Assembly (NCBI GenBank): GCA_017649705.1 | Contig: JAGCGH010000081.1 | Span: 206-64,205 of the forward strand | Source: a bacterium | Lineage (GTDB): Bacteria > Auribacterota > UBA3054 | Reading direction: 5' to 3' | DNA: 64,000 nucleotides | Made by a program: the position numbers and the translations under genes | Part shown: positions 1 to 64,000 of the stretch, one piece after another | Numbering within the stretch: the first letter of the stretch is position 1 | Layout: each line of letters opens with the position of its first letter | The notes under the pieces: model-generated | Seen by the model: only the letters and a program-made list of their open reading frames with translations | Told to the model about the DNA's origin: nothing | The model's database searches: none

Positions 1-1448
1 CGTGAGTGGATTCTTCTTCCACGACCGGGTTCTTGAGCAGATCGGAATTCAGGAAGGCTTTGATACGAGCATCGCCAACAGCTTCGCCCTTGGCGGTGAT
101 CGTCCAAGTCACAGCCTGCTTCGGCGTGAGGACGGGCACGGTTTCGAAGGTGACTTCTTTGCCGTTGACAGTGCCGTTGGTGGCGCCGCCGCAAGCAACC
201 GGGGTGACCTCAGCCGGGAAGACGACCTTCATGGTGATGGAGGTGTCGTCAGCGGAGCCCTGGTTGGTGACGGTGATGGTGTAGGTGACCTGTTCGGCAG
301 GTTCGGCGTCGAGCTGGATCGGGTCGGGGTTATCGACCATTTCGATCAGCAGAGCAGCCTGGCCGTACCACTTGGTGTTGGCGCAAGCCTGTTTTTCAAC
401 ACCATTCACGTTGATGGTGGCGCAGTTGGTGGTTTCGCCGACCACCGGGGAGGTGGCCACGACGCTGAATTCGACCTGCTGGCCGGGATTCAGGGTCGGG
501 ATGGTCCAGCTGGGGGAGCTCAGCTGACCATTGGAGCCGTTGGCGGCCAGGATGGTCAGGTTGGCGCCCGGAACGTCGGTCACGACCACGTTTTCGAAGG
601 TGGTGTCGCCAGTGTTCTTGACGGTGATGACGTAGTTGGCTTTCTTGTTGACCAGCTGTTCAGGCGTACCGGTCTTGTAGATCTCGAACTCGGGCTGGAG
701 CACTTTCGTGCAAGCCTGAGCGTCGGCCTGGTTGGTGTTGTCGCCCTTGGCGGTGACGTTGTTGCAGTAAGTGCCGCGCTGGGCAGCCACAGCGTCGAAG
801 GTCGCGGTCTTCACGCAGCCGGGGATCATGTCGCCGGCGTTCATGGTGAAGGTGCGAGCGGAAGGATCGGAGACCAGGGAGATGCCTTCGGGCAGCGTAT
901 CGGTCACGACGACGTTCTTAGCAAGGCCAGAACCGACGTTCTTGACGGTCACGGTGTAGGGGAAGGGCTGGCCGACCAGAGCGGTCTCGGGGGCCGTCTT
1001 GGTGACTTCGATCCTGGGGTTGGTGGCGGTAACCACGAAGCAGGTGCGGGGGAAGGCAGAGACGTAAGCGCACTGCTTGAAGGTGCCTTCCTGGTTGGCC
1101 TGCCAGGTGATCTCGAGGGTCTGGCACTGGAAAGCGTCAAGATCGCCGAGGTTCCAGGTCAGGGACGTGCCGTTGACCTGAGCGGCAGGAGTGGAGCTGA
1201 CGTAGGTCAGGCCTTCCGGAACGGTGCTCTTGATCACGACTTCCGCCACGTCCTGATTCGGGGTGACGATCATCTTGCTCGTGAACTGTTCGTTCAGGCT
1301 GACTTCAGTAGTGCCGGCATACTGGATACCGACCAAACTGGTGCAGGCAGCAGACCCATTCTGGGTGATGGGGGCGCAATCAGCGATAGCGGTGCCGGCG
1401 ACTAAGCAGGCGACCAGGCTGATGGCCATGAGGTTTTTGAGAAGTTTC
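1..1448 (-). CDS. DUF11 ('conserved repeat domain') secreted repeat protein; the 3' end runs a few codons past the window start
   Basis: Minus-strand frame reads MKLLKNLMAISLVACLVAGTAIA... from a GTG at 1446-1448, with AAGGAG 8 nt upstream. It has a signal-peptide-like N-terminus and repeated V/T-rich modules (…YTVTVKNVGSG…, …YVITVKNTGDT…, …YTITVTNQGSAD…) typical of DUF11. It ends …PVVEEESTH at position 1, like the paralog next door. The plus-strand ORF 2..1405 is its antisense shadow. Confidence 0.6.
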
Positions 1449-1526
1449 ACTTCTTTCTCCTTATTGTTAAACGTTTAACTGTGATGGCGGGCGCTACCCG
1501 CCTTTTGCTTTGGTGAACTAAAAATA

Positions 1527-3020
1527 TCAGTACAGGTGCGTGGATTCTTCTTCCGTGACCGGGGTCTCGAGAAGGTTCGTCTTCACGGACACTTTGAGTC
1601 GGGCATCGTCCACACTCAAAGCCTGCGCTTTTATCTTATAAATGATCTCTTGTTTGGGGTCGATCACCGGGACCGGGGCGAAGATGACTCTCTGGCCGTC
1701 GATGCGGCTGTTGGTGGCGCCGCTGACCGCGAGAGGCTTCAGGCTCGGCGGGAAGACGGCGATGACTTCAACATTGCCGTCCTGGGCGGTGCCCTGGTTC
1801 ATGACCGAGATGGTATAGATGGTCTCGCCGCCGATCTCCACCGGGTCGGGATGATCCACGACTTCCAGTCTGACAGCCGGCATGCCGCGCCAGATGGTGG
1901 GAGCTTCCGCATCCCTGCGCAGGCCTTCGCGGCATTCAGCCGTGACGGTGTTGACGTGCGTTCCGGGGGTGTGGCAGGTCACAGTCACGTTGAAGGACTG
2001 GGACTGGCCGGCGCCCAGGGTGTTGAGGCGCCATATGACCTTGTTGTCCTGGACGGAACCGCCGCTGGAGGAGACGTAAGTGGTGTAAGGCGGCAGGGTG
2101 TCGACAACCACCACGTCGGTCAAGCTGGCGTCGCCGGGGTTGGTGACGGTGATGGTGTAGTTGGCTTTGCGGCCCAGGAACTGGCTCTTGGTGCCGTCCT
2201 TGGTCAGCTGCAGCTGGCGCTCCTGAACGACCGTGCAGGCGGTGGATTCAGCCGTGCCGGCGTTGGAGGTGTTCACAACAGCGCGGTTGCAGTGTCTGCC
2301 GCGGCTGACAGCCTGGGCGCTGAGGGTCAAAGTTTTGGATTCGCCCGGAGCAAGGGAGCCGATGTTCTGGCTGAGCTGGGCGGAGCCGCTGCTGTGCCTG
2401 AGGCCTTCGGGCAGATAGTCGTTCAGGACAACGTCCCTGGCCGTGCCGTCGCCTACGTTGCTAATAGTAATAGTGTAGGGAACGTTCTCGCCCAGGATCG
2501 CGGTCTCGGGACCGGTCTTCTCGATGGCGATGCGGGCCCTGACCGTCTTGGCGGCGGAGCAGGAGCAGCTGGTGGTCTGCAGGAAGGCGCAGAGCTTAAG
2601 GTCGACGTCGCTGACGGAGCGGTACTGGACCTGGAAGGTCCTTTCCTCGCCGGCTTCCACGTTGCCAAGGTTCCAGACGATGTTGTTGCCCTGGCGGGAG
2701 GCGGAAGGCTGGGTGCCCAAGCATTCCAGGCCGTTGGCCAAGGGATGGATGACGCTCACGGTCTGATAGCGGTGGGCCGCTCTGAAGCGGATGACGCAGA
2801 CCTGGTTCTCGCCGACCTGCCATTCGCCGGGGGCGCTGACGACGATCTCGTCGGTGCCGCCGCAGGTGTAGGATCTGGCGGGAACGTAAGTCGGGGCGGG
2901 AGCCTCATCGGCAAAAGCGTCGCCGTCGGCAACCGCGTTGCCGGCAAAAAGGCACATCATGGCCGTCAACGCGGCCAGGAAGAAAAACTTTGTACGAAAT
3001 TTCATCACGGTCTCACACAC
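1527..3020 (-). CDS. DUF11 repeat-domain secreted protein, paralog of the preceding gene
   Basis: 497-aa ORF with a hydrophobic N-terminus (MKFRTKFFFLAALTAMMCLFAGNAVA). It has repeated modules …YTITISNVGDGTARDV…, …YTITVTNPGDASLTDV…, …YTISVMNQGTAQDGNV… and C-terminal …TPVTEEESTHLY. The plus-strand ORF 1536..3035 is a shadow. Confidence 0.65.
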   Translation of the reverse strand: MCETVMKFRTKFFFLAALTAMMCLFAGNAVADGDAFADEAPAPTYVPARSYTCGGTDEIVVSAPGEWQVGENQVCVIRFRAAHRYQTVSVIHPLANGLECLGTQPSASRQGNNIVWNLGNVEAGEERTFQVQYRSVSDVDLKLCAFLQTTSCSCSAAKTVRARIAIEKTGPETAILGENVPYTITISNVGDGTARDVVLNDYLPEGLRHSSGSAQLSQNIGSLAPGESKTLTLSAQAVSRGRHCNRAVVNTSNAGTAESTACTVVQERQLQLTKDGTKSQFLGRKANYTITVTNPGDASLTDVVVVDTLPPYTTYVSSSGGSVQDNKVIWRLNTLGAGQSQSFNVTVTCHTPGTHVNTVTAECREGLRRDAEAPTIWRGMPAVRLEVVDHPDPVEIGGETIYTISVMNQGTAQDGNVEVIAVFPPSLKPLAVSGATNSRIDGQRVIFAPVPVIDPKQEIIYKIKAQALSVDDARLKVSVKTNLLETPVTEEESTHLY

Positions 3021-3091
3021 ATGTTGGATTGTTAACTAGCCACATTCTACCAAACCTCACTCCGATAAGTCAAGTAAGCGCCTGGGGAAGG

Positions 3092-5647
3092 TCACGGCTT
3101 TTTGAGCTCCTCCCCGCCGACTTCCAGAGTCCAGTTGCCGCCGGGCACGAGCTGAGGCTTGTAGGTTCCCTTGACCAGCTTGTATTCCGCGGTGCAGCCG
3201 GTGTCCTTGTCCTTCAGGGTGAAACTCTCCGTCTGCCCTCCCGGGAAGAAGCGCCACACCTCTTTTCCGTTCAGGTAATAAAGCGACTCGTCCGTCTTGG
3301 CCAGGCCGCAGCCGGCGGCCAGGAGGCGCCCGGTCTTGTCCTCCGGATCAAGGCCTGCGCTGCGGGATACCGCGGCGGCCTTCGCCACTTCCTCCCTGGA
3401 GGCCGTGGCGGCGGAGATGTTGAGCTTGCCGGAGGCGCCCGCGGGCAGAGTCACCTTAACGGAGCGTTCCTCGGGGGAATAGACAGCTTTCGCCGGCTCG
3501 CCGTTGAAAAGAGCGCCGTCAAAGGAGGAGACGTTGCGCAGAGTCACGGTGTAGTCCCTGTCCTTTATCTGCCCCTCGAAGCTCCCCTCCTGATCTCCAA
3601 TGAACAAGAAATGGCTGTTTAATTGGCGAATGTACCTGAATTTTGTGAGGGAGGAAACGCCTTCCTTGTAAGCCGGGGTGATGCCGTCGTCCTCGTAGAG
3701 GGTAAAGGAGCCCTCGCCGTCGCCGTCGGTGGGAAAGATCATGACGTCCACGGTCTTGGGCAGATCCGCCATCCTCTTCCCCATCCTGCCCAATGGGAGC
3801 GGCGTCCCCTTCTTGACGAAGAGCGGCATCTCGTAGATGTCGCAGGGCGCCAGGACGTAGCCCTTGTCATAGCTTTCGCCGGTGAAATAATTGGCCCATC
3901 CGTCGGAGGGGAAGTAAACTACCTGGGCCGCCAGGTAATTCTTTCCCCTGCCCGTTTCCGTCACGGGAGCCGCGAGCATGTGGTCCCCGAAGAGATATTC
4001 CTGGGGATTGACGTAGGAATTCTCATCGTTGGGGAAATCGTAGTAAAGGGGCCTCATGAAAGGCAGGCATTCCTCGTAGAGTTTGTGCGCGCCAGTATAT
4101 ATATAAGGAAGGAGCTGGGAGCGCAGAACGTAGCTGCTCTTGAGGGAAGGCTCGAACTCATCCCACACCCAGGGACGCCTATCCAGATTCTTGTCGTAAG
4201 TGGAATGGAGCCTGAAGGAAGCCGTGGTGGCGCCGAACTGCAGCCAGCGGGCGTAAAGCTCGGGGTCCCTCCTGCCGTAATGCCCGCCCATGTCGTGCGA
4301 CCAGTAGCAGCAGCCGGCGTTGGCGGAACAGGAATTCATGGCGATCTCGAAAGCCAGCATCGGCCAGCAGCAGCCGGTGTCGCCGGAGAACTCGATGGGG
4401 TACTTCTGGTCGCCAAGACCTCCCCAGCGCGCAAACGAGAGCCCTCGCTGATCCGGCCTGTCGGTGTGCTCGTAGTAGAGCTTGTTCAGCCAAGTCCAGT
4501 GTTTCAGGCCGGGAACGCCGGAAACATGAGGATACAGGCTGTCCTGCTGCCAGTCCACCCACCAGACGTCCACGCCTTCCTTTTCAAGAGGTTCGTGGGC
4601 GTATTTGAAATAGGCGTCCATATATTTCTTGCTGCCGGCCTGGAAAGGAATGATGCGGCCGCCCTCTGTGCTCTCGCCTATGGCTTTCATGAAATCCTCG
4701 TAGCACCATTCGTGGTCCCTTATGCCGTCAGCGGGGTGGACGTTCAGGGCGATATGCAGCCCCTGGTCTCTCATCTCTTTCAAAAGCGCCTCGGCGTCCG
4801 GCAGCAGTTCCCGGTTCCAGGTCCAGCCCGTCCAGCCCCTGTCTCCCCAGAATCCCTTGGTGGCTTTCCTGTCGTGCCACTCCATGTCCCAGACCAGGAC
4901 GTCCAGGGGATAGCCTTTCTCCTCGTATTCCTTTACCAGGTTGCGGTAATCGTCGGAAGTGTAGGAGTACCAGCGGGAGTACCAGGAGCCGAAGGTGAAC
5001 CTGGGCGGCATGGGGATCTTTCCGGAAACGTCGCAGAGTTCCTTAAGCCCTTTCTGATAATCCTTGCCGTAGCAGAAGAGATAAATGTCCATGTCCCCTT
5101 CCTTAACGTCCCTCACCTTCGCCTCGCCGTCCACGACGAGCGGTTTGCCGGTATCGTCATAAAGGAACCAGCCTTCCCTGGTCATGAGTCCGTCGTCCAG
5201 TTCGAAAGCCTCCCACTTTGAATCCAAGGTTCCGGTGCTGCCGCCCAAGTTGTGCAGCTTGGGCTTGCCGTAGGAGGGCCGCCAGACCATGATGCCCGGC
5301 ATGTGCACGCCGAAATTATGATCGGGCATCGAGCCTTCCGGGTGATTCCTGTCCACGAAAAAGATGATGCTCTTCGTCTTGACGAGGATCTGGTCGTCCT
5401 TGTCCTCGATCTCGAAATCGAAGAAATCCATTTCCCTCTTCTGGGCGAAAAGCGTCTGCTCGTCGTGGAAGGTCCCCCTTTCTATCCTGACGCAGCCTTC
5501 GTCGATGATGGAAAGCCTGAGCAGCCCGTCGATGATCATGGGGTTGGCTTTCACAGTCGGGGTGACAGCCGTGGACACCTCGGTCCCCTTCACTCCGGCG
5601 AACAGGGTCGCGCAGGCAAGGAAGGCTAGCAGAAAAACGTTTAGCAT
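3092..5647 (-). CDS. Glycoside hydrolase family 31-like glycosidase, secreted
   Basis: 851 aa with a signal peptide. It has the GH31-type nucleophile region DVLVWDMEWHD and a second acidic motif WSHDMGGHYG. The C-terminal ~120 aa non-catalytic tail is shared with the neighbour. Confidence 0.65.
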   Translation of the reverse strand: MLNVFLLAFLACATLFAGVKGTEVSTAVTPTVKANPMIIDGLLRLSIIDEGCVRIERGTFHDEQTLFAQKREMDFFDFEIEDKDDQILVKTKSIIFFVDRNHPEGSMPDHNFGVHMPGIMVWRPSYGKPKLHNLGGSTGTLDSKWEAFELDDGLMTREGWFLYDDTGKPLVVDGEAKVRDVKEGDMDIYLFCYGKDYQKGLKELCDVSGKIPMPPRFTFGSWYSRWYSYTSDDYRNLVKEYEEKGYPLDVLVWDMEWHDRKATKGFWGDRGWTGWTWNRELLPDAEALLKEMRDQGLHIALNVHPADGIRDHEWCYEDFMKAIGESTEGGRIIPFQAGSKKYMDAYFKYAHEPLEKEGVDVWWVDWQQDSLYPHVSGVPGLKHWTWLNKLYYEHTDRPDQRGLSFARWGGLGDQKYPIEFSGDTGCCWPMLAFEIAMNSCSANAGCCYWSHDMGGHYGRRDPELYARWLQFGATTASFRLHSTYDKNLDRRPWVWDEFEPSLKSSYVLRSQLLPYIYTGAHKLYEECLPFMRPLYYDFPNDENSYVNPQEYLFGDHMLAAPVTETGRGKNYLAAQVVYFPSDGWANYFTGESYDKGYVLAPCDIYEMPLFVKKGTPLPLGRMGKRMADLPKTVDVMIFPTDGDGEGSFTLYEDDGITPAYKEGVSSLTKFRYIRQLNSHFLFIGDQEGSFEGQIKDRDYTVTLRNVSSFDGALFNGEPAKAVYSPEERSVKVTLPAGASGKLNISAATASREEVAKAAAVSRSAGLDPEDKTGRLLAAGCGLAKTDESLYYLNGKEVWRFFPGGQTESFTLKDKDTGCTAEYKLVKGTYKPQLVPGGNWTLEVGGEELKKP

Positions 5648-5659
5648 ATGTATCTCCTT

Positions 5660-8245
5660 TTAGTATTTTAATTCAAGATCGGAAAAACGCACCTTCATTT
5701 CTTTGCCCTTGTCCGGCGGAGGCAGGACGACAGGATTTGCGCTGCCGGCTTTGAAGTTCAGCGTAACTGTGTCATCGCTCCCCTCTTTCGTTACGACAGC
5801 TTCTTCAACTACGCCGCCTGGGAAGAAGCGGTAAACGTCCCTGCCCCTGTAGCCGTAGGCGCTCTCGCTGGTTTTGCCCAAGCCGCAGCCGGCGACGAGG
5901 AGTTTACCCTCCTTGTCGTCCTCGTCAAGCAGAGCCTGGCGTCTTTTGGTCTCCGCGGCGGCGATATCCTTGGGTTCGGCCGTGGAAGCTTCTATCACAA
6001 GGTCTCCCGGCAGCGTGTCGGCAAGGGCTACGGTAAGCGTGCGCTTTTCGGGGTCGAATTCCGCCTGAACGTCCTGATCCTGGAACTTCACCGCCGTATA
6101 GGAGGCCACGTTGCGCAGTACGACCTTAACGGGGCGCGCGGAATATTTCCCCTCGAAGTCGCCCTTCGTTTCCCCTATAGTTATGAAATGCGTGCAGCCT
6201 TCGCGCTGGTATGAGAAGGGCGTGCGGGCGCATTTGCCTTCCTGATAGGCTTTGCTGAGCCCGTCGTCCTCGTAAAGCTCGCTCTCCCCTGTACCGTCGT
6301 CTTCGGTCGGGAAGATCATTACCGTCAGTTCTTTGGGCAGATCGGCCATTCTTTTCCCGGTCTGGCCCAGGACCAGAGGATAGCCTTTTTTCACAAAGAG
6401 CGGGAATTCGTAGAGGTCGGCGCTGACCAGGGAAAAGCCTTTGTCATAACTTTCGCCCGTAAAATATTGCGCCCAGCCGTCCGAGGGAAAATAAACGACC
6501 TTCGTAGAGACAAACGATTTTCCCCTGCCGTGCTCGGCTATAGGCGCCGCCAGCATGCCGTCGCCCAGGAGGAATTCCTGCGGTGTTACGTAAGCCTGCT
6601 CGTCCTCCGGGAAATCATAATAAAGAGGTCTCATGAAAGGCAGCGACTCTCTGTAAAGCTTTTCCGCCGCGGTGTAGATGTACGGCATAAGGACGGACCT
6701 CAGGTCGAAACTGCCCCGCGCCGACTTCTGGGCAAAGTCCTGCCAGAACCAGGGGCGCTTGTCAATGTTGCCGCAGGAATGGAGCCGGAAGACCGCCGAA
6801 ATGGCGCCGAACTGCAGCCAGCGGGCGTAGATCTCTCCATCTTCCCCGGCGAAGAAGCCGCCCAGGTCATGCGACCAGTAGCAGCAGCCAGCGTTGGCGG
6901 AAACGGGCGTCATGCAGATCTGGAACTGCAGCTCCTCCCAAGTGCCGCCGGTATCACCGGAAAATTCCACGGGATGCTTCTGGTCGCCAAGGCCTCCCCA
7001 GCGCGCCAGCGACAAGCCTCTTCTTTCCGGCCTGTCGGTGTATTCGTAATAAAGCTTGTTTAGCCAGGACCAGTGGCTCAAACCGGGAACGCCCGTGACG
7101 TACGGCACGAGATAATCCTGCTGCCAGTCCACCCACCAGACGTCCGCGCCCTGGGCTTCCAAGGGATCGTGGGCGTACTTGAAGTAGGCGTCCATGTATT
7201 TTTTGCTGCCGTCCTGGAAGGGAATGATCCTTCCTCCCTCGGTGCTCTCGCCCATGGCCTGCATGAATTCCTCGTAGCAGAAATCGGTGTCGCGGATGCC
7301 GTCGGCGGGATGCACGTTCAGGGCGATGTGCAGTCCCTTTCCCCGCATTTCCTTAAGAAGATCCTCCGCGTCCGGCAAAAGCTCCCTGTTCCAGGTCCAG
7401 CCCGTCCAGCCCAGAGTCCCGCAGTGGCCAAGGCCTTTGTTGCCTTTCCTGTCGTGCCACTCCATATCCCAGACCAGCACATCCAGAGGATACCCTTGCT
7501 CTTCATATCCCTTCACGATATTGCGGTAATCTTCGGAAGTGTACATGGCGTGGCGTGAATACCAGGAACCCATGGCGAACCTGGGCGGCAGGGGTATCTT
7601 TCCCGAAACGTCGCAGAGTTCCTCCAATCCAAGCCTGTAATCTTTGCCGTAGCAGAAAACATACATGTCCTGGCCCAGCGGGCCGTATTCCCTCACCTTT
7701 GGATTTCCGTCCGCCATAACAAGCGCAGTCTTGGTGTCGTCGATGACGCACCAGCCTTCCTTTTTCATGAACCCTTCGTCAAGCTTGCACGCATCCCAGC
7801 TTCCGTCCAGCGTGGCGATGGATCCGCCCAGGTCCTCCAGGTCGGGCACGCCGTTGTCGCCGTGCCAGCAGCCGTAGCCGGGAACGTCCACACCGTAGTT
7901 GCCGCCGTCCATGCGGCCCAAAAAGCGGTGACGGTCCACGAAGAAAATGAGTTTCTTTGTCTTGACGAGGATCTGATCGTCCTTGTCTTCTATCTCAAAA
8001 TCGAAGAAATCCATTTCGCGCTTTTTGGCGAACATGCTGGGTTCGTCGTGGAAGGATCCCTTCTCCACCCTCATGCAGCCTTCGTTCAAGATGGATAGCC
8101 TCAAGACGCCGTCGATGATCATGGGATTGGCTTTCGGCGTGGGCTTGACCGCAGTTGAGACTTCCGTTCCGGCCGGGGTTCCTTCCGCGAAGGACAAAAG
8201 CGAGAAAAAGACCGCCGCAAGGGCGATGACATAAGTTTTTTGCAT
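5660..8245 (-). CDS. Glycoside hydrolase family 31-like glycosidase, tandem paralog
   Basis: 861 aa with a signal peptide. Motifs DVLVWDMEWHDRK and WSHDLGGFFAG. It is co-linear with the upstream paralog, including the C-terminal tail LLVAGCGLGKTSES…RFFPGG. Confidence 0.65.
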   Translation of the reverse strand: MQKTYVIALAAVFFSLLSFAEGTPAGTEVSTAVKPTPKANPMIIDGVLRLSILNEGCMRVEKGSFHDEPSMFAKKREMDFFDFEIEDKDDQILVKTKKLIFFVDRHRFLGRMDGGNYGVDVPGYGCWHGDNGVPDLEDLGGSIATLDGSWDACKLDEGFMKKEGWCVIDDTKTALVMADGNPKVREYGPLGQDMYVFCYGKDYRLGLEELCDVSGKIPLPPRFAMGSWYSRHAMYTSEDYRNIVKGYEEQGYPLDVLVWDMEWHDRKGNKGLGHCGTLGWTGWTWNRELLPDAEDLLKEMRGKGLHIALNVHPADGIRDTDFCYEEFMQAMGESTEGGRIIPFQDGSKKYMDAYFKYAHDPLEAQGADVWWVDWQQDYLVPYVTGVPGLSHWSWLNKLYYEYTDRPERRGLSLARWGGLGDQKHPVEFSGDTGGTWEELQFQICMTPVSANAGCCYWSHDLGGFFAGEDGEIYARWLQFGAISAVFRLHSCGNIDKRPWFWQDFAQKSARGSFDLRSVLMPYIYTAAEKLYRESLPFMRPLYYDFPEDEQAYVTPQEFLLGDGMLAAPIAEHGRGKSFVSTKVVYFPSDGWAQYFTGESYDKGFSLVSADLYEFPLFVKKGYPLVLGQTGKRMADLPKELTVMIFPTEDDGTGESELYEDDGLSKAYQEGKCARTPFSYQREGCTHFITIGETKGDFEGKYSARPVKVVLRNVASYTAVKFQDQDVQAEFDPEKRTLTVALADTLPGDLVIEASTAEPKDIAAAETKRRQALLDEDDKEGKLLVAGCGLGKTSESAYGYRGRDVYRFFPGGVVEEAVVTKEGSDDTVTLNFKAGSANPVVLPPPDKGKEMKVRFSDLELKY

Positions 8246-8508
8246 ACAAGACCTCTTTTGTTTATTTAGTCAAATTATAGCAAACATCGCTTTTTTTCTC
8301 CAGCGCAAATCCGTGATTTTGTCACCATTTTTCCCAAGCCGCGCCGAAGATGGCGGACAGATGATTTCCTCTTTCACCTACAGTCAAAGAATTGATCGCG
8401 CGCTAAACTGTTCCCCGGAAACTAACCTTGCGGTTTCCCTAGAAAATCCGTTCATCGGCCAAAGTCCCAATCAAATTCGCACCAGATTTACATTTGACCT
8501 GGAACGGT

Positions 8509-8538
8509 GCGCGCGGGAATTTTTCCCGCGCGTTTTTT
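8509..8538. terminator. Intrinsic terminator-like hairpin flanked by an A-run and a T-run
   Basis: gcgcgcgggaa-ttt-ttcccgcgcg followed by tttttt. It lies immediately downstream (in gene sense) of the duplicated gene-3' remnant, so it is likely the native terminator of the metallopeptidase gene. Confidence 0.45.
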
Positions 8539-8659
8539 ATTCCGCCTCGATGGTGAATTCGAAAAGTTCGCTGGCCCTGATGCCGTCCAGGACGTAGAGC
8601 GCCTTTTTGATCTTCTCCCCTTTCTTGGCGGGAACTTTGTATTCCTGCACTCTTCCGCT
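8537..8659. repeat. Left copy of a 123-bp perfect direct repeat (= last 41 codons plus stop of the gene 13007..15781)
   Basis: 8537-8659 is identical to 13007-13129 (ttattccgcctcgatggtgaattcgaaaagttcgctggccctgatgccgtccaggacgtagagcgcctttttgatcttctcccctttcttggcgggaactttgtattcctgcactcttccgct). Confidence 0.9.
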
Positions 8660-8712
8660 CTTAAATCCGGAAGCATACCAGTTGTTGGCGTCGTGCCAAT
8701 AGTACAAAAGTG
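8537..8712 (-). pseudogene. 3'-terminal gene remnant of the HExxH metallopeptidase (diverged paralogous segment + perfect repeat)
   Basis: Minus-strand translation gives …SFPLLYYWHDANNWYASGFKSGRVQEYKVPAKKGEKIKKALYVLDGIRASELFEFTIEAE*. The intact gene reads …GQPLLYYWHDAGNWYATDFRSGRVQEYKV…. Segment 8660-8712 is only ~70% identical to 13130-13185 and is AT-richer. Stop codons lie upstream of it. Confidence 0.65.
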
Positions 8713-9262
8713 GAAAACTGTATATTGAATTAACTACGCGTATATATCTAGTGTTTTCAGCATGCTAGGAAATGCAATTAAATACCAAAAAGCATAGTTA
8801 TATTGATTTTTCCGGCATCAATTTTAAATCTCTAATGCTAACACATTATATTCATTCCAATCCGTCATTTGACGAAACAATAATAACAGAATAATAACTT
8901 AAAAAGACGTGATAAATTCAAATTTTGTCCATCCATTTTTAAAAGTTGGTCTATAATGAAATGATAGAGTTTCGTTACAATAATAGAAATGCTTAATTCT
9001 TCCCTTAGTCCCCTATTATTAACGGCCTCAAGATTATTGCCTCGGATGAAAACAAACAAGCATTTTGCCATAACCCACCTGAATAATACTTCTCTTTAAT
9101 CTCTTTTGAAGCAACATTCTATCTTTTAGAAATAAAAAAAAGCGCAACGCAGTTATCATGTAAATGCGCCCATATTTTTTCTTTTGCCTATTTCAGCTCC
9201 ACTTAAATTAACTAAGTTCAATTCGTTTTTTAAAAAACAATTAAAAAAATGAAAAGGTTTGA

Positions 9263-10099
9263 TTATTTGATATTGATTTTATCGTAAAAAGGTAAATCGT
9301 TTCTAAAATATAATTTTGAATCTACTCCATAATCGGATTTTTCACAAGCAAAATATCTTAAAGACAATAAATGCTTTTCATACGAATTAGCAAACTCAAC
9401 AATTTTATTAAATAAAATTTGATTAATATTTTTTTTTAGTAAATTCTGATGCTTATCAATATTACCAAAGATTCCATAATAATGTTTAATTGTTGAAAGC
9501 AATCCTTTTTCGTTAATTGAAACGCCACTAAACACCTCATTTTCATCACGATTGTTATCGTAATAATATAAACGTATTTTTCGGCCAGCAAAACATTGCG
9601 TATCTATTTCAACAGCTATCCTTGCGGGAACACCTATATTCTTTGCCGTTTTAAAAATTGACATATTTTTAGGGAAGGCAAATTCAATTAAATATTCTAA
9701 ATATCTGAACGGATTAATACGATTAAAATCGACTTGCGGTTCTAAGCGAAGTGTGAAATCAGAATCTGAAGATTTAAAAGATGGATCAATACTAAAAGGG
9801 CATTCATTATATGAAAATACATGTTTCGCCAATGAATTAGAAAACAAATTTAAATAATAATTGTATATTTCTAACCGTCTTTTTGTTTGCTCATATGGGC
9901 CTAAAGAAATTGGTTCTATTAAATAAACGGCAGTCGATTTTATATAGCCATTTGCTAAAGAAAAACCAATAAATTCAACTTCGTAAATACCAGGAATTTT
10001 GCTAGCCTCAATACGTTTCAAGAGAGAACTAATATCCAACTGATTATCAACAAGATTCATTAAACAATCGTATATTCTTTCTTTATCTTTTATAATCAC
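9263..10099 (-). CDS. Hypothetical protein (278 aa), island-encoded, no recognisable motif
   Basis: Clean ORF with AT-rich codon usage and a K/N/Y/I-rich protein. It lies at the downstream end of the radical-SAM gene string in the same orientation. Confidence 0.45.
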   Translation of the reverse strand: MIIKDKERIYDCLMNLVDNQLDISSLLKRIEASKIPGIYEVEFIGFSLANGYIKSTAVYLIEPISLGPYEQTKRRLEIYNYYLNLFSNSLAKHVFSYNECPFSIDPSFKSSDSDFTLRLEPQVDFNRINPFRYLEYLIEFAFPKNMSIFKTAKNIGVPARIAVEIDTQCFAGRKIRLYYYDNNRDENEVFSGVSINEKGLLSTIKHYYGIFGNIDKHQNLLKKNINQILFNKIVEFANSYEKHLLSLRYFACEKSDYGVDSKLYFRNDLPFYDKINIK

Positions 10100-10179
10100 A
10101 GAAAAACTTCTCCATTAAATTATTCAGATATTGTGATTTTATAACTTTATATTTTGTTCTCAACATTAACTAAAAAGGA

Positions 10180-11364
10180 TTATCTAAAAAGTGCTTGATT
10201 CCCTATAGCCGAGGAAGCATCATCGCATAATGATAAATCTGATAATAGCTTTTCTGCTTCGTCTCTTGATAAATCTGACAAAAAACCTCGTGATAATCCT
10301 AGCAATGAAAGCTTTTGTTCTATATGAGACCAAATTATTTTATTAGTAATACATTCTTCTTCAAACCAACCAAAAAGCTTAGAATGAAGACAACCAGCGA
10401 TACAAAGTGTCCGCCATTTGCACGTGCCACACTTAGAAAAGCAAGGTTCTTTTTCAACTAAAAAGGATATTTTTTTCTTATTTTCAATTACTTGTTCTAC
10501 TGTGTCAGAATACACATTACCTATTGAATATGAATCAGAATCAAAACGACCACAAGGAAGCAATTCGCCATTATGTGCAATACTTAAAAAAGTATCAGAA
10601 CACCTACCATTGATGCTACATAATTTAGAGATGTTCATTAAATAAGCAAGAACTGCCCCTTGAACGGTTTCAACATTTGCAGGGTGCTGATCATTTAACC
10701 AAATATCAAAAAGTTCACAAACCCCATTTGCGTACTGCTCAGCAGTAACTGATTCAGCCATAAAGCAAGTTCCTTTATAGGAAGTCGGAAACATTCTATT
10801 AAGCCTAAACGGGATTCCCAACGCCTTAAACCATTCATAAAGTTCATTTATTCTTCCAACATTGCTGGCTGTCATCATAGTTATAGCCCCTAAATTTAAG
10901 CCAGCTTGCTTTAATGACATTGCTCGTTTTAAAATAATATCAGAAGCATCATCTCCATTTGGGAACAACCGATAATTAGATTGGAAATCCAAAGAAAAAC
11001 CTATTCGTGAACCAAACGACTCTTTAAGAAGCGGTATGAAATCATCTGAAGCCAAAGTTAGATTAGTCTGAATCTGATTTCTAACACCGATAGATAATTC
11101 ATTAAATTTTTTAGTATAATAATTTACACATTCCTTTATAAAGTCCAACCCCATCAAAAGAGGTTCACCACCATGCCAAATCACAGTAACTTCTTTAACA
11201 TTTAACTTACAGCAATAAGACATTATCCAGTCAAAACTTTTTTTTGCCTCGTCAATATTCATCATTCCATCAAAATCGTTTCGATCACGAGCGGCATAAC
11301 AATAACGGCATCTTAAATTGCAACGACTTGTGGGTTTAAAAATTATTGATAATTGATTAGCCAT
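10180..11364 (-). CDS. Radical SAM / SPASM-domain enzyme (anSME-like or peptide-modifying maturase family)
   Basis: CxxxCxxC motif KPTSRCNLRCRYCYA near the N-terminus. The C-terminal SPASM-like cysteine cluster is CSINGRCSD…LPCGRFD…CFSKCGTCKWRTLCIAGCLH. The track ORF starts at 11433; the start MANQLSII (about 11364) is more likely, giving a short overlap with the upstream gene. Confidence 0.8.
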   Translation of the reverse strand: MANQLSIIFKPTSRCNLRCRYCYAARDRNDFDGMMNIDEAKKSFDWIMSYCCKLNVKEVTVIWHGGEPLLMGLDFIKECVNYYTKKFNELSIGVRNQIQTNLTLASDDFIPLLKESFGSRIGFSLDFQSNYRLFPNGDDASDIILKRAMSLKQAGLNLGAITMMTASNVGRINELYEWFKALGIPFRLNRMFPTSYKGTCFMAESVTAEQYANGVCELFDIWLNDQHPANVETVQGAVLAYLMNISKLCSINGRCSDTFLSIAHNGELLPCGRFDSDSYSIGNVYSDTVEQVIENKKKISFLVEKEPCFSKCGTCKWRTLCIAGCLHSKLFGWFEEECITNKIIWSHIEQKLSLLGLSRGFLSDLSRDEAEKLLSDLSLCDDASSAIGNQALFR

Positions 11365-11377
11365 TGTTTTTGTCCAA

Positions 11378-12508
11378 TTATAAAATTTTAGATATTTTCT
11401 TTGAGTAACAATCCTCAAAACTTTCAATTTCATTTAATTGTAGATACTGTTGAACATAAGAAATTGTTTCAAGTGTATATTCACTTCTATAGCCGCAACA
11501 GGACTCGTGACAATTTTTATTAGGTTCACCCCAACACGAACCGGAACAAATATTATTTATATAACTATCACACTCCCTACAAACGTTCAATACTATCTGA
11601 TCATGTTTCCGCTTATAAGCTTCAATAATATCTTGTGGAGCACTAAAATAATAATTTCCTATTGACATATCAAACTTTCGACAATAACTTAATATTGCTC
11701 CATTCCCACAAATAGACAATTTCCAATAAGGTTCATTAACATCCGTACAACAAAACGGACGCTTGAGAAGAATGGAACGAGCTATTGCTGCAAAATTAGT
11801 AAACTTAAAACTTACTTCGCGCTCTCTAGTATATAAATCAAATAAAGCTATTACATAATCATTATATTCGTCCACAGTCAAATATTGTTCAAGCCTTTTT
11901 CCGTCAGGCGAATGTGCACGATTAACACGAAACATATCCACATGTTTACTATACCAATCATAAAGTTTTTGAGGTGGTTGCAAATCATTTTTTATTAGGG
12001 TACTTACAATTCCAACGCGAATATCCTTAGTATGTAAATAGTCTATTGCACGTTCAATATCAATAGCCGCGTTGCGACCATTTACATATTTCCTTGCTAA
12101 CCCATATGGTTCAAATGATCCGCCTATAAATCCATCAAAATATTCTTTGATTAAAAAACAAATCTTTTCGTTAACCAAAGTGAGATTGCTTTGCAACCTA
12201 TTAATAAATTTAATATCTGATCCTTCAAAACATCGTCTTTGCTCATTCAAAGCATTTTCAAGATTTGCTTCTCCATATAGCAACGGCTCACCGCCAAACC
12301 ATGTAAAATCAATAAATTTAATATCTAAAAAGTTACAGTATTTTATTAGCCAGGTATATGCTGCTTTAAAATCAAAAATACTCATATCGCCATAAGATGT
12401 GTCTGATACATAACAATAATCACACCTCATATTACAGCGATGTGTTGGCGATATGAGCACTGTCAATTTATCTGATGACACTATGCCTGAGAAGTCCAAG
12501 AACCGCAA
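11378..12508 (-). CDS. Radical SAM / SPASM-domain enzyme, second tandem copy
   Basis: CxxxCxxC motif ISPTHRCNMRCDYCYV. The C-terminal Cys-rich SPASM-like region is CCTDVNEPYWKLSICGNG…CRECDSYINNICSGSCWGEPNKNCHESCCG. The start is a TTG directly after an in-frame TGA, so the exact start is uncertain. Confidence 0.8.
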   Translation of the reverse strand: MRFLDFSGIVSSDKLTVLISPTHRCNMRCDYCYVSDTSYGDMSIFDFKAAYTWLIKYCNFLDIKFIDFTWFGGEPLLYGEANLENALNEQRRCFEGSDIKFINRLQSNLTLVNEKICFLIKEYFDGFIGGSFEPYGLARKYVNGRNAAIDIERAIDYLHTKDIRVGIVSTLIKNDLQPPQKLYDWYSKHVDMFRVNRAHSPDGKRLEQYLTVDEYNDYVIALFDLYTREREVSFKFTNFAAIARSILLKRPFCCTDVNEPYWKLSICGNGAILSYCRKFDMSIGNYYFSAPQDIIEAYKRKHDQIVLNVCRECDSYINNICSGSCWGEPNKNCHESCCGYRSEYTLETISYVQQYLQLNEIESFEDCYSKKISKIL

Positions 12509-12630
12509 TCAATATATTCTTTATATGAGATTGAAGAACTAGGTTTGGAGACTCTATGAAGAGCTATCCCAATGATTCTTTGTAATGCCGGTATATTTTT
12601 TGCGGCGATAATTACTTCTTTCTTTTCCAT
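12481..12630 (-). CDS. Candidate RiPP precursor peptide (49 aa), not in the ORF track
   Basis: Minus strand: AAAGAGGAG, then 7 nt, then ATG. Translation: MEKKEVIIAAKNIPALQRIIGIALHRVSKPSSSISYKEYIDCGSWTSQA*. It overlaps the first 28 nt of the radical-SAM gene in a different frame. Hand-translated from the sequence. Confidence 0.35.
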   Translation of the reverse strand: MEKKEVIIAAKNIPALQRIIGIALHRVSKPSSSISYKEYIDCGSWTSQA

Positions 12631-13006
12631 TTTAAATCTCCTCTTTGCCCTTTAAATTATTAAATCTCGTGTTTACCAAAGGGCTTGATAAACATCTTCC
12701 TTCCTTTCTATTAATGAAAAACTTTTTCATCAATATAAAAGAAAAAATAAGTTACATATATTATATCAAAAAAAGAAGTTAAAAGGAAATAACCCGTTGA
12801 TTTTTTGAATTGAAATAGGATTAAAATATTATTAGCAAGACATTTATATAGGTAGTCGGGTCTAAAAGCGTACATGTTTTTCGTATATACTTTAAAATTT
12901 AATGTGGATCTTAAAAAATATGATGATTTAAATAATAGTTGTGCTTAAAAGTTAATTGTATATCTGTGTCAACATCTCTTCCTCTTTCACTAATTAGTTT
13001 TCCTAC

Positions 13007-13129
13007 TTATTCCGCCTCGATGGTGAATTCGAAAAGTTCGCTGGCCCTGATGCCGTCCAGGACGTAGAGCGCCTTTTTGATCTTCTCCCCTTTCTTGGCG
13101 GGAACTTTGTATTCCTGCACTCTTCCGCT
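13007..13129. repeat. Right copy of the 123-bp perfect direct repeat (the actual 3' end of the intact gene)
   Basis: Identical to 8537-8659. Confidence 0.9.
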
Positions 13130-15781
13130 GCGGAAGTCCGTGGCGTACCAGTTCCCCGCGTCGTGCCAGTAGTATAGGAGAGGCTGACCTTCCGGATCGT
13201 AGCTCTTCCCGGCGTCCAATTTGACTATCGTTCCGGCCTTGGCCTTGAAATAATTAGTCTCCAGCAAAGCCACGGGCGCCCTGTTGAAATTGCGGCATTC
13301 CTCCGGGATCAGGGTCTCCTTCAAAGCCGGACGCTTTGTCGTCCTAAGCTGCGTCCTTATTTCGTAAACGCCCCGCATCCGATCGCCCGCGAAAAACTGC
13401 TCGTTGAACTCGGACAGGGGCAGCAGATGGAAATCCACGTCATCCGCGGTCTCGATCTTGATCAAAAGCAGCCCTTCCACGTGCCAGACAGAAGGCGTGC
13501 AGGGCGCGTCTTTGGTGGCGTCGTTCTCGTCTGTGGTCATGCCGAAGGGATTCCAAACGTAAGTCCTGCCGTCGAAGCGGTCGGTGTAGACAGAATCCCA
13601 ATTCTTGTCGGTGTCCGTCGGGATGAGATATTTGCCTTCCTTGTCCGTGTAGCCTTTGAATTTGGGAATGTCCGCGAAATATTTGTCCGCGAAAGCGTTT
13701 ATCTTCCCGTGGGAAACGTGGTAAACATAGACCGCCGCGTCCCTCAAAGGCTCGTCATTCACGTCGTAGATCTTCAGTATGTTTTCCGAGATCGGAATGA
13801 ACCTTCCCTGCGTCCCCCAGAAGCGCGGCCCGCGGTAGCCCGAGCAGTAGACGATCTTCCCGGCGTTGGAGCGGTTGATCCACATGTGGCAGCCGCTCAT
13901 CAAGGGCGTGTAGGCCGAGCCGCAGGGCACGTTCTCCGCGGAACTGTACATAATGTCGGATCCGAACTTCGGCATTCTGCTTCCCCCGGCGTAGTATTTC
14001 CCCTCTTTATCCTTCAATAAAACGTTGTGCCACCGGACGGGGTAAGAGTAGACGTCAGGCAGCGCCAGGCAGGTGTGGCCTAATTCGTGCACCACGGAGG
14101 CGTTCAGGGAGGAGAAGTGCGGCGCGCTGGCCTGATGCGAGGCGCGGTCGTTGGGATTGTCCGTTATGGGGAAGCCGCCGTCGCGGTATTCCTCCATTTT
14201 GTTGTAAACGTTGTCCTTGTCCTTTTCCCAATAATGGTAAACAAGATTGTCGATCCTGTACTTCTCCTTGATGCCATCCGGGCAGATATCGGGATACTTG
14301 GTGTCCAGAAGCAGCGCGTCAAGTTTCAGCTTGTGCCCCGCCACCCAGTCGAACATGGAGAAAGACCCCACGCAGTTCATTTTCCTTTCCCGGAAATAAT
14401 TCGTCGTGACCATGGGCGAAAAAGCGAACCACAGGGGCCTCGCGTCGCACCACTCGCTGACCTTGTTGTTCACCAAACACAAGTCGTCATCCAGCTTGAC
14501 CTCGGCGTTCATCAGCAAACTTTCTTTGGGGAAAGTCCAGATGAAACTGTATTTCCTGATCTGCTGGGGCAGGAAAGGTTCCAGCTCCACCACCCTTTTG
14601 CAAACGGGGGCCTTTTCGTCCCCCACCCAGAAGCGCAGCTTCAGTCCTGCGGGAGAAGTAATGGGGCCGTAGTTGGCCACGTGCACCACGGAGGTCACCT
14701 GGTCCCCCGGCGCGATCTTGGTTTTCAGATCCTTGTAGCTGTAGCGTGGCAAGAGTTCTATGAACTGCACCGTCATGTCAGGCTTTTCCGGCGAGATCAC
14801 TTCCGTCGCGAACTCCGCCTCCTTCCCGCGGTAGGAGGCCTTCACCTTGACCTTCCCTTCCGCAAGCCCCTTTATGGCCGCCGGGATCTTTTCATCCGGA
14901 GCGGCGCACCCGTTGTCCGTCGACCACTGGATGAAAGGCTTGGCGTCGAAATACGACCAGTTGCCGTAGGCGTTCATCTCGTCCGTCACCATTTCGAATT
15001 TGCCGTTCCTCTTCGCCCTTAAACCAAATTTCTTCGAATATCCCAAAAGTATCCTTTTGTCCGCGTGGATCCCCCAGGGCTCAGGCGTGATCTCGATCTC
15101 CTCAGCAGGGAAGGTCCTGAAGTATTCGGTGTAAACGGCTTTCAAAAGCGCGCCGTTATCCAAAGTCGAACGCCTGCCCAGTTTTTCGTTCCTGAAAACA
15201 AGATCCTTCATTTCGCCGTTATCATGATGGAATTCAATGCTCCCGGGTATCTCCCCCGGATCGAAGAAAGCGTCCTTGCAGGGCACTTCCCCCCCTATGC
15301 ACTCCTTGTCGAAAAACAGCGGCAGTCCGCAGGGAACGTCCTCGTCGTTCACGAACCAGGAAAAAGCGATGTGGTGCCACTCCCCCGCTTTGAAAGTAAC
15401 CTTGCTTCTGGTGGCAGCTTTTTTCTCCTTGGATACGGAAGCGATCTTCAGAAGACCTTCCTTGGTCTTCGAGAGAACCATCCCGTTCTCCGGTTTGCCC
15501 ACGACCAAGATCAAATGCTCGTTCCCGTCATCCGAAGCAAAATTTGGCTTGAACCAAAACGAGACAAAGCCGAACCTGGGCGAGATCTCCAATCCATCGG
15601 CATAGTCTATGTCGGAAGCGCGCTTAAGATCTTTGTTCCCGTCCAGGGTAGTGTCGCCCGTCCGCACTTCCTGCGCTCCCGGAAGAGGCGCGGAAGAGAA
15701 CGGCCAAAAAGTATAGACCGCAGCATAAAGATTCACTGCCGCCAAAACAGAAACGCAAAGCAAAATTCTCTTCATAAACAT
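13007..15781 (-). CDS. Secreted zinc metallopeptidase-like protein (HExxH)
   Basis: 924 aa with a signal peptide (MFMKRILLCVSVLAAVNLYAAVY). HELGH is present in …SLNASVVHELGHTCLALPDVYSYP…. The family is not assignable from sequence alone. The stop codon at 13007-13009 is the island junction. Confidence 0.55.
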   Translation of the reverse strand: MFMKRILLCVSVLAAVNLYAAVYTFWPFSSAPLPGAQEVRTGDTTLDGNKDLKRASDIDYADGLEISPRFGFVSFWFKPNFASDDGNEHLILVVGKPENGMVLSKTKEGLLKIASVSKEKKAATRSKVTFKAGEWHHIAFSWFVNDEDVPCGLPLFFDKECIGGEVPCKDAFFDPGEIPGSIEFHHDNGEMKDLVFRNEKLGRRSTLDNGALLKAVYTEYFRTFPAEEIEITPEPWGIHADKRILLGYSKKFGLRAKRNGKFEMVTDEMNAYGNWSYFDAKPFIQWSTDNGCAAPDEKIPAAIKGLAEGKVKVKASYRGKEAEFATEVISPEKPDMTVQFIELLPRYSYKDLKTKIAPGDQVTSVVHVANYGPITSPAGLKLRFWVGDEKAPVCKRVVELEPFLPQQIRKYSFIWTFPKESLLMNAEVKLDDDLCLVNNKVSEWCDARPLWFAFSPMVTTNYFRERKMNCVGSFSMFDWVAGHKLKLDALLLDTKYPDICPDGIKEKYRIDNLVYHYWEKDKDNVYNKMEEYRDGGFPITDNPNDRASHQASAPHFSSLNASVVHELGHTCLALPDVYSYPVRWHNVLLKDKEGKYYAGGSRMPKFGSDIMYSSAENVPCGSAYTPLMSGCHMWINRSNAGKIVYCSGYRGPRFWGTQGRFIPISENILKIYDVNDEPLRDAAVYVYHVSHGKINAFADKYFADIPKFKGYTDKEGKYLIPTDTDKNWDSVYTDRFDGRTYVWNPFGMTTDENDATKDAPCTPSVWHVEGLLLIKIETADDVDFHLLPLSEFNEQFFAGDRMRGVYEIRTQLRTTKRPALKETLIPEECRNFNRAPVALLETNYFKAKAGTIVKLDAGKSYDPEGQPLLYYWHDAGNWYATDFRSGRVQEYKVPAKKGEKIKKALYVLDGIRASELFEFTIEAE

Positions 15782-15853
15782 GATTCCCCTTGATTATGAC
15801 TTTATTGTAACAAAATAACGACAATTGCGCACATAAAAGGCGATAGTCTTTGC

Positions 15854-15859
15854 TATAAT
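15854..15859 (+). promoter_or_regulatory. Possible -10 box (TATAAT) 7 nt upstream of the addB-like ATG (short or leaderless 5' end)
   Basis: ttgctataattgaagccATG. No convincing -35 is seen. Confidence 0.25.
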
Positions 15860-15866
15860 TGAAGCC

Positions 15867-18581
15867 ATGATAGAAGTCCTGAAAACCTTGCCTCCCCGCC
15901 GCCAAGTCATAAGAGACCTGGCAGATGAACTCCTGTCCAGACACCGGACCGGAAGGCTCCTGGACTTATCCGAATATACGCTTCTGCTTCCCGGCCAGCG
16001 CGCCGGCAGAAGGTTCCTGGAGATACTATCCGAGATCTGCGCCAAAGAAAAGCTGCTCTTCCTGCCCCCGAAGACTGAGACCGACGTCTCTTTCCTGCGC
16101 GCCGTCGCCAGAGACTTCTCCGGCCCTTCCCTCGCCTCCCCCTTCGAAGTCCGGGACGTCTGGCGGAAAGCCCTCGACGCCGAACGCGGCCGTCTGGAAA
16201 AAGTCTTTGCCTTGAGATCCGAGGGAACGGACATCCCGGAAAGCGTGCTCATAAGCTTCAGCGAGCGTTTAGAGGAACTGAGAAAAGATCTGGCTTTGAA
16301 TCTTGTCAGCTGCCGCAAGGTCAGGGAAGCGCTCGCCGACCTGGCCGGGGAAAGGGAAAGCGAACGCTGGGAGGAATTGGAAGAACTTTTCGCGCGCTAT
16401 CTCGGGGAACTTGAGAAAAGCGGGCTGAAAGACGAGTGCCTATCTCTTGAAGATTGCCTTAATTCACCGCCCGGCGAAAAAAGAAAGTTGTATGTCATCG
16501 GCTACCGCGAAAGGATTCCTCTTCTGGAAGCGCTCTACGAAAGGCCGGACTTCGACGTCAGCGTCGTGGCGGTCGGCGAAGGCTGGTTCGACGAAAAAGG
16601 GCTTCTCAAAAATGACGCTGCCTTCCCTCCCCTGGCCGCCAAGCCTGAGGCGGTGAAGATCTTTGCCGATCCGACGGCGGAGGCGGAAGGAGTCTTCGCG
16701 AAACTTAGAGAGCTTTCCCCCAACGGAGAACTGTCCTGCGGCGACGTGACCATAGCGACCCAGGACGGCGATCTTGTTCCTTTCTTGAAAGAGTTCGGAA
16801 GCGCCGCCAAAGTCCAGATACACGAAGCCTCCGGACGGCCTTTCGCGGAAACGGAAGCAGGCTTGTTCCTGCGATCCCTCGCGGAATTGTTGGAAAAAGC
16901 TGACGTCTTCGCCTACTTGAGGGCGCTGCGCCTGCCCTGCCTGGAACGGGCCGTGACGAAAGGCCATCTCGAGGACTTCCTGCCCGGCTGGCTGGACAGT
17001 CTGGAAAAAACGTTGGGCGAATATCCCAAGGACTGGATGTTCGCCAAGACCGGCAACGAAACGGCGAAACAAGTTTTCGATTGGCTGGAAGCGCTCATCG
17101 CGCCCTGGCGTCAGGAAAAGTCGAAACAAGAATGGCTGTCGGTTTTCAGGGAAACGCTCTTGAAGATTCTGCCCGGCCAAACCCCCGAGGACGCCTCGGC
17201 CTGGGAAAAATTGGCGGAGTACGCCGAAGCCTTGGCTTCCTCGAGAGTCCGGGAAGGGAAAATTACCGGGCTCGCCTTCCTGAAACGGCTCTCCAAAGCC
17301 GCGCGCAATATTCATATCGCTTCCCAAACTGAAACGAACGCCCTTGACCTTACGGGCTGGCTGGAAGTTTTCCTCGACGACTCACCGGTCATAATTATCT
17401 GCGACCTTAACGAAGACATACTCCCGAAGAGAGAAGCCGCCGACCTTTTCCTGCCGGACCAGCTCAAAACGCGGCTGGGCATGACGAATTGCGAAGACAT
17501 AATGAGAAGAGACCGCTATTTTTTGAGGACCCTCGCGGACCCCGCCGCGGAGACCTGCCTCTTCTCCTGCAAGCAGTCACTGAACGGCTTCTTCCGGGAT
17601 CTTTCCCCGCTGCTTTGCGACGAGAGCGAGAGCGTTCGCGACAGGGCCGAATATATCAGGAAGTTCTACTCCGAAAGTTCGGCCGGTGAAAAAAGTCTCT
17701 TTCCTTCTTTCTTCCTGCCCAAGCCCCCGGGGGAAGAACTCAGCCTTCATATCAGGGAAAAGCTGGAGCGAAGCCTCGGGCGCGTCAGCGTGTCAAGGCT
17801 CAACGATTTCCGGGAATGTCCTTTCAAGTTCGCCCTGCGTCAGCTGGGAGTGGATGGAAAAGACAGGATCTACAACGAACTGCCTCCGCTTTTTTTGGGC
17901 AACATCGCCCACGAGGTGATGGAGCTTTTCGCCAAAGCGAAGATCGAAGGCCGCGTGGGCTCCGATCCGGAAGAATGCGAAAAATTTCTGGCCGCATCCC
18001 TGGAATCCGTAAAACGCCGGGAACTGACCGGTTTTCCGCCCGCCCTGGCGGATTTCCAGCTTGATCAGCTAAGCAGAAAATTCGGGCCCTTCTCTTTGGA
18101 GCACTGCCGGCGCGAAGAGGAAGGCTGGCGGATAGTACAGGCGGAGGAGAAGCTGGAAAAGGATATTGACGGGATAGTCCTCACCGGGCGTCTCGACAGG
18201 CTGGATCAGAAAGGCGAAAATGAATTCTGCGTCGTGGACTACAAGACCGGATCAACCGCGAAAAAGCCAAAAGACCTGGAAGAGGATCTGCAGATGAGCT
18301 CCTACGCCGCGCTACTGGAGGAGCGTTACCCTAAATCCTCCTGGCGCTCCTCCTTCGTGAATTTCAGCGGCGAAAAACGGCAGCCCTGTTTCTATCTCGA
18401 GCGGGAGCTTGAAACGCCCATGATCAGGCTGCGGGCCGTGCTGGCGGATATCCGGGAAAGTTCTTTCGGGAACGTTTACGATCCGAAAAACAAAAGCTGC
18501 GGCAAATGTCCCTACCGTTTCTTCTGCGAAATGTCCGCGGAGGAACGCTTCGCTTCCGTGGAGGAACTGCTATGCCGGTGA
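15867..18581 (+). CDS. addB: AddB/RexB-like PD-(D/E)xK nuclease subunit with a C-terminal Fe-S cysteine cluster
   Basis: 904 aa. C-terminal nuclease region with CPFKFALRQL … DYKTGS … CGKCPYRFFCE. Its stop overlaps the start of the downstream helicase-nuclease by 10 nt. Confidence 0.55.
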   Translation: MIEVLKTLPPRRQVIRDLADELLSRHRTGRLLDLSEYTLLLPGQRAGRRFLEILSEICAKEKLLFLPPKTETDVSFLRAVARDFSGPSLASPFEVRDVWRKALDAERGRLEKVFALRSEGTDIPESVLISFSERLEELRKDLALNLVSCRKVREALADLAGERESERWEELEELFARYLGELEKSGLKDECLSLEDCLNSPPGEKRKLYVIGYRERIPLLEALYERPDFDVSVVAVGEGWFDEKGLLKNDAAFPPLAAKPEAVKIFADPTAEAEGVFAKLRELSPNGELSCGDVTIATQDGDLVPFLKEFGSAAKVQIHEASGRPFAETEAGLFLRSLAELLEKADVFAYLRALRLPCLERAVTKGHLEDFLPGWLDSLEKTLGEYPKDWMFAKTGNETAKQVFDWLEALIAPWRQEKSKQEWLSVFRETLLKILPGQTPEDASAWEKLAEYAEALASSRVREGKITGLAFLKRLSKAARNIHIASQTETNALDLTGWLEVFLDDSPVIIICDLNEDILPKREAADLFLPDQLKTRLGMTNCEDIMRRDRYFLRTLADPAAETCLFSCKQSLNGFFRDLSPLLCDESESVRDRAEYIRKFYSESSAGEKSLFPSFFLPKPPGEELSLHIREKLERSLGRVSVSRLNDFRECPFKFALRQLGVDGKDRIYNELPPLFLGNIAHEVMELFAKAKIEGRVGSDPEECEKFLAASLESVKRRELTGFPPALADFQLDQLSRKFGPFSLEHCRREEEGWRIVQAEEKLEKDIDGIVLTGRLDRLDQKGENEFCVVDYKTGSTAKKPKDLEEDLQMSSYAALLEERYPKSSWRSSFVNFSGEKRQPCFYLERELETPMIRLRAVLADIRESSFGNVYDPKNKSCGKCPYRFFCEMSAEERFASVEELLCR

Positions 18582-21505
18582 TATCTAACAGCGCCATCAT
18601 CGCCTCCGCCGGCACGGGCAAGACTTTCCGCCTGGCCAAACGCTATATCAAGCTCCTGAGCCTGGGCGTCCGCCCCTCGGAGATAGTGGCGCTCACTTTC
18701 ACCAACGCCGCGGCCCACGAAATGCTCCAGCGCATCCTGCTGGATCTGGCTAACGCCGTCCTCAGCGAAAAACACCTGCGGGATCTTTACGCTTCCGCCG
18801 GTTTGGACGGCGTCCCCAGCAAGGAGGAATGCGAAAAATGGCTGGAGCTTCTCATAAGGGAACTGCCTTTTGCCAAAATCTCCACCTATGACAGTTTCTT
18901 CTACAAGCTGCTGCGCTGTTTCGCTTTCGACCTCGGTTTGGATCCCACCGTGGAGATCCTTGACAAAAAGTTCCAAAACCAATTTCTGAAAGACGCCCTG
19001 GACGAACTTCTGGTCCTGAAAAGCAGGGATCCGGCCAGACTTTTCTCCCTTCTGGCCTCGCTGAGCGAAGACAACGAGCTGCGCCGAGCCACCAAAACGA
19101 TCCTGGAGGCGCTTGGGAAGCTGGCTGAACAGAGCCTCTCCATTCCTCCGGAAACCGTGGCGAGAATACGGCTCAGCTCCCCTGTGTCAGACTTCGAGCC
19201 GAAGGAGCTGCACACTTCTCTTCCTAAGAAAAAAAGCGTTCTGGAAACGCTTTTCAACGCTGTTTCCAAAGCGGCGGCTACCGGGAAATGCTCCGATCTT
19301 ACCAGTAAAAATTCCCAGGTCAGAAAGCTCCTCGAGGACGGCAAGCCGGACTGGTCCAATATCGACGATTTGATGCTGACAGAGGAGTCGCTGGAGGATC
19401 TGAAAAACATGCTGCGCTACCTCGGCACCCGCGAGATCATGAAAAGGCGCGGCGAAACGGCGGCGGCCTACGAGCTGGCCCGGGATTTCCAGAAAGTCCT
19501 GCTGGCCCTTAAATTCGAGCGGAATCTCTTCACCTTCTCGGACGTCTCCCTGGCCGTCTCGAAGCTTCTGGCGATCCCGGAGATCGGACTGGAGGTTTAT
19601 TTCCGTCTCAACACCGGCATCAGCCATTTTCTGATCGACGAGTTCCAGGACACCTCCTGGCAGCAATGGGAGATCATGAGCCCCCTGGCGGATGAAGCGA
19701 TCTCAGACGATGAAAAAAGTCTTTTCGTGGTCGGCGACGTCAAGCAATCAATCTACAGCTGGCGCGGCAGCTCCCCGGAGATCTTCAACAAATTCCTCGA
19801 ACGTTACGAGGAGGGATTCGAAACGGAACAGCTCTTCAAAAGCTTCCGCTCCGTTCCGGATGTCCTGACCATGGTCAACCGGATCTTCGCCCTGCCCTGT
19901 TTCGCCGACTGGGTCAAGGATGTCCGCTACCGGGAGCATATTTCCGCTGTAGGCGGATCAGGCTTCGCTTCCATAAGTTTCGTCGAGGACTCGAAAGAAA
20001 TTTTTGAGGCGGCGGTCAAACCTTTGGAGGAGATCGCTCCCTGGAAACGCGGCCTTTCTTCCGCCGTCCTTTGCCGGAAAAACGACCAGGTGGAAGAGGT
20101 GCTCGCGCTGCTGAAAGAACGGGGCATCCCCTGCGCCACGACCTCCAACGTCACCATAAAGGAATATCCCGAGACCAGGATCTTGCAGGCCTTTTTGCGC
20201 TGCCTGTCCGATCCCGGCGACACGCTTTCCCTCTTCATTCTTAGGAATTCTCCCCTGAGGTCGCTCTTCCCGGAAGACGACCTCGGGGAAACGCTTTCCG
20301 GCTGGAGAAGGCGGCTTCTCAGGGACGGCGTTTTCGAAACGGTCTCACGCCTGCTGGCGGCCTGGAAGGAGGACGCCGATCCCGCCGAAGCACGGAGCGT
20401 TTCCCGGAATCTTTCCGACTTCATGCAGGCGGTCGCCGCCTACAAGGGTTGTCCGAACGACTTGGAAGGCCTGATGGATTACCTTGAAAACTACGAGCAC
20501 CCCCGCGAGAAAGTCGACACCGGGAAAGTTATCGTCTCCACTATCCACACGGCCAAAGGCCTCACCTACGACATGGTCGTGGTGCCGGTAAAAGATCTTC
20601 CTCTCAGCGAGATCAAACCGGGCAGCTATCTTAAGGGCGAGATCCCTTCCAAAGGCTTCGAGCGGCCGCGAGTGTCGACTTTCATCAAGAAATGCAACAA
20701 GGTCGCCTATTTCGCTTCCGAAGAATATTACGATCTGGAAAGAGAGCTTCTTGACAAAAATTACCTGGAAAACTGCAATCTTTTCTACGTGGCCCTTACC
20801 AGGGCTTCCAAAGCGCTCTATATCGTCTGCGACAAGTCAAAATCCGAATTAAAGTTCAATTCCCATCTGCAGGCGCTGGAAGGCTACGTCGGAAAGAGCG
20901 ACTGGTACGAAAAAGAAGCGTCTGAAAATACTCCCGCCGAAGGGCAGGCGGAAACCTTCCTCTCACCTGTCTTCAACGGCAGGCTGACCAGAAGGCGCCA
21001 AACTGTCTCGCCTTCTCTAATCGCTCACGAAGGAAGCGAAGGGGAAGCGGCGGCTGGCTTCGCTGCGCCGGACCTGGGAAGGGAAGCGGCCATGCGGCGC
21101 GGCAGCGCTATCCACGCTTATTGCGAAAGCATCCTATGGCTCGACGGCGAGATCTCGGAACCCGCGGATCTTCCCAAGGAGGAGGCCGCGGAAGCCAAGG
21201 CGGTCATTGACGCTTACATCGCCAGGCATCCCGAGAACGTTTTCGTAAAGCCCGCGGAGGAATGCGAAGTCAGGCGCGAGATGCCCTTCATGTTCCTCAG
21301 GGATGACAAGCTTATAAAAGGCATCATGGACAGAGTGCATTTCTTCCCATGTGCGCAGGATCCAAAGAAGATCGTCGTTTACGATTTCAAGACCGGCAGC
21401 GAGCACGAGGAGAATGAGAAGCAGATCGACCTTTACGTGAGCGTTTTGAAGGAGTCCTTCGGGATAGAGGACGTCAGGGGCGAGCTGATCTACCTGGAGA
21501 AATAA
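18572..21505 (+). CDS. addA: AddA/RexA-like UvrD-family helicase with a C-terminal PD-(D/E)xK nuclease
   Basis: Walker A motif SAGTGKTF a few residues after MPVISNSAIIA. UvrD-like motifs are LIDEFQDTS, VGDVKQSIYSWRGS and LYVALTRASKALYIV. The C-terminal nuclease is …VYDFKTGS…ELIYLEK. The ATG at 18572 overlaps the addB stop (ATGCCGGTGA). Confidence 0.7.
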   Translation: MPVISNSAIIASAGTGKTFRLAKRYIKLLSLGVRPSEIVALTFTNAAAHEMLQRILLDLANAVLSEKHLRDLYASAGLDGVPSKEECEKWLELLIRELPFAKISTYDSFFYKLLRCFAFDLGLDPTVEILDKKFQNQFLKDALDELLVLKSRDPARLFSLLASLSEDNELRRATKTILEALGKLAEQSLSIPPETVARIRLSSPVSDFEPKELHTSLPKKKSVLETLFNAVSKAAATGKCSDLTSKNSQVRKLLEDGKPDWSNIDDLMLTEESLEDLKNMLRYLGTREIMKRRGETAAAYELARDFQKVLLALKFERNLFTFSDVSLAVSKLLAIPEIGLEVYFRLNTGISHFLIDEFQDTSWQQWEIMSPLADEAISDDEKSLFVVGDVKQSIYSWRGSSPEIFNKFLERYEEGFETEQLFKSFRSVPDVLTMVNRIFALPCFADWVKDVRYREHISAVGGSGFASISFVEDSKEIFEAAVKPLEEIAPWKRGLSSAVLCRKNDQVEEVLALLKERGIPCATTSNVTIKEYPETRILQAFLRCLSDPGDTLSLFILRNSPLRSLFPEDDLGETLSGWRRRLLRDGVFETVSRLLAAWKEDADPAEARSVSRNLSDFMQAVAAYKGCPNDLEGLMDYLENYEHPREKVDTGKVIVSTIHTAKGLTYDMVVVPVKDLPLSEIKPGSYLKGEIPSKGFERPRVSTFIKKCNKVAYFASEEYYDLERELLDKNYLENCNLFYVALTRASKALYIVCDKSKSELKFNSHLQALEGYVGKSDWYEKEASENTPAEGQAETFLSPVFNGRLTRRRQTVSPSLIAHEGSEGEAAAGFAAPDLGREAAMRRGSAIHAYCESILWLDGEISEPADLPKEEAAEAKAVIDAYIARHPENVFVKPAEECEVRREMPFMFLRDDKLIKGIMDRVHFFPCAQDPKKIVVYDFKTGSEHEENEKQIDLYVSVLKESFGIEDVRGELIYLEK

Positions 21506-21513
21506 TATTTTTG

Positions 21514-23580
21514 TCAGATCCTGCGGCTGAACTGCAGGAGATAGAGGTCGTAGTAGGCGCCTTTCTTGGCCATCAGTTCCGCGTGGCTGCCCCTTTCTAT
21601 GATCTTGCCGTCGTCCAGAACGAAGATCTCGTCCACCTTGTGGATGGTCGAGAGGCGGTGGGCCACGATCATGCTTGTACGCCCGATCATCAGTTTGTCG
21701 ATGGCGTCCTGGATCAAATGCTCGGTGGCCGGGTCCACGTTGCTGGTGGCTTCGTCCAGGATCAGTATCCTGGGATCATGCGCCAGAGCCCTGGCGAAGC
21801 ACAGGAGCTGTTTTTCGCCGGCGGAGAGCGTGGCTCCGCGTTCCGCCATCACTTCGTCGTAGCCTTTGGGCAGTTTCTCGATGAACTGGTTGGCGCAGAC
21901 GGTCTCGGCGGCCTTGATGGCTTTCTCCCTGGTGATGGTCGGGTCTCCCAGGGCGATGTTCTCATAGATGGAGCGGCTGAAGACGAAGGTTCCCTGCAAG
22001 ACGATGGAGATGTGCTTCCTCAATTCCTCGTTGGACCAATCTTTGACGTTCACGCCGTCTAAGAGCACCTCCCCCTTGTTGGCGTCGTAGAAGCGGCAGA
22101 CCAGGTTTATAAGGGAGGATTTCCCGGCGCCGGTGGGGCCCACGACGGCGATGCTCTTGCCGGGCTCGATCTTGAAGGAGACGTCTTTCAGGACCTGCTC
22201 GTCCTCGATGTAGGAGAAGTCCACGTTCCGGAATTCCACTTCGCCTTTCGGATCAGGGACTATCACAGGATTTTCCGGCTGGGCTACTTCGTTCTTGGTG
22301 TCGAGAAGCGTGAAACTCCTTTCCAAAGATGACAAACTGGTTTGAAGCTGAGTTATTTGACCGCTTATTTGAGTGATAGGATTATAAAGATTGTCTAAAT
22401 AAGTAATAAAAGCCATTAATGAGCCAAGAGTAAGATTGCCTTTCAGCACACAAACACCGCCATATAAAACAACAAGTGCGGTTCCAAAATGCTTAAGAAG
22501 ATCAAGGGCAGGACCAAAAATGCCCATATAAATAACGTTTTTAAACCCTACTTTATAATAAACGTTATTTATAATGACAAACATATCCCTCATACGCTTC
22601 TGCTGATTAAAAGATTGAATAATCTTAATACCAGAAAAAACTTCTATCAAACTTCCATTTATTCCAGATAGCATCCTACGTAATTCTCTTTGAACTTTTC
22701 TCATCATTATTCTAAAGAAAAAAGTAATTAAAACGCAAAAAGGGAGAAGTGTAAGAGCAATCAATGAAAGTCTCCAGTTAATGAAAAAAACAATAATTAA
22801 AGAGCCGACAAACATTGTAACGCTAACTAACATTTGGACAGCTACCGTAGACAGCATTGTATTAATAGCCTCAATATCGTTCGTAACTCTTGTGACAAGG
22901 CTGCCGATAGGAGTTCTGTTGTAAAGGGAAACAGATAGACTCTGAAGATGATTGAATAGCTCCATTCTAAGAGTGTACATCGTGCGCTGGCTGGCTACTT
23001 CAAGCGTAAGTCTATGGAAATAATCGGCAAAAGCACGAATTATAAGAACTATTAAAAAAAAGAGAAACATCCTCTTCAAGCCTTTAATATCCGTGCCCCT
23101 TATCTTAGTCAGCAGCATGGGGTCGATGTCCGCGAACTGGCTGTCCGGCACGAACCAGTTGCCGCCGTAAACGAAGCCGTGGGTCCCGTCGTAATCAACT
23201 TCCGGGAAGACGTAGTGGTTCTCGCCCTTGTCCTTTATGGAGTCGCTGATGTCCTTGTTCTTTTCCAAAAAACTCATGGGTACGGCGAGGGTGTCGCCGC
23301 CGGCCTTGATGGAAACTTCGGAAAGTTCGGGATATTTATTGAGGACTTCCTGATCGGGCTTTGCGAAGGTGTATAAGGGAACGAGATAGTTGTCTATGCT
23401 CTTCCTGTAGATGTTCGGCGTGATGAGCTGGGTGGCCGAAGAAAGCGCCAGAAAGAGCAGCGCCAGGAAGATGTAGAGCTTCTGGGGAGAGGCGTAGCCC
23501 AAAAAGCGCCTGATATAGCTTATATCAAAGCCGCTTTTATACTGGGCTTCCGAATCAAAATCATGATGATCGTGACTCAT
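21514..23580 (-). CDS. ABC exporter, fused TMD-NBD half transporter with an unusual ~100-aa extracytoplasmic insert after TM1
   Basis: Walker A GPTGAGKSS, signature LSAGEKQ and Walker B ILILDEAT. Six TM helices. The central ~800 nt (about 22300-23110) is conspicuously AT-rich, with A/T-ending codons. Confidence 0.8.
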   Translation of the reverse strand: MSHDHHDFDSEAQYKSGFDISYIRRFLGYASPQKLYIFLALLFLALSSATQLITPNIYRKSIDNYLVPLYTFAKPDQEVLNKYPELSEVSIKAGGDTLAVPMSFLEKNKDISDSIKDKGENHYVFPEVDYDGTHGFVYGGNWFVPDSQFADIDPMLLTKIRGTDIKGLKRMFLFFLIVLIIRAFADYFHRLTLEVASQRTMYTLRMELFNHLQSLSVSLYNRTPIGSLVTRVTNDIEAINTMLSTVAVQMLVSVTMFVGSLIIVFFINWRLSLIALTLLPFCVLITFFFRIMMRKVQRELRRMLSGINGSLIEVFSGIKIIQSFNQQKRMRDMFVIINNVYYKVGFKNVIYMGIFGPALDLLKHFGTALVVLYGGVCVLKGNLTLGSLMAFITYLDNLYNPITQISGQITQLQTSLSSLERSFTLLDTKNEVAQPENPVIVPDPKGEVEFRNVDFSYIEDEQVLKDVSFKIEPGKSIAVVGPTGAGKSSLINLVCRFYDANKGEVLLDGVNVKDWSNEELRKHISIVLQGTFVFSRSIYENIALGDPTITREKAIKAAETVCANQFIEKLPKGYDEVMAERGATLSAGEKQLLCFARALAHDPRILILDEATSNVDPATEHLIQDAIDKLMIGRTSMIVAHRLSTIHKVDEIFVLDDGKIIERGSHAELMAKKGAYYDLYLLQFSRRI

Positions 23581-25355
23581 TTCCCCTCCTCGATGACGGC
23601 GCTCTGAAGCATATAGAGCTCCTTATAATAGGGCGAGCGTTCCTTCAGCTCCTCGTGGGTGCCGATGTCCTCTATTTTCCCGTTGTTCAGAACGATGGTG
23701 CGGTCGGCGTTCTTCACGGCGGAGAGGCGGTGCGCTATTATGATGTTGGTGGCGCCTCCTCTCAAAGTTCCAAGCTCCTTCAGGATCTCGCTCTCGGTCT
23801 CCGCGTCCACCGCGGAAAGGGCGTCGTCCAGGACCAGTATCCTGGGTCTCAAGGACAGGGCCCTGGCGATGGCGATCCTCTGTTTCTGTCCGCCGGACAA
23901 GGTGACGCCTCTCTCCCCCACCCAGGTGTCGTAGCCGTCCTTGAAGCGCATGATGTCGTCGTGGATGAAGGCTTTCTTGGCCCAGTAGACGACTTCCTCG
24001 TCGTCCATTTCAGGCCTGGCGAAACGGATGTTATCCTTTATGGTCATGCTGAAGAGGAAGGGCTCCTGGGGCACGTAGCCGTAGACGCCCCTCAGCTCGT
24101 CCAGCCTGTATTCCGAAACGTCCCTGCCGTTCAGCAGGACCGTTCCCTTGGGCGGCGAATAGAGCCGCATGCAAAGGTCCACCAAGGTCGTTTTGCCGCA
24201 GCCGGTGCGTCCGACTATTCCGAGCGTCTCCCCTTCCGCCACGTGGCAGGTGATGTTTTCCAGAGCGTTCTTTACGGCGCCGGGATACTTGTAAGTGAGG
24301 TCCTTTATTTCAAGGAGAGTCTTCCCCTTCACCTTTTCCTTTCCGTCCTTGATGGCGCTCTCCTCGTCCAGGATGGTCTGGATCCTTTCCGAACTGGCGC
24401 AGCCTCTCTCCAGGTGGTTGATGACTTCGCTGATGGCGATCATGGGCCAGGTCATGGTCCCCAGGTACATGTAGAATTTCGTGAAGGTGCCCAGGGGCAT
24501 CTCGCCCATGATGATCCTTTTTCCGCCGAACCACAGCAGAAGCGCCATGCAGAGGTTGGAGACCACCATGATGAGAGGGCCCATCATGGCCCACTTCCTG
24601 ACCAGGGCGATGCTGTTGTCCACGTAGGCTCTCCCCTCTTTGCCGAAGGAATCAAGGGAGGCCTCCTCGTCGCCATAGGCTTTGACCACCATGATGCCGG
24701 CGAAGATCTCCTGGGCTCTTTCGTTCATGGCGGAAAAGGCCTCCTGGACTTTGCCGAACAAAACTCTTATCTGCCGGCCGATTATCCTGACCACCACCAT
24801 GATGATGGGCGCGGGGATGAGCACCAGGAGCGCCAGTTTCCAGTTTTCCGTCAGCATCAGAACGATGATGGCGCTGCCCATGACCAGGGAGTCCGCCCCC
24901 GCCAGCATGCCGAAGGCCACGGAGTGCTCCACCGCCTGCACGTCGTTGGTCATGTGCGCGGTCAGATCCCCCACCCTGTGCTTGTCGAAATACTCGGGCG
25001 GCATGGTCTGCAGATGGTCGAAGATCTTCTGCCTCAAGTCGCGGTTTATTTTCAGGCCCACGCCGGAAAAACAATAGCGCCACAAAAAGCGGAAAAAGAT
25101 GCCGCAGGTCATGATCCCGATCATAGTGAGGCACAGTCTCGTAAGGAGCTCCCTGGTGGCCGTGCCGTCGGACAAAGCGTCGAAAGCCTGCCCGATGAAG
25201 CGCGGCATCAGAAGCACCGCCATATCGATGCAGGCCAGGCCCAATACGCCTATTAGGAAGCGGTAGCGGTACTGCCAGACATAGCCCAGCAGGATCTTCA
25301 TGCCCGCTTTGGTTATCTTATCACCCTGGGATCCGCCGTGAAAATGTGGAGGCAT
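23577..25355 (-). CDS. ABC exporter, fused TMD-NBD half transporter (probable heterodimer partner)
   Basis: Walker A GRTGCGKTT, signature LSGGQKQR and Walker B ILVLDDALSAVD. There is a 4-nt overlap with the downstream ABC gene. Confidence 0.8.
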   Translation of the reverse strand: MPPHFHGGSQGDKITKAGMKILLGYVWQYRYRFLIGVLGLACIDMAVLLMPRFIGQAFDALSDGTATRELLTRLCLTMIGIMTCGIFFRFLWRYCFSGVGLKINRDLRQKIFDHLQTMPPEYFDKHRVGDLTAHMTNDVQAVEHSVAFGMLAGADSLVMGSAIIVLMLTENWKLALLVLIPAPIIMVVVRIIGRQIRVLFGKVQEAFSAMNERAQEIFAGIMVVKAYGDEEASLDSFGKEGRAYVDNSIALVRKWAMMGPLIMVVSNLCMALLLWFGGKRIIMGEMPLGTFTKFYMYLGTMTWPMIAISEVINHLERGCASSERIQTILDEESAIKDGKEKVKGKTLLEIKDLTYKYPGAVKNALENITCHVAEGETLGIVGRTGCGKTTLVDLCMRLYSPPKGTVLLNGRDVSEYRLDELRGVYGYVPQEPFLFSMTIKDNIRFARPEMDDEEVVYWAKKAFIHDDIMRFKDGYDTWVGERGVTLSGGQKQRIAIARALSLRPRILVLDDALSAVDAETESEILKELGTLRGGATNIIIAHRLSAVKNADRTIVLNNGKIEDIGTHEELKERSPYYKELYMLQSAVIEEGK

Positions 25356-25361
25356 AAAAGG

Positions 25362-25964
25362 TCAGCGGCGGTTGCGGTAAAGGTTGGGATCGACCACGGC
25401 CTTCATGGCCTCCTCGTCGAGTTTGCCGCCCACGAAAACGTTTATCCTGGGGATCCAGTCGGCGGGGTCGCGCATAAGGTCGTTGTAGTTGACAAAAAAG
25501 ACTGTAAAGCAAGGATTGGCGTCCAGAAAGGACAGCACTTCGCTCAAATGCCTGTGATATGTCGTGATCATCTCCTCGTCGGAAACTTTGTCGGTCGCCT
25601 CGCCCCGGCGCACAAGCATCCGCTTTTGGGAAGCCAGGATCTCCTCGATGTCCCGGCGCATGAAGAGCACCTTGTAGCGGTAGCCCTTCAGGGGAAGCTT
25701 CGTCAGCAGCAGGGCGATTATTTTGACCGCCTTCCCTTTCGCCTCGGGAAGCCAGGCGGTGTCCTTGGGAAGTTTTTTCACCCGCTCGAATTCGTAGTAG
25801 CCCTTGGGGTTGTCTTCGTCCGCGGTCCTGATGTTGTCCTGGAGAGGAGGAATTCCTCCCGCTTCCAGCATCTTCATCATCATGGAGGTGCCGGAGCGCG
25901 GCAGCCCGGAGACCACCGTGATCTCGGGAGAGATGATGTTTTTCAAAAACGAAAGGAAAGCCAT
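25362..25964 (-). CDS. Sulfotransferase-family protein (cytoplasmic, PAPS-binding-like motif)
   Basis: 200 aa. N-terminal 5'-PSB-like motif VVSGLPRSGTSMM. Small Stf0-like architecture. Confidence 0.55.
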   Translation of the reverse strand: MAFLSFLKNIISPEITVVSGLPRSGTSMMMKMLEAGGIPPLQDNIRTADEDNPKGYYEFERVKKLPKDTAWLPEAKGKAVKIIALLLTKLPLKGYRYKVLFMRRDIEEILASQKRMLVRRGEATDKVSDEEMITTYHRHLSEVLSFLDANPCFTVFFVNYNDLMRDPADWIPRINVFVGGKLDEEAMKAVVDPNLYRNRR

Positions 25965-25965
25965 T

Positions 25966-26754
25966 TTATTTTTCCTTGCGGACCATGACCGCCACCGGGC
26001 AGTCGATGTATTCGTCGCTGAAGAGCACGGACCCTTTCATGCTGTCAAGTACGTCCATGCTGGCCACGGCCAGATCGACGCTGCCTACGCCCGCCGCCTC
26101 GTAGAGGTCGGAGTAGTCCATTACGACTATTTCCGCCTTGACGTTGAGGTAAAGGGCCAAACGCTTGATCAGTTCGATGTTGAAGCCCGTGAGCTCGCCC
26201 TTCTCGTTAAGGAAGTTCATGGGCGTGTTCTCGGTCTCGGTGGCGAACTTCAAAGTGGCTCTGGGTTCCTTTGCCTCGCCAATTTTCGGCATAGCGGAAT
26301 GCGGCTTCTCGATCCAGCGGCGGTACATTTCCTTGTAGGTGCCGTCCTCCTTGTATTTTTTGATGAAAGCGTTGACCTCTTTCATAAGCGCTTTGTTATT
26401 CAGGGAGGAGGCGATGGCCACATGCCCGTCGGCGAGATCCTCGGGCAGCACCACGAAGTAATCTTTGTAAAGCGCCGCGGCGTAATCAAGCGTCGGCCTG
26501 TCGAAGACCGCTGCGTCGATCTTTTTCGTCTGCAGCGCGGGGTACAGCTGCTCCACGGAGGCGAAGGGCACCATTTCCGCGTAGGTGAAGCGCTTCTTGG
26601 CCAGGCGGTAGGCTTCCGTCTGCTGGCTGCCGCCCACCTTGTAAATGGGATTGTTCAGCTGAACGACCGTGGTAATCTGGTTGTAGTTGACGGAGGAGCA
26701 GCCGGCCGCCAAAAGCGCGGCCAGGGCGAGAAAAAGCTTTTTCAGGGTTCGCAT
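25966..26754 (-). CDS. Lipoprotein; ABC-type substrate-binding protein, family 3 (amino-acid/polar type)
   Basis: Lipobox LLAAGCSS, and a periplasmic binding fold-like sequence of ~260 aa. Confidence 0.6.
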   Translation of the reverse strand: MRTLKKLFLALAALLAAGCSSVNYNQITTVVQLNNPIYKVGGSQQTEAYRLAKKRFTYAEMVPFASVEQLYPALQTKKIDAAVFDRPTLDYAAALYKDYFVVLPEDLADGHVAIASSLNNKALMKEVNAFIKKYKEDGTYKEMYRRWIEKPHSAMPKIGEAKEPRATLKFATETENTPMNFLNEKGELTGFNIELIKRLALYLNVKAEIVVMDYSDLYEAAGVGSVDLAVASMDVLDSMKGSVLFSDEYIDCPVAVMVRKEK

Positions 26755-26812
26755 AATATATCCTTAGAGAGTTATTCTAAGATTTTATCATATCGTTGGA
26801 GGAAAAAAGCGG

Positions 26813-27943
26813 TCAATTCTCCACTTTGACGAGCTTGTACTTGCGGCTGCCCATGCCGATCTTCTCCGCGTGGGATAGCTGTTTTGTCCAGTCCGTGCTC
26901 GGGGAAACGCAGCCGAAGTGGTCCCGGCCTTTCACCTTGCTCTTTCCAAGGTAGCTGTTCTCGATTACAGGCTGGGCCAAAACGGCGTCCGCGCAGGCCT
27001 GGTCTACCGCCACCGGATCGAAGGAGGCGAAGATGCCCACGTCCGGCACGATGGCAGCGTCGCTCTCGGGATGGCAGTCGCAGAAAGGTGACACATCCAT
27101 GACGAAGTTGACGTGGAAGTTCGGGCGGTCCTGGACCACCGCCAGCGCGTACTCCGCGGTCTTAAGATCCAAAAGCCCCGCCTTGTCGCTCCAAATGGGC
27201 GCGATGGCGTCCGTGGGGCAGACCCCGATGCAGCGGCCGCAGCCCACGCAGACGTTCTCCGCGATATGGCATTTCCTTTTTTCTATGACCGGCGCCCCGT
27301 GGGCGCAGGTCCTGGCGCAGACTCCGCAGCCCACGCAGCGCTCAGAGTTGACTTCCACTATGCTGTCGCAGTGCATGACTTTTTTCCCGGCCCGGGAGCC
27401 GCAGCCCATGCCCAGGTTCTTGATGGCGCCGCCCATGCCCATCATCTCGTGCCCCTTGAAGTGGTTCAGGGTGACCACCACGTCGGCGTCCATCACGGCC
27501 CTTCCTATGAGGGCTTCCTTCAGGATCTCGCCGCCCTTCACGGGCACGGCGACCTCGTCCGTCCCCTTCAAGCCATCGCCGATGATGACCGGGCAGCCCA
27601 CCACCTCCGGCACGAAGCCGTTCAGCATGGCGGTCTCCAGATGCTCCAGGGCGTCCTTCCGGGACCCCACGTAAAGCGTGTTGCAGTCCGTCAGGAAGGG
27701 CTTGCCGCCCGCCTCCTTGATCTTGTCCACCACCGTGCGGGCGAAGTTGGGCCTCAGGAAAGCCAGGTTCCCCCTTTCCCCGAAGTGGATCTTCACGGCC
27801 ACGTATTTTCTTTCCAGGCCAAGTTTCCCGAATCCGGCCTTGTCCAAAAGGCGGGATAATTTGTCCAGAAGGCTAGTGCCAACTTTCGTGCGGATGGAAG
27901 TGAAATAAACTTCCGGAATGTCTTTTTTGACGGCTTTGGGCAT
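26813..27943 (-). CDS. DUF362-domain protein with an inserted 2x[4Fe-4S] ferredoxin module
   Basis: CVGCGVCARTCAHGAP and CVGCGRCIGVCPTDAI motifs, embedded in a DUF362-like scaffold. Confidence 0.55.
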   Translation of the reverse strand: MPKAVKKDIPEVYFTSIRTKVGTSLLDKLSRLLDKAGFGKLGLERKYVAVKIHFGERGNLAFLRPNFARTVVDKIKEAGGKPFLTDCNTLYVGSRKDALEHLETAMLNGFVPEVVGCPVIIGDGLKGTDEVAVPVKGGEILKEALIGRAVMDADVVVTLNHFKGHEMMGMGGAIKNLGMGCGSRAGKKVMHCDSIVEVNSERCVGCGVCARTCAHGAPVIEKRKCHIAENVCVGCGRCIGVCPTDAIAPIWSDKAGLLDLKTAEYALAVVQDRPNFHVNFVMDVSPFCDCHPESDAAIVPDVGIFASFDPVAVDQACADAVLAQPVIENSYLGKSKVKGRDHFGCVSPSTDWTKQLSHAEKIGMGSRKYKLVKVEN

Positions 27944-28087
27944 AAAAAACCTCTTTCGTGATTAAAAGATAAATCTTTCTTATATTTTATCAAAACCTAA
28001 GCGTCTCTTCCACCAAGTAACCGGCTTCCGGACGCCGGGGAGGAATATGATAAAATCTATCCATAAACAAAAACAAGGACGGAAAAT

Positions 28088-29251
28088 ATGGATTATTTCT
28101 CTCTGGCCCTCCAAAAGCATGAAGAATGGCGCGGCAAGATAACCGTGCAGCCCACCTGCCCCCTGGAAAACAAGGACGACCTCTCGACCGCCTACACCCC
28201 CGGCGTGGCCGCCCCCTGCCTGGAAATAAAGGACGACCCGAGCAAGGCCTACCTCTACACCAGGAAATGGAACAACGTGGCGGTCATCACCGACGGCTCC
28301 GCGGTCTTGGGATTGGGCAACATCGGTCCTTTGGCGGGGCTTCCCGTCATGGAGGGAAAATCCGTCCTCTTCAAATCCTTCGGCAACGTGGACGCCTTCC
28401 CCATCTGCGTCAACACCCAGAACGTCGAGGAATTCATCGCCACCGTCAAAAACATTTCTTTGGTCTTCGGCGGCATCAACCTTGAGGACATCTCCGCCCC
28501 TCGCTGCTTCGAGATCGAGGAACGCCTTATCAACGAATTGGACATCCCGGTCTTCCACGACGACCAGCACGGCACCGCGGTGGTAACTCTCGCGGCCCTT
28601 TACAACGCTTTGAAGATCGTCGGCAAGGAGCTCGAGGACCTCAAGATCGTAATAAACGGCGTGGGCGCGGCCGGAACCGCCATCTCCCGCCTCCTCTACG
28701 CCAACGGCGCCAGAGACTTCACGCTCCTCAACACCAAGGGCATCATCAGTAAAGAGCACATGACCCTGGATCCCAAGAGAGCCGAGCTTCTCGATTTCGC
28801 GGTCCGCGACAAAGGCACCGGCGGCCTGGCTGAAGCCGTCAAGGGCGCCGACCTCTTCATCGGCGTTTCCGCCCCCAACATCCTGACCGCCGACATGGTC
28901 AAGACCATGAATAAAGACCCCATGATCTTCGCCTGCGCCAACCCCACTCCCGAGATCGATCCGGAACTGGCCAAATCCGCCGGCGCCAAGGTCGTCTGCA
29001 CCGGCCGTTCCGACTATCCCAACCAGGTCAACAACGTCCTGGCCTTCCCGGGCATCTTCCGCGGCGCCCTGGACGCCCGCGCCAAAAAGATCACGGAAGA
29101 AATGAAACTGGCCGCCGCCCAGGCCATCGCCTCCATGATCAGCGAGGACGAACTCAGGCCCGACTACGTCATCCCCTCCGCCCTCGACAGGGACGTCACC
29201 AGAGCGGTGGCGGAAGGCGTCTACTGCGCCGCCAAAGGCAACGCCATCTGA
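28088..29251 (+). CDS. maeB: NAD(P)-dependent malic enzyme (short form)
   Basis: Conserved malic-enzyme N-terminal domain with NAD-binding GVGAAGTAI (…LSTAYTPGVAAPCLEI…VITDGSAVLGLGNIGPLAG…). 387 aa. Confidence 0.8.
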   Translation: MDYFSLALQKHEEWRGKITVQPTCPLENKDDLSTAYTPGVAAPCLEIKDDPSKAYLYTRKWNNVAVITDGSAVLGLGNIGPLAGLPVMEGKSVLFKSFGNVDAFPICVNTQNVEEFIATVKNISLVFGGINLEDISAPRCFEIEERLINELDIPVFHDDQHGTAVVTLAALYNALKIVGKELEDLKIVINGVGAAGTAISRLLYANGARDFTLLNTKGIISKEHMTLDPKRAELLDFAVRDKGTGGLAEAVKGADLFIGVSAPNILTADMVKTMNKDPMIFACANPTPEIDPELAKSAGAKVVCTGRSDYPNQVNNVLAFPGIFRGALDARAKKITEEMKLAAAQAIASMISEDELRPDYVIPSALDRDVTRAVAEGVYCAAKGNAI

Positions 29252-29282
29252 CCAAGCCCAAACAAAACGGACCAAAAGAAAC

Positions 29283-29318
29283 AAAAAAAGGGAGACGCAA
29301 AACGTCTCCCTTTTAAAT
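29283..29318. terminator. Bidirectional intrinsic terminator between convergent genes
   Basis: aaaaaaagggagacgcaaaacgtctcccttttaaatt. It sits between the maeB-like stop (29251) and the minus-strand FGE-domain gene stop (29323). Confidence 0.6.
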
Positions 29319-29322
29319 TAAA

Positions 29323-32300
29323 TTATTGAGTTATGACCACACGAAAGCCGAAGCCGAGGTTGACGACGCCAGGGTCGGGGGCGAAGCTGATGCGGGTGGC
29401 AGAGCGGCAGAGGTCGGGGTAGAAGCCCCAGCCCCCGCCCCGGATCACACGGGAGCTGCCTGAGCTCGCGCCCCTGGGATCGGTTTCCGACCCGGCGTAT
29501 GAGCCGTACCAATCCAAGCACCATTCCCACACGTTGCCGTGCATGTCATAAAGACCCCAAGCGTTGGGAGAATAGGAACCAACTGTAGTATGTTCGCTAT
29601 ATCCGCCTTTGCCGTCGTTGCGGTTACAATAGTAACGAGCCAACTTTGCCAGGCAGCCGTCGCTGACCGTATTGGTAATATTGTTACCGTCGTTCAGCGC
29701 GGTAGTCGTGCCTGCCCTGCAGGCATACTCCCATTGTGCTTCCGTGGGCAGATCGAAGACGTTTCCCGCCTTTTTCCTCAATTGTCCCATAAAACTCCAT
29801 TCGTCAACTCCGTGATCCTCCGGCCAAGCGAAACCTTTTGCAAATCCTCTGAGCTTATTGTAGGAAACTTCTTCCACTGGCCTCATGTCGCCAGTGTTAT
29901 ACGAAGGATTTTCACCAAAAATATTCTGGAATTGCTTCTGCGTCGTTTCAAAGACGCCTATGTAGTAAGCTTTGGTAAGTGTTACTTCGCGCTGCGTCTC
30001 TTCGTTACTTCTGCCCAATTCGTCCTCGGGAGATCCCATGTTGAACGTTCCCGGCTCGATCCTTCTGAGCCAGAGTTCATCCGTGCGGCATTTGTTGTCT
30101 GTCGTATCCGGCGCATCTGAAGAGACCCTCATCTTGTTGCTAGTTGTATCAAGGACAAGATAGGCCGCTTGTTCCGTCACATCTTCGTATTCAACTCTCA
30201 ATTCCACTTCATCCATTATGTTGGTGTAAGCCGCGTCCGAAATCCAGGTCAATTTATGCAGACCCGCTCCAACCACTATTCCGCTGGCTCCGTCATATTC
30301 GATTTCACCCATTTCAGCTAAAGGCTTTTCCGTTCCGTTCGGCAGTTTTCCAAATAACTTCACTTTAAAAACCGGCAGGGTGTTTTCTGTCCCGGATTTG
30401 ATCTCAAATTCAAAATCCTTTTTATTTTTCTGTCCAGAAAACACATTTTGAACTAGGACAACACGAAAGCCGCCGTCTATCAAATGGTCGGAGGGGGAAT
30501 TTCTGCCGGCACGGTTGGCAGAGCGGCAGTAGCAGGCGGATTTGAGCCAGCTCCCGCCCCGGGCCACACGACAGCTGCCTGAGCTCGCGCCTACGGGTTC
30601 TGTAACAGGATCGGTGCCAAGATCTTCCTGATACCAATCCAAGCACCACTCGAACACGTTGCCGTGCATATCGTAGAGGCCACAGGCGTTGGGAAGATAA
30701 GAGCCAACTACGGCGTGATAATTATCGGATCCGCCGTTGTAGCTGTAGCGTCCAACTTCATCCATGTTTTGGCACTGCTCTTCGTTGGTCAGATCCTTCC
30801 CACTGTTCAGCGCGGTGGTCGTGCCTGCCCTGCAGGCCATTTCCCATTGCGCTTCCGTGGGAAGGTCGAAATTCATTTGCGTTTTGGAGCGAAGTTTTCC
30901 GAAAAAGGAGTCTTCGTCCACATCATAATTATAAGGCCAGCTTGCGCCGAAACGTTTCCCGCGGATCATATTGTAGGAAACGTTCTCTACCGGCCTAACA
31001 TCGCCTTTATAATATGACGGATCGCTTCCTGTAATTAATTCGTATTGCTTCTGCGTCGTTTCAAAAACGCCGATGTAATAAGCGTTTGTCAAAGTTACCT
31101 GGTGTTGAGTTTCATCAATGTATCTCCCTAATTCGTCAGTGGGGCTGCCCATGGTGAATATCCCCGGCTCTATCTTCCGCAGGACCAGTTTCGTGGTCTT
31201 GTATTCTTCCGTCCAGCCGCCCTCGGGAACATCGTCAAGCAAACTGACGGGATACAACTCAGCTTCTGGACCGCCGCTCAAATCGACGACAATGTATTTC
31301 TCTTTCTCAGCTTTTTTGAAAGTTGCAAGAAGTTCCGTGTCTTTGGTTAGCGTCAGTTTCAACGGATTTTCGTATGAAATGTTTCCTTCCCACTCAAAGC
31401 TCTTAAAAAACTCCTCGCCAGGGATCGCTGTAACCACGACTTCTTCAGAGTCTACGAACGAATAACTGACAGAACCTTTTCCGGAAATCGTTACATTGAG
31501 AGCATAATTCCCAAAGACCGCCTCGACAAGCGTGTCTTCTTCCAAAACGAGCGTCATTTCGCTGTCCTGGCATCTTTCCCCATTCACAGTGAAGCAGCGG
31601 AACTTGTCTTTATTTTCTGTAACTTTAACTTCCACTTCGTCAGGCCCAATGAACTCAGCGCTTGCGGATCCTTCGCCGACAACCTTGAGTGAAAAGTCAT
31701 AAGATCCGAAGGCCGCCTGGACTTCTGTGTCTTCCAGAAGTTCCAACGTCATGAAATCATTCGTTACCTTTGTGCCTTTATAGAAAAAATAGCGGAACTT
31801 GTCAGGATTCTTCGTAACCCTAAACTCGACCTTGTCAGGTTCGCAATAACCGGAATACACATCGCCGTCGCCGATAATTTCCAAAGAGTAATCGTATTTG
31901 TTCGTGAATATGTACTCGCTTTCAAGAATAGCGGGATAGGCGGCTTCAGGGGAAAGAGTATACTTGGCGGTGGCCTTTCCTTTGGAATTTACGGAAACCT
32001 TCGCCTGTATATCGTTATAGTTGCAGGAGAATTTGTAATTCTTGCCTTTCGGTTGAAGACTGAAGACTAAGGAAGCAAGATATCCCAGACTCTGATCGGC
32101 GCACAGTTTGTCAAAGACAGTAAGCCTTTTAGTTTCGAGTTCCGCAAGTTTAGATGTATCAATGGTGCCTTTAGATTTTAAAACAGCCTTGTCAGGCCGT
32201 ATCCTTTCTTTTCCGGTCACGAATGTGAAATAAGGCGTGACGTCCTTTTCCGTCCATTGAAATTTTCCGTTTTTTGTTTTTACGGAAACGTTCCGCGTCT

Positions 32301-32640
32301 CGGTCTTTTCTCCGTATCCCGCTTTCGTTGTCGGAAGCAAAGTCGGAAACGCCAGATAACTGTCCAGGGAGTTGTAGATCGCCATGGGGATTCCGCCTGA
32401 GATGCTTTGCATGGCAGCGTCATTCATCTGCCCGCTTAAACTAAGCGTGGTCGTTCCTTTGATAAAGCCGCAGGCGTTCACCACTCTTTGCGTAGCGATA
32501 GAACCGGCGAATATCTCTCCGGCCATAGAGAAGATCGTGGCTACGATAAGCAGGATGGATCTTTTCATATATTCTCCCAAAAACTGATTTGGTTTGCTTT
32601 GGCAAAAATTATAACTAGCCTTGTTATAAAATTTTACCAA
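29323..32640 (-). CDS. Large secreted protein with two FGE-sulfatase (SUMF1/DUF323) domains
   Basis: 1105 aa with a signal peptide. Two modules each contain …AYYIGVFETTQKQ…DLPTEAQWE(Y/M)ACRAGTTTALN…YDMHGNV(F/W)EWCLDWY…RV(A/I)RGG(S/G)W…CRSA.R…GFRVV…. Confidence 0.7.
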   Translation of the reverse strand: MVKFYNKASYNFCQSKPNQFLGEYMKRSILLIVATIFSMAGEIFAGSIATQRVVNACGFIKGTTTLSLSGQMNDAAMQSISGGIPMAIYNSLDSYLAFPTLLPTTKAGYGEKTETRNVSVKTKNGKFQWTEKDVTPYFTFVTGKERIRPDKAVLKSKGTIDTSKLAELETKRLTVFDKLCADQSLGYLASLVFSLQPKGKNYKFSCNYNDIQAKVSVNSKGKATAKYTLSPEAAYPAILESEYIFTNKYDYSLEIIGDGDVYSGYCEPDKVEFRVTKNPDKFRYFFYKGTKVTNDFMTLELLEDTEVQAAFGSYDFSLKVVGEGSASAEFIGPDEVEVKVTENKDKFRCFTVNGERCQDSEMTLVLEEDTLVEAVFGNYALNVTISGKGSVSYSFVDSEEVVVTAIPGEEFFKSFEWEGNISYENPLKLTLTKDTELLATFKKAEKEKYIVVDLSGGPEAELYPVSLLDDVPEGGWTEEYKTTKLVLRKIEPGIFTMGSPTDELGRYIDETQHQVTLTNAYYIGVFETTQKQYELITGSDPSYYKGDVRPVENVSYNMIRGKRFGASWPYNYDVDEDSFFGKLRSKTQMNFDLPTEAQWEMACRAGTTTALNSGKDLTNEEQCQNMDEVGRYSYNGGSDNYHAVVGSYLPNACGLYDMHGNVFEWCLDWYQEDLGTDPVTEPVGASSGSCRVARGGSWLKSACYCRSANRAGRNSPSDHLIDGGFRVVLVQNVFSGQKNKKDFEFEIKSGTENTLPVFKVKLFGKLPNGTEKPLAEMGEIEYDGASGIVVGAGLHKLTWISDAAYTNIMDEVELRVEYEDVTEQAAYLVLDTTSNKMRVSSDAPDTTDNKCRTDELWLRRIEPGTFNMGSPEDELGRSNEETQREVTLTKAYYIGVFETTQKQFQNIFGENPSYNTGDMRPVEEVSYNKLRGFAKGFAWPEDHGVDEWSFMGQLRKKAGNVFDLPTEAQWEYACRAGTTTALNDGNNITNTVSDGCLAKLARYYCNRNDGKGGYSEHTTVGSYSPNAWGLYDMHGNVWEWCLDWYGSYAGSETDPRGASSGSSRVIRGGGWGFYPDLCRSATRISFAPDPGVVNLGFGFRVVITQ

Positions 32641-32663
32641 AAAGGCAAATCATCGTGATCGAC

Positions 32664-32690
32664 AATAAAAAAGGCCCGCGACGCGGGCCT
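32664..32690 (-). terminator. Intrinsic terminator for the short FGE-domain gene
   Basis: Minus-strand reading: aggcccgcgtcgcgggcct followed by ttttttatt. Confidence 0.6.
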
Positions 32691-32774
32691 CAATATTCAA
32701 GCTCACCTCCGCTTGCTTTCAGCCTGCGCGTCGGGCTCACGCCCATGCCGCGCCCCGGCTGAAGCAAGGATAAA

Positions 32775-33659
32775 TTAATGAACTAGGACTACACGAAAGC
32801 CGTGGACGTCGTAGGCGTAGACGGGGTAGTAGTAGTCGCGGCGGGCAGAGCGGCAGTCGTCGGCGTCGTCGCCCCAGCTCCCGCCCCGGAGCACACGGTA
32901 TTTGCCAAAGCCTGCGCCAAGCGGATCAGTCACGGGATCTGTGCCCAGATCATCCTGATACCAATCCAGGCACCACTCATTCACGTTGCCATGCATATCG
33001 TAGAGACCCCAAGCGTTGGGAAAATAGGAGCCGACCGCGGCGTGATAGTTATAAAAGCCGCCGTTGTTAAGATATATAAAGAACAAATTTTTCCCGCTGT
33101 TCAGCGCCGTGGTCGTGCCTGCCCTGCAGGCGTACTCCCACTGCGCTTCCGTGGGAAGGTCGAAAATCAGATTTGTTTTGGAACGTAGTTTACCGAAGAA
33201 GGAGTCTTCGTCCACATCATGATTATAAGGCCAACTCGATCCTTTATTCTTCCCGCGAAGCACATCATACGAAACATATTCCACCGGCCTTACATCTCCT
33301 TTTCTAAGAGACGGATTGCTTCCGGTGATTAATTCGTATTGCTTCTGCGTTGTTTCAAAGATGCCGATGTAATAAGCGTTGGTAAGAGTTACTTCGTGCT
33401 GAGTTTCGTTATAGTCTCTGCCCAATTCGCCCTTGGGGCTGCCCATAGTGAATGTTCCTGGCTCGATCCTCCGCAAGACAAGCTTTGTGGTCTTGTCTTC
33501 GTCCGTCCAGCCACCCTCGGGAACATCGTCGAGCCAGCTGATGGGATACCTTTCTGCGTCTGGACCGCCGCTAAGATCGACGACAATGTATTTCTTTTTC
33601 TCCGCGTTTTTAAAAGCGTCAAAAATTTCCGTGTCTTTGGCTGGCGTTAATTTATCCAT
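32775..33659 (-). CDS. FGE-sulfatase (SUMF1/DUF323) domain protein; a recent partial duplicate of a module of the upstream 1105-aa gene
   Basis: 294 aa; FKNAEKKKYIVVDLSGGPDAERYP…ACRAGTTTALNSGK…YDMHGNVNEWCLDWY…RVLRGGSW…CRSARR…GFRVVLVH. It is ~85% identical in protein to residues around FKKAEKEKYIVVDLSGGPEAELYP… of the large gene. There is no signal peptide of its own. Confidence 0.6.
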   Translation of the reverse strand: MDKLTPAKDTEIFDAFKNAEKKKYIVVDLSGGPDAERYPISWLDDVPEGGWTDEDKTTKLVLRRIEPGTFTMGSPKGELGRDYNETQHEVTLTNAYYIGIFETTQKQYELITGSNPSLRKGDVRPVEYVSYDVLRGKNKGSSWPYNHDVDEDSFFGKLRSKTNLIFDLPTEAQWEYACRAGTTTALNSGKNLFFIYLNNGGFYNYHAAVGSYFPNAWGLYDMHGNVNEWCLDWYQDDLGTDPVTDPLGAGFGKYRVLRGGSWGDDADDCRSARRDYYYPVYAYDVHGFRVVLVH

Positions 33660-33751
33660 CTGTTTCCTTCAAAAAGTTGGTCCGGTTTGCTAAACAGTTT
33701 CTATATTTCAGGAATTTTTTGAGTTTCGAAAATGTTGAGGCGGTTGGAAGG

Positions 33752-34483
33752 TCAGAGCGTTTTCGCTCTATCGTTTATGGCGGAGAGGAGCTCGTCGCGG
33801 CAGGGGGCGAGGGCTTCTTCGGTCGAGGAGGTGAAGGTGAGCTTGCAGCGCCATTTGTTGGAGGCTTCGTCCAGTTCCGGGTAGGAGCCGATCTTGACGT
33901 CGGGGTATTTTTTCTGAGCCGCTTCCATCAGGTCGGCGAAAAGAGTCTCGCCTATGGGGGAAAGGTATTCCAAAGTAACGATGCTTCCCTTGGGGAGTCT
34001 CGGCTCGATCACGTCGAACATTTTCCGCATGAGTTTCGGGACGCCGGGGAAAACGTAGACGTTGTTGATGACGAAGCCCGGGGCGCCGGAAAGCTCGTTT
34101 TCGATGAGCTCGCAGCCCTCGGGAAGATCGGCCATCCTGAGCCGCAGGTCGTTGATCCTCTCGCCGTAGTAGGTGGATAGCATTTGCTCGGCGGCTTTGT
34201 TCCGTTCCATTTTTCGGTTGAAAGCAAGGGCCATGGCGTCCCTGGTGAGGTCGTCGCTGGTGGCGCCGATGCCGCCGCAGGAGAAGACAACGTCGTAGGT
34301 TTCACTGTATTCCCTGACGGTGCCGACGATCACGTCCATCTCGTCCGGGATGGTGATTATCCTTTTCAGGGCCACGCCGCGCTGGTGCAGCCTGGCCGCG
34401 ATGAAGTTGGCGTTGATGTCCTGGGTGCGGCCGGAGAGGATCTCGTCCCCTATTATGATCACAGCGGCGGTAGGATCGCTCAT
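33752..34483 (-). CDS. CinA-N-terminal / MoaB-like molybdopterin-binding (MoCF) domain protein
   Basis: AVIIIGDEILSGRTQDINANFIA…SCGGIGATSDD, typical of the MoCF-biosynthesis / CinA N-domain. Confidence 0.5.
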   Translation of the reverse strand: MSDPTAAVIIIGDEILSGRTQDINANFIAARLHQRGVALKRIITIPDEMDVIVGTVREYSETYDVVFSCGGIGATSDDLTRDAMALAFNRKMERNKAAEQMLSTYYGERINDLRLRMADLPEGCELIENELSGAPGFVINNVYVFPGVPKLMRKMFDVIEPRLPKGSIVTLEYLSPIGETLFADLMEAAQKKYPDVKIGSYPELDEASNKWRCKLTFTSSTEEALAPCRDELLSAINDRAKTL

Positions 34484-34484
34484 C

Positions 34485-36470
34485 TTACGTGTCTCCTCCT
34501 AAGGTTATGGTGGCGTCTTTGTTGATAACGGCGGTGATGTCAGTGATGAGCCAGCCGTTCTTGAAACAGGCCTTGCTGGTTTGGTCTGGTGACCAGTAGC
34601 GTTTTATGACCGCGGGGCCGCGCAGGCACAGGCGGCCCCTGAGGCCTTTTTTAAGGGGTTTCCCGTCGGGGCCTATCACTTTTACCTCGATGTTGCCAAG
34701 AGGGGCTCCCGAGGCTCCGAAGGCCCTTCTCAAGGGTGTGGAGAGCAGGGCAATGCCCGCGGCCTCGGCCATTGAGAAACCGGTCATCACTTCCATGCCG
34801 TACATGGGGCCGGAATAATAGAAGCGCTTGTCCTTAACCTCGTTCAGGACGTAGACGCGGCGCAGCTTGAAGCCAAGGCGCTCCTTGAGGGAGCGCATAA
34901 GGAAGACGTGCGGCAGGCAAAGGAATTTGAGGATGCCGGCAAGTTTGCGGCGGAAGCGGAAATCTTTTTCCCCGGAGATCTTGTTCAGGAAAAGGGTGGA
35001 GAGATCCATGGCGTTCTTCTCGTCGGTCAGGAAGACCGTCACGCCGTCTTTTTCCAGGGCGGAGAACCATTCCTCCAGGGTGTCCTTTTCCGTGTTGACC
35101 ACGCAGGAAGCGGTGGCCAGCGGGAGGAAGACCGTGAAGGAGAGGGATTCCACGGAGTTGGGCGCGTAGGTGGTCATAAGGACGTCCTGGGCGTTCAGTT
35201 CCATCGCCTGGGCCGCCGAGAAGACCTGGGAAAGGATGGCGCCGTGGCTCAGCAATATTTCCTTGCCGCCTTCGGTCAGGAGAAGGGCGGGATCTTCCCT
35301 GGTGATGGCCTTGAGAGGCGGAGACGTGGGCTGGGCCAGGAGGCACTCGGGAAGAATGTTTTTCTCCAGGTCGCCGCTCAGCCAGAGGACTTGTTTCAAG
35401 GGCGTGCTCAGAAGAAGCATCTCGCCGCCCAGGGCCTGGAAAGATTCCGAGAGGATCAGGAAAGAGACGTTGTGCTTCCTCATGAGATCGGCCAGTTCCT
35501 CAGGGCTCTTGGAGGCGTCCAGGGGCAGCGCCACGCCGCCGGCGCCCAATATCCCGAGAAGAGCCGTATGCCGCCAGCGGCCGTTGGCGACCAGCATGGC
35601 GGCCCTGTCCCGGGAGCGCAGTCCGTTCGCCAAAAGGAAATGGGAGATGCGGTTGGCGTTGGCGTGGAGCGTATGGAAGCTGAGCTCGCTGTTTGCCCTC
35701 TGCCCCACGTCCCTGACCGCGGGCAGCGTGGAGAAAAAGGTGGCGGAGCGGTTCATAAGGTCCCCAAGGCTGTGGATGTCGCCGGGAACGGGCGCGGGAT
35801 CCCTGGGGCGGCGCTTCCTGATGTTGCGGGAATGCCAGGCGAAAAGGAAGAAGAGCAAAAAGCAGACCGCCACGTAAAGCGTCTCTTTCCAGGGCCAGCG
35901 CTCGGGATAGTCGCACTGGGCGAAGATCACCAAGGGCTTCCCGCCGGAGAGATCGCTGAGCTTTCTTTCTTCCCTCAGCCGGCGGCCGCTGAAGGACGAG
36001 CTGGTCCTCCTGACGTCGCCCGGGAAAGTGTGGCTCAAAACAACGCTTCCGTCGCAGGGAAGATTCGCGGCGACGTTGGAAAGATCCATGCGGTGGCAGA
36101 CCGTAAGCCCGGACTTTTCGTGCTTGAAAGTGATGGTCCGCTGCTTGAAGAAAGGCAGAGCGGAAAGGTCCTCCAGGCTGCCACGCAGTTTGATGTCAAG
36201 GCACAAATGGGCGTTGCTTATTATTTGGGCACAGCGCAAAATCTCCACTTCGGAGAAGCAGGGATCGTTGGTGTTCCAAAAAGGCTCCAGGAGAAAACGC
36301 TCCTTCTCCAGGGTAAGGCCCGGCTCCTTGGCCAAAAACTCCTTGCTGAGGGCGCAGACGATGTGCACCGTGGCGGAGCCGTCCCTTCCGTAGACCCAGC
36401 TTTCGCGGTAATCGAAGCAAGCGGTCAGCATTAAAGCCGCGAACAGGGCTGTAAGGAGCGTTCTTGTCAT
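34485..36470 (-). CDS. Membrane-anchored protein: lipoprotein-like periplasmic N-domain, one TM helix, and an AMP-binding (acyl-CoA synthetase-like) domain with degenerate motifs
   Basis: N-terminus LTACFDY… is Cys-rich. TM helix LYVAVCFLLFFLFAW. Later there are LLTEGGKEILLSHGAIL and …NGWLITDITAVINKDATITLGGDT, in place of the canonical TSGTTGxPKG and WxxTGD motifs. Confidence 0.45.
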   Translation of the reverse strand: MTRTLLTALFAALMLTACFDYRESWVYGRDGSATVHIVCALSKEFLAKEPGLTLEKERFLLEPFWNTNDPCFSEVEILRCAQIISNAHLCLDIKLRGSLEDLSALPFFKQRTITFKHEKSGLTVCHRMDLSNVAANLPCDGSVVLSHTFPGDVRRTSSSFSGRRLREERKLSDLSGGKPLVIFAQCDYPERWPWKETLYVAVCFLLFFLFAWHSRNIRKRRPRDPAPVPGDIHSLGDLMNRSATFFSTLPAVRDVGQRANSELSFHTLHANANRISHFLLANGLRSRDRAAMLVANGRWRHTALLGILGAGGVALPLDASKSPEELADLMRKHNVSFLILSESFQALGGEMLLLSTPLKQVLWLSGDLEKNILPECLLAQPTSPPLKAITREDPALLLTEGGKEILLSHGAILSQVFSAAQAMELNAQDVLMTTYAPNSVESLSFTVFLPLATASCVVNTEKDTLEEWFSALEKDGVTVFLTDEKNAMDLSTLFLNKISGEKDFRFRRKLAGILKFLCLPHVFLMRSLKERLGFKLRRVYVLNEVKDKRFYYSGPMYGMEVMTGFSMAEAAGIALLSTPLRRAFGASGAPLGNIEVKVIGPDGKPLKKGLRGRLCLRGPAVIKRYWSPDQTSKACFKNGWLITDITAVINKDATITLGGDT

Positions 36471-36476
36471 AAAAGG

Positions 36477-37280
36477 CTAATTCTCTAAAAGCGCCCCAAG
36501 CCACTCCCGCGCCTTCTCCTCGTCAAGAGGCAGCGAGAAGTTGCCCATAAGGGGCGTCACGGAAATGAAGTTCTGCTTAAGGGAAAGGTAATCGGAGGAG
36601 GGATCGTCGTCGTCCGGCAGAAGGACGCCGTTGATCCAGAAATAATCATTGCCGGAGGGATCCACGCGGTGGATGTAGCGCTCGTGGAACTTCGTTTTCC
36701 CAAGCTTCGTGAGACGCCAGCCCTTTATATCCTCCCAGGGCGCGTTGGGAACGTTGATGTTCAAAACTATCCCTTCCGGAGCCTTGGAAAAGTCAAGCTT
36801 TTCCACCAGCTCCCTGGCCGCCCTGGCCCCGGTCTCGAAATTAAAGCTGCCGTCCTCGGAATCGTCCATGGAAACAGCTATTCCCGGAGTCCCCAGCATG
36901 CTGGCCTCGCAGGCGGCCGCCACGGTCCCCGAGTAAACGATGTCCGTGGAGAGATTGGATCCGGGGTTGAGGCCGATTATGACAACGTCCGGCTGGTCGC
37001 AGAAGGAAAGAAGCGCCACCTTCATGCAGTCGGCCGGCGTGCCGGAGGCCGCGTAAGCTTTCATGCCTTCCAGGATCTCGCGTTTCTTAAGAATGATCGG
37101 CTCCCTTAGCGTGATGGCGCGGCTGATGGCGCTGCGCTCCCGTTCCGGAGCCAAAATGGTCACTTCCGAAATGGACGACAGCTCTTTTGCCAGGGCCAGA
37201 AGACCCGGGGCGATGATGCCGTCGTCGTTGGATAAGATTATTTTCATATTTTCCATTATAGCAAATCCAAAGCAGGCCAT
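36477..37280 (-). CDS. surE: 5'/3'-nucleotidase SurE
   Basis: MKIILSNDDGIIAPGLLALAKEL…; the start is probably the internal MENMKIIL. Confidence 0.8.
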   Translation of the reverse strand: MACFGFAIMENMKIILSNDDGIIAPGLLALAKELSSISEVTILAPERERSAISRAITLREPIILKKREILEGMKAYAASGTPADCMKVALLSFCDQPDVVIIGLNPGSNLSTDIVYSGTVAAACEASMLGTPGIAVSMDDSEDGSFNFETGARAARELVEKLDFSKAPEGIVLNINVPNAPWEDIKGWRLTKLGKTKFHERYIHRVDPSGNDYFWINGVLLPDDDDPSSDYLSLKQNFISVTPLMGNFSLPLDEEKAREWLGALLEN

Positions 37281-37283
37281 GGT

Positions 37284-37781
37284 TTAAAAGTTCCGCCGGA
37301 AACCTCCCCTGCGTTTCCTGAAGCGCCTGAGATGGACCGTCCCCCGCCCGGAAGCGTCCAATATCACCAACGAGAAAACATATCCCACCCTGCGGCCTGA
37401 AAGTCCCTTTTCCCGCAGGAAAACCAGCGAGGCCTCCCTTATCCTTTTCTGCTGCGGGAAGCCCAGGGCCCTGAGGGGGTGAAAATTACCGGCGCTTCTG
37501 GTCTTGACCTCCACGAAAAGGATGACGCGCCCCTTTTCGGCCACAAGGTCTATCTCATTCCTCGAAGAGCGATAATTGCGGGCTATTATCCGAAAGCCCC
37601 TCTTTTCCAGCTCCCTTTTCGTCAGATCTTCCCCCAGCCGCCCTCTTCGCTGCGCCTCGGTCCTTCTTGGGATCAAGGCCCTCAACGTAGAACGTGCGGC
37701 GGTGGACAGGAGAGCGGCCGTATTTTTGCAAAGCCTGAAGATGGAAGGCAGTCCCATATCCTTTGTGTTTTGCGAAACCAT
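37284..37781 (-). CDS. yraN: YraN-family (UPF0102) endonuclease; true start probably downstream of the track start
   Basis: …RRGRLGEDLTKRELEKRGFRIIARNYRSSRNEIDLVAEKGRVILFVEVKTRS…. The N-terminal ~75 aa of the track ORF overlaps rnhB by 226 bp in another frame. Confidence 0.6.
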   Translation of the reverse strand: MVSQNTKDMGLPSIFRLCKNTAALLSTAARSTLRALIPRRTEAQRRGRLGEDLTKRELEKRGFRIIARNYRSSRNEIDLVAEKGRVILFVEVKTRSAGNFHPLRALGFPQQKRIREASLVFLREKGLSGRRVGYVFSLVILDASGRGTVHLRRFRKRRGGFRRNF

Positions 37782-38334
37782 ACTCCGGATACTCCTTGTC
37801 GAGCTCCAGCATGATATGGTCCCTGGTTACCTTCGCGGCGATGGAAGCCGCCGCGATGCATAAGCAAAGACTGTCCCCCTTTATAATTTTTTGCTGCGGA
37901 ATTTCAAGGCCCGGTATCGCCGTCCCGTCCACCAGGACGAAGCCTGGCTTTTCGCTTAAACCCTCCACGGCGCTTTTCATGGCCCTGTGGGTGGCTTTCA
38001 GAATGTTCGTCTCGTCTATTTCGTCCGCTTCCGCCTTGGCCACAGAGACCGCAATGGGGCTTTGAGGGTTCATGAGATGAGAAAAAACCTCCTCCCTCTG
38101 GCGCTCCGTCAGCTGCTTGGAATCGTAGATCTCCATGAGCCAGGGAAGATCCTCCTCTTTGAAAGGCGCGCCGCTCCGCGCCGCGGCGGCGCAGACCACC
38201 GGCCCCGCCAGGGGTCCGCGGCCGGCCTCGTCCACGCCGGCCACCAGAGGATGATCCTTCAGAAGTTCGTTTTCCCTAAGAAGCAGTTTTTGAAAACGCT
38301 CGGCGCGCTTTTCTTCATTTGCGGTTCTCTTCAT
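37555..38334 (-). CDS. rnhB: Ribonuclease HII
   Basis: GVDEAGRGPLAGPVVCAA…; the C-terminal ~45 aa after …SPVHRRTF is atypical and overlaps yraN. Confidence 0.75.
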   Translation of the reverse strand: MKRTANEEKRAERFQKLLLRENELLKDHPLVAGVDEAGRGPLAGPVVCAAAARSGAPFKEEDLPWLMEIYDSKQLTERQREEVFSHLMNPQSPIAVSVAKAEADEIDETNILKATHRAMKSAVEGLSEKPGFVLVDGTAIPGLEIPQQKIIKGDSLCLCIAAASIAAKVTRDHIMLELDKEYPEYGFAKHKGYGTAFHLQALQKYGRSPVHRRTFYVEGLDPKKDRGAAKRAAGGRSDEKGAGKEGLSDNSPQLSLFEE

Positions 38335-39247
38335 ACCATTTCACCCACTGCTCATAGGTGGTGAGGTCCTGCCCCGTCTGGGTCTGCAGTATGGAGACCG
38401 CCATCTGCCTTACTTCGTTGAATTCGGAGAGGAGCCCCTGCTCGATGATGGGCTGCAGGGCGTTGTGGCTGCCTCCGTCGTGGAGCTGTTCCAAAAGCGA
38501 AAGGGCGGTCTCCTGGGTGTCGGCGTCGCCGTTCTTCAGGGCGTAATCCAAGGAGGGCATCATGCAGTCGTCCACCAGCATGGTGAGCATGTCCAGGGCG
38601 TTCTCCCGGACGCTTTCCTCGGGATCGTTGAGAGCCTGCATTATGATGTCGTTGAGCCCGGGCTCGGGAGTCAGGATGGCGACGCACTCCAAGGCTTCCT
38701 CCCTGAGATCCGGATCGGAGTCCCTCAGGGCTTTCTCCACGCCCTCTATGATGGCGGGGTCGTCGATGGCTTTCATGGCCTCCACCGCCAGGGTCCTGAT
38801 GTCGGGATCCTTGTCATCCAGGGCCGCCAGGATGGCCGGCATGACCATCTTGTCCCCTATCACGGCGATGTCGTACATCAGCTTCATCTTCTTTTCCTTG
38901 TCGGCGCCGCCGCGGAAAGCCGTCAGGGTGTCCTCCACCAGCCCCTTGGTGTCGAAGCCGGGGATGGGGTCGCCTTCCGGCACGAACATGACCGCCCGCT
39001 CGTGCTTCAGCTCGCGCATGGAGATGGTCTCCTCAGCCGCCGCGTTGGTCTGGGCGGTCTCCTGGACAACGTTGATCTGCGGTCGCCGCCTGGTCCGGGG
39101 CTTCCTTTCCGTCACCTCCCGCCTGGCGGGACGCGGCTGGTAAGGCACGGGCTTCTCCCTGTTCTTGAATCCCAGGGCCAGGGCCCACAATACGATGGCA
39201 ATTACCACCAGGGTGCCGAAGATCTTTATTCCGTCGCGAAATGACAT
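38315..39247 (-). CDS. Membrane-anchored HEAT/PBS-lyase-like repeat protein
   Basis: N-terminal TM helix, then repeated A-I-x-AL-x-D-x-D-x-x-VR-x-x-A units (…ILAALDDKDPDIRTLAVEAM…ALRDSDPDLREEALE…). Confidence 0.45.
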   Translation of the reverse strand: MSFRDGIKIFGTLVVIAIVLWALALGFKNREKPVPYQPRPARREVTERKPRTRRRPQINVVQETAQTNAAAEETISMRELKHERAVMFVPEGDPIPGFDTKGLVEDTLTAFRGGADKEKKMKLMYDIAVIGDKMVMPAILAALDDKDPDIRTLAVEAMKAIDDPAIIEGVEKALRDSDPDLREEALECVAILTPEPGLNDIIMQALNDPEESVRENALDMLTMLVDDCMMPSLDYALKNGDADTQETALSLLEQLHDGGSHNALQPIIEQGLLSEFNEVRQMAVSILQTQTGQDLTTYEQWVKWYEENRK

Positions 39248-39258
39248 TTTTTACTCCT

Positions 39259-39972
39259 TTATTTTCTTTCCGGCCCTTTGCCGTCCGGCTTGATGCCGGC
39301 CAGCTCGTCGCCCTGGAGAGTTATATCGTCCATGATGGACTGCAGTTTCTCGCAGTAAGGCGCGAGGTCCTTGGCGTCCTTGGGGACCACAAAGGGCGTC
39401 CCGAAGACGATGTGGATGGTGGCGAAGGGAAATATGACCATGCAGCGGTCCCAGGAATTGGCCCGGAAGGAAAACTTCGCCGAAACACCCAGGGGAATGA
39501 TGGGCGCCCCGGTCAGCCGGGACAGGAAGACCAAGCCGGGCTCGATCCTGTGCCTGGGCCCGCGGGAACCGTCCAGGGCCACGGCGGTGTCGCGGCCGCT
39601 TTTGGTGATGTTGGCGAGATTCTTCAAAGCCGCCACGCCGCCCTTGTGGGCCGAACCGCGCACGCACTCCACGTTGAGAAGCTTGAAATAGCTGGCCAGG
39701 ATGTCCCCGTCCTTGCTCTGGGAGACCATCATGGAAAGCTTGTCGTAGCCGAAAATAAAACGGTAGATGGCCGGGAGCAGCATGCCCCTTCCGTGCCAGG
39801 AGCCGAAGATGATGTTCTCCCCCTTGTTCTCCCTTTCCACGTAAAGCTTGTAGTTTTCCTCGTTGTGATATTTGATGCGGCAGGTCTTCAGGTCCATAAG
39901 CGTGAGAAAATAGGCCAGCCTGGGGATGACCTTGAAACGCATGAAGGGTTTTTTGAAGAAATTATCTGCCAT
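39259..39972 (-). CDS. Lysophospholipid acyltransferase-like (DUF374-type) protein
   Basis: 237 aa; …IIFGSWHGRGMLLP…SQSKDGDILAS… resembles the DUF374/LPLAT family. Confidence 0.45.
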   Translation of the reverse strand: MADNFFKKPFMRFKVIPRLAYFLTLMDLKTCRIKYHNEENYKLYVERENKGENIIFGSWHGRGMLLPAIYRFIFGYDKLSMMVSQSKDGDILASYFKLLNVECVRGSAHKGGVAALKNLANITKSGRDTAVALDGSRGPRHRIEPGLVFLSRLTGAPIIPLGVSAKFSFRANSWDRCMVIFPFATIHIVFGTPFVVPKDAKDLAPYCEKLQSIMDDITLQGDELAGIKPDGKGPERK

Positions 39973-39998
39973 AACGGGAAAACTTTCAATTGAAGAAA

Positions 39999-40754
39999 TT
40001 ATAACATAAAGAGTTTTTTGGTATTCTCCGTCACGGCGGCGTCCAGCTCCTCGTAAGAGAGGCCGCGGAGCCTGGCGTGGGCTTTGGCGATCTCCACGAC
40101 GAAGCTCGGCTCGTTGCGCCGTCCCCTGTAGGGTTCCGGCGCCATGTAGGGGCAGTCCGTCTCGACTAGGAGCCTATCCAGAGGGACGACCATGGAGGCG
40201 CTTCTCTGAAGCTGGCCGTTCTTGAAGGTTATGGGCCCGCAGAAAGAGATGTGGAAGCCCATTTCCAAAAAGCGCTCCGCCGCGGCCGCGTCATAGGAAA
40301 AGCAGTGTATCTGGCCCCGGAGGCCGGGAAAATCCTTCAGTATGGCAAGCGTGTCCTCCATGGCGTCCCGGGAGTGGACGACTATGGGAAGGTCGAATTC
40401 CTTCGCCAATGAAAGCTGAGCGGAAAAGACTTCGAACTGAAGCTCCTTGGGATAAACGTTGTTGTGGTAGTCGAGGCCGATCTCCCCCACCGCCGCCGGG
40501 GAATGCTCCTTTATCTGGGCTTTCAGGATCTCCTCCTCTTCCTTGGAGTAATCCCCGGCGTTCAGGGGATGGAAGCCAACAACTGCCGTCAGGCGGTCGT
40601 TTTTCTCCGCCATGGCAAGCGTCTCAACGTTGCGAGCCTTCTCCCCGCCGATGACGACGATCCTTTCCAGCCCGGCGCTCCAGGCGCGCTCCATTACTTC
40701 CTCCCGGTCGCCGTCGTAAACGTCAAACTGTATGTGGGCGTGACTGTCTATCAT
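39999..40754 (-). CDS. tatD: TatD-family metal-dependent hydrolase/DNase
   Basis: MIDSHAHIQFD… with conserved His/Asp/Glu positions (…GEIGLDYH…, …VVHSRDA…, …ETDCPYM…). Confidence 0.8.
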   Translation of the reverse strand: MIDSHAHIQFDVYDGDREEVMERAWSAGLERIVVIGGEKARNVETLAMAEKNDRLTAVVGFHPLNAGDYSKEEEEILKAQIKEHSPAAVGEIGLDYHNNVYPKELQFEVFSAQLSLAKEFDLPIVVHSRDAMEDTLAILKDFPGLRGQIHCFSYDAAAAERFLEMGFHISFCGPITFKNGQLQRSASMVVPLDRLLVETDCPYMAPEPYRGRRNEPSFVVEIAKAHARLRGLSYEELDAAVTENTKKLFML

Positions 40755-41904
40755 TCAGATCTCCTCCAGGCTCTTCTGTCTGCTGGCGAAGAACTCTCCG
40801 CCTTTCTCTCCTATGTGCATGCAGTCTTCCAATCGCATGCCCAAAACTCCGGGAATATAGATGCCGGGCTCGTTGGAGAAAGTCATGTTCTTTTTCAAAA
40901 CGACGTTTTTCCCCCGGCAGAGGTAAGGCCATTCATGCCCGTCCAGGCCGATGCCGTGGCCCAGGCGGTGGGTGAAGTTCTCGTAGTCGTAGCCGTAGCC
41001 GCCTTTGCCTATGACTTTCCTGGCGGCCAGGTCCGGGGCGCCCAGTTCGTTCCCCGCTTTGGCGGCCTCCCTGGCGGCGTCCTGGGCCTCCCTCAGGATC
41101 TTGAAGATCTCCTTCTGCTTGCGGTTCGGGGTGCCGAAGACCACGCTGCGGGTGATGTCGCTGATGTAGCCGTAGAGATCGCAGCCGGCGTCGCACAGCA
41201 TAATGTCACCTTTTTTCAGCTTCTGGGGCAGCTTGGTGCCGTGAGGGAAAGAGGCCGCTTCGCCGAAAAGCACGAAGCCCGATCCCCTGACGCCTCTTTC
41301 TTGGCAGGCTTCCTTCACCGCCTCGGACATTTCCAGATTGGTCATGCCCTCCCGGGCCGTCTCGAAGGCGGCTTTCACCGCTTCGCCTATGATGCGGTTG
41401 GAGCCCTCCAGGAGCTCCAACTCCTTTTTGCTCTTGATGGAACGCAGCACCCTTGTGACGCAGCTGGCGTCCACGGCCCCCTGGCGGCAGCGCGCATTGA
41501 AGGCGCTGAAATACCAGAGCGGCATGGTGTCCTCGATGCCCACGGGGCCTTTGAGGCCCGAAAGCCTATGAGAGATCAGCTTCACCGGATCCTCGTCCTC
41601 CTGCCAGGTAACGATATCGGCGTCGCTCCCCCACTGCTCCCGCATGCGGCCCTCCTCGAAAGCCGGGCAGACGTGAAAGACCTCCCCGTCGGCCGCGATC
41701 ACCGTGGCGTACAGCCGGTCGCTGTAGCCGCCCCTCGCGCCGGTGAAATAGGCCTGGTTGGAAGGCCCGGCGGCCACGAAGCCCGAAAAGCCCATTTCCC
41801 TGATCATTCTCGCGGCCTTCGCCTGCCTTCTTTTATATTCCGCCCGGCCCACCGGGGTGAAATCTTCTTTTTTGGTCATTTCTCTTTTCCTTAAGCTGCG
41901 AATT

Positions 41905-41918
<14 letters not shown>
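40755..41918 (-). CDS. M24-family Xaa-Pro aminopeptidase/dipeptidase
   Basis: Pita-bread fold motifs: …[15 protein letters not shown]…, [16 protein letters not shown], …SNEPGIY…. Confidence 0.75.
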
Positions 41919-43918
<2,000 letters not shown>

Positions 43919-43926
<8 letters not shown>

Positions 43927-44134
43927 CCTGCTCCCCTTCCTCTTCCTTCATGGCGATGTCGGCTTTCTCCTCTTCGCTCAGCGCCCTGGACGTGACGTAT
44001 TCCTCCCTGAGCCAGCTGCCAAGGTCCATGAGGCGGCAACGATCGGAACAGAAGGGGAAGAAATCCGTCTTCGGGTCGGCGCTTCTTAAGTATTCCTTTT
44101 TGCAGAGCGCGCATTTGTATTTCTTTTCAGGCAT
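43919..44134 (-). CDS. yacG: DNA gyrase inhibitor YacG-like zinc-finger protein
   Basis: [14 protein letters not shown]…[18 protein letters not shown] matches the YacG C4 zinc ribbon (…FCS.RC.LIDLG.W). The ATG at 44134 avoids overlap with dnaE. Confidence 0.6.
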
Positions 44135-44141
44135 GGTCTTC

Positions 44142-47100
44142 CTATTGCTCCAACTCGTTTCCGTCGGGATCAAAACGCTTCAAGGCCGAAGCCCAGACGG
44201 TAGGTGAAAGGTCGGCCCGGCCTTCCTTGACCGCGCCCTTCAGGAACCAGACTTCCCCGGCTTTGATCCTGCGGGAATATTTTTCCGAGGCCTCGTCCCA
44301 GAGCATGACTTCGAAATCGCCCTGGAAGTCCTCCATTTTCAAAATAGTGAAAGCTCCGCCCTTTTTGTTGGCCCGGCGCTTCAGGCTGGTTACCAGGCCG
44401 CCCATGACCACTATGCGGCCCGGCGTCTCGGCGCTTATGGCCGCGAGATCCCCCGAGGCGGCGGTCACCTTCTTTTCCCAGAAAGAGCGCCAGGCTTCCA
44501 GAGGATGCTCGGAAAGATAGATCCCCATGACCTCCTGCTCGTAGCGGATCTTCACTTCCCTGGGCCACTCCTCAGTCTTCGCCTCCTTTTTCAAAGGCGA
44601 GAAGAAGGAACGCTGCAGGGAGCTTTCCGAACGCGGTCCGGCGCTCTCCAAAATATCCGCCGCCAGAAGGGACAACTCCGCCCGGGACTGCCCGGTGAAA
44701 TCAAAGCAGCCGGCCCGGATGAGGTTCTCCACGGCCTGGGGCTGCAGGAGCCTTCTGTCCATCCTCAAGAGAAAATTCTCCAGGTCAGAATAGGGACCGT
44801 CTTTCTCCCTTTCCGCCGCCGCGGCCTCCGCGAGCTTCTCGCCCACGTTCTTGATGCCTGTCAGGCCGAAATCGATCTCCCATCCGCCGGCGGGATTTTT
44901 CCTGGCCCTGTGGCAAACGGAAATGTTGTTTATGTCGGGAGGATTGATCTTTACCCCAAAGCGCTTCATTTCCTTCACGAGGGCCATGATGAAAGCGTGG
45001 TCCCCCAGATGGGCGTTCAGAAGCGAGGCCATGAAGACCGCCGGATAGCGGGACTTGATGTAGGCCATGCGGTAGGCTATGAGCGCGTAGGCGGCGGCGT
45101 GGGATTTGTTGAAGCCGTAGCCAGCGAAACTGGCGATGTCGCCGTAGAGTTTCTCCGCCGTTTCCAAAGGAATCTTTTTCTCCCTGGCGCAGGCCATAAA
45201 TTTCTCCCGCTCCTTCTCCATCAGGGCGGTCTTCTTCTTGGACATGATCTGACGGAAAATGTCCGCGTTGCTCATGGAGTATCCCAGGATGTTGTGCAAG
45301 GCCTGCATGACCTGCTCCTGGTAGAGCATGATGCCGTAAGTCTCCCTTAAGACCCTGGCCAGCTTGGGATGAACGTAAGTTACTTCCTCCTCGCCGTTGT
45401 GCCTGGCGACAAAGGAATCGATGTACTGCATGGGTCCGGGCCTGTAGAGGGCCAGCACCGCGATCACGTCCCTGAAATCCCTGGGCTTCAGGCGGCGCAG
45501 CACCCGCTTCATGCCTTCGCTCTCCAATTGGAAAACGCCCATGGTGTCGCCGCTCGCGATAAGGCCAAGCGCCTCCGGATCGTTAAGGGGCGCCTCCTCC
45601 AGACATATCGGTTCCCCCGCCTCAAAGGCCATGCGAAGCATGTCGTCTATGATAGTCAGGGTCCTGAGTCCCAAAACGTCCATTTTCAGAAGGCCCATGC
45701 GCTCCACGGCGAACATGTCGCACTGCGTCCTGGAATCCTCGGGAGTACCGAAGAGCGGAATGCGCTCGCACAAGGCGGACGGGGAAATGACCACCGCCGC
45801 GGCGTGCAAGGAAATGTTGCGGGGCAGGTCCTCGACTTTGGAGGCCGCGTACAAAAGGGCCCTCACCCTCTGGTCGAGCTTCGAGGCCAGGTACCGCTTC
45901 ATGGCGGGGAAATCGCTGACGGCCGCCTTTATTATGCCGTACTTGAAATTGCTTTCCTTAACGAAACGCTCCAGGATGGCCCAGATCTTCTCCACCTCTT
46001 CCTGGGGCGTTTTCAAGACCCTGGCGCAGTCCTGCAGGGCGGCCTTGGCCCGCAGGGTGCTGAAAGTGGCCACCTGGGCCACGCGCTCCCTGCCGTAGCG
46101 CTCCCTGATGTAATCAATGACCTCCCCGCGCCGGCGCTCGCAGAAGTCGATGTCGATGTCCGGCATCTTGCGGCGGCTGGGGTTGAGGAAGCGCTCGAAG
46201 TAAAGGTCGTATTCCAGAGGATCGATCTCCGTGATGCCCAGGGAATAGGAGACCAGAGATCCGACGGCGGAGCCTCGCCCGGGGCCCACGGGTATTTTGG
46301 ATCTTCTGGCGAAATCCACGTAATCCGACACGATGAGGAAATAATCCGCAAAACCCAGTTTCCTGATGACGTCCAGCTCATAGTCGAAACGCCCCAGGAT
46401 CTTCATGCTCTCCTCGCAGTTCTTGTCTTTGCTTAAAACTGGGTAGCGCTTCAAAAGCCCCTCCCGGGCTTTTTTCCTAAGATAATCCTCGGAATCCTCC
46501 CCTATCTCCAGCGGGAACTTCGGAAGCTCCGTCCTTCTCTCGGGATTCAGTTCGACTATGCAGCGGGAGGCGATCTCGGCCGTGTTGTCGCAGGCCTCGG
46601 GGATGTTGCGGCAGATGGCGCGCATCTCCTCCTCGCTGCGGAAATAAAACTGGTTGCATTCCGGCGTGAGCTCTCCGGGATCGTCCACGGTCCTGCCGGA
46701 CTCTATGGCTTTCAACAGCTCGAGTATCCCGGCGTCCTCCTTTCTCAAATACAAACATCCGTTGGCGGCCGCCATGGGAATCTTTAGGGAGCGGGCCAGA
46801 TCGATCTGCCTTTTCATGACCTCCCGCTCGGATTCCAGGCCGTGCCACTGGATCTCCAGGAAAACGTTCTCCTTTCCGAAAAACTCCTGGTATCTTGCCA
46901 AACACTCCGCCGCCTCGACCTTGGCGTCCTTCTGAAGCAGCCTGAAGACTTCGCCGCTGGATCCGCCGGTCAAAAAGATGAGGCCGTCCCCGGAATCCTT
47001 CAGCCACTCGTTCCTTAAAAAGGGCGCCCTCCCCTCCCCGGCTTCGGCCCAGGCCATGGTCAAAAGCCGGCAGAGTTTTCTGTAGCCTTCGTTGGAGCGG

Positions 47101-47399
47101 GCCAGGATGACGGAGGTCATGAGCCCGGGGTCTCCGTCCTCGATGACGTTCCCGCGCCAGAAATTTTCCGCCAGGGGCTCCAGGTCGGCCTCCACTCCCA
47201 AAACAGGCTGCACGCCGGCCTCCATGCAGGAATCGTAAAAACGCACGGCCCCGGACATGTTCATATGGTCTGTCAAAGCCAGAGCGGGCATCTTGAACGC
47301 CGCGGCCTGCCTGACTAGGTCCTGCAGCCGCAGCGCGCTCTTGAGAAGCGAATACTCGGAAAGGGTGTGCAAATGAACGAAGGCCATAATAATATTCAA
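44142..47399 (-). CDS. dnaE: DNA polymerase III alpha subunit
   Basis: 1085 aa. N-terminal PHP domain (FVHLHTLSEYSLL), polymerase core motifs, and an OB-fold C-terminus. Confidence 0.9.
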   Translation of the reverse strand: MNIIMAFVHLHTLSEYSLLKSALRLQDLVRQAAAFKMPALALTDHMNMSGAVRFYDSCMEAGVQPVLGVEADLEPLAENFWRGNVIEDGDPGLMTSVILARSNEGYRKLCRLLTMAWAEAGEGRAPFLRNEWLKDSGDGLIFLTGGSSGEVFRLLQKDAKVEAAECLARYQEFFGKENVFLEIQWHGLESEREVMKRQIDLARSLKIPMAAANGCLYLRKEDAGILELLKAIESGRTVDDPGELTPECNQFYFRSEEEMRAICRNIPEACDNTAEIASRCIVELNPERRTELPKFPLEIGEDSEDYLRKKAREGLLKRYPVLSKDKNCEESMKILGRFDYELDVIRKLGFADYFLIVSDYVDFARRSKIPVGPGRGSAVGSLVSYSLGITEIDPLEYDLYFERFLNPSRRKMPDIDIDFCERRRGEVIDYIRERYGRERVAQVATFSTLRAKAALQDCARVLKTPQEEVEKIWAILERFVKESNFKYGIIKAAVSDFPAMKRYLASKLDQRVRALLYAASKVEDLPRNISLHAAAVVISPSALCERIPLFGTPEDSRTQCDMFAVERMGLLKMDVLGLRTLTIIDDMLRMAFEAGEPICLEEAPLNDPEALGLIASGDTMGVFQLESEGMKRVLRRLKPRDFRDVIAVLALYRPGPMQYIDSFVARHNGEEEVTYVHPKLARVLRETYGIMLYQEQVMQALHNILGYSMSNADIFRQIMSKKKTALMEKEREKFMACAREKKIPLETAEKLYGDIASFAGYGFNKSHAAAYALIAYRMAYIKSRYPAVFMASLLNAHLGDHAFIMALVKEMKRFGVKINPPDINNISVCHRARKNPAGGWEIDFGLTGIKNVGEKLAEAAAAEREKDGPYSDLENFLLRMDRRLLQPQAVENLIRAGCFDFTGQSRAELSLLAADILESAGPRSESSLQRSFFSPLKKEAKTEEWPREVKIRYEQEVMGIYLSEHPLEAWRSFWEKKVTAASGDLAAISAETPGRIVVMGGLVTSLKRRANKKGGAFTILKMEDFQGDFEVMLWDEASEKYSRRIKAGEVWFLKGAVKEGRADLSPTVWASALKRFDPDGNELEQ

Positions 47400-47486
47400 T
47401 AATAATTTTTAATACTTATATTATACCTTATCTTCGGCGGGAACGCCAAAATGTCAACTGCCGCTATCAAATTCGACAGCGTCGGG

Positions 47487-47516
47487 CAAAAAAAGAGGGC
47501 CGCGCCGCGGCCCTCT
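47487..47516 (-). terminator. Intrinsic terminator (bidirectional-looking) after the DUF4340 gene
   Basis: Minus-strand reading: gagggccgcggcgcggccctc followed by tttttttg. Confidence 0.6.
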
Positions 47517-47536
47517 TTCCGGAAGGTTTTCCCTTT

Positions 47537-48670
47537 TCAGGCATCCTCCACATCCTCCAGCTCGTCGAAGGGAGTGCCCTTGGCGCCCTCCTCCCCGGAG
47601 GAATCCTCCTCCGCTTTTTCCGGCTGAGTCAGGGTCTCTCTGTTGATGAAAAGCTTCTTGTAGGAGCCTTTCTCGATCTCGTAGAGGAAGCGTCCGAACC
47701 ACTGGTTGTACTGCTCCGCTTCGTCAGCGGTCTTGAGATCCATGGCTTTCTCAGCGCTGGTGACCTCGTTGGTGCCCCTGTCCGGCGCTTCAAAACCGGC
47801 CTTGACTGTCAGGTAGCAGGGGGAGCCGTCTTCCCCAAGTCCTTTCAAAGTGTAAGTGAGCCCGCTTTTCAGCCTGACTTTCAAAACTTCCTTCATTTCC
47901 TTCTTTTCTTCCGAGGCGCTCTTGGCGTTCAGGTTCACCATAGGCTCGAGAAGGCGCATGAGAGCGCCGGAATTGGGCTTTTCGCCGCCGGGAAGGGTAA
48001 GATCCCCTTCCTCGCCGGAAAGGGCGTAATCAGAGCCTTCCAGCGCGACCACCTGGTCTTTTTTCAAATTCAAGACAGTGGTGTCCCGCCAGAATTCCGG
48101 CCGGGGCCCGATGCGGAAGATGGTTTTGACCAGCATGGGCTTCTCCTCGTCCCTTAGCCTGACGTACTGGCCCACGAAGAAATCCCCGGGCTGGAAAGCG
48201 CCGCCCTGCATGTCCTCCATGCTCCTGGCCTTCGTTCTGCCCACGATGAAGGAGGAGACTTTCGTGCCGTCCGGAAGGAAGGTCTCCACCAGCTGCCCGG
48301 AGTTGGTGGTGACGTCGTCGGGATCCGCCACCTTCAGCTGCTGGTAGCCGGACTTCCTGACGTTGATCTCCTGGCCGGAGCGCATATCGTAAATGTTGGC
48401 CAGAAGCTCGGCCAGGGAGGAATAGCGGGCCCGGAAATTGCTGCCGTCCATGACCAGCCAGTGGCTGCCGTCCCTCTCCAGCACGGTCTCGCCGGAATTG
48501 TCCCTTACGGTCACCTTGGAGACGTCGTTGACGGGATAGTTCTCATAGATCTTGGCCCCGAGATGCCGCGTCCGGGAGTCTTTTATTTCCTGATATTTCC
48601 TGTATCCCATGATGCCGGCCAGCCCCAGAAGAGCCGCCAGCAAAAGAATAAGCGTCGTTTTTATGTTCAT
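47537..48670 (-). CDS. DUF4340-like protein (accessory to the GldG-type ABC system)
   Basis: N-terminal TM helix and 377 aa. It sits immediately downstream of the GldG-like gene, with a 4-nt overlap. Confidence 0.5.
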   Translation of the reverse strand: MNIKTTLILLLAALLGLAGIMGYRKYQEIKDSRTRHLGAKIYENYPVNDVSKVTVRDNSGETVLERDGSHWLVMDGSNFRARYSSLAELLANIYDMRSGQEINVRKSGYQQLKVADPDDVTTNSGQLVETFLPDGTKVSSFIVGRTKARSMEDMQGGAFQPGDFFVGQYVRLRDEEKPMLVKTIFRIGPRPEFWRDTTVLNLKKDQVVALEGSDYALSGEEGDLTLPGGEKPNSGALMRLLEPMVNLNAKSASEEKKEMKEVLKVRLKSGLTYTLKGLGEDGSPCYLTVKAGFEAPDRGTNEVTSAEKAMDLKTADEAEQYNQWFGRFLYEIEKGSYKKLFINRETLTQPEKAEEDSSGEEGAKGTPFDELEDVEDA

Positions 48671-50511
48671 CTTCTTTTGATTTTGTATTGGTGACGGACT
48701 GCCAGGAAAATTCCGATGAGGCAGACCAGAAGCGGGATCAAAACGATGTTGAGAAGCTTCAGCTCGAAGCCGAGTTTTTCCTTGTCGCGGTTAAGGTTCT
48801 TCCTCACCTGCTTAAGTTCCCTGGCGATCTGCTGGCGCTGATTCTGGAACTCCTTGATCTTCTTCTCCTGCTCGGGGCTTATGATCATGCGCTGGGATTC
48901 GTCCTTCTGCTGCTGGAGCTCGTAGAGCTGGCGCTGCAGCGCCTCGTACTGCTGGGAGAGCGCCTGCTCCCTGGCCAGCCATTCGCTCTGGGCTTTTTTC
49001 TCCAGCTCCCTCACCACGGTGAAGGGCCTTTCATAGCTGTCCCTGGCCCTGATGGCAATGAGGTTCTGGTCTCCGCTCAGCTGGTTGACGGCGTTCAGGA
49101 TCAAGGTGAAGTTGTTGTTCAGGGGCTGATAGGCCTGCATGCCCATGAAGCCGATCTGGCGGATGTTGTACTGGTCGCAGAGAATGTCGGCGTCCGCGAA
49201 GACCACCACGGTGTTGTCGCCCTGGGCGTAGCTCAGAAGGTTAGTCTGTCCCGCGAAGGCGCTCTCAAACTGGCCGCTCACCTTGGCCGCCAGGTAATAA
49301 TTTTTAACGTCGGAATTGAATTTCATCCTCAGGTCGCTGGCTTCCTGGAAGACCTCCGTGATGTCGATAAGGGAGGCGTTCAGGGAGGTGGAGACCAAAG
49401 GCGTGATGGTCAGCTTGGCGTCGCTCTTGGGGATTATGGCGCCCGCCAAAGGCATCAGAAGCCTGTCCAGCTGGGCGGTCATGATCTCGTTCGCGTTGAA
49501 GCTCTCCCCCGTCGGGCTGAGCCACAGGGGGTTCTTTTCCTGGCCGCCGGTGCCGTTGCTCAGGATGGTCGGGTAATCCAGGTCGGCCACGATCTTGCCG
49601 CTCTGGATCGTGAATCCCCATTTTTCAAACAGCGCGTTGGCGTCCGAGGCGCCGAAGGGCATTATAGGGCTGTGCTCGTCCCGGTCCGCGGTGCACAAGG
49701 GGTCCACGAAGAAAATGACTTTGCCGCCCTTCATGACATACTGGTCGATGGCGATCATGGTCTCGTCCGGCCAAGCCTTGGGATGGATCACCATGAGAAG
49801 GTCGATGTCCTCGGGGATCTTGCCCTCCTGGGGCCTGATGTTTTTGACGGCGTAGTTCCTTTTCAGTTCGTTCACGATGAACCAGGGCTGCTGGACGCCT
49901 TTGGAATTGGCGCCGTACATGTCCTGCTTGTCCGTTCCGGTTACCGGAAGCGAGCTTAGTATGCCGATGGTTTTTTTCTGGGGGTGCAGCACCTGGTATA
50001 TGAGCTGCGACACGTCGTACTCCAGATAGCGCTCCCTGGAGATGTCCACCACCGGAAGCGAGGTATTCTGGTCCAGGGACTCCGCCACGATGCCGAAATA
50101 AAAGAAGCCTTCGGAATCCGGGCTCTGGCTTAAGGAAACGCGGCGCAGACCGTATTTCAGGGCCCACTCTTCCTCGTCGGAGTCAAGCTTCGGGTCCAGG
50201 ACCTCCAGCTTCAGGGCGCCTTTGGAATTGTTCTCGTATTCCTTCAGAAGGTCCTTCACCCGGCCGGCGAAAGCCTTTATGTAGGAGGGCTGCCCCGGCA
50301 GGCTGGAGGAGTAGAAAAGTTTTAGGGTCACGTCCCTGTCCAGGTTGGAGAGCATCTTTTTGGTGCCCTCCGTGAGGCTGTAGGTCTTGGCCTCCGTAAT
50401 GTCCCAGCGCAGGTAGGCTGAAGAAGCGACGAAATTGACGATGATGATGACCGCCAGCAGGGCCAAAAGCCCCACGACGGATGTCAGAAATTTCTGTGAA
50501 GAGAAGTTCAT
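48667..50511 (-). CDS. GldG-like ABC-transport auxiliary component
   Basis: 614 aa. N-terminal TM helix, large periplasmic domain, and a C-terminal TM helix with a coiled-coil EQ-rich segment. It sits in a gldA-gldF-gldG-like gene order. Confidence 0.6.
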   Translation of the reverse strand: MNFSSQKFLTSVVGLLALLAVIIIVNFVASSAYLRWDITEAKTYSLTEGTKKMLSNLDRDVTLKLFYSSSLPGQPSYIKAFAGRVKDLLKEYENNSKGALKLEVLDPKLDSDEEEWALKYGLRRVSLSQSPDSEGFFYFGIVAESLDQNTSLPVVDISRERYLEYDVSQLIYQVLHPQKKTIGILSSLPVTGTDKQDMYGANSKGVQQPWFIVNELKRNYAVKNIRPQEGKIPEDIDLLMVIHPKAWPDETMIAIDQYVMKGGKVIFFVDPLCTADRDEHSPIMPFGASDANALFEKWGFTIQSGKIVADLDYPTILSNGTGGQEKNPLWLSPTGESFNANEIMTAQLDRLLMPLAGAIIPKSDAKLTITPLVSTSLNASLIDITEVFQEASDLRMKFNSDVKNYYLAAKVSGQFESAFAGQTNLLSYAQGDNTVVVFADADILCDQYNIRQIGFMGMQAYQPLNNNFTLILNAVNQLSGDQNLIAIRARDSYERPFTVVRELEKKAQSEWLAREQALSQQYEALQRQLYELQQQKDESQRMIISPEQEKKIKEFQNQRQQIARELKQVRKNLNRDKEKLGFELKLLNIVLIPLLVCLIGIFLAVRHQYKIKRR

Positions 50512-50519
50512 TTTTGTAT

Positions 50520-51254
50520 TCAGGATGCTTTGCGGGAAGTTAAGACTACCGAGGTGGCAGCCAGCATGAATGTTATCACGGAGGCGTAGTAGATAAGGTC
50601 CCTGGTGTCGATGACGCCCCGCTGCACGGAATCAAAGCGATACATAAAGGAGAGCGAGGCGATGAAGTTGGCCACGCTCAAAGGCACGCTGCTGGCGAGG
50701 GCGTCGGTCACAGGCGCCCAGCCCGCCACCACGAAGAAAAGGCAGATGACCAAGCAGATGATGAAGGCCACCACCTGGTTCCTGGTGAGGCTGGAGGCGA
50801 AGCTGCCCACGCTCAAATAGCAGCCCGCCAGAAGGAAGCTGCCGATGTATCCGGCTATTATCTGCCCGATGTCGGGATCCCCGAGATAGCAGACGGTTAT
50901 GACCATCGGGAAAGTCAGAAGCAGCGCGATGCCGATGAAAAGCCAGCCCGCCAGGAATTTTCCCAAAATGGCCTGGGGCAGCGTCACCGGCAGCGTCAGC
51001 AAAAGCTCGATGGTCCTGGTGCGGCGCTCCTCCGCCCACATCCTCATGGCCACGGCGGGAATGAGGAAGAGGTACAGCCAGGGATGCCAGACGAAGAAGG
51101 TCCTCAGGCTGGCGTCGTTGGAGTTGTAGAAATCGCCGAACTGAAACGTGAAAAAGCCGCAGAGGATCAGGAAAATAACGATGAAGACATAGGCCACCGG
51201 GGAGCCGAAATAGCCGTTCATCTCTCTTTTCATTATGCTATAGATAGTTTTCAT
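50520..51254 (-). CDS. ABC-2 type permease (GldF-like)
   Basis: 244 aa, six predicted TM helices, ABC-2 family-like. Confidence 0.7.
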   Translation of the reverse strand: MKTIYSIMKREMNGYFGSPVAYVFIVIFLILCGFFTFQFGDFYNSNDASLRTFFVWHPWLYLFLIPAVAMRMWAEERRTRTIELLLTLPVTLPQAILGKFLAGWLFIGIALLLTFPMVITVCYLGDPDIGQIIAGYIGSFLLAGCYLSVGSFASSLTRNQVVAFIICLVICLFFVVAGWAPVTDALASSVPLSVANFIASLSFMYRFDSVQRGVIDTRDLIYYASVITFMLAATSVVLTSRKAS

Positions 51255-51256
51255 TT

Positions 51257-52189
51257 CTACTGCCTCGTGATGTTGCGGAAGACCTCGTCCAGGCGGCCCT
51301 CCTCCACATGGAACTGGGTGCTGCGCCAGCCCCTTCTTCTGATCTCTTCAGCCACCGCGGGCGCGATAATGTTGCCGTCCGCGGGCAGCGCCCTCAGGAC
51401 CAGAGACCCTTCCTGCTCTTTCAGGACCTCCACCTTCGCCACGTTGGCCAGGGCGGAAATGGCGTTTACCGCCTCGTCCTTCGGCGCGTCGTCAAGGGAG
51501 ACCGTGACCGCCTCGTAAAGGGAGGAGCGGCGCTTCAGCTCCTCGGGCGAGCCGTTGGCCACGATCTTGCCGTTGGAGATTATTATGGCCCTGGTGCACA
51601 CCGCGTCCACTTCCTCCAGAATATGGGTGGACAGGATGACGCACTTGTTCTCCGCCATGGAGGAGATCATGCGGCGCACCTCGAACTTCTGGTTGGGATC
51701 CAACCCGTCCGTGGGCTCGTCCAGGATAAGGACCGGCGGATCCGGCAGGATGGCCTGGGCGAAACAGACGCGCTGCTTGTAGCCTTTGCTCAGAGTGTCC
51801 ACGGTCTGGGGCAGGACTTTCTCAAGGCTGCAGATCTCCACCGCCCGGGACACTTTCTTTTTCAATTCCGAGCCGGAAAAACCCCTCACCTCGGCGATGA
51901 ATTTCAAGTACCCCTCCACGGTCATGTCGGGATACACCGGGGCGTTTTCCGGCAGGTATCCTATCTGCCTTTTGGCTTCCAAGGAATTTTTTATGATGTC
52001 GAAGCCGTTGATCTGGGCTGTGCCGGAGGTTGGCGGGAAAAAGCCCGTCAGCATGCGCATGGTCGTGCTTTTGCCGGCTCCGTTTGGTCCCAGGAATCCC
52101 AGGACCTCCCCTTTTTGCACTTCGAAGGTCACGTCGTCCACGGCCCTGAAGCTGCCGAAAAGTTTGATTAAATGTTGAACCTGGATCAT
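51257..52189 (-). CDS. ABC transporter ATP-binding protein (GldA-like)
   Basis: Walker A GPNGAGKST, signature LSKGYKQR and Walker B LILDEPTDGLD. Confidence 0.85.
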   Translation of the reverse strand: MIQVQHLIKLFGSFRAVDDVTFEVQKGEVLGFLGPNGAGKSTTMRMLTGFFPPTSGTAQINGFDIIKNSLEAKRQIGYLPENAPVYPDMTVEGYLKFIAEVRGFSGSELKKKVSRAVEICSLEKVLPQTVDTLSKGYKQRVCFAQAILPDPPVLILDEPTDGLDPNQKFEVRRMISSMAENKCVILSTHILEEVDAVCTRAIIISNGKIVANGSPEELKRRSSLYEAVTVSLDDAPKDEAVNAISALANVAKVEVLKEQEGSLVLRALPADGNIIAPAVAEEIRRRGWRSTQFHVEEGRLDEVFRNITRQ

Positions 52190-52289
52190 AATTTGATTTT
52201 ATTTTTGATTAGTCTTGGCAAAAAGCTCCTTTGTCATTTTGACAAAAAGAAACTGTGCCTCGCAGATAAATAAAGCAAAAAACATGCCG

Positions 52290-52718
52290 CTAGAGCCCTG
52301 TCCTCAAGACAGCCTCCCCTCTTTTGGAAAATTCCAGCCAGCGGGCGCCGGAGGGAATAAGCTCCGGAAAAAGATCGGCCCATTCCACCACGCAGATGCC
52401 CTCATCTCCCGGATATTCCTCCCAGCCGATGTTCCAGATCTCCTGGGCGCTCGTCATGCGGTAGAAGTCGAAATGAAAAACATAAGGCTTCCTGAAACGG
52501 TATTCCTGGATGAGGGTGTAGGTGGGGCTGCCCAAGAAAAGCGTGTCGGGGCCCTGGAGAGCCCTTATCACGCCTTTCACGAAGGTGGTCTTCCCTACCC
52601 CCAGGTCTCCCTTGAGGCAGAGAAAATCGCCGGCTTCCAGAAAGGCCGCCAGCCGCTCCCCCGCCGCTATGGTCTCGGCGGCGCTTTTGGCTTTCATCTT
52701 AAATTCCGAAATGCGCAT
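52290..52718 (-). CDS. tsaE: tRNA t6A biosynthesis protein TsaE (YjeE)
   Basis: P-loop GDLGVGKTTFVKG and the typical ~140-aa size. Confidence 0.75.
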   Translation of the reverse strand: MRISEFKMKAKSAAETIAAGERLAAFLEAGDFLCLKGDLGVGKTTFVKGVIRALQGPDTLFLGSPTYTLIQEYRFRKPYVFHFDFYRMTSAQEIWNIGWEEYPGDEGICVVEWADLFPELIPSGARWLEFSKRGEAVLRTGL

Positions 52719-53598
52719 ATCCTCTCCAGGATCTGACCGATCCGTCCACTAAAAGAGGCTCCTTCCCCTGGGCGTCCATAAAGCCCAAAGGGGTCAGATC
52801 CAGCTTGAATCTCCTTTGAAAATTTTTCCTTATTCTTTCGTTCCAGTTTTCCGGAGGGACCGTCAGGAGAAGCTCGAAATCCTCGCCGCCCGTCATGGCT
52901 TCCTTCAGGCCGCAGCCGGGATTCAAGGGCACCAGGTCTCCTTTAATCTTCATGGTTAGGGAGGAGGCCAGGGCCAGTTTCCGCCCGTCCTCGAAAAGCC
53001 CGTCGGAAAGATCCATCATGGCGTTCGGGGAAAGCTTTTCCCTGAGATAGCGCGCCTCTTCCAAACGGGGCTCGAAGGCAAGGTGCTTCCCGCTCTTCAA
53101 AGTTCCGCCGAGACGGCCGGTAACCAAAACATAGTCCCCCTTGCGGGCTCCCGAGCGCAAAACAGCCTTCCCTTTCGGGACAAAGCCCAGCATAGTAAGC
53201 GTGAGCGTCAGCTTTTCGCCGGCGACGCAGTCTCCGCCGGCCACCGCCAGGCCGTAACGCTCCGCCTCGTTCCCAAGGGCGCGGAAAAATCTTTCCCAAA
53301 ATCCTTTGGAAAAAGTTTTGGGCGAGGATAGGGAAAGCAGGGCGAGCCAGGGGGACCCCGCCATGGCCGCGATATCGCTCAGATTGACAGCCAGAAGCTT
53401 ATGGGCCAGTTTTTCCGGAGGAACACCCTTTAAAAAATGCGTCCCCTCCGTCAGGGTGTCGCAAGTCAGGATGAGGTCTCTCCTCCTGTCGAAGGCGGCT
53501 ACCGCGCAGTCGTCGCCTATCCCTTCCGAAAGCTCCCGGGAAGCTTTCCCTTTGGAGAAAAATTCCCGGGCGAAAAAAATAAGATCTTCTTCTCTCAT
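52699..53598 (-). CDS. thiL: Thiamine-monophosphate kinase
   Basis: …GIGDDCAVAAF…LILTCDTLTEGTHF… PurM-like ThiL motifs. Confidence 0.75.
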   Translation of the reverse strand: MREEDLIFFAREFFSKGKASRELSEGIGDDCAVAAFDRRRDLILTCDTLTEGTHFLKGVPPEKLAHKLLAVNLSDIAAMAGSPWLALLSLSSPKTFSKGFWERFFRALGNEAERYGLAVAGGDCVAGEKLTLTLTMLGFVPKGKAVLRSGARKGDYVLVTGRLGGTLKSGKHLAFEPRLEEARYLREKLSPNAMMDLSDGLFEDGRKLALASSLTMKIKGDLVPLNPGCGLKEAMTGGEDFELLLTVPPENWNERIRKNFQRRFKLDLTPLGFMDAQGKEPLLVDGSVRSWRGYAHFGI

Positions 53599-56222
53599 AG
53601 CCTGTTTTTGTCCGGCAGAACCATGATCCTGGCGGGGCTCTTGGCCTTGAGGAAATAATTGCTCAGGGAGGAAAGCTCCAGCTTCTGGGTTTCCTGGATG
53701 AGATCAGGCCATTCGTTGGTGGAGAAAAGCGTCCGGCGGTAAGAGCGTTTCATGAAATCCGGGGCGCGGCGGGCGTAGAGGGCTGCGCCTTTGGAAGCGG
53801 CCTCCCTTTCCTTCACGAATTCCGCCTGGCTGAGAGCGTTGCTGAGGGCGCTGTCGCAAAGCGCCTGAAGCCCCAGGGAAGCCTCCTCCGCCAGCTTCGG
53901 ATCCATTCTGAAATACATGCACCAATATCCCGCCCCGTAGCCGGGGTAAGCTTCGAAGCCGCTTTCCCCGAGGGCGTCCTCGCCGTATTTTTCCTTGATC
54001 TCATGCATTCCGCGCCGGAAGGTCTTCTCCATCAGATACGAGATGAAATAAGGGAGCGCCGCCCCTTTTTCGAAACCGGGCAGGATGTTGCCCGCGATCC
54101 CCATGGCTTCCTTTTCCGGAGCCGTGAAGCTCTTTTCCTTTTCCGGCTTCAATTCCTCCAGGGGCTTGGCGGCGGACCTCAGCCTGGGCTTCTGGGGCAG
54201 ACGCTCTTTTTGGGAAAGGCCTCTTTCCTTGCTGAAGAACTCCTTGCTCTCTTTGAGGATCAGCAGCGCCGTTTCCTTTTCGTTCACCGGGCCGGAAATC
54301 ACGATGGCGGTGTTGTCGGGAGTCACGTATTCCCTGTAAAAATCAGCGATGTCCTTGGATCTGATCCTTTCTATCACGAAGGGGTTTCCGTAGCGGTCCA
54401 GGGAATAGGGATGCTCCGGGAAGAGCGTTTGGCGCAAAAGCATTTCGGCGCTCTCCATGTAGTTGGTGTTCTGGGCGCCCAGGCGCGCCAGGGCGCGCTG
54501 GGAAGCCTCCTCCACGCCTTCCTTGGTGAATTTGGGATTCGTCCAGGCCCGGCAGAGGTAAGGCAATAGGTCCTTGAAGCGGCTGGCGGGGACCGTCGCC
54601 TGAAAGCCCATGATCTGGGGCTCGAACAAGGGGACGATGCTGGCGCCGCATTCCCTCAGGGTCTTTTTGAAGCCCTCGGGATCGGCGCTGCAGGAAGAGA
54701 GGAATTCGGACAGCACCGCGAAGATGCCGTTGTTGAAAGTTTCCTCGTACCAGTTGCCGCCCAGCGCTATGAAGGCGCAGCGCACCATGGTCTCGTCCTC
54801 CCTTTTCTGAATGACGAGCTCCGCCTTGCCGGGCAGGACGGTCTTGTAATGCTGGTATCCGATGTTTTCCAATATCTCCCTTTCCAAGCGCAGAAATTCC
54901 GCGGCCCTGGGCTCCAGTTTTTCCACGGGATCGCTCCAGACCATCACAAGGTCGGAGGAGCGCAGATTGGAGTCGCAGTAGCGGCGCAGGCTGTCAGGCC
55001 CAAGTTTTTTCAGGCTGCGGGCCCTGTCCTGGAGCCCGAAGGGTCCGCCCTTCTTGACGGAGGATTTGATGAGGCCCTTCGCCACGCCTTCCGAGGAGGC
55101 GCACTCCGAAGCCAGTTCGCTCAGGATAAGGTCGGCCTCGCCTCTCACTTCCTGTTCGCTGAATTTCTGCCGCGCGGCCTCCATGAGCCAGTCCCTTATG
55201 ATGATCCTGGCCTTGGGGCAGTCCACGGGATAAATTTTGCAGAAGACCTTGAGGGAAAGCCCGCTGAGCTCCTCCTCCTGGCAGAATTCCACCGGAATGC
55301 GCTGCTGGAATTCGCTGGCCAATCGCTTCTCCAGCTCCGGCACGCGCTTTTTCAAGATCCTGGTGAAAGTCAGGGCGGGAGCCGTTCCCAAGGACGCCGT
55401 GGGCCTCAGGACGAAGCCCGCGCAGACGAAGCTGTCCTGGCCCTTGGAAGTCCTCATGGCGATAGCGCTCCCCCGCTCCTCGTTCACGAAAAGACGGTCG
55501 TCCTTCAGGAAAACTCCCTCGGGAAGTTTCGCCAGGCACTCCTTCACGCACTCCTCCATGCCGAAGCCGAAAAGGCTGCCGGCCATGGCCAGGGAGGCGT
55601 TGCCGGAGACGAAAACGCACTTTTGATATTTTTCGAGATCAGTTATGGTCAGTTTGGCGATCTGGGCGGAGTATCCCCGCATGGGCGCGGCTTCCTGGAT
55701 GGTGTCGAAAGCCGTCCTGCGCCAGAGGGACAAAAGGGCGTATTTCTCCTCCTCCTCGCATTCCGCCATATCGGCGGACAGCTTGTCCCTGATATTAAGA
55801 AACTCCTCTTCCGAAACGCCCGGCGCTCCCAGGATCGCGAAGACCGCCTTCAGGGCCTCCTTCATGGGTTCCCTCAGTCCGCTGAGGGATATCTCCAGGG
55901 AATCCCTGTTCAGTTCCACCGAGACCTTGACTTCCTGCCAGGGGCAGTCCGGCGCGAAGCGCGCCCTTTCGATGGCCCTGCTTAGATACCTGGCGTTCAG
56001 GAAGGCCAGCCCGCTGCCCATGAGCGTCCCTTCGGCGGAGAGGCCTCCCAGGAAGGAGACGCGCACCGCGATCTCCGGGTCTCCCGGAATGTCGGCGGAA
56101 TAGATGACCGAACCCAGGCTGCTGACATAACTGGTCAGGGTGTAGCTGGGCAGAAGCTCCTCCGCGGCGAAGGCCGCGCAGGAAAACAAAAGGAGGGCGA
56201 ATGCGGATCTCAAAAATTTCAT
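53595..56222 (-). CDS. Secreted M16 (pitrilysin/insulinase)-like two-domain protein lacking an HxxEH zinc motif
   Basis: 875 aa with a signal peptide and M16-like tandem domain organisation. No HxxEH is visible. Confidence 0.45.
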   Translation of the reverse strand: MKFLRSAFALLLFSCAAFAAEELLPSYTLTSYVSSLGSVIYSADIPGDPEIAVRVSFLGGLSAEGTLMGSGLAFLNARYLSRAIERARFAPDCPWQEVKVSVELNRDSLEISLSGLREPMKEALKAVFAILGAPGVSEEEFLNIRDKLSADMAECEEEEKYALLSLWRRTAFDTIQEAAPMRGYSAQIAKLTITDLEKYQKCVFVSGNASLAMAGSLFGFGMEECVKECLAKLPEGVFLKDDRLFVNEERGSAIAMRTSKGQDSFVCAGFVLRPTASLGTAPALTFTRILKKRVPELEKRLASEFQQRIPVEFCQEEELSGLSLKVFCKIYPVDCPKARIIIRDWLMEAARQKFSEQEVRGEADLILSELASECASSEGVAKGLIKSSVKKGGPFGLQDRARSLKKLGPDSLRRYCDSNLRSSDLVMVWSDPVEKLEPRAAEFLRLEREILENIGYQHYKTVLPGKAELVIQKREDETMVRCAFIALGGNWYEETFNNGIFAVLSEFLSSCSADPEGFKKTLRECGASIVPLFEPQIMGFQATVPASRFKDLLPYLCRAWTNPKFTKEGVEEASQRALARLGAQNTNYMESAEMLLRQTLFPEHPYSLDRYGNPFVIERIRSKDIADFYREYVTPDNTAIVISGPVNEKETALLILKESKEFFSKERGLSQKERLPQKPRLRSAAKPLEELKPEKEKSFTAPEKEAMGIAGNILPGFEKGAALPYFISYLMEKTFRRGMHEIKEKYGEDALGESGFEAYPGYGAGYWCMYFRMDPKLAEEASLGLQALCDSALSNALSQAEFVKEREAASKGAALYARRAPDFMKRSYRRTLFSTNEWPDLIQETQKLELSSLSNYFLKAKSPARIMVLPDKNRL

Positions 56223-56617
56223 CGCAGGGATCTGAGGATTTCCTGGGCGGTCTCAGGGCTCAAACTACCGGCGGGCGGGAAATGATAGCCGTCCCCCGCC
56301 TTCCTGGGAATAAGATGCCAGTGGCAGTGATGCACGGACTGCCCCGCCGCCTCTCCGTTGTTGATGAGGATGTTGACGCCGTCGCAAGGGAGGCACTCCT
56401 TCATCTTGGCGGCCAGGCGCTGCACCAGGTCAAGGACGGGATAAAGGTCCTTGGGATCGGCTTCGAAAATGTTTTTGATGTGCTTTTTCGGCAGCACCAG
56501 CGTGTGCCCGTAGGAGAGGGGGCCTATGTCTAAAAAAGCATAGGCCTCCTCCGTCTCGGCGACTTTGTAGGAGGGTATCTCCCCCTTTATGATCTTGCAG
56601 AAAATGCAATCTTCCAT
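56219..56617 (-). CDS. HIT-family hydrolase
   Basis: Histidine triad HHCHWHLIP. Confidence 0.8.
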   Translation of the reverse strand: MEDCIFCKIIKGEIPSYKVAETEEAYAFLDIGPLSYGHTLVLPKKHIKNIFEADPKDLYPVLDLVQRLAAKMKECLPCDGVNILINNGEAAGQSVHHCHWHLIPRKAGDGYHFPPAGSLSPETAQEILRSLR

Positions 56618-56618
56618 T

Positions 56619-58877
56619 TTAGTCCTCGAGTTTCAGTTCGCTGTAGAAGCCCAGGTCGATCATGGCGCCGCCGTTGGCGTTCTTGCAGCCGATGGCGATG
56701 ACATTTTCGCCCTTCTTGAAGATCTTCTTGACGTCTTCCTTCTTGATCAAAACCGGGGTGTAGCCCTGGTTGTAGCCTTCCTGCTTGAAGACCTCCACGC
56801 CGTTGACATAAACGACGGGATCCTCGTCGTAGAAAATGTCCATCTCGATGTTCTCGTCCGGGACTTCCTTAAGCATGAAAACGCGCCTCAGATAGATCTC
56901 CTTGGTGTCCCATTCCGTCTTGGGCTTGGCGCCCAGGTCTCTTACGATGATCTTGTTTCCGAAGCCGCCTTCGCCCTGGCTCCACATATCATCGTTAAAA
57001 GAAGGATGGCTCCATTCGCCCTGGGGTTTCTCGAAGGTGTATTTCCAGACGACCTTTTCTTCCGTGCCCTTGGGCATGAAGCACTTTCTCGCCATGGGCT
57101 TGGTGGAAAGCGCGATCTTTTCGACGCGCTTGTGCATCTCCCTCATCTTGTCGGTGGGATACTTCACGACTTTTCTGTCATAGGTGACAAGGCCGTTGGC
57201 TTCCGTTTCCACGTCGGTGGTCTGGGTGTAGACGCTGCCGGCGAAACTCTCGTGCGAGCAGCGGGCCAGGTTGTCCATGATCTCGGCGTAGCGCTTGAGG
57301 GAATCCTCGATGGTGTTGTCGGAACGGTAGCCCCACTTCTTCTCGGGATTCCAGAGGTGGCCTTCCACGAAGTAACCCAAGCCGCCGAATTCGCCCACGA
57401 TGGTCAGCCTGTCGTCGTTGGCGGGGGTGGGCAGCGGGGAGGGATACTGGTGATGGTCTTTCATGTCGCCGCAGTTGTGATCAGTCCAGCCGGAGGTCTC
57501 GCTGATGAGGCGGGTGGAGTCGATCTGCTTGAGCCACTTGGTGGTCTCGGTGGATTTCTCCTTGTCGGGCTGGCCCCAGCCTTCGTTGTAGGCGATCCAG
57601 ACGACGATGGAGGGGAAGTTCCTCAGGTCTTTGATCATCTCCACCAGTTCGGCGCGGTAGATGTGGTATTTCTCCTCGGGCTTCTGGCCGCCGGAGACCA
57701 TGTCCTGCCAGACCGGGAAGCCGGCCTTGTCGCAGAGGTAGTAGTAGCGCCTCGGCTCGATCTTGATGTGCTTGCGCATGAAGTTGTAGCCGTGCTCCTT
57801 CAAGATGTCGATGTCATACTGCATGGCCTCGTCAGAGGGAGGAGTCAGCAGACCATCCGGCCACCAGCCCTGGTCCAGCGTGCCCTGCATGAAGATCTTC
57901 TTGTTGTTCAGATAAATTCTCTGAACGCCCAGCTCGTCTTTTTTGAACTCTATTTTGCGCATGCCGAAATAGCCCTGGACTTCGTCTTTTCCGAAAGCGG
58001 TTTCCAGAGTCAGCTTAAGATCGTAGAGGTTGCCCTCGTTGACGTCCCAGAGCTTCGGCTCGGGAATGGTCAGGGTAAGACCCTTGGACCAGTCGGCCAC
58101 TTCGCCTTCCGCGATCTTTTCGCCGCCGAAGGAAACTTCCGCCGTGACTTTGGCGCCCGCCAGGTCGCCGGCGCACTCCACGGTGATCTTCGCCTCGCCT
58201 TTTTCAATGTCAGATTCCACGTTATAGCCCGTGATGTAGCCCTTGGGGGTCGTTTCCATCCAGACGCTGCCGTAGATGCCGGAGACTCTGGTGTAGAAGC
58301 AGCCGCCGGGATTAAGGCTCTGCTTGCCGGTAGGCTGGCCGTAGGAATTGCTGGGGTCCCAGGCGGTCACCACCAAAGTGTTCTCGCCGGATTTGACAAG
58401 GCCGGTCACATCCACGGAGAAGGGCACGTTGCCGCCCACGTGCGGGGCTGCGGTGGCTTCAAGACCGTTCACGAAGACCTGGCATCTCCAGTCCACCGCT
58501 TCGAAGTTCAGGAAATAGCGGATGCCTTCCTTCACTTCCGGGATCTCAAAAGTTCTCTTGTACCATAAGGTCTCGAATGGTTCCGTCAGGCGGCCTACGC
58601 CGGAGAGGGCGGATTCCGGAGCGAAGGGCACCAGGATGTCCTGCTGCCAATTTTCGTCCTTGGGCATCTCCTCGTTGATCTTCGTCACGGCGAATTTCCA
58701 AAGGCCGTTCAGGTTCTGCCAGTCGGAACGCACAAGGTTGGGCCTCGGGTAATTCTGCCAGGCCGTTTCCGGCGTCATGTTTTCGCCCCAGGTCGTCATG
58801 ATGTGATCCTTGACGGGGGTGTAAGCGCAGGCGCTGATAGCGATCAGAGCCACTAAGAGGAACAAGCATTTTTTCAT
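56619..58877 (-). CDS. Glycoside hydrolase family 2-like, secreted
   Basis: Signal peptide; GH2 N-terminal sugar-binding region (…WYKRTFEIP…FEAVDWRCQVFVNG…) and …WIAYNEGWGQ…. Confidence 0.55.
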   Translation of the reverse strand: MKKCLFLLVALIAISACAYTPVKDHIMTTWGENMTPETAWQNYPRPNLVRSDWQNLNGLWKFAVTKINEEMPKDENWQQDILVPFAPESALSGVGRLTEPFETLWYKRTFEIPEVKEGIRYFLNFEAVDWRCQVFVNGLEATAAPHVGGNVPFSVDVTGLVKSGENTLVVTAWDPSNSYGQPTGKQSLNPGGCFYTRVSGIYGSVWMETTPKGYITGYNVESDIEKGEAKITVECAGDLAGAKVTAEVSFGGEKIAEGEVADWSKGLTLTIPEPKLWDVNEGNLYDLKLTLETAFGKDEVQGYFGMRKIEFKKDELGVQRIYLNNKKIFMQGTLDQGWWPDGLLTPPSDEAMQYDIDILKEHGYNFMRKHIKIEPRRYYYLCDKAGFPVWQDMVSGGQKPEEKYHIYRAELVEMIKDLRNFPSIVVWIAYNEGWGQPDKEKSTETTKWLKQIDSTRLISETSGWTDHNCGDMKDHHQYPSPLPTPANDDRLTIVGEFGGLGYFVEGHLWNPEKKWGYRSDNTIEDSLKRYAEIMDNLARCSHESFAGSVYTQTTDVETEANGLVTYDRKVVKYPTDKMREMHKRVEKIALSTKPMARKCFMPKGTEEKVVWKYTFEKPQGEWSHPSFNDDMWSQGEGGFGNKIIVRDLGAKPKTEWDTKEIYLRRVFMLKEVPDENIEMDIFYDEDPVVYVNGVEVFKQEGYNQGYTPVLIKKEDVKKIFKKGENVIAIGCKNANGGAMIDLGFYSELKLED

Positions 58878-58900
58878 ATTTATCCTTAAATTGTTATTGT

Positions 58901-60679
58901 TTACTTGAATTCGGGCCTTTCCTGCGTGAAGATCTCGCGCAATTTCTCAACGGGAACTTTGTCGGTCCTGTCATAATTGTAGACGCCGTTCTGCTCCTGC
59001 TCCACGTCCGTCAGCTGGGTGTAGCAGAAACCCTGGACATGCGGCGCATTAACGAAGCACTTGACGGTCTCTCTTAATCTCGTCAGGAATTCTTCCTCCG
59101 TCTGCGGCATGCCGCCATAGCCCCAGGTGTTGCTCGCGAAAGCTTTCCTGTCGGGAGGAATGAAGCCGATGCCGCCGATCTCGTCGACGACGTAGGGTTG
59201 GCCGTGATGCTTTACCTCCTGCTGCTCCGGGAAGTTCTCGTAATAACGCCCGCTTTCATCCGGAACCAGAAGCTCGGGAAGCTTGTCAGGCTTGTGGTAC
59301 ATGTGCACCGTCCAGATGTCGGTGGCGTAATGCACGCCGCCGGAAGCGGTGTTGACGGGGCGCGAGGGATCGAGCTGCGTGCAGAGCCTGTAAGATTCCA
59401 TATGGCTGTTTTCGTGCTGCAGTCTGTTCATGATGCCCCAAGTCTCGTTCCAGGGCGTCCAGGCCACGATGGAGGGATGGTTGCGGTCTCTAAGCAAAAC
59501 TTCCTTCCACTCGCGCTTGTGGTTCTCGCAGGCTTCCGCCATGTTGGGGTCGCAGCCCCAGCTTGGGAATTCGCCCCAGGTCAGGTATCCGAGCTTGTCC
59601 GCCCAGTAATGGAACCTTTCCTCGAAGACTTTCTGGTGCAGCCTCGCGCCGTTGAAGCCGGCCGCCATGGACATCACGATGTCCTGCTTTAAGGCCGCGT
59701 CGCTGGGAGCCGTCCAGATGCCGTCGGGATAGAAGCCCTGGTCCAGCACCATGCGCATGAAGATGGGCTCGTTGTTCAGGTAGATCTTGCCGTTGGCGCA
59801 GTGGTATTTTCTAAGCCCGGTGTAAGATTTGACGGAATCACAGACAGAACCGTCCAGCACAGTCTCGAATTCCACGTCGTAAAGATAGGGATCACTAGGC
59901 GACCAGAGACGCATCTCGTCGAAGGACAATTCGTACTGCTTCCCTTCCTTGGCGTCCCATTCCCCTTCCGTGACTACCTTGCCTTCGCTCAAAACGCGGC
60001 AGCGGAATTTCAGCCCTTCCGGAACTTCGTAGAAAGAGGGCGTGAGATAAAGTTTCTTTTCGTCGATATCCGGGCGCATGAAGCAGTCCGCCAATCCTGC
60101 CTTGCCAACCGCCTCCACCCAGACCGTCTGCCAGATGCCGGTGGTCCTCGTATACGAGCAGCCGTGGGACTGGTAGACGAAGCACTGCTTGCCGTAAGGG
60201 TGCGTGCAGCCCACGTTGCCGAAATCCGAGCCCTTCAAGCCCACCCGCATGACGTCCTCGACGCGCAAAACGAGATCCATTTCCTCGCCGAACTTGGCCT
60301 TCTCGGTGATGTCGTAACTGAAAGAGCAGGCGCCGCCCAGATGCTTGCCCACGGATTCGCCGTTCAAATAAGCCTCGGACTCGTAGTCCACTCCGCCAAA
60401 ATGCAGAATTATCCTCTTCCCTTCCCAATCGGAGGGAACAAGAAGCTTCCTGTGATACCACATCCCCTCGATGAAATCGTAATACCCCACGCCGGACAAA
60501 GGGCTCTCCGGGCAGAAAGGCACCGTGATCTCCTTATCAAAACCTTTGCTTAAAAACAGCTCGCGTCCTTTGTCGGCGCCGGAGCGTCCGAAATCGAAAG
60601 TAAAAGTCCACTGACCGTTCAGATTGAGCCAGCGCTCCCTCTGAAACTGGGGCTTGGGATGTTCGGGTCTGGGGATCAT
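58901..60679 (-). CDS. Glycoside hydrolase family 2-like
   Basis: …WYHRKLLVP…HFGGVDYESEAYLNGESVG… and …WTPWNETWG…. Confidence 0.55.
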   Translation of the reverse strand: MIPRPEHPKPQFQRERWLNLNGQWTFTFDFGRSGADKGRELFLSKGFDKEITVPFCPESPLSGVGYYDFIEGMWYHRKLLVPSDWEGKRIILHFGGVDYESEAYLNGESVGKHLGGACSFSYDITEKAKFGEEMDLVLRVEDVMRVGLKGSDFGNVGCTHPYGKQCFVYQSHGCSYTRTTGIWQTVWVEAVGKAGLADCFMRPDIDEKKLYLTPSFYEVPEGLKFRCRVLSEGKVVTEGEWDAKEGKQYELSFDEMRLWSPSDPYLYDVEFETVLDGSVCDSVKSYTGLRKYHCANGKIYLNNEPIFMRMVLDQGFYPDGIWTAPSDAALKQDIVMSMAAGFNGARLHQKVFEERFHYWADKLGYLTWGEFPSWGCDPNMAEACENHKREWKEVLLRDRNHPSIVAWTPWNETWGIMNRLQHENSHMESYRLCTQLDPSRPVNTASGGVHYATDIWTVHMYHKPDKLPELLVPDESGRYYENFPEQQEVKHHGQPYVVDEIGGIGFIPPDRKAFASNTWGYGGMPQTEEEFLTRLRETVKCFVNAPHVQGFCYTQLTDVEQEQNGVYNYDRTDKVPVEKLREIFTQERPEFK

Positions 60680-60816
60680 CTTGTTTCCTTATTGATAAAA
60701 TTAAAGAAGTTCATCATTATTGTAATTTTACCAAATAAGTGGAAGCAATTCCAGCAATTCGGCACTTGACTTTGAGACCCCTTTATACTAAAATTCTTCT
60801 CACCATTTTGACAACT

Positions 60817-60890
60817 AGGCGTGTGGTGTAATGGTAACACTTCGGATTCTGGTTCCGCCATTCTAGGTTCGAGTCCTGGCACGCCTGCCA
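60817..60890 (+). tRNA. tRNA-Gln (anticodon CTG)
   Basis: Cloverleaf read by hand. The acceptor AGGCGTG/CACGCCT shows the Gln-like unpaired 1:72. D-arm is GTGT-AATGGTA-ACAC, the anticodon loop is TTCTGGT, and the T-arm is CTAGG-TTCGAGT-CCTGG. Discriminator G and an encoded CCA. Confidence 0.8.
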
Positions 60891-60903
60891 ATATTAAAAG
60901 CAA

Positions 60904-60933
60904 AAGCGGCGTCTGTTGACGCCGCTTTTTTTA
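60904..60933. terminator. Intrinsic terminator after tRNA-Gln (also convergent with the manA end)
   Basis: aagcggcgtctgttgacgccgcttttttt. Confidence 0.65.
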
Positions 60934-60958
60934 TCGCTTTGGTTTTTCACCTTCGTTA

Positions 60959-61999
60959 TCAGGGCTGGGGCTGGGGGCGAGCCGCGATGGAGGCCTTGCG
61001 GTCCTCGTTCTTGTCGAACTTGCCTGCGAAAACTTCCAGCATGACGCAGTGCGTCGCGGGGACTAAGCTGAAGTCGTAGAGGCAGGCGGGAATCAGGATC
61101 GTGTCGCCGGGATGGAACTCGATGTCCTCGAAGAGACTGTCCGGGGAAATGATGGTGCCGTGTCCCTCCACGTTGCACAAAAGCCTGAACTGGTTGTAGG
61201 TGTAGTCGTGGATGGGCTCCCTGAAGGAATACTTGTAAAGCGAGAAGCAGTCGTTCAGGCAAATTTTGGAGCAGAGGCTGTTCAGTTTCACTTCCTTGAC
61301 GAAATCGTTCTGATCCTGGATCTTCAGAACGTCCACGGATTTTTCGATCTGCAAAGGCCGCGATTCGCCCTTCACGCCGGTGCGGTTGAAATCGTAAGCG
61401 CGGTAGGTGATGTCGGAGTTCTGGGAGACCTCCGCGGCGATGATGCCGCGGCCGAGGGCGTGGATGGTGCCGGGGGGAATGATGATGGACTGTCCCTTCT
61501 CCACCGAGTAAGTGTGCATGACGTCCATGGCCTGGCCCTTCCTGATGGCCTGCTTGGCTTTCTCAAGCGTCACGCCCGGCTTGACGCTGCGGGAGACCAC
61601 CGCGTTGGGCTTGGCGTCCACGATGTACCAGGCTTCGAATTTGCCGTTGCCGTTCTCGTACTTCATAGCGTAGCGGTCGTCCGGGTGGACCTGGACGGAG
61701 AGGGCCTCCTCGGCGTTGATGTATTTGAAGATCACGGGGAAGCCGGTGTAACGGTACTGATCGGCCTGGTGCCCGTAAACTTCCACGGGATAGGTCTTGC
61801 AAAGCTCCGTCAGGCTGATGCCCGCCAAGGGGCCTTCCGCCACCGTGGACGAATAGTTGGGATTGTCGACGATCTCGATCGATTCCCCCACGGGAGAGAC
61901 GTTGGGCGTGGGCCTGTTGAAGAAACGCGTTAAGCAACGGCCTCCCCAAACTTTCGCGCGATAGTAGGGCTTGAATTTCATCGGATAGAAAACTGCCAT
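60959..61999 (-). CDS. manA: Mannose-6-phosphate isomerase, class I
   Basis: …FKYINAEEALSVQVHPDD… and …GTIHALGRGIIAAEVSQNSDITYRAYDFNR… type-I PMI motifs. Confidence 0.75.
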   Translation of the reverse strand: MAVFYPMKFKPYYRAKVWGGRCLTRFFNRPTPNVSPVGESIEIVDNPNYSSTVAEGPLAGISLTELCKTYPVEVYGHQADQYRYTGFPVIFKYINAEEALSVQVHPDDRYAMKYENGNGKFEAWYIVDAKPNAVVSRSVKPGVTLEKAKQAIRKGQAMDVMHTYSVEKGQSIIIPPGTIHALGRGIIAAEVSQNSDITYRAYDFNRTGVKGESRPLQIEKSVDVLKIQDQNDFVKEVKLNSLCSKICLNDCFSLYKYSFREPIHDYTYNQFRLLCNVEGHGTIISPDSLFEDIEFHPGDTILIPACLYDFSLVPATHCVMLEVFAGKFDKNEDRKASIAARPQPQP

Positions 62000-62043
62000 T
62001 TGACTTTTACTCCTCTTTGTAGTATTATTATCGTCGTTTCCGT

Positions 62044-62119
<76 letters not shown>

Positions 62120-62123
62120 AATT

Positions 62124-62150
62124 CCGCCTTTTCGAGGGGCGGTTTTTTTA
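62124..62150 (+). terminator. Intrinsic terminator after tRNA-Ala
   Basis: ccgccttttcgaggggcgg followed by ttttttta. Confidence 0.65.
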
Positions 62151-62171
62151 TTTCCCGCGTTCACGTCTTTG

Positions 62172-62876
62172 TTACCAGTGTAAAATTTCCGCCACATGGG
62201 GCAGCTTGGGTTTAACGAGGGCCTTTATGGCCCTGGCGTACTGCACCATCTCCCACTGCGCGCCCGCGTGGTCCCTGATCTCCAGGAAATGCGCCAGGTT
62301 GTGCAGATCCACGGTGGCCCAGAAGGTGGTCATGACGTTCTGAGTCAGGACGCCCCTGGCCTGCTCGCGGCAGACGCCCTTTTGAAGCAGGGCTTCATAT
62401 TCCTTTAAGCTCTGTTCGTTGGCTCTTTTGATCATTTCCCTCGCTTCGGCCTGGGCCTCGGGAGACATGGTGTCCTCGGAAGCCTGGCGGTTGTTCTCGC
62501 TCTGAGACCTGACCATGGGGGGCACGTAAAATTCGATGTCCGTCTCGGTGTAGCGGCGGCTGATCTCGTTGTAGGACCAGGTGCGGTGGCGGTGCCACTG
62601 GCTTCTCACGAAGAGCGGACAGTGGACGATGAAGGAGAAGACCACATGCTCCAATGGGCTGGTGTGGCGGTTCTCCAGAAGATACTTCATCAGGATGATG
62701 TCGCGCTCCTTGATCTCGGAAACGAATTTTCCGAAGGAGACCCTGGCGGCGTTGACGATGGTCGTCTCGCTTCCCATCATCTCCACAAGGCCGACCCAGC
62801 CCTGGCCGTCCAGGACCTTGACGTGATCCCTGGGCGGTTCGTTGACGTTCAATACTGTTTCTGACATTTCACACAC
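62172..62876 (-). CDS. thyX: FAD-dependent thymidylate synthase
   Basis: ThyX signature …QWHRHRTWSYNEISRRY…. Confidence 0.85.
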   Translation of the reverse strand: MCEMSETVLNVNEPPRDHVKVLDGQGWVGLVEMMGSETTIVNAARVSFGKFVSEIKERDIILMKYLLENRHTSPLEHVVFSFIVHCPLFVRSQWHRHRTWSYNEISRRYTETDIEFYVPPMVRSQSENNRQASEDTMSPEAQAEAREMIKRANEQSLKEYEALLQKGVCREQARGVLTQNVMTTFWATVDLHNLAHFLEIRDHAGAQWEMVQYARAIKALVKPKLPHVAEILHW

Positions 62877-63000
62877 TCCAAAATTTCCAGCAAAAAGCTG
62901 TCACTTTCATCTTATCATCTCTGTCAATTAACTTCCCCCGACGGCCGGTTCCTTTTCCCCGGCGCAACGGGGAGGCATTTATGATAAAATAAATAGATAA

Positions 63001-63549
63001 ATGAAAAATACTGAAAAAGAAGAACAGCTTCTCCGCGAAGCCCTGGACGACTCCCTCAGGAAAGTCGGCAACGTCTGGGCCCCCTGGCGGACGGCTTACA
63101 TCGCCTCCCATCCCAGGGACGGCAGGTGCGTTTTCTGCGCCAAAGTGGAGGAAGGCCCGGAACACGACCGGGAAAACCTTCTGCTGGAGCGCGGCAAACG
63201 CTGCTTCGTTTGCATGAACGCCTACCCTTACACTCCCGGGCACGTTCTCATCCTGCCCTACGCCCACGTGGAGACCCTGGACGAATTGGACGAGGAAACT
63301 TACGCTGAATTCTTCGCGCTGCTCAAAAAGTGGCAGAAAATCGTTAAAAGCAGCGTGAACGCGGGCGGCCTCAACATCGGCATCAACATGGGCAAGATCG
63401 CCGGGGCAGGCATCGCGGAACATCTGCACATGCACATCGTCCCCCGCTATTTCGGCGACACCAACTTCATAACCACCTGCGCCGACACCCGGGTGATCTC
63501 CCGCTCGCTTCTCGACATCTACGATCTTTATCTCTCTAACAATAAATAA
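63001..63549 (+). CDS. HIT-family protein (GalT/Ap4A-hydrolase-like branch)
   Basis: Histidine triad HLHMHIVPR plus an upstream Cys pair (…CVFCAK…). Confidence 0.65.
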   Translation: MKNTEKEEQLLREALDDSLRKVGNVWAPWRTAYIASHPRDGRCVFCAKVEEGPEHDRENLLLERGKRCFVCMNAYPYTPGHVLILPYAHVETLDELDEETYAEFFALLKKWQKIVKSSVNAGGLNIGINMGKIAGAGIAEHLHMHIVPRYFGDTNFITTCADTRVISRSLLDIYDLYLSNNK

Positions 63550-63560
63550 AAACAACTGCT

Positions 63561-64000
63561 ATGAAAAAATCAAGCCTTACCTATCTGGAAAAACTCCTGA
63601 ACGCTCCCAGCCCCACCGGCTACGAAGACGGCGCCAGAAACATTTGGCGCGCTGAAATGAAGTCCTTCGCCGACAAAGTCTACGGCGACACCCACGGCAA
63701 CAGCTTCGCCGTCCTCAACGAAAAAGGCAAACGCAAAGTCATGCTGGCCGGCCATATCGACGAGATCGGCTTCCAGGTGCAAAGTATCTGCGACGGCGTC
63801 ATCAAGTTCCAGCCTCTGGGCGGCTTTGACACGAATATCATCCCCGGCCGCCGCGTCATCATCCACACCGCCAAGGGCGACGTTCCCGGCGTCATCGGCA
63901 AGAAAGCCATCCATCTCATGTCCGCCGACGAAAGAAAGAAAACCACGGAATTCCGCGACATGTGGATCGACACCGGCATATACGACGAGGAAGAACTGAA
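63561..64000 (+). CDS. M42-family aminopeptidase / FrvX-like (N-terminal part; continues past the window end)
   Basis: ATG at 63561. …LLNAPSPTGYEDG…GDTHGNSFAVLNEKG…MLAGHIDEIGFQV… is typical of the M42 N-terminus. Confidence 0.6.
   Translation, partial: MKKSSLTYLEKLLNAPSPTGYEDGARNIWRAEMKSFADKVYGDTHGNSFAVLNEKGKRKVMLAGHIDEIGFQVQSICDGVIKFQPLGGFDTNIIPGRRVIIHTAKGDVPGVIGKKAIHLMSADERKKTTEFRDMWIDTGIYDEEEL

Follow-up and report, generated by a model that had tools for sequence, protein, structure and literature searches.

In an uncultured rumen bacterium, a foreign, AT-rich block of 4.3 kb lies between a conserved peptidase gene, directly 3' of its stop codon, and the terminator of that gene. The window that we analysed was a stretch of 64,000 nucleotides (64 kb), and the features at the edges of the inserted block, hereafter the islet, were as follows:

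13007-15781, minus strand: target gene, encoding a 924-aa secreted-type HExxH metallopeptidase-like protein (HELGH at residue 565)
13130-13183, minus strand: X_host, the gene's own 54 bp 5' of R1, encoding ...AGNWYATDFRS, 93% identical to L013
13007-13129, minus strand: R1, the 123-bp repeat copy inside the gene, 100% identical to L047, a conspecific empty-site allele
8660-8713, minus strand: X_D, a 54-bp fragment of the same gene, heterologous-allele type by allele comparison, encoding PLLYYWHDANNWYASGFKS
8537-8659, minus strand: R2, displaced copy of the 123-bp repeat, after which the native A-run and terminator come next
8509-8533, no strand assigned: GC-rich native terminator hairpin of the peptidase gene, which every empty-site locus has directly 3' of the stop codon

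On comparison, 8537-8659 and 13007-13129 were identical at 123 of 123 positions in direct orientation, and the bases flanking the repeat differed at either edge (8536 T against 13006 C; 8660 C against 13130 G). The 123-bp block is exactly the last 40 codons plus the TAA of the minus-strand ORF 13007-15781. The first-pass annotation of this DNA had described perfect 123-bp direct repeats around an AT-rich island inserted exactly at the stop codon, a target gene left whole whose duplicated 3' end brackets the island, and the native terminator behind the displaced copy, and all of these were reproduced here. One correction concerns orientation: every gene here is on the minus strand, and in gene order 13007-13129 is the in-gene copy and 8537-8659 is the displaced one. 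The difference in composition that it pointed out was also large when measured: the islet (8714-13006) had a GC of 0.309 (31%) and its genes a GC3 of 0.20-0.28, while the window outside the islet had a GC of 0.565 (56.5%) and a GC3 of 0.69-0.79.

The islet itself was divided as follows:

12631-13006, minus strand: AT-rich leader, GC 0.25 (base composition)
12481-12630, minus strand: putative 49-aa RiPP precursor peptide with the C-terminal core SY-KEYIDCGSWTSQA (conserved homologues)
11378-12481, minus strand: putative radical-SAM peptide maturase 1, 367 aa from GTG at 12481 (Pfam Radical_SAM)
10180-11364, minus strand: putative radical-SAM/SPASM peptide maturase 2, 394 aa (Pfam Radical_SAM and SPASM)
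9263-10099, minus strand: 278-aa protein with a predicted ABBA (PT-barrel) prenyltransferase fold (AF2 model and Foldseek)
8714-9262, minus strand: AT-rich non-coding tail, GC 0.29 (composition and ORF scan)

The cargo, judged from these genes, is a compact RiPP cluster made up of a precursor, a pair of radical-SAM maturases of which one has SPASM, and an ABBA-fold prenyltransferase protein. In the leader, a strong Shine-Dalgarno sequence precedes an 11-codon ORF (12660-12695), and the tail contained only short ORFs, none with a family match. L042, L045, and L046 each carry a precursor homologue with an invariant C-terminus upstream of this pair of radical-SAM genes, and the precursor stop overlaps the GTG start of maturase 1 (TAGTG). 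Alternative starts would lengthen maturase 1 to 376 aa (TTG at 12508, in the mechanical ORF list) and maturase 2 to 417 aa (11433). The two enzymes carry the CxxxCxxC-type motifs CNLRCRYC and CNMRCDYC; the best NCBIfam matches of maturase 1 were DynA, anSME, and GrrM-type maturases and those of maturase 2 were anSME- and DynA-like, but both enzymes missed all equivalog cut-offs, so they belong to no named subfamily. Relatives of maturase 2 with 71-76% amino acid identity were located in low-GC contigs. The conserved-core precursor beside a maturase, together with CxxxCxxC enzymes and a SPASM domain, is what would be expected of a radical-SAM RiPP cluster. Like the clusters of darobactin (DarE), dynobactin (DynA), and the cyclophane maturases, the islet has a short precursor upstream of radical-SAM enzymes, one of them with SPASM; unlike them, its NCBIfam scores were far below the equivalog cut-offs.

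The 278-aa protein had no Pfam or NCBIfam match, and its homologues (40-43% identity) sit in multi-radical-SAM/YcaO clusters. Its AF2 model (pLDDT 83, pTM 0.83) had five alpha-alpha-beta-beta repeats (HH-EE units), and Foldseek matched it in the PDB to NphB/Orf2, DMATS1, EpzP, and the RiPP prenyltransferases DciF and PirF, with a probability of 1.0 to NphB, DMATS1, EpzP, DciF, and PirF but TM scores of only 0.45-0.6. The modelled five-repeat barrel and its similarity to solved members suggest an ABBA protein, a predicted fold that the islet would share with the RiPP ABBA prenyltransferases PirF, DciF, and the cyanobactin F-type enzymes. Among the named families of the libraries searched, none corresponded to the precursor core KEYIDCG[SG]WT.QA or to a set of two radical-SAM enzymes plus a prenyltransferase.

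The integrated form was found in four assemblies. L001 crosses both junctions with 2 mismatches in 13.5 kb, L012 comes from a different sample and crosses the distal junction, and L040 is a 36-kb MEGAHIT k141 contig that crosses both junctions with a k-mer longer than the 123-bp repeat. Because L001, L012, and L040 share the arrangement and the k-mer of L040 exceeds the repeat, it is confirmed that the integration is real and that the duplication did not come from assembly. L002, a Logan contig assembled at k=31, is broken 30 nt within each repeat, and assembly graphs of this kind, with k below the repeat length, cannot separate the integrated form from other forms. The islet copies were known only from one lineage, and neither an islet-carrying donor nor a circular form was found.

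Empty-site alleles, which had been predicted to place the terminator directly after the gene, were found at 16 related loci, two of them conspecific (L047 and L048) and 14 further. The target-gene orthologues had 86-89% identity and the same synteny, addB - gene - GH31. L047 and L048 were 99-100% identical to the islet-bearing strain over the last 2 kb of the gene (about 15050 to 13007), and their order was X_host-R-TAA-A-run-terminator.

No integrase, recombinase, or transposase was found in the islet by Pfam and NCBIfam searches of its five ORFs (49, 367/376, 394/417, 278, and 68 aa), as the first-pass annotation had stated for integrases and recombinases, and no recombinase or transposase was found among the 29 larger ORFs screened in the window. 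Neither the 16 related loci nor 3 JGI metagenome hits held an integrase element at this site, and in IMG/VR the pattern of the gene 3' end had no match. Close to the two islet boundaries, we found an 18-nt terminal inverted-repeat-like motif in two copies:

12986-13003, minus strand: left copy GGAAAACTAATTAGTGAA, 3 nt after the TAA
8712-8729, plus strand: right copy GGAAAACTGTATATTGAA, sharing 2 nt with the start of the gene fragment

The two copies match at 14 of 18 positions with an 8-nt perfect core (P about 0.001-0.003 against random islet segments, in a post hoc test on AT-rich sequence). The motif was absent from related cassettes and had only one match elsewhere in the window, with a single mismatch. 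A target-site duplication was not found, since the flanks GTA and A-CTT differ.

We then compared the two ends of the gene allele by allele. X_D continues the gene homology in frame, and 12 of its 18 codons differ from 13130-13183; the homology begins abruptly at a Pro codon, and there is an in-frame stop 20 codons upstream. Over the 54 homologous nucleotides X_D was 87% identical (47/54) to L003/L015, and over 57 nt, including 3 non-homologous upstream bases, it was 82% identical to L003/L015 and 61% to the host allele, with which its longest identical run was 11 nt. X_D and L003/L015 encoded identical amino acids; their 7 codon differences were all synonymous (0 non-synonymous). The first-pass annotation had taken this extra homology for an AT-richer version of the gene; it is instead a heterologous allele of the type found in a different lineage within this rumen clade (L003/L015). 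The R copies were 92-93% identical to L013/L014, 80% to L003 (longest identical run 22 nt), and 100% to the conspecific empty site. As X_host and R1 share the L013 affinity, they form one coherent native segment. The displaced end is a chimeric remnant, with X of the D type and R of the host type, a combination present in none of about 40 intact alleles. A simple attP x attB crossover within the core, as had been proposed, predicts one element-derived copy, yet both 123-bp copies are host-type, and because they are identical and host-type, an additional gene conversion or gap repair would be needed.

The surroundings also carried traces of exchange. The addB gene was 97-99% L007-like, the middle of the target gene 99% L007-like, and its 3' end L013-like, and one further tract was recognised:

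15100-16000, minus strand: L003-like (D-type) recombination tract of approximately 0.9 kb in the gene 5' end and promoter, 92-98% identical to L003

This D-type tract was seen only in the islet-bearing lineage, and across 15100-16000 L047 and L048 were 58-86% identical to it despite the near identity downstream. The allele pattern marks the locus as a recombination mosaic at which recombination is rampant.

The explanation that we favour, tentatively and at somewhat less than an even chance, is a homology-driven, Campbell-type capture by way of the gene fragment that came with the islet, accompanied by gap repair or gene conversion. The islet would have been acquired recently, joined to an approximately 180-bp fragment of the same gene (the last 59 codons plus the stop), which probably derived from a different species within this rumen clade and would have provided a homology arm. 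The incoming molecule, circular or circularly permuted, would have recombined with the gene 3' end using the host machinery, and such a Campbell-type, ends-in event would duplicate the homologous segment. A break or gap in the arm would have been repaired from the chromosome, or the copies would later have been homogenised by gene conversion, so both 123-bp copies would carry host sequence; the converted tract would be bounded by the end of gene homology (TAA) and by X, where the divergence would be too high. The sequences show the insertion, the empty sites, the chimeric remnant, the host type of both repeats, the mosaic locus, the lack of a recombinase in what was screened, and the identity of the cargo; the circular intermediate, the RecA-type recombination, and the gap repair or conversion are steps that we infer.

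Several observations agree with this capture. The flanking repeats are a segment homologous to the target 3' end (123 bp identical and 54 bp homeologous), the islet and the screened window ORFs have no recombinase, and the locus bears the signs of active exchange, as would be expected of a Campbell-type event. The 123 bp are well over the minimum length usually required for RecA-type recombination. The host-type R copies would be explained by gap repair or conversion, while one crossover would not explain them, and the insertion scars, as read from the sequence, point to host homologous recombination over a dedicated integrase. On the other side, a 4.5-kb circle without a replication gene must be captured immediately, and a D-type arm only about 80% like the host R would make the first recombination inefficient unless the donor R was closer. 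The end of the repeat at the stop codon also fits a long-evolved, gene-restoring attP, and the 18-nt inverted-repeat-like ends are not explained.

The nearest parallel to such a capture may be the pcp-mediated cfr(C) cassettes of Campylobacter coli, which form repeat-bounded circles that reintegrate by homologous recombination (PMC10770853). Those cassettes, like the islet, are integrase-free, a few kilobases long, and flanked by a directly repeated gene or gene fragment, and in both cases the circle is proposed to hold one repeat copy and to insert wherever homologous sequence exists. But for Campylobacter, PCR and mating experiments demonstrated the circles and their transfer, whereas the islet is known from sequence alone; its repeat would be a captured 3' target-gene fragment of another species, and its cargo is the predicted RiPP cluster.

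Site-specific integration by a recombinase acting in trans, as in a CIME-like or satellite-like island or a decayed e14-like one, is the next explanation, and we regard it as unlikely though worth serious weight. The islet attP would hold the gene 3' end, the tyrosine or serine recombinase would be encoded elsewhere or since lost, and strand exchange inside the 123-bp block would restore the gene. According to PMC13626634 (with Hill et al. 1989 cited therein), e14 and phage 21 integrate into E. coli icd and leave the C-terminal pseudogene icdC. The islet has the same layout, an element at the 3' end of a protein gene with direct repeats at both ends (123 bp, perfect, here) that finish exactly at the stop codon, the gene reconstituted, and the native C-terminal fragment displaced to the far end along with the terminator. 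However, e14 brings an integrase of its own and the sequences of its two icd ends are not the same, while the islet has no tyrosine or serine recombinase and its copies are identical over 123 bp. An e14-type event would bring an element-supplied proximal copy and leave a native distal one; here both copies are host-type, only X is foreign, and the displaced copy bears an extra 54 bp of another lineage's allele on the element side.

Elements that have retained attL and attR but no integrase form an established class, the cis-mobilizable elements (CIMEs), which are defined by the att sites of a cognate ICE (PMC6323972). The islet resembles a CIME, for example at the ICESt3 site of Streptococcus thermophilus, in being a small repeat-bounded island without its own integration or transfer genes, where "att" can refer only to the flanking direct repeats, but it differs in that the repeat is 123 bp of coding sequence with both copies host-type. 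No cognate ICE or IME was found at the same site in the 16 empty related loci or IMG/VR, which is a small sampling, nor among the 3 JGI metagenome hits. The recombinase search covered only 64 kb of the genome, which leaves room for an enzyme encoded elsewhere, and none was seen in the islet or the screened window ORFs. With X foreign (61% to host) and both R copies 100% host-type, a conversion step would be needed regardless, and the synonymous-only differences of X_D are unexpected for an untranslated attP arm carried for a long time. The site-specific integrative element proposed in the first-pass annotation is weakened by these results.

One-sided homologous recombination with illegitimate joining at the other end, either as homology-facilitated illegitimate recombination or through a template switch at the hairpin of the terminator, seems improbable to us. 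The foreign X_D-R_D end would be anchored at the start of R and the other end joined illegitimately after the TAA, so the host R would be duplicated. A single event would then account for two host-derived R copies with X alone foreign, in a clade that clearly swaps DNA through homologous recombination and next to a strong hairpin adjoining the junction, and the mechanism is discussed in the island literature. But an illegitimate junction at precisely the final base of the stop codon would be an unlikely coincidence barring strong selection, and a duplication instead of a deletion requires a reversed joint order and two sister copies.

We consider it very unlikely that the islet is a non-autonomous transposon from 8712 to 13003, with inverted-repeat ends and a transposase elsewhere, that landed by an existing partial gene duplication. 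The inverted-repeat-like motif does lie within 0-3 nt of both islet boundaries, but the gene-fragment duplication and the chimeric remnant would stay unexplained, and the lack of a target-site duplication and of a transposase in the islet and screened ORFs, the rarity of the motif, and the post hoc test all speak against it. Finally, there is hardly any chance that a free 4.47-kb circle or another organism's DNA was threaded through the shared 123 bp during assembly, as the extreme composition contrast, the exclusively short-read metagenome data, and the graph ambiguity at small k (L002) might suggest, since the junctions are crossed in different samples or assemblies and the shared 123 bp with a clade-specific allele fragment would still demand a biological link to the host.

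The islet genes are co-oriented with the target gene and lie upstream of its terminator, so the islet could be read from the transcript of the peptidase gene or from its own AT-rich leader.

The two copies of the repeat, 8537-8659 and 13007-13129, were identical at 123 of 123 positions in direct orientation, and the bases immediately outside them differed on either side. The gene orientation at the locus was minus strand throughout and the 924-aa HExxH ORF, with HELGH at residue 565, ended with the 13007-13129 copy, so the repeat comprises the last 40 codons plus TAA and the boundary lies exactly at the stop codon. The first-pass annotation had correctly recognized the perfect repeat and its origin from the gene 3' end including TAA, but its length of 41 codons plus TAA should read 40 codons plus TAA. 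GC content was 0.309 in the island and 0.565 in the rest of the window, and GC3 of the genes was 0.20-0.28 and 0.69-0.79, respectively, which bore out the claimed contrast between AT-rich island and GC-rich flanks. The native terminator was also found behind the displaced remnant, as had been described. The structural description of the locus was good and the observation was confirmed. The locus contained the following features:

8509-8533: GC-rich hairpin (native terminator), immediately beyond the displaced repeat copy
8537-8659 (-): R2, displaced copy of the repeat
8660-8713 (-): X_D, in-frame but divergent continuation of the homology
8714-13006: AT-rich island
13007-13129 (-): R1, repeat copy in the gene
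13007-15781 (-): peptidase gene

A tRNA or other RNA as integration target was ruled out, because no tRNA lay at the insertion site and the only tRNAs of the window were at 60.8 and 62.0 kb. A palindrome near the 5' end of the repeat, GGAATACAAAGTTCC, was dropped as a recombinase core because it was not conserved among alleles, and it is treated as chance.

The integrated form was seen in four assemblies, one of them a k141 contig, so a duplication or chimera made in assembly, which the first-pass annotation had named as a possible refutation, is hardly credible. Both junctions were crossed by a 13.5-kb ENA scaffold (L001) with 2 mismatches and by a 36-kb MEGAHIT contig named k141 (L040) with 9 mismatches in 14.2 kb, and L012, from a different sample, crossed the X-R-terminator junction and reached GH31. 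Since the k of 141 exceeds the 123-bp repeat and the repeat-adjacent bases differ between the copies, the joining k-mers of L040 come from repeat-spanning reads. The Logan contig L002 (k=31) comprised the island and, at either end, exactly 30 nt of repeat; this is the graph break expected at k=31 and says nothing either way. L012 had 89 nt unlike the window followed by 10 N at its positions 2538-2636, within radical-SAM gene 2, which is probably a scaffolding gap and explains its 320-aa gene call. Strain differences of L012 and L040 were clustered at 7430-7892, in the first of two tandem GH31 paralogues (3092-8245, -; 851 and 861 aa, ~72% nucleotide identity) downstream of the insertion site.

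The host clade is uncultured and from the ruminant gut (RGIG MAGs), with remoter homologues of the peptidase gene in Armatimonadota MAGs. Empty sites with the terminator directly after the gene, as the first-pass annotation had anticipated, were found in 16 related loci: L003-L007, L013-L018 (six species representatives), L037-L039 (JGI loci), L047 and L048. Their order was gene, TAA, A-run, hairpin, ~300 bp and GH31, and neither the island nor a second gene-end copy was present in any of the 16. L047 and L048 are conspecific with the island-bearing strain: they were 99-100% identical to the window from ~15050 to 13007, with the last 200 nt of the gene identical and GH31 98% identical, and addB of L048 was 99.7% identical. 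It follows that the insertion is recent and that the species is polymorphic for it, and the unameliorated composition of the island agrees with this.

The remnant beside the displaced repeat proved to be a chimera. X_D (54 bp, CCACTTTTGTACTATTGGCACGACGCCAACAACTGGTATGCTTCCGGATTTAAGAGC) encodes PLLYYWHDANNWYASGFKS, the same as the L003/L015 allele type of two empty-site relatives; it differed from L003 in 7 codons, all synonymous, and from the host's own X (13130-13183) in 12 of 18 codons, 4 of them non-synonymous. The suggestion that this extension was an AT-richer copy of the gene thus fell, and an AT-adapted, element-evolved copy was ruled out, because X_D is the allele of another lineage with only synonymous differences from its nearest allele. 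The R beside X_D was host-type: it was 100% identical to that of the conspecific empty site, against 92-93% for L013/L014 and 80% for L003. In ~40 intact alleles a given X type went with a given R type, and none of these joined the X_D type to the host R type, so the breakpoint of the chimera lies exactly at the X|R boundary, with island and foreign X to one side and host DNA to the other. The host's own X and R1 shared one affinity (L013) and form a coherent native unit, and hence both R copies are host-derived or host-converted. The possibility that the remnant is the native end of an allele that was already mosaic was rejected on the same two grounds, the combination in 0 of ~40 alleles and the L013 affinity of both host X and R. 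Transfer of the island from a donor through two homologous crossovers, one in each flank, was also rejected, because R1 is host-type up to TAA and X_D is on the wrong side of the island.

The peptidase gene and addB (13007-18600) were both mosaics, in which L007-, L003-, L039- and L013-like tracts, each 92-100% identical to its sister lineage, gave way sharply to one another. This pattern shows that homologous exchange between these rumen species is very active. The window addB was 97-99% identical to L007, the 5' 0.7 kb of the peptidase gene with its promoter 92-98% identical to L003, and the middle of the gene 99-100% identical to L007; 13400-13200 was ~80% identical to every other species except L047 and L048, and the last 180 bp were L013-like. 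The L003-like 5' tract was missing from the conspecific empty-site strains, so the island-bearing lineage is set apart from them at this locus by two features of the L003-like (D-type) lineage, namely this tract and X_D plus island. Circumstantially, this points to a D-type relative as a source of DNA at the locus by homologous recombination.

No integrase-, transposase- or replication-protein-like gene was found in the island, in line with the first-pass annotation, and a Pfam screen of the 29 larger ORFs of the window detected none of these either, so a recombinase elsewhere in the window was ruled out for these ORFs. Phage or plasmid origin was rejected as well, because the island DNA had no match in phage and plasmid collections and no relative in IMG/VR.

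The best explanation, which we hold tentatively, is homologous recombination of a circular or circularly permuted islet molecule by host machinery, followed by gap repair or conversion. The islet would have arrived on such a molecule together with the terminal 59 codons of the allele of a sister species, and would have recombined with the 3' end of the host gene. Both 123-bp copies could then have become host-type through gap repair with the chromosome as template (ends-in recombination) or through gene conversion at a later time, and the converted tract would stop at TAA, where homology ends, and on the other side at X, whose longest run identical to the host is 11 nt. Such a course of events would explain why a recombinase is missing, why the repeat is long and perfect, why the boundaries are sharp, and why the remnant is chimeric and its context mosaic. 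Campylobacter coli offers a published working analogue in its cfr(C) cassette bounded by pcp repeats, which forms circles that reintegrate by homologous recombination (PMC10770853). The weak points are that no circle or islet donor was seen, that D-type R is only ~80% identical to host R, and that the exact stop-codon boundary would suit an evolved attP equally.

The site-specific attP crossover in a conserved core that the first-pass annotation proposed is only partly supported: any single crossover of the chromosome with a molecule carrying X_D joined to a donor-type R predicts one donor-type R, but both copies are host-type. A recombinase acting in trans, on a CIME-like or decayed e14-like element, is possible but rather unlikely; e14 shows the same layout with icd and icdC (PMC13626634), and att-flanked elements without integrase are a recognized class (PMC6323972), but a conversion step would still be required, and no cognate element was found in the 16 related loci or IMG/VR. 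Joining by homology at one end and illegitimately at the other, or template switching at the hairpin, would give two host R copies in one step, but the junction would then fall exactly on the stop codon by coincidence, and we consider this route unlikely. A transposon with inverted-repeat ends is very doubtful, since its sole support is an 18-nt motif at both island ends (8712-8729, +, and 12986-13003, -; 14/18, core GGAAAACT). In a circular form these motifs would stand on either side of the captured gene fragment, like the halves of a split palindrome. The motif was absent from related cassettes, none of the loci had an intact palindrome and the joined ends folded only weakly (z = -1.9). A bolder reading, to which we give little credence, is that the islet is an autonomous mobile cassette without recombinase, a ~4.5-kb circle whose translatable 3' host-gene fragment serves as homology arm. 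It would insert into that gene across species of the clade via host recombination, restoring the gene each time, with gap repair converting the arm to the sequence of the new host and the palindrome-like ends GGAAAACT...AGTTTTCC marking the point of arm capture.

The island genes were all co-oriented with the peptidase gene:

12481-12630 (-): 49-aa ORF, putative RiPP precursor; stop overlaps the GTG start of the next gene
11378-12481 (-): radical-SAM enzyme 1, Pfam Radical_SAM
10180-11364/11433 (-): radical-SAM enzyme 2, Pfam Radical_SAM and SPASM domain
9263-10099 (-): 278-aa protein, AF2 model of ABBA prenyltransferase fold

The 49-aa ORF (core KEYIDCGSWTSQA) is read as a RiPP precursor from its homologues, which lie upstream of the same enzyme pair in three cassette contigs (L042, L045, L046) with an invariant C-terminus SY..KEYIDCG[SG]WT.QA. 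About 30 nt upstream of it is an 11-codon ORF (12660-12695, -; MFIKPFGKHEI) preceded by a strong Shine-Dalgarno-like GGAAGGAAG; it may encode a leader peptide or have arisen by chance. The top NCBIfam matches of both radical-SAM enzymes were anaerobic sulfatase maturase, DynA and cyclophane-forming maturases, all scoring far under equivalog cut-offs. The 278-aa protein had no family match; its AF2 model (pLDDT 83) has five alpha-alpha-beta-beta repeats and matched ABBA prenyltransferases including the RiPP enzymes DciF and PirF, so that a prenyltransferase fold is predicted. Its homologues (40-43% identity) lay within multi-radical-SAM/YcaO clusters, and together with the fold this ruled out a mobility or replication gene. 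In the loci of these homologues (L008-L011), the prenyltransferase-fold protein stood beside YcaO and up to four radical-SAM genes, and Cys-rich precursors were present, an example of which (...GGSCGSWCSDAHECAPLSEV) has a CGSW motif in common with the island precursor. The radical-SAM pair was ~70% identical in nucleotides and 71-76% in amino acids to cassettes in contigs of 40-45% GC, so the ultimate source of the cargo was probably a lower-GC organism. The contigs with the 71%-identical radical-SAM cassette (L041-L045) had ~0.40 GC with short patches of 0.55-0.62 and differed in gene order, and L043 carried an IS200/IS605 Y1 transposase fragment between precursor and maturase; this cassette region also looks plastic.

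With the gene's stop codon on one side of the island, the native terminator on the other and the same orientation as the gene, the layout would allow the island to be transcribed by read-through as well as from its own AT-rich leader, with termination at the host hairpin. The peptidase was conserved in all island-free relatives and so is not a dedicated RiPP protease, and its adjacency to the islet is treated as incidental. Elsewhere in the window, the membrane-domain part of an ABC-transporter gene (ORF 21514-23580, -) had a patch of GC 0.31-0.40 at 22200-23000 (genome 0.57); the alignment with conspecific L047 was colinear and gap-free there, so the patch is not private to the island-bearing strain. 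Two FGE-sulfatase-domain genes, one of 1105 aa, occupied a region of lower GC (0.46-0.50) at 29323-33659 (-).

Small integrase-less genomic islets bounded by a duplicated gene end are already known, and integrase-reliant island-finding software would miss islets of this type. What is distinctive in the present islet is the unusually informative scar and the uncharacterized RiPP cargo. The chimeric scar is a record of DNA arrival via a sister species, and it means that homologous recombination or conversion, not a dedicated integrase alone, had a part in shaping the result. With one species available both with and without the insert and with base-exact junctions, the locus is a clean natural record of gene-cluster acquisition. 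The uncharacterized RiPP family, with its KEYIDCG[SG]WT.QA core, two radical-SAM enzymes and ABBA prenyltransferase, is met repeatedly in rumen metagenomes and would be a candidate for heterologous expression.

Follow-up and report, generated by a model that had tools for sequence, protein, structure and literature searches.

The window, a 64,000-nucleotide stretch of bacterial DNA, carries at positions 8714..13006 a low-GC genomic island of 4.3 kb, AT-rich and foreign in composition, that holds a cluster of four genes. The GC content of the island is 0.29–0.33 (~30%) against ~0.57 (~57%) in the host, and the GC3 of its genes is 0.20–0.28 against 0.73–0.75. The island begins directly past the stop codon of a 924-aa host gene and is bounded by direct repeats on the minus strand: copy A (13007..13183) is the 3′ end of the intact gene, and copy B (8537..8713) is a duplicated fragment of that 3′ end, visible as a 56-aa pseudo-ORF and followed by a native terminator hairpin (8509–8533). 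A repeat search gave 89% identity between the copies over 177 nt, with no difference over their final ~125 nt, in which the stop codon lies. At two loci in relatives (L110 and L111) the island is absent, the flanking genes are adjacent and the 924-aa gene is followed by the same terminator hairpin, representing the empty site. Three features of an integrative island are present, namely a deviating composition, direct repeats on either side and a site left unoccupied in close relatives, in support of the horizontal acquisition proposed in the first-pass annotation. No integrase, recombinase or transposase was found in the island, where two short ORFs with no family matches are the sole additions to the four-gene cluster; it has no accessory genes, and promoter or terminator signals within it do not rise above chance. 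Transporter, protease and sulfatase genes are likewise absent from 8714..13006, as had been noted at first pass.

The cluster lies on the minus strand in the order 49-aa ORF, rSAM1, rSAM2 and 278-aa gene, with tight junctions consisting of a 1-nt overlap followed by 13-nt and 80-nt spacers, confirming that the two enzyme genes are packed in tandem in one orientation. All four reading frames are intact, and none of the catalytic Cys or conserved core residues has been lost. The 49-aa ORF (12481..12630, minus strand) is the precursor peptide gene, with the full sequence MEKKEVIIAAKNIPALQRIIGIALHRVSKPSSSISYKEYIDCGSWTSQA, a leader containing NIPALQRIIGIAL and the core KEYIDCGSWTSQA. The strong ribosome binding site ascribed to it could be read from the sequence as a Shine-Dalgarno-like AGAGGAG at 12638..12644 on the minus strand, 7 nt upstream of the ATG. 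The ORF had been described as unannotated, which does not hold, as it has an exact match in NCBI MBO7435262.1 ('hypothetical protein J6U76_04635 [bacterium]'); records of a peptide identical to it come from 7 contigs. Its reported overlap with the 5′ end of the first enzyme gene is real but amounts to 1 nt, between the TAG stop of the peptide and the GTG start of rSAM1, and not to a long overlap. The mechanical ORF of rSAM1 starts at TTG 12508; we place the start at GTG 12481, the position supported both by the N-termini of homologs and by a separate gene call.

Neighbourhood analysis, proposed at first pass to look for a conserved small upstream ORF, found such an ORF upstream of the rSAM1–rSAM2 pair in at least six independent lineages (the window, L001-4, L005-8, L009, L010 and L016). 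The leader carries the conserved N-terminal segment N-P-A-L-x-R-I-V-G-x-A-L, and the core comprises the final 13 residues, with a near-invariant family form, KEYIDCGSWTxQA, that reads KEY[IT]DC[GH][SGA]WTxQA across lineages. The core contains two aromatic-X-X motifs, Y39-I-D41 and W45-T-S47, with an invariant Cys between them; Y-x-D is invariant in precursor types a and b, and the distant pairs L018 and L030 have the related motifs YSD and HTD. A 7-sequence alignment showed A, L, L, K, E, Y, D, C, T and Q to be invariant, with synonymous codon variation at invariant residues (AAA/AAG, GAA/GAG, TAC/TAT, GAT/GAC, TGC/TGT and ACT/ACC/ACG/ACA). A profile search of 5.8e9 proteins returned 22 peptides, and almost all of them end in KEYIDCGSWTxQ[AG] or KEYxDCSFGTIQG, and ~25 precursor variants were found altogether, all from metagenome contigs or MAGs; many have Gly-Gly directly before the core (IGG followed by KEY). 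The locus thus shows the generic arrangement of a RiPP, a precursor with conserved leader and core that is co-located and co-conserved with modifying enzymes. A leader peptidase and/or exporter, frequent though not required in RiPP clusters, and an immunity gene are absent from 8714..13006, and the neighbours vary in other lineages; the nearest ABC exporter (21514..25355) is without a C39 peptidase domain.

The two enzymes are paralogous and 29% identical to each other. rSAM1 (11378..12481, minus strand; 367 aa from the GTG) is a radical-SAM enzyme with a SPASM-like C-terminus, and rSAM2 (10180..11364, minus strand; 394 aa) is a radical-SAM/SPASM enzyme. The CxxxCxxC motif described near both N-termini, which in radical-SAM enzymes binds the SAM-cleaving [4Fe-4S] cluster, is present as RCNMRCDYCYV in rSAM1 (C15-N-M-R-C19-D-Y-C22) and RCNLRCRYCYA in rSAM2 (C15-N-L-R-C19-R-Y-C22), and both proteins match PF04055, rSAM1 with 41 bits (E 3e-10) and rSAM2 with 46.5 bits at a cutoff of 29.5. 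With the motif beginning at residue 15, neither enzyme has an N-terminal extension that could hold a leader-recognition (RRE) domain. For rSAM2, the ATG at 11364 gives the 394-aa form that exactly matches database protein P0001; a 417-aa ORF from 11433 was rejected as too long. SPASM domains have 7-8 Cys residues (Cx9-15Gx4C ... Cx2Cx5Cx3C ... C) that bind two auxiliary clusters. C-termini of this type, suggested at first pass for both enzymes, are borne out by Pfam for rSAM2 (PF13186, 31 bits, cutoff 21.5), which has 3 + 8 conserved Cys residues; all three cluster-ligand sets align to those of anSMEcpe (4K37), the auxiliary ones being C249, C255, C271, C312, C315, C321, C325 and C338. rSAM1 has no match to the Pfam SPASM model, yet it carries eight invariant C-terminal Cys residues (C245, C267, C301, C304, C312, C316, C324 and C329, with a Cx2Cx7Cx3C spacing) and aligns full-length to the SPASM-containing DynA (positions 2-323/356) and anSME (positions 8-341/363) models. 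The best curated matches of the pair are peptide maturases, namely DynA, DarW/DarE, the cyclophane synthases GrrM/OscB, YhhB, AmcB and FxsB, plus PapB. Those of rSAM1 in NCBIfam, all below cutoff, are DynA, anSME, GrrM/OscB, YhhB and AmcB, and its best PDB sequence match is the triceptide synthase ChlB (9gm3). As both enzymes score far short of every curated maturase family, homology gives no basis for assigning their chemistry.

The first-pass annotation had offered a different possibility, that both enzymes are anSMEs. They would then make formylglycine from Cys/Ser in host sulfatases, and the small ORF would be incidental. The profile searches proposed at first pass (PF04055, PF13186 and TIGR03942) assign both proteins to the radical-SAM enzymes, only rSAM2 passes the Pfam SPASM threshold, and neither reaches the anSME cutoff: although TIGR03942 is the single best NCBIfam match of rSAM2, the scores of 166 bits for rSAM2 and 74 bits for rSAM1 are less than half of its curated equivalog cutoff of 349 bits (NF010308 and NF010321 are also anSME models). 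Five other members of the rSAM2 family score 138–192 bits, compared with 484–498 bits for two genuine anSMEs that came from the same search and served as positive controls (P0088 and P0112); these are only 29% identical to rSAM2. The top PDB sequence match of rSAM2 is anSMEcpe 4K37 (98 bits), and all eight anSME auxiliary-cluster Cys residues are matched, but P-C276-D277 of anSMEcpe aligns with P-C271-G272 of rSAM2 (family consensus LLPCGRFDSD), replacing by Gly272 the Asp277 that a 2013 structure paper on anSMEcpe reportedly proposed as the catalytic base. The host encodes proteins with an FGE-sulfatase domain (e.g. 29323..32640); gene calls at the homolog loci inspected and in the island included no sulfatase, and the precursor ORF is strongly conserved. 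With sub-cutoff scores, no sulfatase neighbours at the inspected loci and a conserved precursor, we rejected the anSME assignment, which we consider extremely improbable. Resemblance to anSME is a general property of peptide maturases in this branch (PMC10114670).

The last gene (9263..10099, minus strand) encodes a 278-aa protein, predicted from its modelled structure to be an ABBA (PT-barrel) prenyltransferase-like tailoring enzyme. Its position behind the enzymes had been described correctly, but the label 'orphan' does not stand if the structure prediction, built from a 6-sequence alignment, is taken into account: the model forms a ten-stranded antiparallel barrel of alpha-alpha-beta-beta repeats, as predicted for an ABBA-fold prenyltransferase. 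Given this predicted fold, the protein is probably part of the pathway. Neither the protein nor its relatives have a sequence match in Pfam, NCBIfam or the PDB, identity to known prenyltransferases in structural alignments is 7–12%, and the family is tiny, with 18 representatives among 1.84e9 clusters. In ABBA prenyltransferases, basic and Tyr residues that line the barrel bind the prenyl diphosphate. Invariant residues of the 278-aa family alternate along the predicted strands (R160/E164/D166, K174/R176/Y178/Y180, K205/Y207 and D260/K262/Y264/R266), a pattern that would fit an inward-facing polar lining of the barrel. It is also possible that the protein is an inactive homolog, as is PatF among the prenyltransferases. 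A homolog (45% identity) follows the three corresponding genes in L010, and another lies in L026-28 beside a 46-aa peptide with SCGSWC, an rSAM2-like (38%) and an rSAM1-like (30%) gene and a YcaO gene. We regard the 278-aa gene as accessory, since it is absent from four of the six type-a lineages.

The distribution of the enzymes across lineages suggests a division of labour between them. rSAM2 was found in every locus with a KEYxDC precursor, and from this co-occurrence the enzyme may act on the invariant KEYxDC segment. Trp-less precursors, KEY[IVA]DCSFGTIQG, occur in three lineages (L015, L019-23 and L024-25) together with only an rSAM2-type gene (57–59% identity); no rSAM1-type gene was found in these loci, two of which, L024 and L025, are cut off within the rSAM gene. 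Trp is present in all five precursor families that accompany the tandem pair (type a, L016, L018, L026 and L030). We infer that rSAM1 acts on the core Trp, a link that is drawn from three Trp-less lineages only. The Trp-less relatives share a fixed operon composed of a 424-aa gene, a weakly Snf7-like gene, a 292-aa gene, a caspase-like protease, the precursor, the rSAM2-type enzyme and an AAA ATPase.

Together, these data make it highly probable that the island is a compact, horizontally acquired RiPP gene cluster with a modification pathway of the kind proposed below; we found no description of the family. The peptide-maturation reading put forward at first pass gains support from the recurrent conserved ORF beside the enzyme pair and from anSME scores below cutoff. 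Two outcomes had been named there as refuting it, an anSME identity of both enzymes with sulfatases as constant neighbours and a small ORF that is conserved beside no homolog; both were checked, and neither occurred. In the proposed pathway, the 49-aa product would serve as the precursor, with the conserved leader segment acting as the recognition handle for the enzymes and the last 13 residues as the core to be modified. rSAM1 and rSAM2 would each use a 5′-deoxyadenosyl radical to take hydrogen from the core and install one intramolecular cross-link. On K-E-Y-x-D-C, rSAM2 would most likely form a Tyr-x-Asp three-residue cyclophane or, alternatively, carry out Cys-centred chemistry, while rSAM1 would most likely introduce a W-T-x aromatic cross-link at Trp. 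The predicted barrel protein may then add an isoprenyl group, for which Trp, Tyr and Cys are candidate acceptors, and leader removal and export would be provided by host functions encoded elsewhere.

The role of the product can be read differently. The same genes and the same modification could yield a cofactor derived from the peptide, or a signal acting within or between cells, rather than a secreted antimicrobial, comparable to PQQ, mycofactocin, cysteine tryptophylquinone or the prenylated-Trp pheromone ComX, a reading that we consider possible although unlikely. The 13-residue core is almost invariant whereas leaders and enzymes have diverged to 42–77% identity, a pattern typical of cofactor or signal precursors and not of diversifying bacteriocins, and the residues used in known peptide-derived quinone cofactors, Glu, Tyr, Cys and Trp, occur together in the core. 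The island is without an exporter, an immunity gene or a protease, and the fixed operon of the Trp-less relatives, with its caspase-like protease, weak Snf7-like protein and AAA ATPase, points to a cellular over an antibiotic role. Against this reading, the type-a clusters share no neighbouring gene for a partner redox enzyme or a receptor, their neighbours differing in every lineage, and the Gly-Gly right before the core in many precursors resembles a secretion-linked leader cleavage site. A bolder version, which appears rather improbable, is that the cross-linked KEYxDC peptide is a new peptide-derived cofactor or signal, ancestral in the Trp-less operon, and that the island is a mobile derivative that gained a second, Trp-acting rSAM and a new, highly divergent prenyltransferase-fold clade. 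If true, the product would represent an undescribed chemotype, a peptide carrying two cross-links and a prenyl group.

Another explanation is that the island is an inert remnant, transferred but unexpressed or non-functional, as its foreign codons and the lack of a peptidase and an exporter might suggest. The extreme codon mismatch in GC3, the absence of promoter and terminator signals above chance and the lack of mobility or accessory genes would agree with this, but the four frames are intact with all catalytic Cys and conserved core residues kept, the junctions are tight with a strong ribosome binding site on the first gene, and the identical peptide occurs on 7 contigs, which makes an inert remnant quite doubtful.

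Compared with known systems, the cluster combines features of several pathways. With anSME (TIGR03942; PDB 4K36-4K39), the closest solved structure to rSAM2 by sequence, it shares the rSAM + SPASM architecture and, in rSAM2, the three cluster-binding Cys sets, but its context is a dedicated small peptide and not sulfatases. In the darobactin and dynobactin pathways, one rSAM/SPASM enzyme makes aromatic cross-links, and darobactin has the exporter genes darBCD. The DynA model is the best match of rSAM1 (95 bits) and the second best of rSAM2 (162 bits), and the core of the island is likewise short, C-terminal and rich in Trp/aromatics. The scores are nevertheless far from the cutoffs (450 for DynA; 41–106 bits against 650 for DarE/DarW; models NF041298, NF038005 and NF041300), the core sequence is unrelated, two enzymes are present instead of one, dedicated ABC exporter genes are missing, and the hosts are uncultured anaerobes and not Gammaproteobacteria. 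Ranthipeptide and QhpD-type maturases (PapB, CteB and QhpD) gave significant but sub-threshold matches; PapB and QhpD cross-link Cys with Asp/Glu residue types, and the present core has an invariant Cys plus Asp and Glu. This Cys is single, in contrast to the repeated C-x3-D motifs of ranthipeptides, and rSAM2 retains eight SPASM Cys residues, as does anSME, while seven are reported for QhpD, CteB and Tte1186 (PMC10352776).

The 278-aa protein resembles ABBA prenyltransferases, including the cyanobactin enzymes PagF, PirF, PatF and DciF, in size (~280–300 aa) and in being encoded in a cluster that is probably of the RiPP kind; it differs from them in the lack of detectable sequence similarity noted above. 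Cyanobactin pathways have PatA/PatG-type subtilisin-like proteases and a macrocyclase alongside the prenyltransferase; the island showed no protease of the PatA/PatG type, and the 278-aa family is accompanied by radical-SAM or YcaO enzymes instead. From triceptide pathways (XyeB, GrrM/OscB, YhhB, AmcB, FxsB and ChlB) the island is set apart by scores of 57–102 bits against curated cutoffs of 310–450, by the predicted pairing of two paralogous synthases with one non-repetitive core, by the invariant Cys between the motifs and by the additional predicted prenyltransferase-fold gene. The island shares with those pathways the position of a short precursor gene, immediately before an anSME-like rSAM/SPASM enzyme that is without an RRE-sized N-terminal extension. 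The GrrM/OscB, YhhB, AmcB and FxsB models are among the best NCBIfam matches of both enzymes, and ChlB is a PDB sequence match for both. Triceptide synthases join an aromatic carbon to a C-beta within the motif on which they act. Triceptides are defined by an aromatic-X-X motif, which is YDR in the native substrate of ChlB (PMC11499958) and is represented in the island core by Y-I-D and W-T-S.

The cluster comprises four genes, all on the minus strand and together spanning less than 3.5 kb, which makes direct synthesis and co-expression feasible. A 49-aa ORF (12481..12630; MEKKEVIIAAKNIPALQRIIGIALHRVSKPSSSISYKEYIDCGSWTSQA), preceded by the ribosome-binding site AGAGGAG with a 7-nt spacer, is followed by the genes of two paralogous radical-SAM enzymes, rSAM1 (11378..12481; 367 aa from a GTG start supported by homolog N-termini and, for this contig, by an independent gene call) and rSAM2 (10180..11364; 394 aa, identical to database protein P0001), and by a 278-aa gene (9263..10099). 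The first base of the rSAM1 GTG is the last base of the TAG stop codon of the peptide. NCBI records of the window proteins come from an unclassified 'bacterium' MAG, in which the peptide is annotated as hypothetical (MBO7435262.1) and rSAM2 as 'radical SAM protein' (MBO7435260.1). The first-pass annotation had noted the motifs RCNMRCDYCYV and RCNLRCRYCYA and Cys-rich C-termini, and had proposed a RiPP-like system; both motifs are present, as are eight conserved C-terminal Cys in each enzyme, and a conserved leader and core in the peptide, together with its recurrent arrangement with both enzymes, supports the assignment of the locus as a radical-SAM/SPASM RiPP cluster. The island contains no gene for a leader peptidase, an exporter or immunity, and neither a promoter/terminator scan nor an Rfam scan gave a signal above chance there.

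The proposal that the small upstream ORF encodes the precursor is borne out by its conservation beside the enzyme pair. The order small ORF, rSAM1 ortholog, rSAM2 ortholog is shared by six independent lineages (the window and homolog loci L001, L005, L009, L010 and L016; type a), and the aligned ORFs share N-P-A-L-x-R-I-V-G-x-A-L as a conserved part of the leader and, at the C-terminus, the core KEY[IT]DC[GH][SGA]WTxQA, in which K, E, Y, D, C, T and Q are invariant. Synonymous codons at the invariant residues differ between lineages, indicating selection on the peptide sequence. Across 5.8 billion proteins, a profile search yielded only 22 peptides (49-86 aa), and the core motif stands at the end of nearly all of them. 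In many family members Gly-Gly directly precedes Lys-Glu-Tyr, suggesting that the core begins at Lys; the window peptide has Ser-Tyr at that place. A literature search gave no match for the core motif strings, and the KEYIDC precursor family is absent from the descriptions in a Bacteroidales RiPP-mining paper.

Other readings were weighed against that of a RiPP cluster. The small ORF might represent a frameshifted N-terminus of rSAM1; this is ruled out because the spacing between the two genes ranges from a 1-nt overlap up to ~300 nt across lineages, and because in L003 a gene of the Y1_Tnp transposase family (5391-5702) intervenes between precursor and rSAM1, an insertion absent from the sister contigs L001 and L002. 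A defence-system reading was rejected likewise, as the PADLOC matches were limited to a weak similarity of generic radical-SAM type between the N-terminal core and prokaryotic viperins, with no match for the 278-aa protein.

A further reading, put forward as an alternative in the first-pass annotation, is that both enzymes are anaerobic sulfatase-maturating enzymes (anSMEs). Pfam Radical_SAM matches rSAM1 and rSAM2, and Pfam SPASM matches rSAM2 only. In the rSAM2 family C15, C19 and C22 are invariant, and the eight conserved C-terminal Cys of rSAM2 each align with one auxiliary-cluster ligand of the Clostridium perfringens enzyme (anSMEcpe, PDB 4K37); in rSAM1, eight C-terminal Cys are invariant and their Cx2Cx7Cx3C spacing is slightly longer. 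The best NCBIfam matches of rSAM2 were anSME (166 bits), DynA (162), TIGR04083 (110), DarW (106), YhhB (102), PapB (95) and AmcB (95), with cutoffs of 300-650, and those of rSAM1 were DynA (95), anSME (74), GrrM/OscB (70), TIGR04083 (61), YhhB (57), AmcB (57) and PapB (53), with cutoffs of 300-450, so that both enzymes fall below the cutoff of every curated NCBIfam family. Five other rSAM2-family members scored 138-192 bits on the anSME model, and two proteins of 407-409 aa from the tail of the rSAM2 homolog search (29% identity to rSAM2), used as positive controls, passed its cutoff with 484-498 bits. In the alignment, Gly occupies the rSAM2 position of anSMEcpe Asp277, the proposed catalytic base, and none of the homolog loci inspected had a called sulfatase gene. 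The anSME reading is rejected on the bit scores, the controls, the genomic context and this substitution. Similarity to anSME is uninformative in this enzyme branch, and in annotation it should not be taken as sulfatase activation.

The division of labor between the enzymes can be approached through a second precursor type, of 83 aa, that ends in KEY[IVA]DCSFGTIQG, keeping K-E-Y-x-D-C...T.Q with Gly at the Trp position. In three lineages (L015, L019-23 and L024-25) it lies in a fixed operon encoding, in order, a 424-aa protein, a 210-aa weak Snf7-like protein, a 292-aa protein, a 356-aa caspase-domain protease, the precursor, one radical-SAM enzyme and a 397-aa AAA ATPase. The sole radical-SAM gene is an rSAM2 ortholog (57-59% identity), and no rSAM1-type gene was found on these loci. 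All precursor families with a tandem rSAM1-like/rSAM2-like pair contain Trp: the core is DCGSW in type a and DCHAW in L016, and the core or C-terminal sequence is VCGWGETDVWE...HYSDYSD in L018, SCGSWCSD in L026 and SGWHTDAW in L030. As Trp is confined to loci with rSAM1 and KEYxDC accompanies rSAM2 wherever it occurs, co-occurrence predicts that rSAM2 would act on the invariant KEYxDC segment and rSAM1 on the Trp. Five of the six precursor families contain an aromatic-x-Asp triplet (YID, YVD, YTD, YSD, HTD), and triceptide synthases join an aromatic ring to C-beta of the amino acid two residues further along (PMC11499958). By analogy, the most economical chemical guess would be a product with two three-residue cyclophanes, Tyr39-Ile-Asp41 and Trp45-Thr-Ser47; the invariant Cys42 could form a thioether or be oxidized like the substrate Cys of anSME.

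The Trp-less operon (L019 4036-10732; also L015 and L020-L025) has further features. Its Snf7-like gene matches PF03357 below the cutoff (E 7.6e-5), its caspase-like gene is a Peptidase_C14, and its AAA ATPase has IetA as best PADLOC match (E 3e-24). In L019-L025 the caspase-domain gene (356 aa) and the precursor (83 aa) are separate and 44 nt apart; in L015 they form one 465-aa frame (4495-5892) ending in ...KEYKEYVDCSFGTIQG, which may be either a genuine fusion or an artifact of assembly.

The 278-aa protein has no match in Pfam, NCBIfam, PADLOC or a PDB profile search, Pfam scans of its remote relatives were negative, and only six homologs were found in 5.8e9 proteins and 18 representatives in 1.84e9 clusters. 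AlphaFold2, run on an alignment of six sequences, gave a confident model (pLDDT 83, pTM 0.83) with ten strands in five helix-helix-strand-strand repeats, and the top 50 Foldseek matches in the PDB are all aromatic prenyltransferases, with probability 1.00 and TM-scores up to 0.61 (NphB/Orf2, DMATS1, EpzP, IptA, DciF, PirF, CloQ, AmbP1/3, FamD1 and CymD among them). Along several strands of the model, basic, acidic and Tyr residues that are invariant occupy alternating positions, which would fit a polar barrel lining. The earlier label of 'orphan' gives way to a predicted prenyltransferase barrel in a protein that has no sequence-family match. In L010 a homolog with 45% identity is encoded downstream of the precursor and the two enzyme genes, and homologs with 42% identity in L026-L029 follow the genes for a 46-aa SCGSWC peptide, an rSAM2-like (38%) and an rSAM1-like (30%) enzyme, and a YcaO protein, a context that supports a putative role in the peptide pathway. 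The gene is absent from four type-a lineages, which suggests that any tailoring step it provides would be optional. L010, the closest relative of the window cluster, has between rSAM2 and the prenyltransferase-like gene a 222-aa ORF (1058-1726, minus strand) not present in the window, with an N-terminal LIIRHADK reminiscent by eye of histidine phosphatases. L026 also encodes a second, Cys-rich 43-aa peptide (959-1090; …VGCCCQGCSGDLMHGSGC) followed by two more radical-SAM genes (437 and 448 aa; 1151-3843), and from its gene content looks like a cluster with two precursors, four radical-SAM enzymes, YcaO and a prenyltransferase.

The four genes lie in a sharply bounded AT-rich block at ~8.7-13.0 kb, with GC of 0.29-0.33 vs ~0.57 elsewhere; GC at the third codon position is 0.20-0.28 in the four genes vs 0.73-0.75 in two flanking host genes. 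The block is bracketed by a 177-nt direct repeat (8537-8713 and 13007-13183), both copies of which correspond to the last ~55 codons of a 924-aa host gene (13007..15781); they are identical over the last ~125 nt, stop codon included, and the distal copy retains the native terminator hairpin of that gene. On L110 (GCA_017649805.1) and L111, both contigs of close relatives, the three host genes (PD-(D/E)XK nuclease, 925-aa gene, GH31 glycosidase) keep this order but the island is absent, and only ~230 nt lie between the latter two. Given the repeat of the host gene end and this empty site, the block is a recent insertion in which the 3' end of the target gene was duplicated, and its low GC, repeat and empty site support the horizontal acquisition that had been proposed. 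No integrase, transposase or other mobility gene is present in the island; single-crossover (Campbell-type) integration of a circular DNA with a homologous gene end would produce this repeat layout. The 4.3-kb integrase-less island and the empty site record a recent transfer of a pathway between very different genomes. Cluster GC is also below that of the flanks in L001, L005, L009, L010 and L016. A 56-aa pseudo-ORF (8537-8707, minus strand) repeats the C-terminal end of the 924-aa protein; over ~50 nt at its start it diverges from the intact copy by AT-shifted substitutions, and the pseudo-ORF may preserve part of the donor's integration-site copy.

Outside the island, the nearest ABC exporter is an intact 688-aa ORF (21514..23580, minus strand) in which no C39 peptidase domain was found, followed by a second exporter gene (23577..25355). 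A ~600-700-nt low-GC patch (22300-22900; 0.32-0.35 vs ~0.57) in the transmembrane-domain part of the 688-aa ORF may be a mosaic or recombined segment. The host does carry FGE-domain proteins, as the first reading held: a 1105-aa protein (29323-32640, minus strand) has two FGE-sulfatase (PF03781) stretches, and GC is somewhat reduced, at 0.46-0.51, from 30 to 34 kb.

The precursor and enzyme family appears rare. The back-translated core K-E-Y-I-D-C-G-x-W-T had 0 matches in a DNA-pattern scan of 185,579 GTDB species representatives, and a GTDB scan with the rSAM2 family alignment gave, among the matches listed, no relative above 34% identity and one distant tandem pair, in L030 (Paludibacteraceae). 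A JGI metagenome scan for the core returned four contigs only, all from one project, and rSAM2 homologs at 49-77% identity occur in metagenome contigs and MAGs only. Precursor, both maturase subfamilies and the prenyltransferase-fold clade were found in uncultured bacteria only, and some related contigs carry record names that point to ruminant gut as the sample source. ThiF/E1-like adenylyltransferase genes adjoin the radical-SAM pair in L009 (3534-6490, with a weak Prok-JAB match) and L030 (2508-3884, called by eye from the nucleotide-binding motif) and may form an extra peptide-tailoring or conjugation module. In L005 (195-5211) a 613-aa YcaO gene, a methyltransferase gene and two more radical-SAM genes lie directly upstream of the precursor/rSAM1/rSAM2 unit and could belong to a larger hybrid cluster or to a neighboring one.

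Radical-SAM-modified peptides are a source of unusual antibiotics such as darobactin, of cofactors and of signals. Judged by sequence, what is new here is a putative precursor family with core KEYIDCGSWTxQA and two predicted maturase subfamilies under no curated model, to which structure modeling adds a previously unrecognized, very small, sequence-orphan clade with a predicted prenyltransferase fold. A core that hardly varies between diverged lineages, and the operon in which the Trp-less relatives occur, would also be compatible with a function as signal or cofactor instead of antibiotic. Among known systems, PDB sequence matches include CteB and the triceptide synthase ChlB, the best match of rSAM1, whose native motif is YDR (PMC11499958). 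With eight SPASM Cys, rSAM2 resembles anSME, whereas seven are reported for QhpD, CteB and Tte1186 (PMC10352776).

Follow-up and report, generated by a model that had tools for sequence, protein, structure and literature searches.

The locus raises the question of whether a small reading frame directly upstream of a radical-SAM/SPASM gene, here called rSAM1, encodes the precursor of a modified peptide. In the 64,000-nt stretch of DNA analysed (the window), a sequence-only reading had picked out this frame, which is missing from the ORF track, on the minus strand from 12630 to 12481. The frame proved to encode exactly the 49 residues given there, MEKKEVIIAAKNIPALQRIIGIALHRVSKPSSSISYKEYIDCGSWTSQA, followed by a TAG stop, and the call turned out to be correct; public data carry the same ORF as a called gene ('hypothetical protein J6U76_04635 [bacterium]'). 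Its length by itself is unremarkable, several ORFs of 45-54 aa being found nearby in the AT-rich stretch, so that it is conservation, not length, that places it beyond chance. We found that a Shine-Dalgarno-like element, AAAGAGGAG, read directly from the DNA at 12638-12646 (minus strand) and including GAGGAG, is separated by 7 nt (ATTTAAA) from the peptide ATG at 12630, the spacing claimed earlier. In an alignment of 14 precursors, purine-rich GGAG/AGGA elements preceded most of the orthologous peptide ORFs.

The sequence-only reading had further proposed that the last 28 nt of the peptide ORF overlap the start of rSAM1, suggesting translational coupling. The mechanical rSAM1 ORF does begin at TTG 12508, right after an in-frame TGA (12511-12509), but the true junction of the two genes probably lies elsewhere, as both the orthologs and the gene callers favour GTG 12481. 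The ortholog N-termini, M-S-x-[DE]-K-L-T, align with this GTG, from which the gene callers obtain a protein of 367 aa. rSAM1 therefore probably starts at GTG 12481, giving a 1-nt overlap (TAGTG) with the peptide stop, and what is left of the coupling proposal is the tight operon linkage, not the 28-nt overlap itself. In the orthologous loci, the gap between peptide and rSAM1 is mostly about 6-20 nt, with a few exceptions that are wider or overlapping. The concern that rSAM1 might start further upstream, with the peptide ORF inside it, did not materialise, since the in-frame TGA directly before the first possible start closes the rSAM1 frame and leaves the peptide ORF outside that gene.

A second concern, that the peptide ORF might not be conserved in homologous clusters, was not borne out either. 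A homologous small ORF was located directly 5' of the rSAM1 ortholog in 18 distinct loci with GC contents of 35-59%, and every recovered rSAM1 ortholog with upstream DNA on its contig had a peptide homolog directly upstream. Family loci with such a small ORF include L001, L003, L077, L078, L080, L081, L083, L084, L086, L089, L159, L161 and L162. In a blind test on loci fetched after the peptide HMM had been built, the top match was the ORF just 5' of rSAM1 in all four, against a background of 775 ORFs in these loci. When loci with more distant radical-SAM genes were scanned with the same HMM (more than 140 loci, about 35,000 ORFs), no match had an E below 1. A direct search with the 49-aa peptide returned only itself; word-index searching is too insensitive for the diverged homologs, which were found via the neighbouring radical-SAM enzyme. 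No Pfam or NCBIfam model matched the window peptide or seven relatives, no second copy of the precursor was present in the window, and literature string searches with the core and leader sequences gave nothing relevant.

Selection on the C-terminal part pointed in the same direction. Over 13 core codons, differences numbered 181 at third positions, as compared with 49 at first and 34 at second positions, and among the core codon pairs that differ, 139 were synonymous and 53 non-synonymous. Judged by these comparisons, the 49-aa ORF is a real conserved protein-coding gene, and its C-terminal core is under purifying selection. Across the homologous clusters, a small ORF is thus linked to the maturase, as is generally expected of RiPP systems.

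The division into a leader and a C-terminal core, already drawn in the sequence-only reading, agreed with the alignment of the 14 precursors, in which an N-terminal motif is common to the subfamilies while the C-terminal part switches. The motif in the window peptide, IPALQRIIGIAL (residues 13-24; 12559-12594, minus strand), is presumed to be the recognition element and follows the pattern xPAL[QKD]RI[IV] (then ...AL) found in all subfamilies, though their cores differ. The claim that the leader is amphipathic did not hold up: the hydrophobic-moment peak sits on the conserved motif, but 16% of shuffled sequences equal that peak. The putative core, with its boundary placed by conservation, is YKEYIDCGSWTSQA (residues 36-49; 12484-12525, minus strand). 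Within the closest subfamily, the core reads K[EK]Y[IW]DCG[SG]WTxQ[AC], with mostly synonymous changes and with K37, Y39, D41, C42, G43, W45, T46 and Q48 invariant, and a second Cys occurs in some members (SYSCIGGKEY...). Distant orthologs have other aromatic/Asp-rich cores, namely WHTDAW, GWGE[ST]DxWEH and [HY]SD repeats. RiPP precursors usually have a conserved leader and a variable core. In the closest subfamily the reverse was seen, the core being conserved more than the leader; the architecture is that of a RiPP precursor in having two parts, a recognition region and a core.

Two radical-SAM/SPASM enzymes accompany the peptide. rSAM1 (11378-12481, minus strand; Pfam Radical_SAM) has a CX3CX2C motif at residues 16/20/23 and eight invariant C-terminal Cys. 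rSAM2 (10180-11364, minus strand; 394 aa from ATG 11364; Pfam Radical_SAM and SPASM) is a paralog of rSAM1 with about 29% identity and carries a CX2CX5CX3C motif at 312-325. Since the CX3CX2C motif begins at residue 15-16, both enzymes lack an N-terminal RRE domain. An rSAM2 ortholog directly follows rSAM1 in the family loci whose contigs extend that far, except in L159, where a B12-type radical-SAM gene takes its place, and the peptide, rSAM1 and rSAM2 form a conserved set. The rSAM1 family is rare, with 20 proteins in 5.8 billion, and 185,579 GTDB species-representative genomes contained no close relative, the best match showing 23% identity. In searches against the PDB, the rSAM1 family profile matched anSME (7.8e-28) and ChlB (1e-14), the rSAM1 single sequence matched ChlB (E = 2e-4), and rSAM2 matched anSME (6.7e-27). 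CteB was also among the PDB relatives. The best characterised relatives in NCBIfam were DynA, GrrM/OscB, YhhB, AmcB, PapB and anSME. All of these matches fall far below the curated cut-offs, so that the chemistry of the characterised maturases cannot be transferred to rSAM1 and rSAM2.

Darobactin, dynobactin, streptide and the triceptides are examples of peptides modified by radical-SAM enzymes, a group that provides new cross-link chemistry and some new antibiotic scaffolds. The triceptide systems (XyeB, GrrM/OscB, YhhB, HaaB, HtkB and ChlB) likewise combine a short precursor and a C-terminal core with an anSME-like SPASM enzyme without an RRE. Their aromatic-X-X core motifs have counterparts in the window peptide (Y-K-E, Y-I-D and W-T-S) and in the cores of its relatives (H-T-D, W-H-T and Y/H-S-D), with Y-x-D and W-T-x kept in the subfamily; as such motifs are common, this likeness is a weak criterion. 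The triceptide motifs named in PMC11499958 (HTK, HAA, HNR and YDR) all lack Asp in the third position, unlike the window core. The GrrM/OscB, YhhB, AmcB and XyeB models and the ChlB structure were among the best matches of the two enzymes. The scores for rSAM1 and rSAM2 were 70 and 75 bits against a cut-off of 310 for GrrM/OscB, 57 and 102 against 445 for YhhB, and 57 and 95 against 425 for AmcB; XyeB matched rSAM1 only, with 29 bits against 450. The window cluster also differs in having two paralogous maturases per precursor and a leader and core that match no curated precursor model, and its cross-link is a proposed one.

The daropeptides (DarA/DarE and DynA) resemble the window cluster in their small operons and in a C-terminal Trp-containing core that is cross-linked by a SPASM enzyme; here a Trp core and SPASM enzymes are present, and the cross-link is presumed. 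Among the NCBIfam models, DynA ranked first with rSAM1 and second with rSAM2, its scores (95 and 162 bits) lying below the cut-off of 450, as did those of DarE (41 and 85 against 650) and DarW (32 and 106 against 650). Darobactin- and dynobactin-type cores are of the form W-x-W-x-K or W-N-S-N-V-H-S-Y-R-F, and YKEYIDCGSWTSQA is of neither type. Further differences are that one enzyme makes two cross-links in the daropeptides whereas two enzymes are present here, that the window cluster contains no DarBCD-type transporter, and that the host is not a gammaproteobacterium but an uncultured bacterium of probable ruminant-gut origin. The paired radical-SAM system for His-Xaa-Ser peptides (HxsB/C) was rejected as a match, as its scores were weak (31 and 62 bits; cut-off 370) and its repeats are in another register.

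The fourth gene of the cluster encodes a 278-aa protein (9263-10099, minus strand) with a predicted ABBA (PT-barrel) fold. No Pfam, NCBIfam or PDB sequence match was obtained with the single sequence or with its 16-member family, the PDB search giving only noise, and its family is very small, with 18 representatives in 1.84 billion. An AlphaFold2 model based on 16 sequences reached a pLDDT of 92.6 and a pTM of 0.91, and another model a pLDDT of 83. When these two independent models were compared with the PDB using Foldseek, the top 50 matches were in both cases all aromatic ABBA prenyltransferases (E about 1e-5, TM 0.45-0.6, about 10% identity). The RiPP prenyltransferases PirF, of the cyanobactin F-family, and DciF were both in this top 50, and the predicted 10-stranded barrel of alpha-alpha-beta-beta repeats is that of NphB/Orf2, EpzP, CloQ and DMATS. 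The predicted models thus have the PT-barrel fold; the protein differs from these enzymes in showing no detectable sequence similarity, with a TM of only about 0.5, and falls outside known prenyltransferase families such as Pfam PTase_Orf2 and Trp_DMAT. Lys, Arg and Tyr alternating on strands form the diphosphate-binding pattern of ABBA prenyltransferases. In the 278-aa protein, the conserved residues K174, R176, Y178, Y180, K205, Y207, K262, Y264 and R266 alternate on strands. Homologs were found in L001, L077 and L162 and were absent from L002, L003 and L078. From its predicted fold, the 278-aa protein is a candidate prenyltransferase and a candidate tailoring enzyme. Literature searches turned up no case in which radical-SAM cyclophane maturases have an ABBA prenyltransferase as partner. 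The sequence-only reading had covered neither this protein nor the conserved partnership of rSAM2 nor the foreign low-GC island described below.

Taken together, these data suggest that the 49-aa ORF is very probably a RiPP precursor modified by rSAM1 and rSAM2, with the cross-linking and prenylation steps deduced from the gene content and predicted fold. The peptide and rSAM1 would form an operon and be translated together, with one base common to the TAG stop and the GTG start. The N-terminal 33 or so residues may serve as a leader bound directly by both maturases. In the core, (S)YKEYIDCGSWTSQA, a hydrogen on a side chain would then be removed by the 5'-deoxyadenosyl radical of each radical-SAM enzyme, and an intramolecular cross-link to an aromatic ring would follow, for which Tyr39 and/or Trp45 are candidates, with Asp41, Thr46/Gln48 or Lys37 as candidate aliphatic partners. 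This would yield a cyclophane-type peptide, either mono- or bicyclic, as made by the closest characterised relatives, the maturases of the triceptides, darobactin and dynobactin. Prenylation by the 278-aa ABBA-fold protein, probably on an aromatic or nucleophilic side chain, would come next in the window cluster and in three others, and leader removal and export would be carried out by genes outside the 4.3-kb island.

On this reading, the cluster most likely encodes a rare, undescribed ribosomal natural product from a family that neither today's curated models nor the searched representative genomes cover. The four-gene set, of about 3.4 kb, is suited to direct testing by heterologous expression, and the natural core variants (KEYIDCGSWTxQA, WHTDAW and [HY]SD repeats) can be used for mapping enzyme specificity. 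The sequence-orphan ABBA-fold enzyme may carry peptide prenylation beyond cyanobactins and lanthipeptides. As a bolder and tentative proposal, which we hold to be possible and rather doubtful, the peptide could be the founding member of a new RiPP class on small mobile islands of uncultured gut bacteria, in which two dedicated radical-SAM/SPASM enzymes cross-link a Y-x-D...W-T-x-Q core twice, with at least one undescribed linkage type (e.g. to Asp or Gln), and a hitherto unrecognised, sequence-orphan ABBA branch then prenylates it.

A point against the preferred reading is that the cluster may be poorly expressed in its host. The composition profile showed that the whole cluster lies on a 4.3-kb island of low GC content (about 30%; 8714-13006) in a host region of about 56% GC. 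On both sides are copies of a 177-nt direct repeat: the right copy (13007-13183) is now the functional 3' end of a 924-aa gene (13007-15781, minus strand), and the left copy (8537-8713), a remnant of that 3' end, is followed by a hairpin terminator at 8509-8533. Identity between the copies is 89% overall; about 121 consecutive nt, at the 3' end of the 924-aa gene, match without a difference. The island carries no integrase, protease or transporter gene, and a homologous cluster elsewhere adjoins a MobA/MobL relaxase. From these features it could be argued that the family is a real RiPP family and the window copy a silent passenger on a horizontally acquired island, yielding no product in this host. 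We consider this unlikely, as the four ORFs are all intact, strong ribosome-binding sites precede the peptide and 278-aa genes, and the island recurs, identical and with the same surroundings, in several independent metagenome assemblies. An island-free allele was not found, all contigs with the flanking 922-aa protein also carrying the island. Promoter-like sites occurred at the background frequency of AT-rich DNA (24 sites against 23 expected), a search for terminators gave none within the cluster, and Rfam returned only two distant tRNAs.

Another possibility is that the peptide is a RiPP precursor in which Cys42 is modified, either to a thioether, as in sactipeptides or ranthipeptides, or, together with the Ser found in its place elsewhere, to formylglycine in an anSME-like reaction, instead of an aromatic cyclophane being formed. 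Cys42 is invariant in the closest subfamily, with the second Cys of some members adding to this, and several distant cores have Ser after Asp (D-S-G) where the window peptide has Cys (D-C-G), which recalls the Cys-type and Ser-type substrates of anSME. PapB and CteB are among the matches, and of the solved structures that of anSME is closest to both enzymes, matching them along almost the entire length, SPASM domain included. However, the anSME model TIGR03942 gave only 166 bits for rSAM2 and 74 for rSAM1 against a cut-off of 349; the island has no sulfatase gene, the peptide no sulfatase motif C/S-x-P/A-x-R, and the linked small-peptide gene is a further difference from anSME. PapB (53 and 95 bits for rSAM1 and rSAM2 against 340), the SCIFF maturase (25 and 66 against 425) and CteB-type models scored below DynA and the triceptide-type models. 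In L159, the residue after Asp is Lys, neither Ser nor Cys. Moreover, rSAM1 orthologs with 35-47% identity sit beside cores without any Cys, e.g. WHTDAHTDSGGGWHTDAWQG and EGWHTDAWKK (at 35-40% identity, Cys-free cores occur in L084 and L159, and also in the partial L086 and L089), and cores of the WHTDAW type argue against a thioether as the chemistry common to the whole family. We therefore regard Cys42 chemistry as quite improbable and prefer the aromatic cyclophane.

That the 49-aa product serves the radical-SAM enzymes as a small accessory protein (a chaperone, a regulator or an immunity factor, for instance) and is not their substrate is very improbable. No precursor family model matches the peptide, and the conservation of its N-terminal motif resembles that of a binding element, both of which would suit such a role. 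However, at 49 aa it falls well short of the roughly 90 aa of an RRE/PqqD fold. The homologs range from 29 to 91 aa, with a C-terminus that switches among unrelated aromatic/Asp-rich repeat cores, which is substrate-like behaviour, and the cluster comparison with the peptide HMM found no other candidate substrate ORF conserved in the clusters.

A 68-aa ORF at 8865-9071 was rejected as a cluster gene, its tblastn homologs being confined to identical islands. The second tiny ORF suggested in the sequence-only reading does exist as an open frame (12632-12733, minus strand; 33 aa from TTG 12733 or 32 aa from ATG 12730), with its stop (12634-12632) 1 nt before the peptide ATG, but as a second precursor it is scarcely credible and is noise, since tblastn finds only identical island copies and none in homologous clusters, the precursor HMM does not match it, it has neither the leader motif nor an aromatic/Asp core, and it lies in a promoter-like spacer of 23-27% GC, where chance ORFs of 45-54 aa also arise. 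This frame overlaps the Shine-Dalgarno region of the peptide gene.

The gene heading the cluster (12630-12481, minus strand) encodes a peptide of 49 aa, and its translation matched exactly the one proposed from the DNA alone, as did the position of AAAGAGGAG (12646-12638), 7 nt 5' of the ATG. Since ORFs of 45-54 codons arise by chance in the surrounding AT-rich stretch, the existence of this ORF in itself proves nothing, and conservation is the test needed. Directly downstream lie two radical-SAM/SPASM genes, rSAM1 and rSAM2. The codon TTG 12508 is a mechanically possible start of rSAM1 and is directly preceded by an in-frame TGA (12511-12509); the rSAM1 frame therefore cannot run upstream over the peptide ORF, which excludes that the peptide is an internal part of a longer rSAM1 gene. 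The N-termini of rSAM1 orthologs read M-S-x-[DE]-K-L-T-[IV]-L-I-S-P-T-H-R-C and begin, in most loci, about 6-20 nt past the peptide stop. In the window, this type of N-terminus aligns with the in-frame GTG 12481, from which gene callers predict a protein of 367 aa. These two observations suggest that the junction is likely TAGTG, with stop and start sharing one base, instead of the 28-nt overlap first proposed. Close spacing and tight operon linkage of the two genes were found in most loci, the exceptions being L084, where the rSAM1 frame, free of stops, runs into the 3' end of the peptide ORF, and L078, L079 and L085, where the peptide lies 310-670 nt upstream. This spacing is 310 nt in L079 (4690-5001) and L085 (3906-4217) and about 670 nt in L078 (4331-5001), whose spacer contains about 360 nt of additional GC-rich DNA compared with the other two, possibly a small insertion element.

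As a query, the peptide matched a single, identical sequence (NCBI 'hypothetical protein J6U76_04635 [bacterium]'). With rSAM1 as the query, 5.8 billion proteins yielded only 20 relatives, and the 185,579 species-representative genomes scanned had nothing above 23% identity. We found that every fetched relative contig with upstream DNA has a peptide homolog, encoded by a small ORF, immediately before the rSAM1 ortholog. The window-type core is common to eight distinct loci: the window (C-terminal part ...SYKEYIDCGSWTSQA), L001 (...SYSCIGGKEYIDCGSWTSQA), L003 (...CWGGKEYIDCGSWTAQA), L078 (...SYKEYIDCGGWTVQA), L162 (...ACIGGKEYIDCGSWTTQA), L080 (...SYKKYIDCGSWTTQC), L081 (...WGCKEYWDCGSWTWQA) and L077, which has the same core type; L168 and L169, fetched later, bring two more. 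The GC content of loci with this core ranges from 35% to 53%, and reaches 59% over all family loci. Across the 13 core codons, differences numbered 181 at third positions versus 49 at first and 34 at second positions; 139 differing codon pairs were synonymous versus 53 non-synonymous, and alternative codons were used for each of K, Y, D, C, G, T and Q. The core is therefore under purifying selection at the protein level. Peptides preceding rSAM1 orthologs of 35-47% identity keep the motif xPAL[QKD]RI[IV]..A[LI] and differ in their C-termini, which end in ...EWHTDAHTDSGGGWHTDAWQG (L084, L086), ...EGWHTDAWKK (L159), ...EGWHTDAHN (L089), ...CGWGESDAWEHSDAYREHSYYVEG (L161) or ...CWFHDSGSGPCTDTWHSDHSDYSDYSDHSDYRD (L083). 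Judged from these alignments, a kept N-terminal recognition motif with switching aromatic/Asp-rich C-termini is the architecture of a leader-core precursor, in agreement with the layout originally suggested.

The specificity of this family was assessed with a precursor HMM built from 14 peptides and run against about 35,000 ORFs of all fetched loci, more than 140 of which carry other radical-SAM/SPASM genes. No match below E = 1 was obtained outside the family. Four more family loci (775 ORFs) were fetched after this search, and in 4/4 the best match was the ORF immediately 5' of rSAM1: L168 (E 2.5e-24; ...KEYIDCGSWTFQA), L169 (E 1.5e-17; same core type, peptide cut by the contig end), and L166 and L167 (E 0.035 and 0.071, respectively; both ...VPALKKIL...CGWGETDxWEHREDSHSYYVEHYSDYSD). 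The peptide gene is thus conserved, linked to two SPASM radical-SAM enzymes and built of leader and core, and the 49-aa ORF is very probably a precursor gene. The sequence-only reading was correct and useful in naming it a candidate precursor, and needs correction in the gene start, in the amphipathic character ascribed to the leader, and in a second tiny ORF offered as either a further precursor or noise. The latter does exist (33 aa from TTG 12733 or 32 aa from ATG 12730, stop 1 nt before the peptide ATG); however, its translation matched only identical copies of the surrounding low-GC island and nothing in homologous clusters, it gave no match to the precursor HMM, and it falls in the spacer that precedes the operon, where GC is 23-27%. 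We therefore rejected it as noise. A 68-aa ORF at 8865-9071, likewise unconserved in homologous clusters, was also rejected.

The enzymes rSAM1 (12481-11378, minus strand, 367 aa) and rSAM2 (11364-10180, minus strand, 394 aa) are paralogs of about 29% identity. Their CX3CX2C motifs lie so close to the N-terminus (residues 16/20/23 and 15/19/22, respectively) that they leave no space ahead of them for an RRE, a peptide-recognition domain. Both carry SPASM-type cysteines, with eight invariant C-terminal Cys in rSAM1, among them C301-x2-C304-x7-C312-x3-C316, and C312-x2-C315-x5-C321-x3-C325 in rSAM2. The best NCBIfam matches were DynA (95 bits), anSME, GrrM/OscB, YhhB, AmcB and PapB for rSAM1, and anSME (166 bits) and DynA (162 bits) for rSAM2, all far under the curated cut-offs of 310-650 bits. 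Relatives in PDB include anSME, the triceptide synthase ChlB and CteB. Wherever the contig of a family locus is long enough, the pair lies 3' of the peptide; the one exception is L159, in which rSAM1 is followed by a B12-type radical-SAM gene.

The cluster ends with p278 (10099-9263, minus strand), a 278-aa protein with no sequence match in Pfam, NCBIfam or PDB. Its family is tiny: a word-indexed search gave six matches, and 1.84 billion proteins included 18 representatives. No prenyltransferase domain, nor any other informative Pfam domain, was present in any of them. AlphaFold2 models from 6 sequences (pLDDT 83, pTM 0.83) and 16 sequences (pLDDT 92.6, pTM 0.91) both show five beta-hairpins, four of them flanked by helix pairs. 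In both Foldseek searches against PDB, 50/50 top matches were ABBA aromatic prenyltransferases (E about 1e-5, TM 0.45-0.6, identity about 10%), including EpzP, NphB/Orf2, FamD1, AmbP1/3, CloQ, DMATS1, IptA, PriB and the peptide prenyltransferases DciF and PirF. The predicted ABBA fold is thus solid for a prediction and, given the orphan sequence, suggests that the family may form a branch of the peptide prenyltransferases not recognised so far. That p278 itself prenylates the peptide is a tentative inference, somewhat short of an even chance. Homologs of p278 are present in L001, L077 and L162; other genes take its place in L002/L003 (products of 180, 349, 146 and 62 aa as well as one of 417 aa that is ThiF-like), and L078 has no such homolog, so p278 is an optional, putative tailoring gene. 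Accessory genes differ from cluster to cluster, and L001 (3228-5731) has two additional radical-SAM genes upstream of the precursor.

We propose that rSAM1 and rSAM2 would bind the xPALxRI leader and that each would form a single cross-link within the core: a hydrogen would be abstracted from a side-chain carbon and an aromatic ring then attacked. Prenylation by p278 would come after cross-linking. The conserved candidate sites are Y39-x-D41 and W45-T46-x-Q48, and an aromatic-x-[ST]-D-x-aromatic element recurs in other subfamilies (WHTDAW, ESDAW, TDTW). The darobactin and dynobactin maturases DarE and DynA form rings on aromatic-X-X motifs. Rings on such motifs are also made by triceptide synthases (PMC11499958). 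An aromatic cross-link as the modification stands at or somewhat below an even chance. The alternation of Cys and Ser after Asp in the cores leaves room for anSME-like oxidation as an alternative, and the invariant Cys42 of the window subfamily could take part in an additional link. Thioether formation as the chemistry common to the whole family is argued against by orthologous cores without any Cys. The proposed system would operate in the manner of radical-SAM cyclophane RiPPs of the triceptide/daropeptide type. It fails every family-level test that was run (model cut-offs, core motifs and curated precursor models). The logic of precursor, radical-SAM maturases and tailoring is familiar; what sets the system apart is an undescribed precursor family, a conserved pairing of two maturases and an ABBA-fold partner without sequence relatives among known families. 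Our literature search found no description of the peptide strings, nor of radical-SAM cyclophane RiPPs combined with a prenyltransferase.

All four genes lie in an island (8714-13006) of about 30% GC within DNA of about 56% GC. It lies between the two copies of a 177-nt direct repeat (8537-8713 and 13007-13183), which are 89% identical overall, about 121 nt matching fully and the remainder having diverged. The repeat duplicates the end of the neighbouring gene (924 aa) on its 3' side, and a strong hairpin (8509-8533) adjoins the left copy. The 4.3-kb island is inserted at the 3' end of this host gene, and its flanking repeats resemble attL/attR of an integrative element. It encodes no integrase, protease or transporter, and leader removal and export would have to rely on genes elsewhere. 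The contigs with the identical flanking protein included no island-free allele. An assembly chimera is ruled out, since the identical island in identical context was assembled independently from several metagenomes. In L161 (57-2485), a homologous cluster with a precursor and two radical-SAM genes adjoins a MobA/MobL relaxase and an HTH regulator, which suggests spread of the family by mobilisable plasmids or elements. L157 contains, about 3.5 kb upstream of its family cluster, another and unrelated RiPP-like cluster (986-3543) with a PqqD-like protein of 97 aa, a radical-SAM enzyme of 479 aa, an ORF of 35 aa (MSQYEKPVIRIVKAIGTVVDKTSPKSSWQCSCGGQ) and a radical-SAM protein of 220 aa. Rfam matched nothing in the window except two tRNA genes (60817-60887 and 62044-62116, plus strand). 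The island is flanked by a GH31 glycoside hydrolase gene (5660-8245, minus strand) and an AddB/AddA-like pair of PD-(D/E)XK nuclease and UvrD-type helicase (15867-21505, plus strand).
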